This document shows positions 1-32,000 of a stretch of DNA of 32,000 nt, one piece after another. Position 1 is the stretch's first letter, and each line of letters opens with the position of its first letter. The notes under the pieces are model-generated. The model had not been told where the DNA came from and made no database searches. It saw only the letters and a list, made by a program, of their open reading frames with translations. The translations under genes were made by a program, and so were the position numbers. The stretch is from Paradevosia tibetensis (GTDB lineage: Bacteria > Pseudomonadota > Alphaproteobacteria > Rhizobiales > Devosiaceae). Location of the stretch: assembly GCF_008000755.1 (NCBI RefSeq), contig NZ_CP041690.1, positions 1,333,260 through 1,365,259 on the forward strand, read 5' to 3'.

Positions 1-46
1 CTCTGGCAGGTTTCCCCCGTTCATAAACTCAATCAAGGATTTGACC

Positions 47-1201
47 ATGCCCAATTGGCTGACCCGCCTCGCCGGCGGGCGACGGGACGCGCCGGTGGAA
101 CGCAAGTCGAGCGGCGGCGGGACGGTGTTTTCGCTCACGCAGTTGGGCGAGGCGAACTGGACGCGGCGAGGCTTCTCGAGCCTCGTCAACGAGGGCTTCG
201 CCAAGAACCCGGTAGTCTACCGCTGTGTGCGCATGGTGGCCGAGGCGGCCAATTCGGTGCCGCTGGTGGTCGAGGAAAACGGCAGGCGGGTAAGCGATCA
301 CCCGGTGCTGCAATTGCTCCGCCGCCCCAATCCGCGCCAGTCGGGGAGCGAACTGCTGGAGGCGGTGTATTCGTACCTGCAGACGGCGGGAAACGCCTAT
401 CTCGAAGCGGCGATCGTCGAGGGCGAGGTCAAGGGGCTCTTCGCGCTGCGGCCGGACCGCATGAAGGTGGTGGCGGGCCGCGACGGCTGGGCCTCGGCCT
501 ATGCCTATACGGTGGGCTCGAAGACGCGGCAGCTGAGCCAGGAGCCGGCGCCGATCCCGAAAGTGCTGCATATGGCGCTGTTCCACCCGCTCGACGACCA
601 CTACGGCATGGCTCCGCTCGAGGCAGCGCAGCAGAGCCTCGACATCCACAACGCCTCCGCCCTCTGGAACAAGGCGCTGCTCGACAACGCGGCCCGGCCT
701 TCTGGGGCGCTGGTCTATTCGATGGGGGCGGGGAATCTGACGCCCGACCAGTTCGACAGGCTCAAGGACGAGTTGGAGGAACAGTTTGCCGGCGCTGCAA
801 ATGCCGGGCGGCCGATGGTGCTGGAAGGCGGGCTCGACTGGAAGACCATCGCGCTTTCGCCCCGGGACATGGATTTCATCGAGGCGCGGCACGGCGCGGC
901 GCGCGATATCGCGCTGGCGTTCGGCGTGCCGCCGATGCTGCTCGGGCTGCCGGGGGACAACACCTATTCGAACATGGTCGAGGCCAACCGGGCGCTGTGG
1001 CGGCAGACGGTGATGCCGCTGGTGCGGCGGGTGGCGGACGATCTGAGCTACTGGCTGGCGCCGGCGTTTGGCGGGGTGAGCGTGGTCGCGGACTTCGATG
1101 GCGTCGAGGCGCTGGCGGAGGATCGCGCGGCACTCTGGGAGCGGGTGGGGGGCGCTGGGTTCCTCAGTGATGAGGAGAAGCGGGGGATGCTGGGGGTTTA
1201 G
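47..1201 (+). CDS. Phage portal protein, HK97 family (GTA g3)
   Basis: The track ORF 41..1201 has portal-like motifs (NPVVYRCVRMVAEAANSVPL; LEGGLDWKTIALSPRDMDFIEARHGAARDIALAFGVPPMLLG) and strong GC3 bias. ATG at 47 has AAGGA 7 nt upstream; TTG at 41 is the alternative start. Stop is TAG 1199-1201. Confidence 0.94.
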   Translation: MPNWLTRLAGGRRDAPVERKSSGGGTVFSLTQLGEANWTRRGFSSLVNEGFAKNPVVYRCVRMVAEAANSVPLVVEENGRRVSDHPVLQLLRRPNPRQSGSELLEAVYSYLQTAGNAYLEAAIVEGEVKGLFALRPDRMKVVAGRDGWASAYAYTVGSKTRQLSQEPAPIPKVLHMALFHPLDDHYGMAPLEAAQQSLDIHNASALWNKALLDNAARPSGALVYSMGAGNLTPDQFDRLKDELEEQFAGAANAGRPMVLEGGLDWKTIALSPRDMDFIEARHGAARDIALAFGVPPMLLGLPGDNTYSNMVEANRALWRQTVMPLVRRVADDLSYWLAPAFGGVSVVADFDGVEALAEDRAALWERVGGAGFLSDEEKRGMLGV

Positions 1202-1223
1202 GTGGGACAAGTGCTTGGGGCAG

Positions 1224-1347
1224 CCCCTCACCCGGCGCTGCGCGCCACCCTTTCCCCGAGGGGGCGAGGGTTGGGAGCGTGTTGCGCTTGCCCCAACGAA
1301 AACCCTCGCCCCGTCGGGGAGAGGGTGCCCGGCAGGGCGGTGAGGGG
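1224..1347. repeat. Inverted pair of GC-rich hairpin repeats (family 2)
   Basis: 1224-1272 (cccctcacccggcgctgcgcgccaccctttccccgagggggcgagggtt) closely matches the reverse complement of 1301-1347. Each arm has an internal hairpin of the CCCTCnCCCC-loop-GGGGnGAGGG type. Confidence 0.8.
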
Positions 1348-1371
1348 TCGCAAGGGTGAGATCTCGATTTT

Positions 1372-1472
1372 GGCTCACCCCCACCCTCAATCCCTCCCCA
1401 CAAGGGGAGGGAAGCCTTGAGGCACGGTCGAGCCAGCAGGCCTCCCTCTCCCTTGTGAGGAGGGGTCGAGCC
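1372..1472 (-). repeat. Composite GC-rich hairpin repeat (family 1), full unit in reverse orientation with an internal deletion in one arm
   Basis: The reverse complement aligns along its length with the units at 4601-4714 and 9313-9423. One arm is ggctcacccccaccctcaatccctccccacaaggggagggaag; the other is a truncated arm at 1432-1472. Core hairpin is CCCTCCCC-ACAA-GGGGAGGG. Confidence 0.85.
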
Positions 1473-1483
1473 ACAAACGCAAT

Positions 1484-1687
1484 ATGGAGACATCCATGGA
1501 CGAGCTAACCCGCAGCGTGGTCGCGCGCGGTGACCTGGCGCATCTGGCGCTGTTTTTGTGGGCGACGATGAGCTCGACGCTGCTGGTCTGGGCGCTGCGC
1601 GAGCTGGCGGCGGCCAGTAAGCGGTTCAACGATTTCGTGCACGAGATCGCCACGATCAATCAGCTTTTCAGACGGAAGGACGAGTGA
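1484..1687 (+). CDS. Small hydrophobic protein in the position of GTA g3.5
   Basis: 67-codon ORF with high GC3 and one hydrophobic helix (LAHLALFLWATMSSTLLVWAL). It sits between portal and protease, as g3.5 does in RcGTA. The alternative start ATG 1496 has GGAGA 5 nt upstream. Confidence 0.55.
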   Translation: METSMDELTRSVVARGDLAHLALFLWATMSSTLLVWALRELAAASKRFNDFVHEIATINQLFRRKDE

Positions 1688-1815
1688 TGGCGGAAAAGAC
1701 CAATTCCGAGGCCAACCAGGTGTTCCGGCAGTTTGCCTGGAACCTGGCGGGCACGCTGGCGAGCGTGAAGGCCGGGCAGCGCCCGCAGGCCGGCAAGGGC
1801 GGGAGCAAGCGGTGA
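1687..1815 (+). CDS. 42-codon micro-ORF (MAEKTNSEANQVFRQFAWNLAGTLASVKAGQRPQAGKGGSKR), not in the ORF track
   Basis: Its ATG at 1687 shares the A of the upstream TGA (TGATG). Its TGA at 1813-1815 overlaps the protease GTG at 1812 (GTGA). By hand count, 39 of 42 third codon positions are G/C. Confidence 0.4.
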   Translation: MAEKTNSEANQVFRQFAWNLAGTLASVKAGQRPQAGKGGSKR

Positions 1816-2303
1816 GCGGCATTCCGATCGACGAGACGGGGCGGTTCGCCGGCTATGCCAGCGTCTTTTCCAGGGTCGACGAGGGCGGCGATATCGTCAT
1901 GCCCGAGGCGTTTGCCAGGAGCCTCAAGCGGCGCGGGACGGAGCGGATCCGGCTCCTCTTCCAGCACGACCCCAAGGAGCCCGTCGGTACCTGGGAGCGG
2001 ATCGTGGAGGACGGGTTCGGGCTCTGGGTGGAAGGGCGGCTGGTGCCGGGCGTTCCGCGCGCCGACGCGCTGCGAAAACTCATCGAGCGCGGGGCCATCG
2101 ACGGGCTGTCCATCGGCTTTCGCACCGTCAGGGCCACGCGCGAGGCGGCGACGGGTTACCGCAAGCTCTGGCAGATCGACCTTTGGGAAATCTCCATCGT
2201 GACTTTCCCGATGATGGAGGGCGCGCGCATCGCGGCGGCCTCTCCGGACGCGCACCTGCAGCGGGCGCTGCAGGCGACGGTTTCTCTCCTCAAAAAACCC
2301 TGA
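1812..2303 (+). CDS. HK97-family prohead protease (GTA g4)
   Basis: Typical family motifs are present: GRFAGYASVFSRVDEGGDIVMPEAF, LLFQHDPKEPVG, GLSIGF, LWEISIVTFPM. GTG start; stop TGA 2301-2303. Confidence 0.92.
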   Translation: MSGIPIDETGRFAGYASVFSRVDEGGDIVMPEAFARSLKRRGTERIRLLFQHDPKEPVGTWERIVEDGFGLWVEGRLVPGVPRADALRKLIERGAIDGLSIGFRTVRATREAATGYRKLWQIDLWEISIVTFPMMEGARIAAASPDAHLQRALQATVSLLKKP

Positions 2304-2316
2304 AGGACTTTACGGC

Positions 2317-3537
2317 ATGACCGAAAAGATGACCGACGGCCTCGAAATCAAGGCCGGAGCGGGCAGTGACGATGCTGCGCTCTTCCAGCTCATGAATGCG
2401 TTCGAGAGCTTCAAGATGGAGAACGACGCGCGGCTCGACCGGCTCGAGAAGCGCGGCGCCAGCGATCCGCTGACCGAGGAAAAGCTCGAGCGCATCAACG
2501 CCGCGCTCGATGGCTACAAGGCCGCCATGGACCGGGCCGCGCTCGACCGCGCGCGCCCCTCGCTCGAGGGTGGGCGCAGCGATGCGGGCGACGAATACAA
2601 GGAGGCCTTTTCGGCCTATGTGAAGCGCGGCGAGGAAAAATCGCTCTCGGTCGGCGTCAATGCCGATGGCGGCTATGTCGTGCCGGGAGAGACCGAGGCC
2701 GAGATCACCCGGCGCCTGACCGAGATCTCGCCGATCCGGGCCATCGCAGGTGTCCGCCAGGTCTCCTCCTCGGTCTACAAGCGCCCGATCTCGATCACCG
2801 GTCCGGCGACGGGCTGGGTGGGTGAAACCGACGCGCGTCCGCAGACGGCGAGCCAGACGATCGATGCGATCAGCTACCCGACGATGGAACTCTACGCCAT
2901 GCCGGCGGCGACCTCGGCCTTTCTCGATGACGCAGCGGTGGATGTGGGCCAGTGGATCGCCGAGGAGGTCAACGCGGCCTTCGCCGAGCAGGAAACGGCG
3001 GCCTTCGTCAACGGCGACGGGGTCAGCAAGCCGACCGGGTTCCTCAGCGCCACGCTCGCGGCCGAAAGCGCCTGGGCGTGGGGCAAGCTCGGCTACGTGG
3101 CGACGGGCGTTTCGGGCGATTTCCCGAGCGATGACCAGTCCGACGTGCTGATCGACCTGGTCTATACGCTCAAGGCCGGCTACCGCCAGAACGCGAGCTG
3201 GGTGATGAACCGGCGCACCCAGGGCGCCATTCGCAAGCTCAAGGATACTGAGGGCAACTACCTCTGGCAGCCGGCGGCGGTGGCGGGCGGCAACGCCACG
3301 CTGCTCGGGTTCAACCTGGTGGAAGCCGAGGACATGCCCGATATCGGCGCGGGAACGACGCCGATCGCCTTCGGCGACTTCCGCCGCGGCTACCTGATCG
3401 TGGACCGCCAGGGCGTCAACGTGCTGCGCGATCCGTTCTCGGCCAAGCCTTATGTGCTGTTCTACACGACCAAGCGCGTGGGCGGCGGCATCGCCGATTT
3501 CGACGCGATCAAGCTGCTCAAGTTCGCGGTGAGCTGA
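2317..3537 (+). CDS. HK97-family major capsid protein (GTA g5)
   Basis: 406 aa with an N-terminal coiled delta-like region followed by the capsid fold (GGYVVP, AMPAATSAFLDDAAVDVGQWIAEEV, NRRTQGAIRKLKD, FGDFRRGYLIVDRQG). AAGGA lies upstream of ATG 2317. Confidence 0.95.
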   Translation: MTEKMTDGLEIKAGAGSDDAALFQLMNAFESFKMENDARLDRLEKRGASDPLTEEKLERINAALDGYKAAMDRAALDRARPSLEGGRSDAGDEYKEAFSAYVKRGEEKSLSVGVNADGGYVVPGETEAEITRRLTEISPIRAIAGVRQVSSSVYKRPISITGPATGWVGETDARPQTASQTIDAISYPTMELYAMPAATSAFLDDAAVDVGQWIAEEVNAAFAEQETAAFVNGDGVSKPTGFLSATLAAESAWAWGKLGYVATGVSGDFPSDDQSDVLIDLVYTLKAGYRQNASWVMNRRTQGAIRKLKDTEGNYLWQPAAVAGGNATLLGFNLVEAEDMPDIGAGTTPIAFGDFRRGYLIVDRQGVNVLRDPFSAKPYVLFYTTKRVGGGIADFDAIKLLKFAVS

Positions 3538-3559
3538 GCCGGCAACGCGCTCTGAGACA

Positions 3560-3655
3560 CCCTCCCCCTTGCGGGGAGGGAACAAGGGTGGGGGTGGGTC
3601 AACTCCCCCCGGGCTCACCTCCACCCTCAATCCCTCCCCACAAGGGGGAGGGAAG
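3560..3655. repeat. Two half-copies of the family-1 hairpin repeat, arms facing each other
   Basis: 3560-3598 is the reverse complement of the cttgtt-type arm (ccctcccccttgcggggagggaacaagggtgggggtg). 3611-3655 is a ctcaat-type arm (gggctcacctccaccctcaatccctccccacaagggggagggaag). Confidence 0.85.
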
Positions 3656-3679
3656 TTCCTCCCAACAAGGATCGACATC

Positions 3680-4246
3680 ATGACCTCTTACCTTCTGGCG
3701 GGACCCGCCCAGGAGCCGGTGACGCTCGCCGAGGCGAAGGCGTTCCTGCGGCTCGATGACGAGGCCGAGGACGGGCTGGTCTCGACCCTCATCACGGCGG
3801 CGCGGCTGCATGTGGAGGGGATCACCGGCCGGGCGCTGCTGGCGCAGAGCTGGCGCGTAGTGCTCGATGCCTGGCCAAGGGACCGGAGCGTGAGGCTCCC
3901 CGTGACCCCGCTCATGAGCGTGGCGGCGGTGACCGCCTATGACGCGGATGGCGTTGGGCACGAGATTGCGCTGGCCCAGTTCTGGCCGGAGAACGGCAGC
4001 CTGCTGCTGCCGCTGAACGTGGCCGGCATGCCGGTGCTGCGCGAGCGGCAGGGCATCGAGGTCGACTACGTCGCCGGCTTCGGCACAGACCCCGAGGACG
4101 TGCCGGCCGATATCCGCCAGGCGCTGCTGGCGCTGGTTGGATACTGGTTCGAACACCGCGACGCGGTGATCGTGGCAGGCTCGGGGGCGGTGGTGCCGAC
4201 CGGGTTCGATCGGCTGGTGGCGCCTTATCGGAGCGTGCGGCTATGA
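3680..4246 (+). CDS. Head-tail connector/adaptor protein (gp6-like, GTA g6)
   Basis: MTSYLLAGPAQEPVTLAEAKAFLRLDDEAEDGLVSTLITAARLHVE is a typical gp6-like N-terminus. ATG 3680 has AAGGA 7 nt upstream. The track ORF start at 3569 lies inside the repeat and is rejected. Confidence 0.85.
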   Translation: MTSYLLAGPAQEPVTLAEAKAFLRLDDEAEDGLVSTLITAARLHVEGITGRALLAQSWRVVLDAWPRDRSVRLPVTPLMSVAAVTAYDADGVGHEIALAQFWPENGSLLLPLNVAGMPVLRERQGIEVDYVAGFGTDPEDVPADIRQALLALVGYWFEHRDAVIVAGSGAVVPTGFDRLVAPYRSVRL

Positions 4247-4584
4247 GCGAGCGCATCCCTTCGATCGGAACCCTGACCGACCGCATCCAGCTGCTGCGGC
4301 GCGAGATGATGAGCGAGCCGGGCGGCGGGCACGTGAAGATCTACATTCCCGTCGCCACCGTATGGTCGCGCGTGCGCCCGCTGTCGGGGCGGCAGGGTGT
4401 AGATGCCGACGGGCGGGGCGTGGTGATGAGCCACGCGGTGGTAATGCGGTTTCGGTCCGACGTGAAGCCTGGGGATCGGGTGGTCTATCGCGGCCGCAAG
4501 CTCGAGGTGGTGACGGCGGGCGATGTGAACGGGCGGCGGGCGTACCTGAGCTGCTCGTGCGCGGAGAGGGCGGTGACGGGATGA
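4243..4584 (+). CDS. Head closure / head-tail adaptor protein (GTA g7)
   Basis: 113 aa with an ATGA overlap onto g6. Pattern is typical of the head-tail joining family (TLTDRIQLLR, VATVWSRVRPLSGRQ, HAVVMRFRSDVKPGDRVVYRGRKLEV). Confidence 0.85.
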   Translation: MSERIPSIGTLTDRIQLLRREMMSEPGGGHVKIYIPVATVWSRVRPLSGRQGVDADGRGVVMSHAVVMRFRSDVKPGDRVVYRGRKLEVVTAGDVNGRRAYLSCSCAERAVTG

Positions 4585-4600
4585 GCGGCGTTGCGTTCGT

Positions 4601-4714
4601 GGCTCACCCCCACCCTTGTTCCCTCCCCACAGGGGGGAGGGAGACCTGCCGGCTTTATGGTGCCCCGTCGCCTCACTCCCCCTTTTGGGCAGAAATCGAG
4701 GGTGGGGCTGCACC
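4601..4714 (+). repeat. Composite GC-rich hairpin repeat (family 1), full unit
   Basis: Aligns end to end with 9313-9423. Left arm is ggctcacccccacccttgttccctccccacaggggggagggagacctgccggc; a degenerate inverted right arm ends in gagggtggggctgcacc, directly abutting the g8 ATG. Confidence 0.85.
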
Positions 4715-5125
4715 ATGACCCATCCGATCACCTCCCTCCAGTCGGCGCTCGTCACAGCCCTTCGCGCCGACGCCGGGCTCACGGCGCTCATCGGGGTCGA
4801 TGCAATCTTCGATGCACCGCCGGTGGGCAACACCGGTAGCTATATCGTGGTGGCCAGGCACGACATGCGGCCGCGCGACGGCGACCTGATGCCGGGTAAC
4901 GAGCATCGGATGCTGCTGCACATCTGGCACGCCGACCCTTCGCGGAAGGCGGCGCTGGAGATTGCCGAGCGCGTGGCGGCGCTGGTGTTCGATGCCGATC
5001 TCGACGATGCCGATCTCGTCGTGACGCACCGGCGCCACGAGGGCACCGAGACGACGATCGACAAGGATACCGGCAGGGCCCGGGCGGCGCTGGCGCTGCG
5101 CTTTTTCTCAGAACCCACATCCTAG
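4715..5125 (+). CDS. DUF3168-type tail terminator/completion protein (GTA g8)
   Basis: MTHPITSLQSALVTALRADAGLTALIG and SYIVVARHDMRP are typical of DUF3168, and the position fits. The track start at 4616 is repeat-derived (MFPPHRGEGD) and rejected. Confidence 0.8.
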   Translation: MTHPITSLQSALVTALRADAGLTALIGVDAIFDAPPVGNTGSYIVVARHDMRPRDGDLMPGNEHRMLLHIWHADPSRKAALEIAERVAALVFDADLDDADLVVTHRRHEGTETTIDKDTGRARAALALRFFSEPTS

Positions 5126-5134
5126 GAGGATCGC

Positions 5135-5548
5135 ATGGCAGCCCAGAGCGGCAAGGACATGCTTTTGAAGCTCGATGCCGACGGTTCGGGCAGTTTTCTC
5201 ACTGTCGCGGGACTGCGCACCCGGACGCTCGCCTTCAACGCGGCGTCCATCGACATCACGGACGCCGAAAGCGCCGGGCGCTGGCGCGAGCTGCTGGCGG
5301 GGGCGGGGGTGAAGAAGGCCTCGGCTTCGGGCTCGGGGATCTTCAAGGACCAGGCCTCGGACGCGGCGATCCGCGAGCTCTTCTTCGGCGGCACCATCCG
5401 CAGCTGGCAGTTGATCCTGCCCGATTTCGGGGTAGTTGAGGGACCGTTCCAGATCACCGCGCTCGAGTTCAAGGGCGACCATGCCGGCGAGGTGACGTTC
5501 GACCTGGCGCTGGAAAGCGCCGGGGCGTTGGCGTTTACGGCGGTTTAG
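5135..5548 (+). CDS. Major tail (tube) protein, TP901-1 family (GTA g9)
   Basis: 137 aa. GKDMLLKLDADGSGSFLTVAGLRTRTLAFNAASIDITDAES and GEVTFDLALESAG are typical. AGGAGGA lies 4 nt upstream of ATG 5135. Confidence 0.9.
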   Translation: MAAQSGKDMLLKLDADGSGSFLTVAGLRTRTLAFNAASIDITDAESAGRWRELLAGAGVKKASASGSGIFKDQASDAAIRELFFGGTIRSWQLILPDFGVVEGPFQITALEFKGDHAGEVTFDLALESAGALAFTAV

Positions 5549-5844
5549 CCTTTTCCGCCGGAGCGGTTCTGCGCGGCGTGATAGACGCGAGTGATGGTAA
5601 TGACCTGCATGCTTTCGCTTTGGTCCAGGTGATAGACGATCACGTAGGGAAGGCCGGGAACGACCTTTTCCAAGAGATCGCCTCTGCTGCGGCGCCCGCT
5701 GACGAAGAGCGCGAGGCCGTCGCCGGTCTCGCGTAATATGTCGGCAACGCGGATCGCCGCGGTGCGGTTGTCCCGCGCGATATGGATGAGCTGGTTCTTG
5801 ATGTCGTTGAGTGCACTTTCAGACCACTGAACCTTGCGCTTCAA
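5545..5844 (-). CDS. Type II toxin, RelE/ParE family
   Basis: 99 aa. WSESALNDIKNQLIHIARDNRTAAIRVADIL and LPYVIVYHLDQSESMQVITITRVYHAAQ match the ParE/RelE pattern. Its start overlaps the antitoxin stop by 4 nt, and its stop overlaps the g9 stop (TTAG). Confidence 0.85.
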   Translation of the reverse strand: MKRKVQWSESALNDIKNQLIHIARDNRTAAIRVADILRETGDGLALFVSGRRSRGDLLEKVVPGLPYVIVYHLDQSESMQVITITRVYHAAQNRSGGKG

Positions 5845-6104
5845 GCCGACTTTCTCCGGCTAGCCTGGTCGATCGCAGCATAGATTTCGGCCATCGCCTC
5901 TTCGTGAGAGACCACTCTGCCGGCTTCGATGTCCTCAATTCCCTCCAGGATGCCTTCGATGATCGGCAGTTCGATCGCGACAAATGCTTCGATCGCCTCC
6001 GCCGCGACGTAAGAGAGGCTGCGCTTTCCGGCCTCGGCGATCTTCTCGAGCTTCGCCTTTGTCTCTTCGGGAATTCTGACGGTGATCGTGGTGGTGGCGG
6101 CCAT
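5841..6104 (-). CDS. Ribbon-helix-helix (CopG/ParD-like) antitoxin
   Basis: MAATTTITVRIPEETKAKLEKIAEAGKRSLSYVAAEAIEAFV is an RHH beta-strand plus helix pattern. ATG at 6104 has AAGGAG 8 nt upstream. The track start at 6134 is a less likely extension. Confidence 0.8.
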   Translation of the reverse strand: MAATTTITVRIPEETKAKLEKIAEAGKRSLSYVAAEAIEAFVAIELPIIEGILEGIEDIEAGRVVSHEEAMAEIYAAIDQASRRKSA

Positions 6105-6116
6105 GGGACGCACTCC

Positions 6117-6146
6117 TTGTGTGCACTTGTACACAACCTAACACAA
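6117..6146 (-). promoter_or_regulatory. Candidate operator/promoter region of the TA cassette
   Basis: ttgtgtGTGCACttGTACAcaa contains the palindromic hexamers GTGCAC and TGTACA. TTGTGT/ACACAA motifs occur at 6117, 6131 and 6141. The region lies just upstream of the antitoxin SD and 10-50 nt from the g10 RBS on the other strand. Confidence 0.3.
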
Positions 6147-6167
6147 ACACTTCACGGAGACCATAAC

Positions 6168-6485
6168 ATGGCCAATCCGCAACGGGGCGAGATCGAGGCG
6201 GTGATCGGAGGCGAGCGGCGGGTGCTGTGCCTGACGCTGGGGGCGCTGGCGGAGCTGGAGGCGCGGCTGCAGGCCGGCGACCTGGTCGGGCTCTCCGAGC
6301 GCTTCGCCGGTGGACGCATCTCGGCACGGGATCTGACGGCGATCATCGGGGCGGGGCTGCGCGGGGCGGGCAATGCCATCGCTGATGACGACCTGGCGCG
6401 CATGGCGATCGAGGGCGGCCTCAAGGGCGCCGCCGAGGTGGCGGCCCGCCTGCTGCGGGCGACGTTCGGGGAGGCGGTGGAGTGA
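6168..6485 (+). CDS. GTA g10-type tail assembly chaperone
   Basis: MANPQRGEIEAVIGGERRVLCLTLGALAELEARL and ARDLTAIIGAGLRGAG are typical of the gene transfer agent family protein. GGAGA lies 8 nt upstream of ATG 6168. The track ORF start at 5811 is antisense to the antitoxin and rejected. Confidence 0.8.
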   Translation: MANPQRGEIEAVIGGERRVLCLTLGALAELEARLQAGDLVGLSERFAGGRISARDLTAIIGAGLRGAGNAIADDDLARMAIEGGLKGAAEVAARLLRATFGEAVE

Positions 6486-6676
6486 AGCCGTTTCCCTGGG
6501 ACGATGCCATGCAGATGGGCTTTGGCGTCATGCGCCTCTCCTCGCGCGAATTCTGGGGGCTGACGCCGCGTGAACTGGCTGCCGCCTTCGGCGCGCTGAG
6601 CGGGCCGGCGACGGCGCCGCCGCGCGAGCGGCTCGACGAGATGATGCTTGCCTTTCCGGATCGAGGGAGAAGTTGA
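6482..6676 (+). CDS. GTA g10.1-type small tail chaperone protein (rcc01693-like)
   Basis: MRLSSREFWGLTPRELAAAF is the typical motif. GTG start overlaps the g10 stop (GTGA) with GGAGG 7 nt upstream. The ORF is in the -1 frame relative to g10. Confidence 0.75.
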   Translation: MKPFPWDDAMQMGFGVMRLSSREFWGLTPRELAAAFGALSGPATAPPRERLDEMMLAFPDRGRS

Positions 6677-7224
6677 TGGCCGACACGGCATTTCCGGATG
6701 GATTCCGGGGCGAACTTGACGGGGTTTCCGGTGAACTCGAGCGGATCGGGTCGCTCGCCGACGGGGTGGCGCGGTCGTTCACCAACGCCTTCCGGGGGGC
6801 GATCTCGGATGGAAAATCGCTCAACGGCCTGCTCGGAGACATCGCGCGCAGCTTCGCGGACATCGCGCTCAAGGCGGCCTTCAAGCCGCTTGGAAACCTG
6901 GTCTCGGGGCTGATCGAAAATGTCTTCGCGGCGACCAACCCCGTGGTGCAGGGCGTGACGCCCTTCGCCAAAGGCGGAGTAATCGCCGCTCCCAGTTACT
7001 TTCCGCTCGGGCGGGGGCTGGGCGTGGCGGGCGAGGCCGGGGCCGAGGCGGTGATGCCCCTGATGCGCGGCGCGGACGGGCGATTGGGCGTGGCCGGTGG
7101 CGGCGGCGCTGTGAACGTGACGTTCAACGTGACGGCCAGCGACGCGCGCAGCTTTGTCGGCGCCGAGGCGGAAGTAGGCGCGATGCTGTTGCGGGCAGTC
7201 AGGCGCGGGAGCAGGGCGAGCTAG
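6676..7224 (+). CDS. Short tail tape measure protein (GTA g11)
   Basis: 182 aa, Gly/Ala-rich, with the PFAKGGV and AGEAGAEAVMPL motifs seen in tape measure C-terminal regions. ATG 6676 overlaps the g10.1 stop (TGATG); TTG 6673 is the alternative start. Confidence 0.8.
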   Translation: MADTAFPDGFRGELDGVSGELERIGSLADGVARSFTNAFRGAISDGKSLNGLLGDIARSFADIALKAAFKPLGNLVSGLIENVFAATNPVVQGVTPFAKGGVIAAPSYFPLGRGLGVAGEAGAEAVMPLMRGADGRLGVAGGGGAVNVTFNVTASDARSFVGAEAEVGAMLLRAVRRGSRAS

Positions 7225-7276
7225 GCGGAGCTGGGGTTTGGGGTTTCCGTTCGTCCGACTCTTTTTGGAGGGGGAG

Positions 7277-7328
7277 GTCACCCCCACCCTTGTTCCCTCC
7301 CCACAAGGGGGAGGGAGACCTGCTGGCT
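7277..7328 (+). repeat. Single arm of the family-1 hairpin repeat
   Basis: ggtcacccccacccttgttccctccccacaagggggagggagacctgctggc is nearly identical to the left arms at 4601 and 9313. Confidence 0.85.
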
Positions 7329-7379
7329 GGGGCGGTGCGGCGCCTCGTCTTCGGCACTCAACAAAGAAGGATCGAAAAG

Positions 7380-7997
7380 ATGTCCTTTCATCCAATCCGC
7401 TTCCCTCTCGACATCGCGCTGGGGGCGCGTGGGGGGCCGGAGCGGGCTACCGATATCGTTACGCTGGCCTCGGGGCGCGAGGAGCGCAATTCGCGCTGGG
7501 CGCGGTCGCGGCGCAAATACAACGCGGGGTATGGCGTCAAGTCGCGGACTGACATGCAGGCGGTGCTCGCCTTCTTCGAGGAACGGCGCGGGCGATTCCA
7601 TGCATTCCTCTGGCGCGATGGGCTCGATTATTGCTCGGGCGGCATGGTCCCCGGCGCGGCCGACCAGGCGATCGGCACTGGCGACGGGGTCAAGACGTCC
7701 TTTCAGCTGGTGAAGCGCTACGGCGCCGATTTCGACCCCTATCTGCGGCCGATCACCAAGCCGGTGCCCGGTTCGGTGCTGCTGGCGGTGGACGGTGTCG
7801 AAACCGGTGACTTCGAGGTGGACGAAATCACCGGCGTCGTGACCCTGGAGACCGCGCCCGAGGCGGGCGTGCAGGTGACGGCAGGGTTCCTCTTCGATGT
7901 CCCGGTGCGCTTCGATACCGATCGGCTCGATATCGAACTCACCAGTTTCGATGCGGCTGAGGCGCCGAGCATTCCCCTGATCGAGGTGCTCGAATGA
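7380..7997 (+). CDS. DUF2460-family distal tail protein (GTA g12)
   Basis: MSFHPIRFPLDIALGARGGPERATDIVTLASGREERNSRWARSRRKYNAGYG is the characteristic N-terminus. GAAGGA lies upstream of ATG 7380. The track start at 7290 is repeat-derived and rejected. Confidence 0.9.
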   Translation: MSFHPIRFPLDIALGARGGPERATDIVTLASGREERNSRWARSRRKYNAGYGVKSRTDMQAVLAFFEERRGRFHAFLWRDGLDYCSGGMVPGAADQAIGTGDGVKTSFQLVKRYGADFDPYLRPITKPVPGSVLLAVDGVETGDFEVDEITGVVTLETAPEAGVQVTAGFLFDVPVRFDTDRLDIELTSFDAAEAPSIPLIEVLE

Positions 7998-8884
7998 GGA
8001 CGTTCGAAGCAGCCTTCGCCAGCCACATTGCCACCGGGCAGACAACGCTCGCTTCCTGCTGGCGCATCACGCGGACCGATGGCGTCGTGCTCGGCTTCAC
8101 CGACCACGATGTCACACTCAGTTTCGAGGGCACAAACTTCGTGCCCGCCCATGGGCTAGACGCGGGCGAGGGCACGGCGAAGCTTGGGGCGCAGGTCGAT
8201 ACGTCCGAAGTGGTGGGTATTCTTCATTCCGATGCGATCGCCGAAACCGACATCCTGCTCGGGCGGTTCGACGGTGCGCTGGTCGAGACCTTCAGGGTGA
8301 ACTGGCGCGACACCGCGATGCGCGCGCTGATGCGCCGCGACACCATCGGGGAGATCGTGCGCGAGGACGGTGCTTTCCGCGCGGAACTGCGTTCCGGGCA
8401 GCAGGCGCTCAATGTGCCCAGGGGGCGCATTTACCAGGCGCTTTGCGACGCCGAACTGGGCGACGGACGTTGCGGGGTGAACCTGGAGGTCGACGCGTTC
8501 CGGGCCGCCGCCGGCGTGGCGGCGGTGCACGATCGTTTCCGCCTCGAGGTGACGGGGCTCGACGGGTTCGACGAGGGCTGGTTCTCGTTCGGACGGGTGG
8601 GCTGGACGAGCGGATCCCGCATCGGCAAGGGCGACCGTATCGTCAGCCACGCGCGGATCGGCGGCGCGGATGTGCTCGCCTTCGATGCGCCCGTGGGGGA
8701 TTGGGTGGCGGTCGGCGACGCGCTGACGGCGTTCGCGGGGTGCGACAGGCGGTTTTCGAGTTGCCGGGGCAAGTTCGCCAACGCCGCCAGTTTTCGCGGA
8801 TTTCCGCACATTCCGGGCAACGACTTCGTGATGCGCTACCCCAAGTCCGGCGATGTGCTCGAAGGGCAGGCGCTGGTCAAATGA
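7994..8884 (+). CDS. DUF2163 / BR0599-family baseplate hub protein (GTA g13)
   Basis: TLASCWRITRTDGVVLGFTDHD and the C-terminal CDRRFSSCRGKFANAASFRGFPHIPGNDF are typical. ATGA overlap with g12. Confidence 0.9.
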   Translation: MRTFEAAFASHIATGQTTLASCWRITRTDGVVLGFTDHDVTLSFEGTNFVPAHGLDAGEGTAKLGAQVDTSEVVGILHSDAIAETDILLGRFDGALVETFRVNWRDTAMRALMRRDTIGEIVREDGAFRAELRSGQQALNVPRGRIYQALCDAELGDGRCGVNLEVDAFRAAAGVAAVHDRFRLEVTGLDGFDEGWFSFGRVGWTSGSRIGKGDRIVSHARIGGADVLAFDAPVGDWVAVGDALTAFAGCDRRFSSCRGKFANAASFRGFPHIPGNDFVMRYPKSGDVLEGQALVK

Positions 8885-9297
8885 GCGTGGCAGCGGATCG
8901 GATCGTCCTCGAGGCCCGCCGCTGGGTGGGCACGCCGTACCGGCATCAGTCATCGACGCTGGGGGCGGGATGCGACTGCCTGGGGCTGGTGCGCGGGGTC
9001 TGGCGCGAAATCTATGGCAGCGAGCCGATGGCAATCCCTGCCTATCGCGCCGACCTGCGCGATGTGGCCTTTGCCGGCGCGCTGCAGGCGGCCGCGGACC
9101 GGCTGCTGGTGCGCGCCGAAGGGCTCGCCGCCGGGCGGGTGGTGCTGTTCCGCCTCAACGGCGCTGTAGCGGCCAAGCATTGCGGCATCCTCGTCGGAGG
9201 GGGCCGCTTCGTCCATGCCCAGGAGGGTCTGGGCGTGGTGGAGGCCAATCTCGAAGGCTGGGGCACGCGGGTGGCGGGGGTATTTGAGTTTCCGTGA
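8881..9297 (+). CDS. NlpC/P60-family cell wall peptidase (GTA g14)
   Basis: ARRWVGTPYRHQSSTLGAGCDCLGLVRGVWRE carries the catalytic Cys context, and AKHCGIL and FVHAQEG are also present. ATGA overlap with g13. The track start at 8443 lies inside g13 and is rejected. Confidence 0.9.
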   Translation: MSVAADRIVLEARRWVGTPYRHQSSTLGAGCDCLGLVRGVWREIYGSEPMAIPAYRADLRDVAFAGALQAAADRLLVRAEGLAAGRVVLFRLNGAVAAKHCGILVGGGRFVHAQEGLGVVEANLEGWGTRVAGVFEFP

Positions 9298-9312
9298 GAG
9301 TTTTGGAGTTGG

Positions 9313-9423
9313 GGTTCACCCCCGCCCTTGTTCCCTCCCCACAAGGGGGAGGGAGACCTGCTGGCTTGGTCGTGCCCCATCTTCTCGCTCCCTTGCAGGG
9401 AGGGATTGAGGGTGGGGTGAGCC
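9313..9423 (+). repeat. Composite GC-rich hairpin repeat (family 1), full unit
   Basis: Left arm is ggttcacccccgcccttgttccctccccacaagggggagggagacctgctggc. After a spacer comes the inverted right arm ctcgctcccttgcagggagggattgagggtggggtgagcc. Confidence 0.88.
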
Positions 9424-9510
9424 CGCAAGGGGGGAGGCGTTTCGATCCAGTTTGTCGTGGGTGGCAACGCCCCGTCCCGCATTCGTCGATTATTCATCTC
9501 AGGAGCCGCA

Positions 9511-12500
9511 ATGGCTACGTTAGCACTCTCGGTTGCCGGGCAGTTCGTCGGCGGGTTCGTGGGCGGTCCGATCGGGGCGACGATCGGGCGGGCGCTGGGG
9601 GCGCTTGCCGGCGCGGCGGTGGACAACGCGCTTTTCGGCGAGAAGCCGCAGCGGCGCGCCGGCAGCGACTTCCAGCTCCAGGGCTCGCTCGAGGGTGGCG
9701 CGGTGCCGCGTCTCTACGGGTGGGGCCGGGTAAGCGGCAACATCATCTGGGCCACCGAGCTCGAGGAGATGACCAGCGAGGGTTCGGGCGCCAAGGGTTT
9801 CGGGCAGCAGACCAGCGAAAGCGAGATCTTCGCCAATTTCGCGGTGGGCCTGTGCGAGGGCGAGGTGCACCGCCTGGGGCGCGTCTGGGCCGACGGCAAG
9901 CTGCTCGACCTGAGCGGGCTCAACGTGCGCTTTTACCGCGGCACCTCCGGGCAGGGCGTCGACAGCCTCATCGAGGCCAAGCAGGGCGCGGGCAACGCCC
10001 CGGCCTATCGCGGGCTCTGCTACCTCGTATTCGAACGCCTGCCGGTCTCCCAGTTCGGCAACAGGATTCCGCAGATCTCGGTGGAGCTGTGCCGGGTGGT
10101 GGGGCAACTCGAACCCTCGATCAAGGCCGTGACGGTCATCCCCGGAGCAACCGAGTTCGGCTACGACCCCGTGGCGCGCGTGCGCGTGGTCGGCCCGGGA
10201 GAGACCGCGGCCGAGAACACCCACATGGCAGCCGGCATCTCGGACTGGACGCTCTCGATCGATGAACTGGTGGCGCTGTGCCCCAACCTCGAACACGTCT
10301 CGCTGGTGGTGACCTGGTTCGGCACTGACCTGCGCTGCGCCCAATGCCTCATCGAACCGAGGGTCGAGGGCGCCGGGCGCGTCATCGAGGGGACCTCGTG
10401 GAGCGTGGCCGGGCTGACCCGCGCCACGGCAGGCGTGGTTTCGACCCACGAGGGCGGCCCGGCTTATGGCGGCACGCCCTCGGACGCGGCGGTAATGGCG
10501 GCGATTGCCGATCTCAAGGCGCGCGGCCTCAAGGTGACGCTCTATCCGCTGGTGATGATGGATATTCCGCAGGGCAACACCCTCACCGACCCCTACTGGG
10601 GCGGCTACCAGCCCGCCTATCCCTGGCGCGGGCGCGTGACGTGCGACCCGGCGCCCGGGAGCGCAGGATCGCCCGATCGCAGTGGCGCGGTCCTCGACCA
10701 GGTCGCGGACTTCGTCGGAACGGGCAGCGATTGGCGCTACCGCCGGATGGTGACGCACTACGCGAGCCTGGCGGCGAGCGCGGGGGGCGTCGACGCCGTC
10801 ATCATCGGCTCGGAAATGCGTGCGATGACCACCCTGCGGGACGCTTCGGACAGCTTCCCGTTCGTAACGGCGCTGGTGGCGCTGGCTGCGGAGGTGCGGT
10901 CCATCGTCGGCGGGGCGACCAAGCTCACCTATGCCGCAGACTGGTCCGAGTTCTCAGGCTACCAGCCGGACGGGGAGAAGTTCTTCCATCTCGATCCGCT
11001 CTGGGCGAGCGCCGATATCGACGCGGTGGGGATCGACAACTACATGCCCCTGACCGACTGGCGCGATGGCGACGACCATCTCGACGCGGCCGAAGCGGAT
11101 AGCCTCTACGAGCAGGATTACCTCCAGAGCCGGATCGCGGGCGGGGAGGGCTATGACTGGTACTATGGCTCGGACGGCGCACGGGTGGCGCAGGTCCGCT
11201 CCCCGATCGGGGATGGAGCTTATGGGGAACCCTGGGTCTGGCGATTCAAGGATATCGAGGCCTGGTGGAGCAACGCACACCACGATCGCCCGGGCGGCGT
11301 GCGCTCGGCGTCGACCACGAGCTGGGTGCCGCAATCCAAGCCGATCTGGTTCACCGAACTGGGTTGCGCGGCGGTGGACAAGGGCGCCAACCAGCCCAAC
11401 GTATTCGGCGATCCGAAAAGCTCGGAGAGCGGGCGACCGTATTTTTCGAGCGGCCTGCCCGATCCGCTCGGGCAAAGGCAGTTCCTGCGGGCGCAACTGG
11501 ACTATTGGGGCGGGGCGGCAAACCCCGCCTCAAGCGTTTATGGCGGCCCGATGGTCGCGCGCATCTACCTCTGGACGTGGGACGCGCGGCCCTATCCCGC
11601 CTTTCCCGCCGATACCGCAAGCTGGAGCGATGGCGCCAACCACGCCACCGGCCACTGGCTGACGGGTCGCACCGGAGCCATGGCGAGCGACGAGCTGATC
11701 GCAGCCGTCGCCGCCGACTACGGAGCTGAATTGGACCTGGTCCAGCCGGTGCAACCCTTGATCCACGGACTGCGCATAGAAGGCCTCGCCTCCGCCCGCG
11801 AGGCGCTGGGCGAGGTGCTGGCGGTGAGCGGGCTTTCGGCACGTGACAGCGCCCAAGGCCTGCAATTCCGCCGCGGCAATGCACGAAACGCCATTGCGGC
11901 GGGCGAACTGGTGGCGGACGACGGGCCGATCCTTTCGCGGCGTCGGCCTGACCCCGGGGAGGCCCTGGGCCGGGTGGCGCTCACCTATTTCGACCGCGAG
12001 CGGGCCTACCTCACTGGAACGGTGACGGCGCTGCGTCTTGCCGGCGGCGCGGCGGGAGCCGAAGCCTCCAACCTCGTGCTCGACCTCGCCGGGGCGCGGC
12101 ATGCCGCCGAACGCATCCTGCTCGATCGCAGCGCCGCGGCGGAGACGGTGGAATTCTCCCTGCCGCCCTCGATGGCGGCGGTGGAGGTGGGCGATGTCCT
12201 CACGCTCGAGGGCGTCGCGGAAGGCCCGTTCGAGGTGACGGAAATCCGGGACGGGCTGGCGCGCAAGATCTCGGCCCGCGCGATGCCCCCGGCGATGACT
12301 GCTGCCATCACCTCCGATCGCCCGCAGGCCCCCATGGCGCTGACCGGGGTGAAGTCCATGCCCATCGTGCTCGCGGCGCACCTGCCGCCGCTGCCCGACG
12401 CGCCATTGCGATCCCGCCTGGCGTTTGCCGCCTCCGCCAGGCCGTGGCCGGGCGACGTGACGATCAACGACGAGGTGACCGGCTCGACCCTGGCGCGCCT

Positions 12501-13269
12501 TTCGGGCGCCACGGTGCTTGGGGAACTTACAGCTGACCTGCCGGCAGGGACGTTCGGCGGCTGGGACGACCTCACCACGGTACGGCTGCGCGTCTATTCG
12601 GGGCACTTTTCCTCGGTGAGCGAAGCGGCCGTGCTGGCCGGGAGCAACAGGCTGGCGGTGCAGGGCAACGACGGGGAATGGGAAATCCTCGGCTTTGCCG
12701 CGGCGGAGCTGCTGGCGCCGGGGCTCTACGAACTCAGCCACCTTCTGCGCGGCATGGACGGCTCGGCGAGCGGGGCAGCAGCGTCCGGCAACGCCCTCTT
12801 CGTGCCCGATGCGCGGGCGGCGGTGGTGCCCGTAGACGCGGCCTGGCTCAACACGACCCTTGACCTTCGGGCCTTCGCCGGGCGCTCCGACCTGACGGGG
12901 CAGGCACTCGCGATACCTCTGACATTAGCACCGGTTCTACCCCTCGCGCCGGTCGAGCCGATCGCCAGCCGCGCTCTGCCATCGGGCGTCGTGACGATCA
13001 CCTGGACGCGCAGGAGCAGGGGAGACCCCAACGGCACCGGCGCCGGCGTGCCGCCGCTCGAATACGTGCCCGAAACCTACCGGGTGACGGTGTTCGACGC
13101 GGGCGTGCCCGCGCGGGTGGTGACCGTCTCGACCACCTCATTTGTCTATTCGTCCGCTGACCAGACCAGCGATTTCGGGGCCTTGCCGGCGGACTTCGCC
13201 TTCGAGGTCGCCCAGGTGAGCGCCGGCTACGGCCCAGGACACCCAGCCCAGGGAGATTTCCATGCCTGA
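9511..13269 (+). CDS. GTA g15-type host-specificity / tail protein (glycoside-hydrolase-like plus phage-tail domains)
   Basis: 1252 aa. It has an N-terminal glycine zipper (GGFVGGPIGATIGRALGALAGAAV), then RLYGWGRVSGNIIWAT, YRGLCYLVFERLP and NRIPQISVEL, all typical of g15. AGGAG lies 5 nt upstream of ATG 9511. The track start at 9457 is rejected. Confidence 0.92.
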   Translation: MATLALSVAGQFVGGFVGGPIGATIGRALGALAGAAVDNALFGEKPQRRAGSDFQLQGSLEGGAVPRLYGWGRVSGNIIWATELEEMTSEGSGAKGFGQQTSESEIFANFAVGLCEGEVHRLGRVWADGKLLDLSGLNVRFYRGTSGQGVDSLIEAKQGAGNAPAYRGLCYLVFERLPVSQFGNRIPQISVELCRVVGQLEPSIKAVTVIPGATEFGYDPVARVRVVGPGETAAENTHMAAGISDWTLSIDELVALCPNLEHVSLVVTWFGTDLRCAQCLIEPRVEGAGRVIEGTSWSVAGLTRATAGVVSTHEGGPAYGGTPSDAAVMAAIADLKARGLKVTLYPLVMMDIPQGNTLTDPYWGGYQPAYPWRGRVTCDPAPGSAGSPDRSGAVLDQVADFVGTGSDWRYRRMVTHYASLAASAGGVDAVIIGSEMRAMTTLRDASDSFPFVTALVALAAEVRSIVGGATKLTYAADWSEFSGYQPDGEKFFHLDPLWASADIDAVGIDNYMPLTDWRDGDDHLDAAEADSLYEQDYLQSRIAGGEGYDWYYGSDGARVAQVRSPIGDGAYGEPWVWRFKDIEAWWSNAHHDRPGGVRSASTTSWVPQSKPIWFTELGCAAVDKGANQPNVFGDPKSSESGRPYFSSGLPDPLGQRQFLRAQLDYWGGAANPASSVYGGPMVARIYLWTWDARPYPAFPADTASWSDGANHATGHWLTGRTGAMASDELIAAVAADYGAELDLVQPVQPLIHGLRIEGLASAREALGEVLAVSGLSARDSAQGLQFRRGNARNAIAAGELVADDGPILSRRRPDPGEALGRVALTYFDRERAYLTGTVTALRLAGGAAGAEASNLVLDLAGARHAAERILLDRSAAAETVEFSLPPSMAAVEVGDVLTLEGVAEGPFEVTEIRDGLARKISARAMPPAMTAAITSDRPQAPMALTGVKSMPIVLAAHLPPLPDAPLRSRLAFAASARPWPGDVTINDEVTGSTLARLSGATVLGELTADLPAGTFGGWDDLTTVRLRVYSGHFSSVSEAAVLAGSNRLAVQGNDGEWEILGFAAAELLAPGLYELSHLLRGMDGSASGAAASGNALFVPDARAAVVPVDAAWLNTTLDLRAFAGRSDLTGQALAIPLTLAPVLPLAPVEPIASRALPSGVVTITWTRRSRGDPNGTGAGVPPLEYVPETYRVTVFDAGVPARVVTVSTTSFVYSSADQTSDFGALPADFAFEVAQVSAGYGPGHPAQGDFHA

Positions 13270-14038
13270 ACCGACAGACCGCTTCTCGGCGTGCCTCAAG
13301 ATCGTGCTGGCCCAAGAGGGCGGCTATGCCGATCATCCCGCCGATCCGGGTGGCGCCACCAATATGGGCATCACCCGCAAGACGCTGGCGCGCTGGCGCT
13401 CGGTCTCGCCCTGGTGGGACCTGCCCAAAAGCGCCGTCCAGCAACTGAAGAGCGAGGAAGCCGCCTCGATCTACAAGGCCTCCTACTGGGAGCGCAGCAA
13501 CGCGCAGTCGCTGCCGGCGGGACTCGACCTGGCGCTCTTCGACTATGCAGTCAATTCCGGGCCCGATCGGGCCATCAAGTCGCTCCAGAAACTGCTGGGC
13601 GTGGTCGCCGACGGGCAGGTGGGGCCGCTGACGCTCGCCGCCATCCGTACGCGCGTGGCCGCCGCCGGGGTGGCCGGACTGATCGATGCCCTCTGCAACC
13701 AGAGACTCTCGTTCCTCACGCAACTGGCAACCTTCGCCGTCTTCGGGCGCGGATGGCGGCGGCGCGTCGAGGACATTCGCAAGGCCGCCTTCGCCGATGC
13801 CGGCGGGCCGCCCCGTACCCCTTCCACTCAACCGAGCATATGGAGCGAAGTGATGAATATCCTGGCAGGCTACAAGACCTATATCGTGGCCGCGGCAATG
13901 GTGATTGCCGGGCTGGCGCAGGTGCTGGGCGTCGAAATTCCCACGCTGGAAGGCCATTCGGCCGGGCAGCTGGTGCTCGAGGCCATTGCCATCATCTTCC
14001 TGCGCAAAGGCATCAAGAACGACGTCGGCGGTGTCTGA
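13262..14038 (+). CDS. GH108-family N-acetylmuramidase with a PG_binding_3 domain and a C-terminal two-helix membrane tail
   Basis: N-terminus VLAQEGGYADHPADPGGATNMGIT is a GH108 signature. LQKLLGVVADGQVGPLTLAAI and FGRGWRRRV fit PG_binding_3. The last ~60 aa hold two hydrophobic helices (YIVAAAMVIAGLAQVLGV; LVLEAIAIIFL). 8-nt overlap with the g15 stop; GGGAGA RBS. Confidence 0.88.
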   Translation: MPEPTDRFSACLKIVLAQEGGYADHPADPGGATNMGITRKTLARWRSVSPWWDLPKSAVQQLKSEEAASIYKASYWERSNAQSLPAGLDLALFDYAVNSGPDRAIKSLQKLLGVVADGQVGPLTLAAIRTRVAAAGVAGLIDALCNQRLSFLTQLATFAVFGRGWRRRVEDIRKAAFADAGGPPRTPSTQPSIWSEVMNILAGYKTYIVAAAMVIAGLAQVLGVEIPTLEGHSAGQLVLEAIAIIFLRKGIKNDVGGV

Positions 14039-14076
14039 AGACCCGCCTTATTTGGGCCTTTCTTGATTGGTCATCT

Positions 14077-14118
14077 GGCGGAAGGGAAGATTCCGATGCG
14101 ATCACCCTCCCGCCTTTT
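14077..14118 (+). terminator. Candidate intrinsic terminator at the end of the GTA cluster
   Basis: The ggcggaaggg (14077-14086) / ccctcccgcc (14105-14114) stem pairs 9 of 10 positions. The loop is 18 nt and is followed by tttt. The long loop lowers confidence. Confidence 0.35.
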
Positions 14119-14160
14119 CCGTTCATGTCCTGTTCAGCACCCGACCCTTAGGGTGTCGGC

Positions 14161-14460
14161 ATGAACAAGGTACTTTTGACATTGATGGCCGGAATGCTGG
14201 CGGTCGGAACGATGCTTCCGACCTCGGCGACGCCTTCCCTGGCACAGGCTTGCCTTGGGAAACGCGAGATTCAACAGGCAGTCGCGGACGGACAGATTCT
14301 GCCCCTGGCTCAGATATTGGCCGCGGGGGGGATCGATGCCTCCAGCGTCGTCTCGTTCCAGGTCTGCGACCGGGGCGGGGGCCTCGCCTACGTGCTTCAG
14401 GTCTATGAAGGCGGCGAGGCGAAAACCATTGTCTTGAATGCGGCAACCGGCTCGCAATAA
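14161..14460 (+). CDS. Small secreted PepSY-like protein
   Basis: Signal peptide (MNKVLLTLMAGMLAVGTMLPTSATPSLAQA) followed by a PepSY-like pattern (LAYVLQVYEGGEAKTIVLNAATG). It sits immediately upstream of the response regulator/kinase pair. Confidence 0.6.
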   Translation: MNKVLLTLMAGMLAVGTMLPTSATPSLAQACLGKREIQQAVADGQILPLAQILAAGGIDASSVVSFQVCDRGGGLAYVLQVYEGGEAKTIVLNAATGSQ

Positions 14461-14490
14461 AGTACATTTTGCTGAACTGCGGGGCGATAC

Positions 14491-15147
14491 ATGCGCATTC
14501 TGGTGGTTGAAGACGACACGAATCTCAATCGGCAGATCAAGGACGCACTGATCGATGGCGGATATGCCGTCGACGTGGCCTTCGATGGCGAGGAAGGGCA
14601 TTACCTGGGCGACACCGAGCCCTACGATGCCGTGATCCTGGACATCGGCCTGCCGCAGATGGACGGACTTTCCGTGCTCGAGCAGTGGCGCCGCGACGGC
14701 AAGACCATGCCGGTGCTGCTGCTGACCGCCCGCGACCGCTGGAGCGACAAGGTGCAGGGCATCGATGCCGGCGCCGACGATTATGTCGCCAAGCCTTTCC
14801 ACATGGAAGAACTGCTGGCGCGCCTGCGCGCCCTGGTGCGGCGCGCCGCCGGGCACGCCTCAAACGAGATCACCGCCGGCCCGGTGCGGCTCGACGTGCG
14901 TTCGGGCAAGGTGACGGTCGATGGCCAGGCCATCAAGCTGACCAGCCACGAGCTGCGCCTGCTCAGCTACCTGATGCACCACAAGGGCAAGGTGATCTCG
15001 CGTACCGAACTCACCGAGCACCTCTACGACCAGGACTTCGACCGCGATTCCAACACCATCGAGGTCTTCGTGGGCCGGCTGCGCAAGAAGCTGCCCGAGG
15101 AGGTGATCCAGACGGTGCGCGGGCTGGGTTACCAGATCGTCGAATAG
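14491..15147 (+). CDS. OmpR/PhoB-family response regulator
   Basis: Receiver domain (MRILVVEDD, DAVILDIGLPQMDG, DDYVAKPF) plus winged-helix output domain (LTSHELRLLSYLM, IEVFVGRLRKKL, TVRGLGYQI). Confidence 0.95.
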   Translation: MRILVVEDDTNLNRQIKDALIDGGYAVDVAFDGEEGHYLGDTEPYDAVILDIGLPQMDGLSVLEQWRRDGKTMPVLLLTARDRWSDKVQGIDAGADDYVAKPFHMEELLARLRALVRRAAGHASNEITAGPVRLDVRSGKVTVDGQAIKLTSHELRLLSYLMHHKGKVISRTELTEHLYDQDFDRDSNTIEVFVGRLRKKLPEEVIQTVRGLGYQIVE

Positions 15148-15150
15148 CCG

Positions 15151-16512
15151 ATGCCGCAGCGCTCGATCGCGACGTCGCTCTTCCTGTTTTCGGCCGTCTG
15201 GCTGATCGTGGCGTTGGCCGGAACGGCCTTCCTGCTGTCCGGCCTCTATTCGCAGGCGCTAGACACCAGCCTCTCGGAAACCCTCGATTTCCACCTCGAG
15301 ACCCTGGTGGGCAGGACGCTCGAGGCTGGCGATCCGCGCAGCGACGCCATCGACCTGGGCGATCCGCGCTTCGACCGACCGGCCTCCGGCTGGTACTGGG
15401 CCATCCGCGATCCCCAGGGCAACGTGCTCAACCTCTCTCCGTCACTGGTGAGCATGCAGGTCCCGGTCATTTCCTCCCCGTTCGATGCGACGAGTAAGCG
15501 CACGGAGGCGACCAAGGACGATTTCGGCACCGAGATCCGCGTCAACGAGCGCGAAGTCACCGTCAACGGCCAGCCGCTGCGCGTGCTGGTGACGGGCAAT
15601 CTCGACGAGATCTTCCAGCTCGTGGACGATTTCCGCAGCCAGGCGCTCATCGTGCTGGGCGCGGTGGGCGCCATGCTCGCCATCATGAGCTTCATCGTCG
15701 CCCGTTTCGCGCTGCGCCCGATCAACCAGCTCCGCACCGCCGTCGAGCGCGTGCGCGAAGGCGAGAGCGAAAGCGTCACCGGCCAGTTCCCCCGCGAGAT
15801 CGCGCCGCTGGCCGACGAGGTCAACCAGCTCCTCAATTCCAACGCCCAGATCATCGAGCGCGCCCGCAACCAGGTGGGCAATCTGGCCCACGGCCTCAAG
15901 ACCCCGCTGGCCGTGCTGCGCAACGAAGCCGCGGCCGCGCCCAAGGACGGGCTCTCGCGCATCGTGCTTTCCGAATCCGACAAGATGACCCAGCTCGTTT
16001 CGGCCTATCTCGACCGGGCCCGGCTGGCGGCCCGCACGGCCATTGTGGGCAAGAAGGCCGACGCGGCCATTCTCGTCTCCCGACTGGCGCGCGTGATGCA
16101 GAAGCTTCACCCCGACCGGACCATCGATTTCCGCCGCCCCGACGCTTCGCTCCCCTGGTTCAGGGGCGACGAGGGGGACCTCGAGGAGATGGCGGGCAAC
16201 CTGCTCGACAACGCCTGCAAATGGGCCAGCGATCAGGTGCGCGTGAGCCTGGTGACCGACCGGCGCGAGGCTACCCCCATGCTGGTGGTACGCATCGAGG
16301 ACGACGGCAAGGGCCTGACCGAGGAAGAGGCGAGCAAAGTGTTGCGCCGCGGTGTCCGTCTGGACGAAAAGACGCCGGGAAGCGGTTTGGGTTTAGATAT
16401 CGTTAAGGAATTGGTTGACGTCTACGGTGGTTCGCTGCAATTGGGGCGATCCGACCTCGGCGGGCTCAAGGCGGAGCTGCGGCTCCCCGCCGCGCGCCCC
16501 GGACGGAACTGA
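15151..16512 (+). CDS. Sensor histidine kinase (two TM helices, periplasmic loop, HAMP, HisKA, HATPase_c)
   Basis: H-box NLAHGLKTPLAVLRNE, N-box NLLDNACKWA, DDGKGL, GSGLGLDIV. TM helices occur near residues 10-30 and 165-185. Confidence 0.93.
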   Translation: MPQRSIATSLFLFSAVWLIVALAGTAFLLSGLYSQALDTSLSETLDFHLETLVGRTLEAGDPRSDAIDLGDPRFDRPASGWYWAIRDPQGNVLNLSPSLVSMQVPVISSPFDATSKRTEATKDDFGTEIRVNEREVTVNGQPLRVLVTGNLDEIFQLVDDFRSQALIVLGAVGAMLAIMSFIVARFALRPINQLRTAVERVREGESESVTGQFPREIAPLADEVNQLLNSNAQIIERARNQVGNLAHGLKTPLAVLRNEAAAAPKDGLSRIVLSESDKMTQLVSAYLDRARLAARTAIVGKKADAAILVSRLARVMQKLHPDRTIDFRRPDASLPWFRGDEGDLEEMAGNLLDNACKWASDQVRVSLVTDRREATPMLVVRIEDDGKGLTEEEASKVLRRGVRLDEKTPGSGLGLDIVKELVDVYGGSLQLGRSDLGGLKAELRLPAARPGRN

Positions 16513-16564
16513 TCGGACTTCCGCCGCATTGCGGCACTGAAACCTGCGGTACAACGGGACTAAT

Positions 16565-17035
16565 ATGCAAAAGCTCACTCGCGCTCTTCCGCTCCTCGGT
16601 CTGCTTGCTCTGGCCGGCTGCTCCAGCACTGGCCCCGTGAGCCAGCCCGTGGCTACGGCCGCCGCCCCGGTGGCGACGGCGCCGATCCTTTCCGGCCCGA
16701 GCCCGGCCCAGCAGGTCGCCGCCGCCCAGACCGCCACCATGGTGGACGCCTATGTCGACCCGGCGGTCCTGCCCCTGATGAGCCCGAAGGAAAAGGCCGA
16801 CGCCTCGAGCGCCCAGTTCTACGCCCTGCAGTTCGGCCGCCCCGGCGCCCCGCGCACCTGGAGCGGTTCGGGTTCGAGCGGTTCGATCACCGTGGGCCCC
16901 TATGTGCGGGTCAACAACCTCGATTGCCGCGACTTCACCAACACGGTCACCGTCGCCGGCAAGCCCTACGTCCGCAAGGGCACCGCCTGTCGCGAAGTCA
17001 ACGGCACCTGGTCGGTCGCTTCCACCGCCGGCTGA
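16565..17035 (+). CDS. Lipoprotein with a surface-antigen (17-kDa antigen / RT0821-like) C-terminal domain
   Basis: Lipobox LLALAGC. C-terminal pattern WSGSGSSGSITVGPYVRVNNLDCRDFTNTV, GTACREVNGTW. Confidence 0.75.
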   Translation: MQKLTRALPLLGLLALAGCSSTGPVSQPVATAAAPVATAPILSGPSPAQQVAAAQTATMVDAYVDPAVLPLMSPKEKADASSAQFYALQFGRPGAPRTWSGSGSSGSITVGPYVRVNNLDCRDFTNTVTVAGKPYVRKGTACREVNGTWSVASTAG

Positions 17036-17111
17036 CGCGACCGGGCATTGGAGATTTTCTTTACGATCGCGGGGTAGGTTAGGGGCAAGTTCCTCAACCA
17101 CCCCACGACCA

Positions 17112-18332
17112 ATGCCACAAGCCAGCACGCAATCTACCCATGATGCGCCGGCACACGATGCCAAGTCCGCCGTGAGAGCGCAGGGCAAACCCGCGCCTTT
17201 CTTCGGCCTTCTCGACCCCATCATCGTCGAAGATCCGGCCGAGTTCCTCTTCGATGGGGCGCTGCCGCGCGAGCATGCCGACCATATCTGGACGTGGATG
17301 GTGCGCGACGTGGCGCCCGACATGCTGATGCCCGATGGCGTGCTGATCGACGCGACCGCATTCGAGCCCATAATGCCCGCCTTCATGGCCCGCCTGCGCG
17401 ATGTGCTGGACATGGCCAAGGACGGCAACGAGGACGGGCGCCGCCTGCGCATGCAGATCGGCGGCGAGGAAAGCTACGAGCGCCTGCCGGTTGCGCTCAG
17501 CGCCCTGCGCCAGCGCGCCCTGCTCGAAAAGGCCAAGGCCTTCGGCCGCGCCACCAATGCCACAGCCGATGAGGCCGCACTCATGGCCGCTCTCCAGGCC
17601 ATGCCGCTCCAGGACCACGGCGCCACAGCGCTGCTGATGCAGGCGGCCGTGGGGCAGATGGCCAATCCCAACAAGCTTATGGCCGCCGTCGTCCGCATCG
17701 CCGGGGCGCCCTCCGAGGCCGCCGTGACGCGTGCCGGTTTCGGTCCGCTGATCGACGCGCTGCTCGCGCACGCGCAGAACCAGCTCTTCTATCTTTCGCC
17801 GATGGGCGCCTTCGCCGACATCGACCTGACCTGCCGCGCCCTCGATCGCTTCCACAAGCTCGTGCGCGCCATCAACGGCTATGTCGAGATCAACCGCTCG
17901 GGCCGCTGGGCCCAGGTGCTCGCGGGGCTGACCAAGGCCGTGTCCGGCCGCATCGAGCCCAAGCTGCGCGAAATCATGCCCGACCTCAACCTGGCCATGC
18001 GCCGCCGCGAAAGCGGGGATCGGGTCGATTCGGACCGCATGCTCTCGGCCATCAGCGGCATCTACCTGCTGGCCACGGTGCGCGAATGCCGCGACTCGCT
18101 GGCCCTCAACGCAGCGTTCGAGCAGACCTGGAACCAGGTCGGCCAGGCGCTCGAGGTCCACATCAACCGCAACCTCGATGCCATCAAGGCCAATCCGGCC
18201 GACGCCGTCGCCGGCGAGCGGCTCGAGGCGGGCATCAAGATGGCCGAACTGCGCTTCAACCGGGAATATGCCGACGTGCTGCGTCGCGCCCGCGAGGCAG
18301 CGGTGCGCCGGACCCCGACCAGCGGCGCCTAG
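17112..18332 (+). CDS. Hypothetical protein, 406 aa, composition suggests largely helical; no family recognised
   Basis: Long ORF with normal amino-acid composition and GC3 bias. The ATG 17112 start was chosen because the track start at 16902 overlaps the lipoprotein gene and encodes Ser/Pro/Arg-rich junk. Confidence 0.65.
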   Translation: MPQASTQSTHDAPAHDAKSAVRAQGKPAPFFGLLDPIIVEDPAEFLFDGALPREHADHIWTWMVRDVAPDMLMPDGVLIDATAFEPIMPAFMARLRDVLDMAKDGNEDGRRLRMQIGGEESYERLPVALSALRQRALLEKAKAFGRATNATADEAALMAALQAMPLQDHGATALLMQAAVGQMANPNKLMAAVVRIAGAPSEAAVTRAGFGPLIDALLAHAQNQLFYLSPMGAFADIDLTCRALDRFHKLVRAINGYVEINRSGRWAQVLAGLTKAVSGRIEPKLREIMPDLNLAMRRRESGDRVDSDRMLSAISGIYLLATVRECRDSLALNAAFEQTWNQVGQALEVHINRNLDAIKANPADAVAGERLEAGIKMAELRFNREYADVLRRAREAAVRRTPTSGA

Positions 18333-20308
18333 AGCTTTTCGACCAGCCTCACCGAGACCTGCCGACTCGTGTCGCGCAGCACCAGGCGCCTGTCGGCCTC
18401 GCCATCGGCGACCAATGCGATGGCGCCCGACTGGCCCTCGGCCGACGGACCCAGGATCACGCCGCACGCGCTCAGCGGATCGGCCGCATCGGTATTGCGG
18501 TAAAGAAGGTTGCCCGCTTCGAAATGCCGGGGCTCGTCGCTGGCGACGCGCCACACGGCCTGCTCGGGTCCGAAGCGCTCATTGAGATAGTGCGGATAAG
18601 GCGTCTCGCGTTCGCGTGTCGGCGGCGCATCCGCCTGCGGCAGCGGCGCAGGGTCGATGCAGCGCTCGGCGGCGACCGCGCTTGCCTCCGAGACGGGAAT
18701 GAGCCCCAGCGCAATGTCGGCCGCCAGATCGCCAAGGCTGAGGGCATGGGCGGATTCGGAAAGCGTCGGCGCCCGCCGGTTGCGGCTGAGAAGGCTCAGA
18801 CGCAAGGGGCGCTCGATCCGCGGCCGCTCGGCAAGGCTCGCGCCGTCATCGAGATAGGCGGCGACTTCGTCCTCGGCGCGGGCCGGAACAACGCTCGCGG
18901 GCGCATCGGGCGATTCGTAGATCGGGTCGATCTCGATGTCGAAGACCGGGACCGCGGAGCGCCCGAAAAGCGTCGCGACGGCGGCGATGCCGCTCTGCGC
19001 GCAACCCGAGAGGCTCCGGTAGCCGGCGACGGATCCTGCAATGGCCATGCCGTCGATCTGGCCATCTGCGCCGAGCATGGCGGTATCGCCACGCCAACGC
19101 GCCTTGCCGCCCGCCGAAAGCCAGAGATTGAGAGCCGGCTGCCACCCGCCCGACACCACGAACTGGTCGGCGATCACGGCCGGTTCGGGCCGGGCATAGT
19201 TTTCCATCTCGAGCGAGAGGTGGATTTCCAGCCCGCCATGCCTGTGCGCCCCGACACTCTGCGGCACCAGCCCCGACGACAGCGGAATGCCATAGGCCTT
19301 GCTGAACTCGATGAAGCGCGACTGGGGCCGCAGGCGCGTGTCGCTCATCTTGGCAACCGCTACCTCGCTGTCGAGCGCCAACATGGCGAGGCGATAGGCG
19401 GGATTGGTCGCGGTATTGAGCGCGAGGCGCCGACCTGGCCGGATGCCGAATCGGTCGGCCCTGTCGAAGGCCTCGAGGAGCCCGACGACGCCGGGGAGAC
19501 GGTTGCCCGAAAACACCGGCAGGCGGTCGAGCGCTCCGGTCGCCAGGATGATGCGGGAGCTCGAAATGGCGAGCCGGCGCGGCGTCAGTCCGCCCTCGCT
19601 GCTCTGGACCTGGTGGGCGTGGACGACCGGACGCGAGACGGCCAGCGCCTCGGTCATGGTAAGGACAGTGACATTGGCAAGGTGCGCCAGCGCCTTGGCG
19701 AGACGCCCGATGACGACATCGGGCGCTTCCTCATCCTCGACCGAGCCGAAGAGTCGGGCCGACCCGCCCAGGTTCTGGCGTCGCTCGATGAGGATCACGC
19801 TGCTGCCGGATTGCCCGGCGGCCACCGCCGCCGACATGCCCGCCACGCCGCCCCCGACGATAACGAGATCGGCCTCCATCTCCGAGACCGGCGAAGCATC
19901 CCGCCAGGGGACGGTGCGCGTCGCCGGATCGTCGAACCTGATGCCGAGGCTGGGGTCGTTGCGGGGCAGAAGGCCGAGGAACCCGCGCCTCGGATGCCCG
20001 CTGACCGTGCGGAACTCGAGCCCGTCACGGGCCGGAGTTCTTTGCATCGGAAGGGCCCGTGACGGATCGGCGGCCAGGGCAGCCGGAGCAATGGCCGGCG
20101 CGAACCGTTCACTCAGGGCAATGGCATGGCCCTGGTGGGTGCCGGCAGTATCGATGCCCGAAGCCAGCAAGGCGCTTAGTACGGTGTCGCCCGCAAATCC
20201 ATTGACCACGCGTCCATCCAGGGTGAAGCGCAGCGGCGCGCCCCTGTCGATCTGGGTCCCGGCAAGCGGGGCGGCATCGGATTGCACGCGGTTCGGCTGA
20301 CCCTTCAT
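18329..20308 (-). CDS. SoxA/HcnB/OoxA-like FAD/NAD-binding oxidoreductase with an N-terminal 2Fe-2S-like (Fer2_4) fold and a C-terminal barrel
   Basis: LRFTLDGRVVNGFAGDTVLSALLASGI is Fer2_4-like and ADLVIVGGGVAGMSAAVAAGQSG is a Rossmann GxGxxG. The C-terminal end resembles a GCV_T C-terminal barrel. ATG 20308 gives an ATGA overlap with the upstream gene; the track start at 20365 is rejected. Confidence 0.72.
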   Translation of the reverse strand: MKGQPNRVQSDAAPLAGTQIDRGAPLRFTLDGRVVNGFAGDTVLSALLASGIDTAGTHQGHAIALSERFAPAIAPAALAADPSRALPMQRTPARDGLEFRTVSGHPRRGFLGLLPRNDPSLGIRFDDPATRTVPWRDASPVSEMEADLVIVGGGVAGMSAAVAAGQSGSSVILIERRQNLGGSARLFGSVEDEEAPDVVIGRLAKALAHLANVTVLTMTEALAVSRPVVHAHQVQSSEGGLTPRRLAISSSRIILATGALDRLPVFSGNRLPGVVGLLEAFDRADRFGIRPGRRLALNTATNPAYRLAMLALDSEVAVAKMSDTRLRPQSRFIEFSKAYGIPLSSGLVPQSVGAHRHGGLEIHLSLEMENYARPEPAVIADQFVVSGGWQPALNLWLSAGGKARWRGDTAMLGADGQIDGMAIAGSVAGYRSLSGCAQSGIAAVATLFGRSAVPVFDIEIDPIYESPDAPASVVPARAEDEVAAYLDDGASLAERPRIERPLRLSLLSRNRRAPTLSESAHALSLGDLAADIALGLIPVSEASAVAAERCIDPAPLPQADAPPTRERETPYPHYLNERFGPEQAVWRVASDEPRHFEAGNLLYRNTDAADPLSACGVILGPSAEGQSGAIALVADGEADRRLVLRDTSRQVSVRLVEKL

Positions 20309-21282
20309 GAGGCCGCCTCCGCAACCAGCGAGCGATCCGCCAGGGGCGAACGCGCGTCGATCCACGCCGCCTCCTGCGTGGTCGCGGCTCCAGCCAGGAA
20401 CCGGGCTAACGCGGGGGCGAGAAACGCCCCGGTCATCCCGAGCCCGGCAATGGTGAAGACATTGGCTTCCGAGAGCCCGAGCATCGGCGCGCCATCAGAA
20501 GTGGCTGCCGCCAGGAACCGCGCTTGGCCGGCCAGCCGGGCCCTTTCGCCCAGCGCGGCTCCCGCCATGCCGTTGGCGTTGGTACCTCCGCCCCGGACAA
20601 GAGCCGAGACGCCGCCGCCCGTGAGCTGGCGCATGGCAAGGCCACGGTCGATGAAGGACATCACGGGGGCCGGCAATGCCGGCAGGGGTTCGGTCATGAG
20701 CGTCAGCGACGGCTGCGGTTGCAGCAGGCGCGAGCCCCGGGCGAGGGCGGCCTCGTCGTCAGCGAGCACCGTGAACTCTGCCGTAGCATCTGCCACGTCG
20801 AGGCGGCGCACCCCCACCGATTCCAGCCACGGGATAAGCGCGGCTTCGAGGAACGGGCGGTTGATCAGCACGGCATCGCGGAAGCGGTTGGCGACGGCGC
20901 CGCCGGGCAGCGCGGACGATGCGGGCTCCGGCTCAACGGCGTGCCCGAAGCCGAGCGCGACATGGCGGACGTGTCCCAGCGCGTCGCGTCCGGCAGCGGT
21001 TTCGGCGACGACCAGGGGATCGATGCGGTCATAGGCCAGCTTACCGGCGACGCGCGCCAGGAGGCGCACCGTTTCGGGCACTGTCGCAGCGAGCAAGGCC
21101 CAGGTTTCGGGGCGGGTGAGGGGGGCAGCCGAAAGATCGAGCCCGGTCGGCAGCCGGAAGGCGGCGTGCGACTGGGCCACGAGGCACACCTTGCGCTGGT
21201 GCCGCGCCGCCAGCAACCCGGCCAGCAGCAGGGCCAGCGGGCTCGACCCGACTATCGCAAAATCGAAAGCGTCTGCCCCCAT
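20305..21282 (-). CDS. DAO/SoxB-like FAD-dependent oxidoreductase homolog with a degenerate dinucleotide-binding motif
   Basis: The N-terminus FDFAIVGSSPLALLLAGLLAARHQRKVCLV sits in the Rossmann position, but GxGxxG reads GSSPLA. Translationally coupled to the downstream SoxA-like gene. Confidence 0.6.
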   Translation of the reverse strand: MGADAFDFAIVGSSPLALLLAGLLAARHQRKVCLVAQSHAAFRLPTGLDLSAAPLTRPETWALLAATVPETVRLLARVAGKLAYDRIDPLVVAETAAGRDALGHVRHVALGFGHAVEPEPASSALPGGAVANRFRDAVLINRPFLEAALIPWLESVGVRRLDVADATAEFTVLADDEAALARGSRLLQPQPSLTLMTEPLPALPAPVMSFIDRGLAMRQLTGGGVSALVRGGGTNANGMAGAALGERARLAGQARFLAAATSDGAPMLGLSEANVFTIAGLGMTGAFLAPALARFLAGAATTQEAAWIDARSPLADRSLVAEAAS

Positions 21283-21320
21283 AAGTGCCTAGCTTCTCGA
21301 CGCTGCGGCAAACAGTCCAC

Positions 21321-21336
21321 AACACGGATACGTGTT
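21321..21336. promoter_or_regulatory. Perfect 6-4-6 palindrome AACACGgataCGTGTT in the divergent intergenic region
   Basis: Read directly from the sequence. It lies between the SoxB-like gene (start 21282, minus strand) and ccmI (start 21404). Confidence 0.25.
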
Positions 21337-21403
21337 CGCGTGCATTTTTTGTCGAAATCGCCCTATAGATGCCACCGTCGCCGACCGAGACGAACCTGCG
21401 CTG

Positions 21404-22489
21404 ATGCTATTCTGGATACTCGCCATCACGATCACCGCCATTGCGTGCGCCGCACTTTACTATGCGGCTGCCGGCCGAACGGTCAACGCGACCGTGGCTG
21501 CACAAGGCGATGCTACCGATGAGCATTACCGGCTGCAACTGGCTGAAATCAATGCCGATATCGCTTCGGGCCGTCTGGGAGACGCCGAAGGCACCGCCGC
21601 CAAGGCCGAACTCGCGCGCGAACTGATTCGCCTGCAGGGCGAGGATGGTGGCAAGAAAGCGGGCGCATCCGGCCCCGTGCTGCTGCCGCTGGCAGTGCTG
21701 GGCGTGGCCGTCATCGCCTTCGGCAGCTACGCCATGATCGGCAATCCGAGCCTGCCCAGCCAGCCGCTGGCATCGCGCGAAAAGCCGCTCGAAGAGACCA
21801 TCAACGTCGATGACGCCGTCAAGCGCATCGAGGCGCAACTGGCCGAGACTCCCGACGATGTGCGCGGCTGGACCGTCCTGGCCCCGGTCTACATGCAGAT
21901 GGGCCGTTTCGAAGACGCCGTCAAAGCGCTGCGCAAGGTCAACGAACTGGCCCCGCCCACGGCCGACAGCCAGACCGACCTCGCCGAAGCGCTGCTCATG
22001 ATCAGCAAGGGCGACATGACGGGCGAGCCGCTGGCCCTGCTCGAAAACGCCGCCAGGCTCGACCCCAAGCACGTGCGCTCCCACTTCTACCTGGCGGGCT
22101 ATGCGACCCAGACCGGCGACTATGCCGGCGCCGTGGAACAGTGGAACGCACTGATCAACTCGGCCGCCGGGACCGAGCCCTGGATCGCCACCGCCAAGGA
22201 AGGGCTGGCTGCCGCCCAGCGCGGGCTCGAGGGCAAGCCGATCGAGGGGCCGGCGCAACAGGATTCGGTGTCCGACGAGACCATCAAGTCGATGGTCGAG
22301 GGGCTCTCGACCCGGCTGATGCGGGATGGCGGTACCCTGGAAGAATGGACACGCCTGGTGCGCTCGCGGCTGGTGCTCGGCGATACCGCCGGAGCGCAGG
22401 CCGCCTATGACGCCGCCAAGGCGGCCTACCCGGATGCCGGCCAGCGGTCCGAGCTTGACGCGACCGCTGCGCAAGGAGGACTAAAGTAA
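21404..22489 (+). CDS. ccmI: c-type cytochrome biogenesis protein CcmI (CycH)
   Basis: N-terminal TM helix (MLFWILAITITAIACAALYY), a second TM helix, then TPR-like repeats (GWTVLAPVYMQMGRFEDAVKALRKV). Positioned ahead of ccmEFH. The track start at 21332 is rejected. Confidence 0.88.
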   Translation: MLFWILAITITAIACAALYYAAAGRTVNATVAAQGDATDEHYRLQLAEINADIASGRLGDAEGTAAKAELARELIRLQGEDGGKKAGASGPVLLPLAVLGVAVIAFGSYAMIGNPSLPSQPLASREKPLEETINVDDAVKRIEAQLAETPDDVRGWTVLAPVYMQMGRFEDAVKALRKVNELAPPTADSQTDLAEALLMISKGDMTGEPLALLENAARLDPKHVRSHFYLAGYATQTGDYAGAVEQWNALINSAAGTEPWIATAKEGLAAAQRGLEGKPIEGPAQQDSVSDETIKSMVEGLSTRLMRDGGTLEEWTRLVRSRLVLGDTAGAQAAYDAAKAAYPDAGQRSELDATAAQGGLK

Positions 22490-22493
22490 AAAC

Positions 22494-22967
22494 ATGGCCA
22501 TGACCCGCAAACAGAAGCGCATCTCGATCATTGGCGGCCTTGCCGTGGTGCTGGGCCTGGCAACGACGCTCGTGCTCGTGGCGCTGCGCGACCAGATCGT
22601 CTTTTTCTATACGCCGACCGAAATGCACGAAAAGGCAGTGGCGGCCGGAACGCCCGTACGCCTGGGCGGTTTGGTCAAGGTCGGTACCTGGCACAAGAAC
22701 GGACAGGACAACGACTTCGTGGTGACGGACGGCAAGAGCGAGATGACGGTAAGCTATGTCGGCATCCTCCCCGACCTCTTCCGGGAAGGGCAGGGCGTGG
22801 TTGCCGAAGGCAGCATCGGCACCAACGGCGCCTTCACCGCCTCCAACATCATGGCCAAGCACGACGAAAACTACATTCCCAAGGGCATCGTCGATGAACT
22901 CAAGGCTCGCGGCGAATGGAAGCCTGACGATCCGGCCGGATCGCTCAAGGCACTGAGCGGAGGCTGA
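22494..22967 (+). CDS. ccmE: Cytochrome c maturation heme chaperone CcmE (CycJ)
   Basis: TM anchor, FFYTPTE, RLGGLV, LPDLFREGQGVVAEG and the heme-binding His context MAKHDENYIP. Confidence 0.95.
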   Translation: MAMTRKQKRISIIGGLAVVLGLATTLVLVALRDQIVFFYTPTEMHEKAVAAGTPVRLGGLVKVGTWHKNGQDNDFVVTDGKSEMTVSYVGILPDLFREGQGVVAEGSIGTNGAFTASNIMAKHDENYIPKGIVDELKARGEWKPDDPAGSLKALSGG

Positions 22968-22969
22968 TC

Positions 22970-24949
22970 TTGTCTATCGAACTCGGCCATTTCGCCCAGA
23001 TCCTCGCTTTCGCCATCGCCTGCGTCTCGACCGTCATGGGCTATGCCTACTGGCGCAACGAGGGGCGGGTGACGACGTTCCTGCGCCAGGCTGCGATCCT
23101 GCAGTTCCTGCTGATCGCGGCGAGCTTTGCCGCGCTGATCCAGGCCTTCGTCACCTCGGATTTCTCGCTGCTGCTGGCCTACAACAATTCGCACTCGCTC
23201 CAGCCGCTGCTCTACAAGGTCACCAGCGTCTGGGGGAACCATGAGGGCTCGATCGTCCTCTGGATCCTGATCCTCGTCGCCTTCGGGGCGGCGGTCGCCA
23301 TGTTCGGTCGCAAGCTCCCAAAGGACCTGCTCAACCTGGTGCTGGCCACCCAAAGCCTCCTGGTTGCCGCCTTCACCGGCTTTGCGCTCTTCACCTCCAA
23401 TGCCTTTGCCCGGCTGGACCCGGCGCCGTTCGAGGGCAAGGATCTCAACCCGATCCTCCAGGACTTCGGCCTCGCGGTGCATCCGCCGCTCCTCTACACG
23501 GGCTATGTGGGCTTCTCGATCTGCTTCTCCTTCGCCATCGCGGCACTGATCTCGGGCCGCATCGACGCTGCCTGGGCCCGCTGGGTGCGCCCGTGGACGA
23601 TGCTTTCATGGACGTTCCTCACCCTCGGCATCGCCATGGGCTCCTATTGGGCCTATTACGAACTGGGCTGGGGCGGCTGGTGGTTCTGGGATCCGGTCGA
23701 AAATGCCAGCTTCATGCCCTGGCTTGCCGGCACCGCGCTCCTGCACTCGGCGCTGGTGATGGAGAAGCGCAATGCGCTCAAGGTCTGGACGATCTTCCTG
23801 TCCATCATCACCTTCTCCTTCTCGCTGCTCGGCACTTTCCTCGTGCGTTCGGGCGTGCTCACCTCGGTGCACTCCTTTGCTTCCGATCCGACGCGGGGCC
23901 TCGTGATCCTCGCCATCCTCGCCGCTTTCATCGGCGGCGCCTTCACACTCTTTGCGATGCGCGCCTCGTCCCTGCGGCAGGGCGGCCTCTTCGCTCCGAT
24001 CTCCAAGGAAGGGGCGCTGGTGCTCAACAACCTCTTCCTGGCGACGGGTCTGGGGGCGGTGCTGGTGGGAACGCTTTATCCGCTGGTGCTCGATGCGCTT
24101 ACGGGCCGTACTATCTCGGTGGGCGCCCCGTTCTTCGATCTCACCTTCGGCACCCTGATGGTACCGCTGCTCATCCTCGTGCCGTTCGGGCCTTTCCTGG
24201 CCTGGAAGCGCGGCGATCTCGTCGCGGTGACGCAGCGCCTGGCCGGTGCCGCCGTGCTGGCGCTGGTCGCCGCCATCGCGCTCTTCACGGCCACCGGCGC
24301 CCATGTGTCGCTGGCCCCGCTCGGGCTGCTGCTGGGCTTCTGGGTGATGTTCGGCGCCATCGCCGAACTCGTCGACCGCTCCAAGCTCGGCCGCATTCCG
24401 CTCGCAGAGAGCTGGCGCCGCCTCAAGGGCCTGCCGCGCACCGCCTTTTCGACCGCCCTCGGCCATTTCGGCCTCGGCGTGACGGTCATCGGCATCGTGG
24501 TGACGACCGCCTGGCAGAGCGAACTCATCACCACCGTCGGTACCGGCGAGACGGTGACGCTCAACGGCTACCAGGTCCAGCTCGTCAAGCTCGACGAGGA
24601 TGTGCCGGGCCCGAACTACACGGCCGACCATGGCGAGTTCGTCATCACCGCGCCCAATGGCGGCAAGCGCGACGCGGTTGCCGAGCGCCGCACCTACATC
24701 GCCAGCGGGCAGCCGACCACCGAGGCGTCGATCCAGACCTACGGGTTCTCCCAGCTCTACCTGCAACTGGGTGAAGACGAGGCGGCCGGCCGTCACGTGC
24801 TGCGTGTCTGGTTCAAGCCCTATGTGACGCTGATCTGGCTGGGCGCACTGCTGATGTCAGGTGCCGGGTTCCTGTCGCTGAGCGACCGGCGCCTGCGGGT
24901 CGGGGTGCCCAAGCCGCGCCGCACCCCCGCGCTCGAGGCGGCCCAATGA
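22970..24949 (+). CDS. ccmF: Heme lyase CcmF (CycK)
   Basis: 659 aa, polytopic. WWD motif WGGWWFWDPVENAS. TTG start with GGAGG 6 nt upstream. Confidence 0.96.
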   Translation: MSIELGHFAQILAFAIACVSTVMGYAYWRNEGRVTTFLRQAAILQFLLIAASFAALIQAFVTSDFSLLLAYNNSHSLQPLLYKVTSVWGNHEGSIVLWILILVAFGAAVAMFGRKLPKDLLNLVLATQSLLVAAFTGFALFTSNAFARLDPAPFEGKDLNPILQDFGLAVHPPLLYTGYVGFSICFSFAIAALISGRIDAAWARWVRPWTMLSWTFLTLGIAMGSYWAYYELGWGGWWFWDPVENASFMPWLAGTALLHSALVMEKRNALKVWTIFLSIITFSFSLLGTFLVRSGVLTSVHSFASDPTRGLVILAILAAFIGGAFTLFAMRASSLRQGGLFAPISKEGALVLNNLFLATGLGAVLVGTLYPLVLDALTGRTISVGAPFFDLTFGTLMVPLLILVPFGPFLAWKRGDLVAVTQRLAGAAVLALVAAIALFTATGAHVSLAPLGLLLGFWVMFGAIAELVDRSKLGRIPLAESWRRLKGLPRTAFSTALGHFGLGVTVIGIVVTTAWQSELITTVGTGETVTLNGYQVQLVKLDEDVPGPNYTADHGEFVITAPNGGKRDAVAERRTYIASGQPTTEASIQTYGFSQLYLQLGEDEAAGRHVLRVWFKPYVTLIWLGALLMSGAGFLSLSDRRLRVGVPKPRRTPALEAAQ

Positions 24950-25407
24950 GGCGCTTCTTCGTCGCCCTGGCGATCGTCTTCGCGATGGGAAGCGCCGCCA
25001 TGGCGCTCAACCCGAGCGAAATCCTCAGCGATCCGGTGCTCGAGGCGCGGGCGCGCGACATTTCGGCGGGCCTGCGCTGCCTCGTCTGCCAGAATCAATC
25101 CATCGAGGACAGCGACGCCGACCTCGCGCACGACCTGCGCGTGATCGTGCGCGAACGGCTGGTGGCCGGCGATACCGACGAGCAGGTACGCGACTACGTC
25201 GTCGCGCGCTACGGCGAGTTCGTGCTGTTGCAGCCGGTCCTGGGGCTGCACACGCTCGTCTTATGGATTGCCGCACCCTTACTGCTCATTGCCGGGATCA
25301 TTGCCGTGGTCGTAGGGATTCGCCGGCGGCGCGCCCCGATGCCGGCTGCCCTGACCGCCGAGGAGCAGGCTGCCCTCGACCGGCTCGAAGAACGCCAGGA
25401 ACATTGA
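24946..25407 (+). CDS. ccmH: Cytochrome c-type biogenesis protein CcmH (CycL)
   Basis: Signal peptide, LRCLVCQNQSIEDSDA (CxxC) motif and a C-terminal TM helix. ATGA overlap with ccmF. Confidence 0.93.
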   Translation: MRRFFVALAIVFAMGSAAMALNPSEILSDPVLEARARDISAGLRCLVCQNQSIEDSDADLAHDLRVIVRERLVAGDTDEQVRDYVVARYGEFVLLQPVLGLHTLVLWIAAPLLLIAGIIAVVVGIRRRRAPMPAALTAEEQAALDRLEERQEH

Positions 25408-25423
25408 GCGCCGTCAGGGCGTT
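25398..25423 (+). promoter_or_regulatory. Candidate ECF-sigma (EcfG/RpoE-type) promoter upstream of degP
   Basis: GGAAC (25398-25402), a 17-nt spacer, then CGTT (25420-25423). The motif straddles the ccmH stop, about 200 nt upstream of the degP ATG. Confidence 0.3.
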
Positions 25424-25624
25424 ATAGAAGGTTCGATGCAAGTCGGCCGGCAGTCGCGGTGGGGCAAAACGGATGGGAATCCGGCCCACCCAAATTCCCG
25501 CCGCGAACCTTTCCAATTCCTGCCGCGAGCCTTACCAACTTGTAATCCTAGCGAAACATGCCGGAAATATCGGGTCCTCCATAACGTACGCATTCTGTTG
25601 GGGAGCCGTTAGGAGAACATATAA

Positions 25625-27112
25625 ATGCGCTCGACAACCATATCCCGTGCACGCCGCTGGGTCGGGGCTTCCGCCTTGGCCATCATCGTCGGGCTGGGTG
25701 GCGTGTCCACGTTCGTGGCCACCAGCCAGACTGCCAATGCCCAGATCTCTGCGCCCACGATTGCCGCTCCGAGCTTTGCCGATCTCGTAGCCGCCGTGAA
25801 GCCGGCCGTCGTCTCGATCCAGGTCGAAGGCGAGGAGACGACATCCCAGAACATTCAAGGTGGCCGCAACTTCCAGTTCCAGATTCCGGACCTGCCGGAC
25901 GATCATCCGCTGAAGCGCTTCTTCGACCAGTTCGGCAACCAGTTCGGCCAGCAGGGCCCGGCGACGCCGCGCAAATACATGGCGGCCGGCTCTGGCTTCG
26001 TCATTTCCGCCGACGGCTACATCGTCACCAACAACCACGTGGTCAAGAACGCCGACAAGGTCACGGTGATCTTCGACAACGGCGACGAGATGTCGGCCAA
26101 GGTCATCGGGACCGATGAGAAGACCGACGTTGCCGTCGTCAAGGTGGATGGCAAGGACCTGCCGTTCGTCGAATTCGCCGCCGACACTATCCGCGTGGGC
26201 GATTGGGTCATCGCCGTGGGTAACCCGTTCGGCCTGGGTGGCACCGTCACCTCCGGTATCGTCTCGGCCCGCGGCCGTGACATCGGTGGCTCGTCCTATG
26301 GCGACTTCCTGCAGATCGACGCTGCGGTCAACACCGGCAACTCCGGTGGCCCCGCCTTCGATACTTCGGGCAAGGTCGTCGGCATGAACACTGCCATCTA
26401 CTCGCCCAATGGCGGCAATGTCGGCATCGCCTTCGCGATTCCCGCTTCCACCATCAAGCCGATCGTCCAGCAGCTCATCGACAAGGGTTCGGTGACCCGT
26501 GGCTTCCTCGGTGTCCAGATCCAGGACGTGACCCACGACATCGCCAACAGCGTCGGCCTCAAGAACGCCAAGGGCGCTCTCGTGACCGAGCCGAGCGACG
26601 GTGGCCCGGCCCAGAAGGCCGGCATCAACTCGGGCGATATCATCACCGCCGTCGACGGCACCCCGATCGACAACGCCCTGGCGCTCTCGCGCACCATCGC
26701 CAACAAGACCCCGGGTACCAAGGTCGAGCTGAGCGTGTGGCGCAACGGCAAGGAAGACAAGGTCAGCGTGACCCTTGATACCCTCAAGGACCAGGCAGCC
26801 CCCACCCAGCAGGAGCAGCCCGCCCAGCCGGAAGCTCCCAAGCCTTCCAGCGTCGGCATCACCCTGGTCCCGAATTCGGGCGGTGACGGCATGCTGATCC
26901 AGGACATCGATCCGAGCAGCGTGGCGGCCGACAAGGGCTTCACCGTCGGTGACGTGATCCTCGAAGTGGACAACAAGAAGGTCTCCACGGTCGACGAATT
27001 CGAGAAGGCCATCCAGGGCGTCAAGGATTCGGGCCGCGGCACTGCCCTCATCAAGGCCAGCCGTGACGGCAATACGCGCTTCATCGGCCTGCCGCTGGAT
27101 GCAGGTAAGTAA
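25625..27112 (+). CDS. degP: Do/DegP/HtrA-family periplasmic serine endoprotease with two PDZ domains
   Basis: Signal peptide, catalytic motifs TNNHVV, DVAVVKV and GNSGGPAF, then two PDZ-like regions. AGGAG lies 9 nt upstream of the ATG. Confidence 0.96.
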   Translation: MRSTTISRARRWVGASALAIIVGLGGVSTFVATSQTANAQISAPTIAAPSFADLVAAVKPAVVSIQVEGEETTSQNIQGGRNFQFQIPDLPDDHPLKRFFDQFGNQFGQQGPATPRKYMAAGSGFVISADGYIVTNNHVVKNADKVTVIFDNGDEMSAKVIGTDEKTDVAVVKVDGKDLPFVEFAADTIRVGDWVIAVGNPFGLGGTVTSGIVSARGRDIGGSSYGDFLQIDAAVNTGNSGGPAFDTSGKVVGMNTAIYSPNGGNVGIAFAIPASTIKPIVQQLIDKGSVTRGFLGVQIQDVTHDIANSVGLKNAKGALVTEPSDGGPAQKAGINSGDIITAVDGTPIDNALALSRTIANKTPGTKVELSVWRNGKEDKVSVTLDTLKDQAAPTQQEQPAQPEAPKPSSVGITLVPNSGGDGMLIQDIDPSSVAADKGFTVGDVILEVDNKKVSTVDEFEKAIQGVKDSGRGTALIKASRDGNTRFIGLPLDAGK

Positions 27113-27129
27113 CCAATTGCAGATTATGC

Positions 27130-27158
27130 CGGTCCCGGAGTTCTTCTCTCCGGGGCCG
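27130..27158 (+). terminator. Hairpin downstream of degP (possible terminator, no U-tract)
   Basis: cggtcccggag-ttcttct-ctccggggccg forms an 11-bp stem with one G-U pair and a 7-nt loop. Confidence 0.3.
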
Positions 27159-27198
27159 ACCCTCCCTATATCGGTCGCATCCCAATCCTGATGGGGCT

Positions 27199-27876
27199 AT
27201 GCCCATGAAAATTCTGCTGATTGAAGACGACCGGGAAGCGGCCAGCTATCTCATCCAGGCACTGGACGAAGCCGGGCACGTGACCCATCATGCCACCGAT
27301 GGCGAAACCGGCTACGCGATGGCCTCGGGCATGGACTACGACGTTCTTGTTGTCGACCGCATGCTGCCGCGCCGCGATGGCCTTTCCATCATCGAGTCGC
27401 TTCGCGCCGAAGACGACAAGACACCCGTGCTCATCCTCTCGGCCCTCGGTGAGGTCGACGACCGCGTGACCGGCCTGCGCGCCGGCGGTGACGACTATCT
27501 CACCAAGCCCTACGCCTTCACCGAACTGCTGGCCCGCATCGAAGTGCTGGCCCGGCGTTCCAGCCCCTCCGAGGCGGCGACCAGTTTCCAGGTGGGCGAT
27601 CTCACGCTCGACCGGCTCTCGCGCAAGGTCGAACGCGGCGGCGAAGTTATCCTGCTCCAGCCGCGCGAATTCCGCCTGCTCGAATACCTCATGAAGAATG
27701 CCGGCAAGGTCGTGACCCGCACGATGCTGCTGGAAAACGTCTGGGACTACCATTTCGACCCCCAGACCAACGTCATCGACGTGCATATGTCGCGCCTGCG
27801 CTCCAAGATAGACAAGGGTCATGCCACCTCCCTGCTGCAGACGATCAGGGGCGCCGGTTACATGATCCGTGACTAA
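27199..27876 (+). CDS. OmpR-family response regulator
   Basis: MKILLIEDD, DVLVVDRMLPRRDG, DDYLTKPY, and a winged-helix domain (LQPREFRLLEYLM, IDVHMSRLRSKI, TIRGAGYMI). ATG 27205 is an alternative start. Confidence 0.95.
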   Translation: MPMKILLIEDDREAASYLIQALDEAGHVTHHATDGETGYAMASGMDYDVLVVDRMLPRRDGLSIIESLRAEDDKTPVLILSALGEVDDRVTGLRAGGDDYLTKPYAFTELLARIEVLARRSSPSEAATSFQVGDLTLDRLSRKVERGGEVILLQPREFRLLEYLMKNAGKVVTRTMLLENVWDYHFDPQTNVIDVHMSRLRSKIDKGHATSLLQTIRGAGYMIRD

Positions 27877-29284
27877 CCGTTTCGCCCAACTCTGGCGCAC
27901 CACCACCGTTCGGCTCACCGCGATTTTCGTCCTGATCTTCGTGGTGTTCTCGGTCCTGCTGCTGGCGGTGATCTCCTACCAGTCCAGCATCCAGATCCAG
28001 CGGCAACAGGCCGCCGACATCGATCGCGAAATCCGCCAGATTACCAAGATCGACGAACGGCAGGGCTTCAGGGCCTCCATCATCGCCGTCGAGCGCCTGT
28101 CGCGCCAGCCGGGCCCAGGCATCTATTTCATCGGCGATCCGACCGGCCAGCTCATCGTGGGCAACGTCACCACGCTTCCGCCCGAAGTCCTGCTCGAGCC
28201 GGGCTCCTATACTTTCAACTACGATCGCCAGCGCCCCGGCGATCCGGACAGCACCGACGCCCCCGAGCCGCCGCCACCCCAGGGCAACGCCATGGTGCGT
28301 TCGGTCGTGCTCTCGAGCGGGCTGCATCTGGTGGTCGGACGCGACGTGGTGGAGCGGCGCGGCTTTACCGCGATCATCCTCCAGAGCTTCCTTTACGGCG
28401 TCGGCGGCATCGTGCTGCTCTCCATCATCGCCGGCCTCATCAACTCCCGGCGCGTGCTGGCGCGGATCGACTCCATCAACGTCACCGCCAACAAGATCAT
28501 GTCCGGCAATCTCTCCGAGCGCATCCCGATCACGCAGCGCAACGACGAGTTCGATGGCCTTGCCACGAGCCTCAACGCCATGCTCGACCGCATCGAGCAG
28601 CTGATGCAGGGGCTCAAGGAAGTGACCGACAACGTCGCCCACGACCTCAAGACGCCGCTGACCCGCCTGCGCAACCAGGCCGAGTCCGCCCTTCGCGATA
28701 GCGCCCACGAGGAGGACCGGCGCAAGGCACTCGAGACGACCATCTCGGAGAGCGACAAGCTCATCCGCACCTTCAACGCGCTCCTTATGATCGCACGGGC
28801 CGAAGCAGGGGCACCTTCCGGGGCCTTTGCCGACATCGACGTCAGCGCCATCGCCGCCGATGTGGCCGAGCTCTATGCGCCCGTCGCCGAGGAAGAGGGG
28901 ATGGAGCTCGTGAGCGAGGTCGCCCCCGGCATCCGCATGCGCGCCAATCGCGAGCTCATCGGCCAGGCGCTGGTCAACCTCGTCGACAACGCCATGAAGT
29001 ACTACCGCGCCAACGGCGAGGACAGCTCCGGCAAGATCACCGTCACCGCACGCGAGGTCGGCGGGCGCGTTCTCATGGAGGTCGCCGACAACGGACCGGG
29101 CATTCCCGCCGCCGACCGCTCGCGCGTGGTCGAACGCTTCGTGCGCCTCGAGCAGAGCCGAACCGAACCCGGGTCGGGTCTCGGCCTGTCGCTCGTCGCC
29201 GCCGTCGCCCGCCTGCACAAGGGCGAGTTCCGCCTGGAGGACAACAATCCCGGCGTGCGTGCCGTGATCGACCTGCCGGCCTGA
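27869..29284 (+). CDS. Sensor histidine kinase (two TM helices, HAMP, HisKA, HATPase_c)
   Basis: H-box NVAHDLKTPLTRLRN, NLVDNAMKY, DNGPGIP, GSGLGLSLV. GTG start overlaps the regulator gene by 8 nt. Confidence 0.92.
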   Translation: MTNRFAQLWRTTTVRLTAIFVLIFVVFSVLLLAVISYQSSIQIQRQQAADIDREIRQITKIDERQGFRASIIAVERLSRQPGPGIYFIGDPTGQLIVGNVTTLPPEVLLEPGSYTFNYDRQRPGDPDSTDAPEPPPPQGNAMVRSVVLSSGLHLVVGRDVVERRGFTAIILQSFLYGVGGIVLLSIIAGLINSRRVLARIDSINVTANKIMSGNLSERIPITQRNDEFDGLATSLNAMLDRIEQLMQGLKEVTDNVAHDLKTPLTRLRNQAESALRDSAHEEDRRKALETTISESDKLIRTFNALLMIARAEAGAPSGAFADIDVSAIAADVAELYAPVAEEEGMELVSEVAPGIRMRANRELIGQALVNLVDNAMKYYRANGEDSSGKITVTAREVGGRVLMEVADNGPGIPAADRSRVVERFVRLEQSRTEPGSGLGLSLVAAVARLHKGEFRLEDNNPGVRAVIDLPA

Positions 29285-29336
29285 GACGGCTCCGGGCGAG
29301 CTTGCCGCCCGCCACCACACCGGCTATCCCATTGCC

Positions 29337-32000
29337 ATGACGATCGCTCTCGCCCCCTTGCCGCCGGTCCCGCACCCCGCCTTCTCCGATTGGCTCAAGA
29401 GCCTCGAGCCCGGCGTGCGCGGGTCCATCGAGGCTGCCGCGCCGACGCTGGCGAGCCTTTTCACCGAGGCACCCTATCTGTTCGATCTCGGCCGGTTGCA
29501 TGCCGGCTGGCTGGCGCGCGTTCTCGTCGGCGATGCCGATGCCGCACTTGCGGGCGTCCTCGGCAATATCCGCGATGCCGGGCGCGCGGCGTCCGAAGAG
29601 GAGGAGCTTTCGGCCACCCTGCGGCAGGCCAAGGGGCGCGTGGCGCTACTGGCCGCCGTGGCCGAGGTCGGCGGCGCGTGGTCCACCGAACAATCGACCG
29701 CGGCCCTGTCGGCCCTGGCTGACGCGGCTCTCGATGCCTCCCTTGATTTCCTCATGCGCAAGGCCGCCGACAAGGGCGACCTCGTGCCCGGCGTCGAGCC
29801 GACCGCCGCGGCCTCCGGGCTCGCTCTCTTTGCGCTGGGCAAGCACGGTGGGCGCGAACTCAACTACTCGTCCGACATCGACATCGTCGCCTTCTTCGAC
29901 CCCGACAAGGGCGTGCTGGTCGACCCGATGGAAGCCACCAAGTTCTATACCCGCATCGTGCGCGGGCTCGTGGCGCTGATGCAGGATCGCACCGCCCACG
30001 GCTACGTCTTCCGCACGGACCTGCGCCTGCGCCCCGACCCCGGCTCGACCCCCGTGGCCATCTCCTTTGATGCCGCCATCGCCTATTACGAGGTGCGCGG
30101 GCAGAACTGGGAGCGCGCCGCCTGGATCAAGTCGCGCCCCTGTGCCGGCGACATCGCGGCCGGAGAGAGCTTCCTCAAGGAAATGGCGCCCTATGTCTGG
30201 CGCAAGCATCTGGACTTCGCCACCATCGCCGACATCCAGGCCATGAAACGCCAGATCAACATTTCCAAGAATGTTGGCGACGTGCGCGTGGAAGGCCACA
30301 ACGTCAAGCTCGGCCGCGGCGGCATCCGCGAGATCGAGTTCTTCACCCAGACCCAGCAATTGATTGCAGGGGGACGCGACAAGACGCTGCGCGTGCGCCC
30401 CACCGCCCAGGCGCTCGCCGCGCTCGCGGCCGCCGGCTGGATTTCCGAAAAGACCGCCAGCGACCTCACGGACACCTACTGGTTCCTGCGCGCCGTCGAG
30501 AACCGGCTGCAGATGTTGCGGGACGAGCAGACCCAGATGATGCCCGAAACGCCCGAGGGCGTGGCGGCGATCGCACTGGTCATGGGCGAGCGGGACCCCG
30601 CCGCCTTCGAGCGGCGCTACCGGGAAGCGCTCAACCTCGTCGTCGGCTATTATGGCGAACTCTTCACCGAGGGCGAGACGCTTGGAACGGGCGAGGGCAA
30701 CCTCGTCTTCACCGGCAGCGACGACGATCCGGCGACGCTCGAGACCCTTGCGTCGCTCGGCTTCAAAGACCCCGCCAAGGCCTCCCAGACAGTGCGCAAG
30801 TGGCATTATGGCGGCTACGGCGCCACGCGCGCTTCTGCCGCCCGCGCCCATCTCACCGAACTCCTGCCGGCACTGCTGCGCACCATTGCCGGCGCCGGCA
30901 ATGCCGATGAGGCCCTGGCGCGGTTCGATAACTTCCTGTCGCGCCTGCCCTCGGGCGTGCAGCTCTTCTCGCTGCTGCGCAACTACGAGCAGTTGCGCCG
31001 GCTGCTGGTGGCCTTCATGGCCTCGGCGCCGCGCATGGCCGAGGCCGTGATCCACCGGGCGCACGTCATGGACGGGCTCATCGATCCCGCCTTCGCCAAC
31101 GAGGTGTCGCGCCGCAGGGCCCTGGTTTCCAAGGTCGATGCCTTCCTGGGGGAAGGCCGCGCTTATGAGGAGGTGATCGACCGCGCCCGCATCATCGGCC
31201 AGGAGCAGAAATTCCTGATCTCTGCCGGGCTGCTCTCGGGCACCGTCACCGCCGCCAGGGCAGGGGAGCAGTTCACCACCCTCGCCGAAACGCTGGTTCA
31301 GCGGCTATTCAAGGCGGTGCGGGTGGAGTTCGAAAAGCGCCATGGCGTCGTGCCCGGCGCGCGCACGGCCCTGCTCGGCTTCGGCAAGATGGCCAGCCGC
31401 GAAATGACGGTCACGTCCGACCTCGACTTCATCATGCTCTACGACGTCAGCGGCGGCGCCGAGGAGAGCGATGGCGAGCGCCCACTCAGCACCAACCACT
31501 ATTTCACGCGCCTGACACAGCGCCTGGTCGCCGCCGTCACGGCGCCCACTTCGGAAGGCGTGCTCTACGAAGCCGACATGCGCCTGCGCCCCTCCGGCAA
31601 CGCGGGTCCCCTGGCCACGGGCCTCGGGGGCTTCCGCCGCTACCAGATGGAGGAAGCCTGGACTTGGGAGCACCTGGCCCTCAGCCGCGCCCGGGTGATC
31701 GTGGGTGACGGCGACATGGAAGCCTCGGTGCGCGAAACCATCGGGGACATCCTCGCCGCGCCGCGCGACAAGGGCAAGGTGATCGACGATGTCGTCTCGA
31801 TGCGCGCCCTCATGGCTCGCGAGCGCAAGCCACGCCACGCCTTCGATCTCAAGCTCGCCTCGGGTGGCCTGGTGGACCTCGAATTCATTGCCCAATCGGC
31901 TCAGCTCGTCGCAGGGGCCACGATCGCCCGGTCGCAGGCGCCGACGCGTGAAGTGCTGACGCGGCTGGACGAGACCGGCCTCGTGCCGGAGGGCGCGCGG
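29337..32000 (+). CDS. glnE: Bifunctional glutamine synthetase adenylyltransferase / adenylyl-removing enzyme GlnE (3' end outside the window)
   Basis: The frame appears open from ATG 29337 to the window end (888 codons); I translated it by eye, not exhaustively, and it is not listed in the track because no stop occurs. Two nucleotidyltransferase motifs are present (GGRELNYSSDIDIVAFFD; SREMTVTSDLDFIMLYD), plus YVFRTDLRLRPDPGS and LYEADMRLRPSGN. Confidence 0.95.
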   Translation, partial: MTIALAPLPPVPHPAFSDWLKSLEPGVRGSIEAAAPTLASLFTEAPYLFDLGRLHAGWLARVLVGDADAALAGVLGNIRDAGRAASEEEELSATLRQAKGRVALLAAVAEVGGAWSTEQSTAALSALADAALDASLDFLMRKAADKGDLVPGVEPTAAASGLALFALGKHGGRELNYSSDIDIVAFFDPDKGVLVDPMEATKFYTRIVRGLVALMQDRTAHGYVFRTDLRLRPDPGSTPVAISFDAAIAYYEVRGQNWERAAWIKSRPCAGDIAAGESFLKEMAPYVWRKHLDFATIADIQAMKRQINISKNVGDVRVEGHNVKLGRGGIREIEFFTQTQQLIAGGRDKTLRVRPTAQALAALAAAGWISEKTASDLTDTYWFLRAVENRLQMLRDEQTQMMPETPEGVAAIALVMGERDPAAFERRYREALNLVVGYYGELFTEGETLGTGEGNLVFTGSDDDPATLETLASLGFKDPAKASQTVRKWHYGGYGATRASAARAHLTELLPALLRTIAGAGNADEALARFDNFLSRLPSGVQLFSLLRNYEQLRRLLVAFMASAPRMAEAVIHRAHVMDGLIDPAFANEVSRRRALVSKVDAFLGEGRAYEEVIDRARIIGQEQKFLISAGLLSGTVTAARAGEQFTTLAETLVQRLFKAVRVEFEKRHGVVPGARTALLGFGKMASREMTVTSDLDFIMLYDVSGGAEESDGERPLSTNHYFTRLTQRLVAAVTAPTSEGVLYEADMRLRPSGNAGPLATGLGGFRRYQMEEAWTWEHLALSRARVIVGDGDMEASVRETIGDILAAPRDKGKVIDDVVSMRALMARERKPRHAFDLKLASGGLVDLEFIAQSAQLVAGATIARSQAPTREVLTRLDETGLVPEGAR

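Follow-up and report, generated by a model that had tools for sequence, protein, structure and literature searches.

The GC-rich hairpin repeats found between the genes of the RcGTA-like head-tail operon of Paradevosia tibetensis belong to family 1, an old family of REP/BIME-like extragenic palindromes which is spread across the Devosiaceae without a RAYT, and to a second palindrome family associated with it. At the post-capsid junction (g5|g6), palindromic repeats are present in the Devosiaceae where most other Hyphomicrobiales carry a canonical intrinsic terminator. The reading that we favour, although we place it a little short of an even chance, is that an operon transcribed by an anti-terminating polymerase tolerates the repeats and has in part put them to use as barriers or RNA 3'-end hairpins. 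The initial annotation had reported the repeats and their arrangement, an observation that was confirmed, and its interpretation was partly supported. The gafY-gafZ-like gene pair, the contrast between terminator and repeats at g5|g6 and the purifying selection on the GTA genes described below are new.

Repeats in the GTA Operon

The window (the whole stretch of DNA analysed, 32,000 nucleotides) contains the following genes, as assigned with Pfam:

47–14038 (+), RcGTA-like head-tail operon
47–1201 (+), portal (g3)
1812–2303 (+), protease
2317–3537 (+), capsid (g5)
3680–4246 (+), connector
4243–4584 (+), head completion protein (g7)
4715–5125 (+), tail completion (g8)
5135–5548 (+), tube
5545–6134 (−), ParE/RHH toxin-antitoxin cassette, antisense, at the g9|g10 junction
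6168–6485 (+), g10
6482–6676 (+), g10.1
6676–7224 (+), tape-measure protein (g11)
7380–7997 (+), g12
7994–8884 (+), g13
8881–9297 (+), g14
9511–13269 (+), g15
13262–14038 (+), GH108 lysin

The repeats, which in this operon start 15–23 nt past the upstream stop codon, are:

1224–1347, family-2 inverted pair (arms 1226–1272 and 1301–1347), starting 23 nt past the stop of portal g3
1372–1472, family-1 doublet with heads outward; singlets 1373–1423 (+) and 1431–1470 (−), the second partly decayed; z = −4.5
3560–3655, family-1 tail-to-tail doublet; 3560–3597 (−) and 3613–3655 (+); 22 nt past the stop of capsid g5
4601–4714, family-1 doublet; 4603–4654 (+) and decayed arm 4662–4711 (−); 16 nt past the g7 stop; z = −2.3
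7277–7328 (+), family-1 singlet, 3' of tape-measure gene g11
9313–9423, family-1 doublet; 9315–9366 (+) and decayed arm 9388–9420 (−); 15 nt past the g14 stop
9421–9452, tentative remnant of a variant REP, CGCAAGGGGGGAGGCGTTTCGATCCAGTT, recognized by eye

The core, the units and the family-2 pair were all recovered, with nhmmer and by reading of the sequence, where the initial annotation had placed them. The elements at 3560–3598 and 3611–3655, which it had taken for half units, do exist, and together they form one tail-to-tail doublet of a kind found 24 times in the genome. As had also been stated, repeats are present in every one of the five gaps longer than 100 nt that separate + strand GTA genes; g9|g10, the sixth large gap, is taken by the ParE/RHH cassette, which is free of REP and absent from the sister species (genome G001). 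No family-1 or family-2 copy was found at 9430–32000, in agreement with the earlier statement that none was seen in the intergenic gaps of the remaining 18 kb, though further loci lie upstream of the window. There, between terminase g2 and an antisense VOC gene (voc), three family-1 loci and two family-2 pairs are found at positions 13876–14570 of L001. The array downstream of g2, just upstream of the window, consists of 2.2 copies of a 314-bp composite with 95% identity, and the whole g2–voc gap folds with z = −9.5. The g3 gap carries the same composite in inverted orientation, 1224–1347 and 1372–1472 together making a single copy. The operon carries two antisense gene insertions.

Folding of the gaps, a check proposed earlier, gave z values of −2.3 to −7.5 for the family-1 doublets and the family-2 pair. 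The 47-nt arms of the latter are 79% complementary (−101 kcal/mol, z = −5.8), and the doublets at 3560–3655 and 9313–9423 gave −87.9 kcal/mol (z = −7.5) and −81.9 kcal/mol (z = −3.5), respectively.

Several of these elements have counterparts in the sister species. The 3613–3655 arm is orthologous to a singlet there, and the insertion at 4601–4714, whose right arm adjoins the g8 ATG at 4715, also has an ortholog. Since the sister species carries a doublet at the site of the singlet 7277–7328, the segment 7230–7276 is probably the decayed partner arm. The doublet at 9313–9423 is missing from that genome, in which the g14|g15 gap measures 53 nt, and the putative remnant at 9421–9452 resembles both the doublet in its g2|voc gap and one inside the cobN gene of P. 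tibetensis.

A Genome-Wide Family of REP/BIME-Like Palindromes

The family-1 unit is a GC-rich palindrome of about 45 nt with the hairpin CCCTCCCC-ACAA-GGGGAGGG (stem 8 bp, loop 4 nt), a core conserved to at least 90% and two arm types, TTGTT...GAGACCTGCTGGC and CAAT...AAGCG. A search of the whole P. tibetensis genome with nhmmer gave 158 singlets at 97 loci, 94 of them intergenic. Occupied junctions comprised 28 of 631 convergent, 55 of 2895 tandem and 2 of 631 divergent ones, classes which rest on our own crude gene calls, and the distance from stop codon to repeat had its mode at 15–23 nt; the REP/BIME-type character proposed in the initial annotation was borne out by this placement. Family 1 is present either as singlets, for which no orientation bias was seen, or as inverted doublets of fixed geometry: 59 arm pairs are inverted and none is direct, with 35 head-out doublets of 109–113 nt and 24 tail-to-tail doublets with a spacer of 20–22 nt. 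The copies are about 77% identical to one another, and so show no sign of recent replication.

These repeats resemble the REP/BIME of E. coli and other enterobacteria in several respects: both are short, imperfect, GC-rich palindromes with many copies per genome, both lie outside genes, at their 3' ends and seldom in divergent promoter regions, both combine two variants of alternating orientation into mosaic units, and both occur between cistrons of ABC-transporter operons. They differ in being unrelated in sequence, in the longer unit with a C-rich head, in the higher-order 314-bp composite with a second palindrome family, and in the lack of a RAYT. Inverted REP doublets with a tightly fixed spacer and no target duplication are likewise shared with REPIN-RAYT systems (Bertels and Rainey 2011, PMC3116915), but a cognate RAYT is absent. 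The Y1/RAYT profile PF01797, which found RAYT in six control genomes, had 0 matches in this complete genome (99.99% complete) and none in the genus, and matched only 2 of 41 Devosiaceae genomes; the RAYT/IS200-like transposase that had been suspected elsewhere in the genome was therefore not found.

A MITE-like element, also suggested earlier, was rejected because no target-site duplication was seen in the flanks of 22 complete family-1 doublets and no autonomous parent was found: head-out REP pairs 0.4–4 kb apart all enclose ordinary genes and no transposase (by eye, an ABC transporter, acetolactate synthase, mutase and thiolase; the Pfam check covered the ABC genes and CobN only). Mosaic palindromes between genes also occur in a related order, as the Rhizobium-specific intergenic mosaic elements (RIME), and in-frame insertion into genes is a feature of the Rickettsia palindromic elements (RPE). 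Our repeats are likened to both by description, the RPE-like case being a family-1 copy inserted in frame within cobN, which was noticed in passing.

The head ACCCCCACCC is unpaired yet as conserved as the stem, and no covariation was seen in the family-1 stem, the sequence being conserved rather than the pairing. A role at the DNA level, with the repeats as sites for nucleoid or architectural proteins or as recombination or insertion hot spots and the RNA form irrelevant, would agree with this and with the way in which the repeats nest and cluster (the composite array, the remnants at 9421–9452). The BIMEs of E. coli are sites for IHF, gyrase and Pol I. IHF also co-activates the GTA cluster of Caulobacter (PMC11150451). 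Nevertheless, no binding motif was identified, and the 3'-end bias and fixed stop distance suggest a constraint linked to the transcript, so that a role of this kind seems very improbable.

Enrichment in the Cluster

Eight of the 97 family-1 loci of the genome lie in a 10.5-kb span at the GTA cluster, which is the densest family-1 spot in the genome (scan-statistic permutation P = 0.003). Counted by junction, 6 of 21 are occupied in the cluster (g1 to lysin) as compared with 85 of 4157 (2%) in the genome (binomial 8e-6), about 12-fold the genome average. As the composites after g2 and g3 are related, the independent events may number five, and the conservative count in which the composites flanking voc–g3 are scored once gave P(max ≥ 5) = 0.04. 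The comparison of copy density between cluster and genome, envisaged in the initial annotation, thus came out as enrichment. When any structured gap was scored, the excess was modest only, about 25% of cluster junctions versus about 15% of tandem junctions.

A neutral origin has to be weighed against these figures: immobile old palindromes would accumulate wherever translational coupling stays intact and have no role, and they would be numerous in the GTA operon because junctions of this sort abound there and few cells express it. The cluster copies are indeed no closer to one another than to the family (0.80, 0.78, 0.77), arms 4662–4711, 9388–9420 and 1431–1470 are decayed, and neither covariation nor orientation bias supports a function. 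With the model built from the P. tibetensis genome, relatives likewise gave only 0.75 matches per 10 kb inside their GTA clusters versus 0.47 outside. The 12-fold occupancy (P from 0.003 to 0.04) argues against this origin, as does the purifying selection on the GTA genes (dN/dS 0.04–0.24 versus the sister species), in view of which the operon cannot be regarded as a dead zone. The earlier proposal that a usually silent cluster may simply tolerate insertions proved too weak, given this selection and the several arms common to the sister species.

Junctions in Relatives

In about 80 relatives, insertions are confined to junctions with no overlap between stop and start codons. Among 31 Devosiaceae loci, gaps of at least 60 nt were found at g5|6 (100%), g11|12 (74%), g2|3 (72%), g8|9 (59%), g9|10 (52%) and g14|15 (32%), and never at g6|7, g10|10.1, g10.1|11 or g12|13. 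The match between repeats and functional modules that the initial annotation had pointed out has a simpler cause in this rule.

Comparison of orthologous clusters showed that the junction rule and the structure at the capsid site are conserved, while the repeat family and the subset of junctions vary from one relative to another; in the sister species the same junctions are filled, partly by another genome-wide palindrome family. A neutral origin gains from both the exact observance of the no-overlap rule and this variation. It is at odds with the REP arms at g5|6, g7|8 and g11|12, which are orthologous between the two species and have cores about 90% identical, as against about 50% for the spacers, at a dS of about 0.5–1.

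The g5|g6 gap was structured (z < −2) in 23 of 23 Devosiaceae and in 30 of 38 other loci. A hairpin of the GGCCCCGG type followed by a T-run was present in at least 24 of the 38 non-Devosiaceae gaps, as compared with hairpin plus T-run in 4 of the 23 Devosiaceae gaps, the remainder being long palindromic repeats of several families. A strong hairpin between the capsid and connector genes is common to phage and Hyphomicrobiales GTA post-capsid terminators and to the present operon; the short stem with a T-run of other Hyphomicrobiales is replaced here, and in most Devosiaceae, by long REP-type palindromes without one. Our repeats have the GC-rich stem-loop of an intrinsic terminator but no U-tract 3' of the hairpins, and a canonical terminator was predicted at none of them, a point against the barrier reading favoured here. 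The constant structure of g5|g6 in Devosiaceae and its conserved terminator in other families also tell against a neutral origin, which we regard as unlikely overall.

Proposed Role of the Repeats

Since the family fills junctions that include the post-capsid terminator site, the repeats at GTA junctions are probably transcription barriers or RNA-end structures. A gafY-gafZ-like pair of overlapping genes lies 10.7 kb upstream (L001 281–1484). The gafY-like gene has a DnaA_C-HTH (Bac_DnaA_C, 1.3e-16) and the gafZ-like gene a DUF6456 domain (1.2e-34), which among the control genomes was matched in Caulobacter only and is single-copy in 32 of 33 good Devosiaceae genomes. In the Caulobacter GTA cluster, GC-rich inverted-repeat arrays stop ordinary transcription and GafZ bypasses them; terGTA, three 150-bp GC-rich repeats, was shown to terminate (Tran et al. 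2024, PMC11150451). The present cluster resembles that system in three ways, the two being likened by arrangement: GC-rich direct repeats that contain inverted repeats follow an early gene, a split pair of gafY/gafZ-type regulators is encoded nearby, and the cluster is otherwise a single long co-directional operon. It differs in that its repeats are members of a family found throughout the genome and occur at six junctions rather than one, and in that an antisense gene faces the array downstream of g2.

Termination with GafYZ anti-termination, an option that the initial annotation had not weighed, is suggested by the gafYZ pair and by the replacement of the post-capsid terminator. We infer termination and anti-termination, together with an effect on protein stoichiometry, along the following lines. 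The repeats would form very stable hairpins in the GTA transcript and serve as RNA 3'-end structures and as partial barriers to transcription, those at g5|g6 standing in for the intrinsic terminator kept by most other Hyphomicrobiales. The polymerase that reads the operon would carry a modification by an activator and anti-terminator of the GafY/GafZ type, which may be why the operon can bear many repeats and two antisense genes. Cells with the GTA off would gain fail-safe silence, and in cells with the GTA on expression would fall stepwise past the capsid gene and at module boundaries. A bolder version, which we hold to be doubtful, is that genome-wide REP-type palindromes were recruited in Devosiaceae to supply a GafYZ anti-termination circuit with its terminators, replacing the ancestral post-capsid terminator and placing barriers at every uncoupled junction. 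If so, only GafZ-modified polymerase would read through the lethal GTA operon, and the single terGTA of Caulobacter would be extended into a multi-site system built from repeats.

Hairpin-set differential mRNA stability is known from malEFG and puf. On this model, put forward in the initial annotation, the hairpins would mainly block 3'-to-5' exonucleases, stabilise upstream mRNA segments after processing and set stoichiometry module by module, irrespective of termination or anti-termination. Such an effect would suit the start of the repeats 15–23 nt past stop codons and the position of the most stable doublet 3' of the capsid gene, whose product is required in the largest amount. But repeats also follow the genes for the low-copy portal, tape measure and g14, so that stoichiometry in any simple sense does not account for their placement; the g5|g6 element of relatives, with its T-run, is a terminator and not just a stabiliser; and passage through two antisense genes and the 750-nt hairpin array is left unexplained. 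As the main explanation it appears improbable. Within ABC operons of the genome, family 1 is also found 3' of solute-binding-protein (SBP) genes, and in the operon SBP-REP-permease-permease-ATPase-REP-ALDH three of seven junctions carry a REP. The density of REPs in such ordinary operons indicates that anti-termination is not needed for their tolerance, which counts against the anti-termination reading favoured here, and the SBP-REP-permease arrangement makes an intercistronic RNA role plausible.

GTA Operon and Its Setting

The window corresponds to G000:C1:1333260–1365259 (G000, the Paradevosia tibetensis genome; C1, its chromosome contig) of a complete 4.43-Mb genome with a GC content of 64.8%, whose placement in the Devosiaceae was obtained from capsid relatives. 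An RcGTA-like head-tail operon was found on the + strand at the window start, with genes named by Pfam. Positions prefixed L001 refer to the same GTA locus in a numbering that begins upstream of the window.

Features of the GTA operon
L001 12554–13870, terminase g2
L001 14627–14992, − (antisense), VOC/glyoxalase gene between terminase g2 and portal g3
47–1201, +, portal
1812–2303, +, prohead protease
2317–3537, +, capsid
3680–4246, +, connector
4243–4584, +, head completion
4715–5125, +, tail completion
5135–5548, +, tube
5545–6134, − (antisense), ParE/RHH toxin-antitoxin cassette in the g9|g10 junction
6168–6485, +, g10
6482–6676, +, g10.1
6676–7224, +, tape measure
7380–7997, +, g12
7994–8884, +, g13
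8881–9297, +, g14
9511–13269, +, g15
13262–14038, +, GH108 lysin

Cells that make GTA particles die of it, and strict silence of the operon must therefore go together with complete readability once it is induced. Comparison with the sister species (G001) gave dN/dS values of 0.04–0.24 for every GTA gene, g2 through g15, and for the lysin gene; g1 was left out, having been read in a wrong frame. The operon has thus remained under selection while bearing repeats. The antisense VOC gene is common to G000 and G001 (87% amino acid identity, dN/dS 0.15) and is missing from other Devosiaceae, in which 10–23 nt separate g2 from g3. The ParE/RHH cassette is a recent insertion in the permissive g9|g10 junction, G001 having no cassette and a gap of 14 nt.

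Structure and Class of the Repeats

Every repeat listed in the initial annotation was found where it had been placed. The basic unit of family 1, a REP-like palindrome of about 45–50 nt (consensus GCTCACCCCCACCCTTGTTCCCTCCCCACAAGGGGGAGGGAG...), has a C-rich conserved head, an 8-bp stem and a 4-nt loop, with core positions at least 90% conserved across copies, and shows two arm variants, TTGTT...GAGACCTGCTGGC and CAAT...AAGCG. Genome-wide, nhmmer detected 158 units; 35 head-out inverted doublets (total length 109–113 nt), 24 tail-to-tail inverted doublets (spacer 20–22 nt) and 41 singlets were counted, and no direct pair was present in the genome. As these arrangements show, the stretch 3560–3655, previously described as two independent half units, is one tail-to-tail doublet. 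On folding, the doublets gave long hairpins (−63 to −88 kcal/mol, z −2.3 to −7.5) and the related inverted pair of family 2 an energy of −101 kcal/mol. No Rfam family was matched at the gathering threshold, and the E-value mode gave only spurious miRNA-hairpin matches.

Against crude gene calls of our own (4158 genes, 87.9% of the genome covered), 94 of the 97 family-1 loci were intergenic and 85 of 4157 junctions held such loci, namely 28/631 convergent, 55/2895 tandem and 2/631 divergent junctions. At tandem junctions the distance from the stop codon to the repeat was modally 15–23 nt (median 37 nt), and the median distance from the repeat to the next start codon was 114 nt. Ordinary operons form the region that ranks second in repeat density; they include, in order, SBP_bac_5, REP doublet, permease, permease, ATPase, REP doublet, aldehyde dehydrogenase, REP; the SBP_bac_5–REP–permease order resembles the classic malE–REP–malFG. 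The likeness to REP/BIME elements put forward earlier was matched in every sequence-level respect examined, and the elements are very probably palindromes of this kind.

The transposase and mobility suggested with that likeness fared otherwise. PF01797, the mark of a RAYT/IS200-like transposase, was absent from the complete genome and from the genus and matched 2 of 41 Devosiaceae genomes, in a search that matched six control genomes; a REPIN-RAYT system was rejected for want of a match in the own genome or genus. A MITE-like origin was not supported, the flanks of doublets being without target-site duplication and no autonomous parent being found, including between distant head-out REP pairs. 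The family looks old, identity between random doublets being about 77%. Local hopping from one source copy was rejected, since the cluster copies, tandem units excepted, resemble each other no more than copies paired at random.

Occupancy of the GTA Cluster

Within 10.5 kb the cluster gathers eight family-1 loci out of 97 and 14 units out of 158, which makes it the densest spot of the genome. Occupancy continues upstream of the window, where a family-1 doublet and a family-2 pair make up a 314-bp composite that is present in 2.2 copies at 95% identity (L001 13876–14570, window −1124 to −430) between the terminase stop and the convergent VOC gene. The periodicity of this array was 313–316 bp by repeat search, Tandem Repeats Finder giving nothing, and the 756-nt g2–VOC gap folds with z = −9.5. 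An inverted copy of the composite (67% identity) lies in the g3 gap at 1224–1472, so that composites flank the voc and portal genes; at this identity an invertible segment between them is unlikely. The composite is almost unique to the GTA cluster.

The cluster is enriched over the genome: between g1 and the lysin gene there are 21 junctions, six of them occupied, against 2.4% of eligible junctions genome-wide (binomial P = 8 × 10−6); in a permutation scan, some 21-junction window reached six with P = 0.003. The g2 and g3 gaps hold the same composite and their occupancies are thus not independent; counted as five events, the enrichment has P = 0.04. The earlier statement that the repeats fill every large gap is partly circular, since it is the repeats that create these gaps. 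Among ordinary genes, a run at 736–746 kb has 3/7 junctions occupied. Gaps of 45–320 nt make up 43% of tandem junctions genome-wide and 35% of those gaps have z < −2; scored as "any structured gap", the cluster stands only modestly above this tandem-junction background.

Permissive and Closed Junctions

GTA genes were located in 85 related loci, and the share of gaps of at least 60 nt was determined for the Devosiaceae.

Share of Devosiaceae loci with a gap of at least 60 nt, by junction
g3|g4 (includes two small ORFs), 100%
g5|g6, 100%
g11|g12, 74%
g2|g3, 72%
g8|g9, 59%
g9|g10, 52%
g14|g15, 32%
g7|g8, 19%
g13|g14, 1/22 loci
g6|g7, g10|g10.1, g10.1|g11 and g12|g13, 0% each

The junctions that never open have stop and start codons overlapping by 4–10 nt, which indicates that repeats settle exactly where translational coupling is absent. 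The match between repeats and module boundaries noted in the initial annotation is accounted for by uncoupled junctions, the functional modules being the translationally coupled blocks. Matches to the own REP family occupy different subsets of permissive junctions in different relatives, with a density of 0.75 per 10 kb inside vs 0.47 outside GTA clusters, a comparison limited by the relatives' use of diverged families.

That the repeats are neutral passengers at such junctions is possible, though somewhat doubtful. Even neutral repeats would represent a REP family that lacks a RAYT, and their sites would clearly chart where GTA clusters accept insertions.

Comparison with the Sister Species

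Repeats also fill these junctions in G001 (capsid 90% identical), where some of the elements are different ones: a variant doublet follows g2, a family-3 palindrome lies at g3|g4 and g5|g6, and family-1 doublets lie at g7|g8 and g11|g12, while g14|g15 has a 53-nt gap and no repeat. Family 3 (CCACCACCGTACTTCCCCGG...CCGGGGAAGTACGGTGGTGG, about 105 nt) is itself dispersed genome-wide, numbering at least 40 loci in G001 and some 15 in G000; its copies at GTA junctions are confined to G001, on the reverse complement at 5376–5560 and 7578–7790 of the G001 locus (L082). REP arms at g5|g6, g7|g8 and g11|g12 stand at homologous positions in both species, with cores about 90% identical and adjoining spacers about 50% identical or unalignable, at a synonymous divergence of the flanking genes of 0.43–0.99. 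Some insertions are accordingly older than the species split and were retained.

At g7|g8, the decayed right arm of the doublet (4662–4717) reaches the ATG of g8 and provides the only purine-rich SD-like stretch of this gene, GAGGGTGGGG; the arrangement is kept in G001 in shortened form.

The Post-Capsid Junction

At g5|g6, significant structure (z < −2) was found in 23/23 Devosiaceae loci and in 30/38 loci of other Hyphomicrobiales; at the remaining junctions, structured gaps were confined to Devosiaceae. Outside the Devosiaceae (loci L029–L081), g5|g6 carries a canonical intrinsic terminator directly 3' of the capsid gene, with a T-run 3' of a GGCCCCGG...CCGGGGCC-type stem, flagged by a crude test in at least 24 of 38 loci. 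Such a terminator was found in 4/23 Devosiaceae loci, the remainder having long palindromic repeats of several families. This order thus conserves a post-capsid terminator inside the operon, and in the Devosiaceae REP-type palindromes have replaced or overlaid it. The order-wide terminator is a useful marker and implies that read-through control is general to these clusters.

Proposed Transcription Barriers and Anti-Termination

Two overlapping genes lie about 10.7 kb upstream of g1 (L001 281–1484, genome 1318540–1319743).

Candidate activator and anti-terminator genes
L001 281–727, gafY-like gene, DnaA C-terminal HTH domain
L001 717–1484, gafZ-like gene, DUF6456

By domain content, the pair has the split GafY/GafZ arrangement. 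DUF6456 matched only Caulobacter among 14 control genomes. Of 33 good-quality Devosiaceae genomes, 32 have a single copy of it; where on the same contig as the GTA cluster, it is usually no more than some tens of kb away. In the Caulobacter cluster the first gene is followed by three direct repeats of 150 bp, which are GC-rich and contain inverted repeats (PMC11150451); these abolish expression from an unrelated strong promoter (Tran et al., PMC11150451) and are read through by polymerase in the presence of GafZ with NusA, NusG and NusE (PMC11150451). In the literature searched, no paper linked REP-type repeats with GTA clusters apart from this repeat terminator, terGTA.

For g3–g15 to be expressed from the g1 promoter, polymerase would have to cross a 750-nt hairpin array and then the antisense VOC gene, followed by five more repeat-filled gaps and the antisense toxin-antitoxin cassette. 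No sigma-70-like promoter was predicted in the repeat-filled gaps. We tentatively favor the reading that the repeats may impede transcription in part and form hairpins at RNA 3' ends, within an operon transcribed by a GafYZ-modified polymerase. The g5|g6 copy would then substitute for the conserved post-capsid terminator, and the remaining copies would be tolerated, possibly useful, additions. Counting against barriers are the absence of U-tracts at the repeats, where no canonical terminator was predicted, the presence of REPs inside ordinary operons too, stem covariation so slight across family-1 copies as to be uninformative, and the lack of bias in singlet orientation relative to transcription (9 vs 10). 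The segmentation of the transcript by mRNA stability, as first proposed, fits much of the evidence used here as well and does not exclude barriers; it is considered unlikely. A role at the DNA level appears very improbable.

If the repeats are internal stops passed only by anti-terminating polymerase, REP biology and GTA regulation would be linked, the GC-rich repeat arrays in GTA clusters of several alphaproteobacterial lineages would be accounted for, and repeat settlement in operons would follow a simple rule, namely only junctions without translational coupling.

When the regions 5' of g1 were aligned in search of a shared promoter, several Devosiaceae (loci L085, L005, L011, L023, L008 and L026) showed a conserved, promoter-like block there (TTATCC-CCGCGTGACG, about 12 nt, TATGGTT, then GGCATGGTC). 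In this genus (G000 and G001) the block was not seen, and g1 directly adjoins a KTSC gene on the minus strand.

Repeat Copies Elsewhere in the Genome

A CobN/Mg-chelatase ORF of 1329 amino acids outside the window (G000:C1:382007–385996) contains in-frame family-1 REP copies and a variant doublet, which are read twice as APTSPSPLWGGNKGGGEP (residues 200–217 and 491–508); the ORF has no internal stop. These copies are reminiscent of the Rickettsia palindromic elements, which insert into coding sequence. In addition, family 2 forms a tandem array at G000:C1:3916071–3916688, with six matches at a period of about 240 bp.

Follow-up and report, generated by a model that had tools for sequence, protein, structure and literature searches.

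A predicted ParDE-class toxin-antitoxin cassette lies antisense within the tail genes of a GTA cluster in Paradevosia tibetensis and is probably an old, dispensable passenger

The common portrayal of GTA clusters is of compact, co-directional and strongly conserved operons. In the 32,000-nt stretch of Paradevosia tibetensis DNA analyzed here (the window), every gene from position 41 to 14038 lies on the plus strand except for two, which sit on the minus strand between g9 and g10. This raises a puzzle: why does a structural operon carry a pair of antisense genes at this site, and does the GTA need them? The cluster itself is of the RcGTA type, co-directional and syntenic, with portal, S78 protease, capsid, connector, head completion, gp17-like and tail tube genes, together with GTA-gp10, TAC_6, DUF2460, baseplate hub/BR0599 and NlpC/P60; GTA_TIM scores 463.6 bits, with Rcc01698_C also present, while the NCBIfam tape-measure model scores 129.6, below its cut-off of 220. 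The initial annotation called the cluster otherwise intact: g3 to g15 are present, and no terminase is found in the 32-kb window, which opens at the portal gene, so that intactness can be checked only in part. At locus L081, which belongs to the window's own group, a glyoxalase gene precedes the portal gene.

The layout of the junction was recovered from the ORFs ( Table 1 ) and largely bears out the initial annotation. The g9-g10 junction spans 619 nt (5549-6167), between the g9 TAG at 5546-5548 and the g10 ATG at 6168, and holds an antitoxin gene followed by a toxin gene, both antisense to the GTA operon, so that g9 on the left is convergent with the toxin gene and g10 on the right is divergent from the antitoxin gene. 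The proposed pairing of a ribbon-helix-helix antitoxin with a RelE/ParE toxin agrees with Pfam, with the PDB profiles and with the predicted fold of the toxin. The two genes do overlap by 4 nt as described; the sequence is TTGA (5841-5844), not ATGA, and the toxin starts with TTG, the equivalent of which was picked by gene callers in related contigs. The toxin stop (TAA, 5545-5547, minus strand) shares 2 nt with the g9 stop in the TTAG noted earlier, and, again as annotated, no terminator-like site separates these convergent genes; a terminator scan gave nothing above chance, and none downstream of the toxin gene. The lower GC content of the cassette was likewise borne out: it is 0.57-0.60 across 5550-6150, whereas the flanks have 0.65-0.73. 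At third codon positions the dip is modest: GC3 is 0.73-0.77 in both cassette genes, compared with 0.87-0.90 in g9 and g10, and it is partly ameliorated and follows the GC3 of the host, which rules out an argument from low GC to a recent foreign acquisition. The cassette consists of two genes and a putative promoter, with no integrase, target-site duplication or flanking repeats.

Table 1. Features at and around the g9-g10 junction, in window positions.
Feature	Positions	Strand	Details
GTA g9, tail tube protein	5135-5548	+	Pfam Phage_tail_2 5.6e-44; NCBIfam TP901-1 major tail protein
ParE-family toxin gene	5545-5844	-	99 aa; TTG start, TAA stop
Ribbon-helix-helix antitoxin gene	5841-6104	-	87 aa; ATG start, TGA stop within the TTGA overlap
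Candidate toxin ribosome-binding site	5853-5857	-	GGAGA, within the 3' end of the antitoxin gene; from sequence reading
Antitoxin ribosome-binding site	6113-6118	-	AAGGAG, 8 nt before ATG; from sequence reading; GGAG conserved at homologous loci
Probable operator	6117-6147	.	palindrome TTGTGTGCA/TGTACACAA plus ACACAA (TTGTGT) repeats at ~10-nt spacing; putative binding site
Candidate extended -10 element	6135-6143	-	TGTTAGGTT; family consensus TGyTAnnnT; from conservation
g10 ribosome-binding site	6156-6159	+	GGAG, 8 nt before ATG; from sequence reading; inside the expected cassette promoter stretch
GTA g10, tail assembly chaperone	6168-6485	+	Pfam Phage_TAC_11 (GTA-gp10) 4e-31

Both proteins belong to the families first proposed for them, with scores above the Pfam gathering thresholds: the toxin reaches 33.3 bits against ParE_toxin (PF05016, RelE/ParE superfamily; gathering score 23) over profile positions 1-88 of 89, and the antitoxin 23.6 bits against RHH_1 (gathering score 20.5). 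Homologous toxins resident in other GTA clusters score higher against ParE_toxin (L015, 47.6 bits; L007, 53.5 bits). Because these gathering scores are passed and dN/dS is 0.05-0.22 (0.08-0.22 for the toxin, 0.05-0.17 for the antitoxin), both ORFs are real genes under purifying selection; together with their conservation, the HMM matches and dN/dS rule out chance antisense ORFs in GC-rich DNA. An exact-sequence look-up with the window toxin gave no match, and a search of the PDB with the single toxin sequence returned noise only, so the structural assignment required profiles: the toxin-family profile has ParE2 (5CW7) as its top match among PDB sequences (E = 7.7e-9). The predicted structure of the toxin (pLDDT 89.3, pTM 0.81) points the same way, since ParE chains make up all 13 of its top PDB matches (TM 0.71-0.83), while RelE, YafQ and HigB reach only 0.43-0.61; the modeled fold is thus nearer to solved ParEs than to RelE-type RNases. 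A RelE-type mRNase is ruled out by this ranking and by the NCBIfam RelE_StbE model (TIGR02385), against which the window toxin scores 18.2 bits, below the cut-off of 27.9.

The antitoxin has an N-terminal ribbon-helix-helix DNA-binding domain. Its family profile matches the antitoxin of the P. aeruginosa ParDE complex (6XRW_B, residues 5-70, E = 1.2e-6) and also the CopG regulators 6IYA and 7ETR (E ~1e-5). Intact pairs conserve the C-terminal half, which is scrambled in two loci that have lost the toxin (L001 and L010). Against the NCBIfam RelB_like equivalog (NF048017) the antitoxin scores 31 bits, below the cut-off of 50, and neither cassette protein falls in a curated NCBIfam equivalog. In the window the toxin gene lies directly downstream of the antitoxin gene and is joined to it by the TTGA overlap, and this arrangement recurs in the intact GTA-resident cassettes. 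By protein family and modeled fold, the cassette is a genuine type II toxin-antitoxin module of the ParDE class.

The DNA between the antitoxin gene and g10 appears to belong to the module. A 9+9 nt inverted repeat, TTGTGTGCA/TGTACACAA, lies at 6117-6136, and nearly every family member, within or outside GTA clusters, has this probable operator motif conserved in its upstream DNA; among 28 g9-g10 gaps, ACACA occurs in seven, solely those with a cassette or its remnants. The ACACAA repeats run as far as ~6147, which leaves 9 nt to the ribosome-binding site of g10, in line with the earlier view that the regulatory region of the cassette overlaps the ribosome-binding region of g10; at empty g9-g10 junctions, spacers of 7-11 nt bear GAGG or GGAG. 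A sigma-70 consensus scan of both strands gave nothing above chance, so the promoter call relies on family conservation: the position and sequence of TGyTAnnnT are maintained in ~50 family upstream regions. Since family members outside GTA clusters bear an equal upstream motif, conservation of the antitoxin-g10 DNA is no proof of a common insertion.

It is instructive to compare this arrangement with known systems. Like the chromosomal ParDE of P. aeruginosa (6XRW) and ParD3-ParE3 of Mesorhizobium opportunistum (5CEG, 6X0A), the module has an antitoxin gene and then a toxin gene with a 4-nt overlap, an antitoxin whose N-terminal ribbon-helix-helix domain is followed by a C-terminal extension (and whose profile matches the P. 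aeruginosa chain), a toxin with a predicted ParE fold (TM 0.77-0.83) and a palindromic putative operator in its own promoter region. It differs from them in the sequence of its toxin, which is 15-29% identical to solved ParEs, and in its location inside a GTA structural operon. The PaaR2-PaaA2-ParE2 system of E. coli O157:H7 (5CW7, 5CZE, 5CZF), which provides the top toxin-family match, is carried in a prophage-derived region and is therefore, like the window cassette, a passenger in phage-like DNA, but it does not lie between tail structural genes. PaaA2 is a small antitoxin that is not of the ribbon-helix-helix type and PaaR2 is a separate operon regulator, whereas the single ribbon-helix-helix antitoxin of the window presumably serves both roles.

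The closest likeness in protein family is to the RelE/ParE plus CopG modules of alphaproteobacterial plasmids (Sinorhizobium megaplasmids, 6-kb Phaeobacter plasmids and sphingomonad plasmids), which share the gene order and have toxins 40-48% identical to that of the window; the upstream motif TGyTAnnnTGTACACA is also common to the window cassette and metagenomic family members outside GTA clusters. The non-GTA copies occur on plasmids and mobile elements (for example L140, in a context of resolvase, T4SS and Prim-Pol), whereas the window's lineage is found only at g9-g10 of GTA clusters. In position the cassette resembles a phage moron: some relatives have this extra unit and others lack it, it is placed between genes of a head-tail operon, its GC is below that of its flanks and, to judge from the family-wide TGyTAnnnT, it very probably has its own promoter. 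Unlike morons, it is antisense to the operon, has no detected terminator and resides in a GTA; as a GTA does not spread its own genome by packaging it, the cassette cannot travel with its element. In the literature searched, no RcGTA-type cluster is described as harboring a toxin-antitoxin pair, which matches what the initial annotation had stated.

We consider it most probable (roughly two chances in three) that the cassette is a self-maintaining ParDE addiction module that entered a permissive slot once, early in the Devosiaceae, and has remained there as a passenger that the GTA can dispense with. Drawing on established ParDE systems for repression, neutralization and target, the antitoxin, alone or with the toxin, would repress its own promoter through the TGTACA-centred palindrome and the TTGTGT repeats (6117-6147), its C-terminal half would neutralize the toxin, and the most likely target poisoned by free ParE would be DNA gyrase. 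The module would be a minimal antisense passenger in one of four non-coupled GTA junctions, would have diverged together with the flanking GTA genes after its entry, and would be kept by purifying selection and by the addiction that it imposes. Its many losses would begin with the toxin, leaving antitoxin stubs and then operator scars; GTA function would be independent of it, and any effect on g9 or g10 expression would be a by-product of head-on transcription. The chief competitor, which we regard as unlikely though well above the other alternatives, is repeated independent capture: a hotspot at g9-g10 would have taken up the plasmid-borne family at least three times, or copies would have been swapped through the conserved g9 and g10 flanks.

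The distribution of the cassette bears directly on this choice. Intact cassettes in equal orientation occupy g9-g10 in three deep Devosiaceae lineages: the window group (L081-L084), Pelagibacterium (L007, L031) and a third lineage (L015, L021, L138, L143, L144 and P0009). Antitoxin-only stubs remain at this junction in L001 and L010, and an operator-only scar in L008. Because several relatives hold the pair in the same slot, the cassette is better read as an old, slowly decaying passenger than as a one-off insertion. The proposal of a secondary insertion therefore stands as far as an addition to the ancestral layout is concerned, given gaps of -1 to ~25 nt in outgroup Hyphomicrobiales and most Devosiaceae, but not as a recent or private event; the junction is empty in most related clusters and occupied in three lineages, with remnants in three genomes.

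Several regularities of position argue against repeated capture. One orientation is common to the ten intact GTA-resident cassettes and the three remnants; the toxin stop lies -14 to +3 nt from the g9 stop in nine of the ten intact copies; the antitoxin-g10 spacer is always 51-84 nt; and integrase, target-site duplication and flanking repeat are absent. The slot also appears faithful to its lineage: seven relatives whose toxin is at least 60% identical to that of a GTA-resident copy were tested, and every one of them lies at g9-g10, those at 49-53% are not GTA-resident, and relatives across the range of 35-53% are found on plasmids, other mobile elements and other chromosomal sites. The GTA-resident antitoxins share TTT(I/L)TVR, while other family members mostly have STTMTIR, and both the T and the V of the GTA-resident motif are present in only 1 of 40 non-GTA antitoxins. 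The wider family is large: 1457 database relatives were found at E≤1e-10, 56 alphaproteobacterial plasmid records are annotated as RelE/ParE plus CopG, and in 52 of 53 metagenome loci the available flanks (up to 2.5 kb per side) match neither g9 nor g10, with the antitoxin adjoining the toxin in 46 of these 52.

Divergence within the GTA-resident copies gives a more mixed picture. As measured by identity, the divergence of the cassette follows that of the neighboring GTA genes, since pairwise antitoxin identity tracks that of g8 and g11, and in the window group the cassette genes match the flanks in dS (0.41-0.58 for the cassette genes, 0.46-0.50 for the flanks). In the L015/L021 and L007/L031 pairs, however, cassette dS is 2-4 times that of the flanks, as repeated capture would allow; cassette exchange or weaker codon bias could be the cause. 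Toxins from separate GTA lineages are 28-45% identical, no nearer to one another than the plasmid copies are to the window toxin (40-48%), and by distance the nearest outside relative of each GTA lineage is a non-GTA copy, which again favors repeated capture. We built neighbor-joining bootstrap trees for the antitoxin, the toxin and both joined (50-52 taxa). The antitoxin tree contains a single GTA-resident group whose inner order is in line with the GTA gene tree; bootstrap values for the split between GTA-resident and other copies are 37-52% for the antitoxin, 0% for the toxin and 12-17% for the concatenation. Deep nodes are weak for proteins of ~90 aa, and in these trees a single origin is not demonstrated.

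That the slot is permissive, as the preferred reading holds, is seen across Hyphomicrobiales: the junctions g5-g6, g8-g9, g9-g10 and g12-g13 are soft, often at least 90 nt long, while g6-g7, g10-g11, g11-g12 and g13-g14 are nearly always tight; the four soft junctions gather repeats and antisense cargo across the order, and other families have further cargo genes at such junctions. Two further observations would suit a hotspot. The first is that in other clusters g9-g10 itself holds unrelated cargo (an alpha/beta hydrolase, a lipoprotein-like ORF, a methyltransferase and a 139-aa ORF). The second is that L021 carries the cassette, whereas in its sister L027 only 1 nt separates g9 from g10. The flanking DNA of these two is only ~80% identical, which leaves ample time for loss and makes the empty gap compatible with it; the same value rules out the pair as a case of recent, precise gain or loss.

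Does the GTA make use of the cassette? Of 41 Devosiaceae-like clusters in which the junction was measured, 34 have neither cassette nor remnant, so the GTA probably does not need the cassette, and the early suggestion that it stabilizes the GTA locus is weakened. Functional integration, to which we give little credence, would have strong head-on read-through of the GTA operon in the producing subpopulation silence the cassette promoter, so that the labile antitoxin decays and cells already bound for lysis release ParE; in non-producers, leaky g9/g10 expression could in turn be damped by the repressor complex or by the antisense transcript. Such a role would suit the convergent and divergent geometry with a terminator on neither side, the cassette promoter region that abuts the g10 ribosome-binding site, and the purifying selection on intact pairs in three old lineages. 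Gyrase inhibitors alter the frequency of RcGTA-mediated transfer, which lends this role some support, though the effect acts via recipient cells (PMC9690577). Against it, most relatives lack the cassette, with a g9-g10 junction of -1 to 11 nt, and have equally conserved GTA clusters, the regulatory DNA follows a generic family design that is not GTA-specific, the literature searched contains no demonstration of GTA activity in Devosiaceae, and decay has repeatedly been toxin-first, which argues for a dispensable toxin. The same slim chance attaches to the most specific form of the idea, in which, in the few cells that fire the GTA operon, a head-on polymerase reading from g9 into g10 occludes the cassette promoter, the labile antitoxin is not renewed and freed ParE poisons gyrase specifically in GTA producer cells; if true, it would ensure producer death or alter chromosome topology and fragmentation for headful packaging, and no earlier toxin-antitoxin module would have had domesticated-virus transcription as its trigger. 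That the cassette is anti-phage defence cargo, an abortive-infection module in a domesticated prophage-like locus as defence genes are in prophages, is the least probable account of all: toxin-antitoxin modules are common in phage defence, the position is like that of independently transcribed morons in prophage late operons and the top sequence match is a ParE2 module of solved structure, but neither protein matches any of 5027 PADLOC models (PADLOC-DB 2.0, E≤0.01), neighboring defence genes are absent and the family is predominantly plasmid-borne.

These results qualify the picture of the compact GTA operon: in Hyphomicrobiales four defined loose junctions take repeats and antisense cargo, and a plasmid-type ParDE module has probably been kept in one GTA slot across family-level divergence. 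The maintenance of the intact pair in three lineages over such a divergence could also reflect a benefit to the host or to the GTA instead of pure addiction. Cultured Pelagibacterium strains with the cassette (P. luteolum CGMCC 1.10267 and P. xiamenense HS1C4-1) and with an empty junction (P. mangrovi WS-203) would allow a test of whether head-on transcription of a domesticated phage triggers a toxin-antitoxin module; if there is no link to the GTA, this would be an ordinary module in an unusual but permissive location. Among the relatives the stages of decay can be read in order, from the intact pair through the antitoxin stub to the operator scar, which makes the cassette a clean natural system for the persistence and death of chromosomal addiction modules.

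The g9-g10 junction of the gene transfer agent (GTA) cluster in the window, between the tail tube and chaperone genes, spans 619 nt (5549-6167) and, as the initial annotation had described, holds two minus-strand genes, the only ones in the cluster (see the table). Its further readings of this region also stand: the convergent toxin and g9 stops share 2 nt (TTAG), a terminator scan found no terminator-like site between the two genes, and GC content is lower in the cassette region (0.57-0.60) than in the flanks (0.65-0.73). The antitoxin/toxin overlap, first read as ATGA, is TTGA, because the toxin starts with TTG; this one letter was the sole error in the description.

The proposed protein families were recovered by HMM search, with both products exceeding the Pfam cut-offs: the toxin matches ParE_toxin end to end (33.3 bits, cut-off 23), and the antitoxin matches RHH_1 (23.6 bits, cut-off 20.5). 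A profile built from the toxins resident in GTA clusters hits ParE2 of E. coli O157 (5CW7, E=7.7e-9) and also 6X0A and 5CEG, while the antitoxin family profile matches 6XRW_B (residues 5-70, E=1.2e-6), the RHH antitoxin chain of a P. aeruginosa ParDE complex. The AlphaFold model of the toxin, built from 52 sequences (pLDDT 89.3), has only ParE chains as its 13 best PDB matches (TM 0.71-0.83), whereas RelE, YafQ and HigB reach only 0.43-0.61. For both cassette genes, dN/dS is 0.05-0.22 in six pairwise comparisons, indicating purifying selection. Together, these matches and the purifying selection identify the pair, at the level of sequence and predicted fold, as a genuine type II module of the ParDE class; by analogy with the family, the toxin would be toxic, target gyrase and be neutralised by the antitoxin. 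A RelE/StbE identity for the toxin was rejected (NCBIfam score 18.2, under the cut-off of 27.9), and PADLOC defence models matched neither protein. At residues 50-60, toxins of the window lineage read GRRSR-GDLLEK, with a 1-residue deletion, against the family core GRPGRVxGTYEK; they are under purifying selection despite this divergence, and the altered core may reflect changed activity or partner specificity.

Coordinates of features in the window and of cargo genes in related GTA clusters (loci L002-L074 of the g9 scan)
Feature	Position	Strand	Remark
Portal	41-1201	+	
S78 protease	1812-2303	+	
Capsid	2317-3537	+	
Palindromic repeat element	3560-3601, 3615-3665, 4604-4654, 7278-7328		four copies
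g6	3677-4246	+	
g7	4243-4584	+	
g8	4715-5125	+	
g9, tail tube	5135-5548	+	
Toxin ORF	5545-5844	-	99 aa, TTG start, after antitoxin ORF
Antitoxin ORF	5841-6104	-	87 aa, ATG start
Antitoxin ribosome-binding site	6113-6118	-	AAGGAG
Palindrome upstream of antitoxin	6117-6136		TTGTGTGCA/TGTACACAA
g10 ribosome-binding site	6156-6159	+	GGAG
g10, chaperone	6168-6485	+	
g11	6482-6676	+	
g12, tape measure	6673-7224	+	
g13	ends 7997	+	
g14, hub	7994-8884	+	
NlpC/P60 peptidase	ends 9297	+	
GTA_TIM host-specificity protein (g15)	9457-13269	+	
GH108 muramidase	13262-14038	+	carries PG_binding_3 domain
Cargo, other Hyphomicrobiales	L052 1789-2646, L071 898-2385, L074 900-2589		g5-g6
Cargo, other Hyphomicrobiales	L009 863-2356; L002 5582-6385 (g12-g13)		
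Cargo, other Hyphomicrobiales	L050 4547-5590; L068 3305-3865 (g8-g9)		

A g9 scan of one genome per species, from which 80 loci were retained, gave its best matches in Devosia and Pelagibacterium (80-85% identity). The median g9-g10 gap is 13 nt over the 76 loci with both genes located. Four genomes carry minus-strand antitoxin-toxin homologues in this junction: Pelagibacterium luteolum (L007), P. xiamenense (L031) and two MAGs, one of Devosia (L015) and one of Rhizobiales (L021). The window toxin has only four closest database relatives (77-98% identity), and those with readable context all lie at g9-g10 or adjoin g10 on a short contig; the database relatives P0009, P0013, P0025 and P0041 (60-75% identity to the L015 toxin) likewise lie at g9-g10, so that all seven tested relatives with at least 60% identity to a GTA-resident toxin are themselves GTA-resident. 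The earlier framing of the cassette as a singular secondary insertion does not hold. More distant relatives include P0014 (53% toxin identity), carried on an element with resolvase, T4SS and Prim-Pol genes, and P0112 (49%), an additional chromosomal copy that a Pelagibacterium isolate has outside its GTA cluster. The toxin family also occurs in 56 alphaproteobacterial plasmid records (40-48%, annotated RelE/ParE + CopG) and in one phage record, and the available flanks (up to 2.5 kb a side) of 52 of 53 metagenome toxin loci lack g9/g10 matches. On one cassette-bearing metagenome contig (L138, 1004-2138), g12 is apparently absent from the g11-g13 interval, and the g10 call spans only 84 aa; its GTA cluster may be degenerating although the toxin-antitoxin pair is intact.

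The geometry of the slot is also conserved. The toxin stop lies -14 to +3 nt from the g9 stop in 9 of 10 intact GTA-resident cassettes, 51-84 nt separate the antitoxin start from that of g10, and neither an integrase nor flanking repeats were found at these cassettes. Three genomes show decay at the slot: in L001 and L010 the RHH half of the antitoxin is intact, its C-terminal half is scrambled and the toxin is gone, while in L008 the 95-nt gap is reduced to the antitoxin ribosome-binding site and putative operator (CCTCCATTTGTACACAGGCCAACACAAACCAGCACA). Among 28 expanded g9-g10 gaps, ACACA is present in all seven that hold a cassette or remnant and in no other. Addiction modules are expected to decay by losing the toxin ahead of the antitoxin.

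How often, then, was the slot entered? We favour a single ancient insertion followed by many losses, with a probability of about two-thirds. Cassette lineages match GTA clades on a concatenated g8-g11 tree: L007, L031 and the stub L010 belong to a Pelagibacterium clade (100% support), in which two further species, with gaps of 9 and 36 nt, are cassette-free; L015 and L021 share a clade (87%), and L081 is the grouping partner of the window. Antitoxin identity tracks that of g8 and g11 in all pairs (69, 69 and 73%, respectively, for L015-L021; 49-56% against 44-71% between clades), cassette dS equals flank dS in the window group (the window with L081-L084), and cassette GC3 (0.64-0.83) is near that of the host (0.80-0.92) and follows it. 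The antitoxin tree yields one GTA-resident group, internally consistent with the GTA gene tree, whose members share TTT(I/L)TVR where the rest of the family mostly has STTMTIR. However, bootstrap support for this group is 37-52% on the antitoxin tree, 0% on the toxin tree and 12-17% on joined data; toxins of different GTA lineages are 28-45% identical, with plasmid copies at least as close to the window toxin; and dS in the cassette exceeds that in adjacent g9/g10 by a factor of 2-4 in the L015/L021 and L007/L031 pairs, for which cassette exchange, weaker codon bias and saturation are candidate causes. These points would fit repeated capture, or exchange via the conserved flanks, which we consider possible but unlikely.

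Upstream of the antitoxin, TTGTGT/ACACAA repeats spaced by ~10 nt extend from the palindrome to about 6147, and TGyTAnnnTGTACACA...ACACA recurs at a constant spacing to the start codon across nearly all ~50 family members, GTA-resident or not. We read this motif as a putative extended -10 element with an overlapping RHH operator, which stays an inference because a sigma-70 consensus scan detected no promoter for the cassette. With its upstream part, such a promoter must extend over the ribosome-binding site of g10.

Apart from the cassette genes, the RcGTA-type head-tail cluster is co-directional. The GH108 muramidase start coincides with the g15 stop on the same strand, an arrangement repeated in L081, and the protein, which closes the cluster, seems to be a conserved enzyme for lysis or associated with the tail; beyond it, the window contains ordinary chromosomal genes (histidine kinase, cytochrome c maturation, DegP-like protease). 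No terminase was found anywhere in the 32-kb window, which begins at the portal, and the terminase genes are probably located at another locus. In L081 (12772-14345) a divergently oriented glyoxalase gene, and no terminase, lies ahead of the portal.

Across the 80 loci, two classes of junction are seen: g6-g7, g10-g11, g11-g12 and g13-g14 nearly always overlap or abut, while g5-g6, g8-g9, g9-g10 and g12-g13 are soft, frequently at least 90 nt. The soft junctions would fall at expected shifts in stoichiometry (between capsid and connector, on either side of the tube gene, after the tape measure), where translational coupling is presumably dispensable. In the window, the g5-g6, g7-g8 and g12-g13 gaps are occupied by a palindromic repeat (CACCCCCACCCTTGTTCCCTCCCCACAAGGGGGAGGG, hairpin CCCTCCCC-ACAA-GGGGAGGG); akin CCCTC/GAGGG-type elements lie in the g9-g10 gap of relatives such as L003, L018, L036 and L043. 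In other families, soft junctions hold mostly antisense cargo: trypsin-like proteases, alkaline phosphatase, an FkbM and a second methyltransferase, alpha/beta hydrolase, TerB and a lipoprotein-like ORF. Because repeats and mostly antisense cargo fill soft junctions, the cassette is one case of a wider pattern, of which we found no description in the literature searched. Among Bosea and Chelatococcus relatives, the proteases turn up repeatedly at g5-g6. At g9-g10, L041 (4411-5566) carries a class I methyltransferase gene alongside a duplicate of the 3' third of g9 (5177-5461, 94 aa), which suggests insertion with partial target duplication; an alphaproteobacterial MAG (L054, 620-1606) and a Parvibaculum MAG (L064, 4416-5306) carry a conserved antisense lipoprotein-like ORF of 296-328 aa without a Pfam match.

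In the best-supported account, the cassette would be a self-maintaining addiction module resident in a permissive slot. Because neither cassette nor remnant is present in 34 of the 41 Devosiaceae-like clusters whose junction was measured, it is, by this comparison, dispensable for GTA function, and the earlier suggestion that it stabilises the GTA locus is weakened. The geometry (head-on genes, no terminators, an inferred promoter beside the g10 ribosome-binding site) allows GTA read-through and transcription of the cassette to interfere with one another; that such read-through frees ParE in producer cells would, if true, be a notable mechanism, but we consider it very improbable. Gyrase inhibitors do raise RcGTA-mediated transfer in Rhodobacter capsulatus, but via recipient cells and not via production (PMC9690577). 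Modules of the ParDE kind are known, whereas their long-held location inside a GTA cluster is apparently undescribed; the finding is of value for its conserved slot, its decay series and the pattern of cargo at soft junctions, and because cultured carriers exist for experiments.
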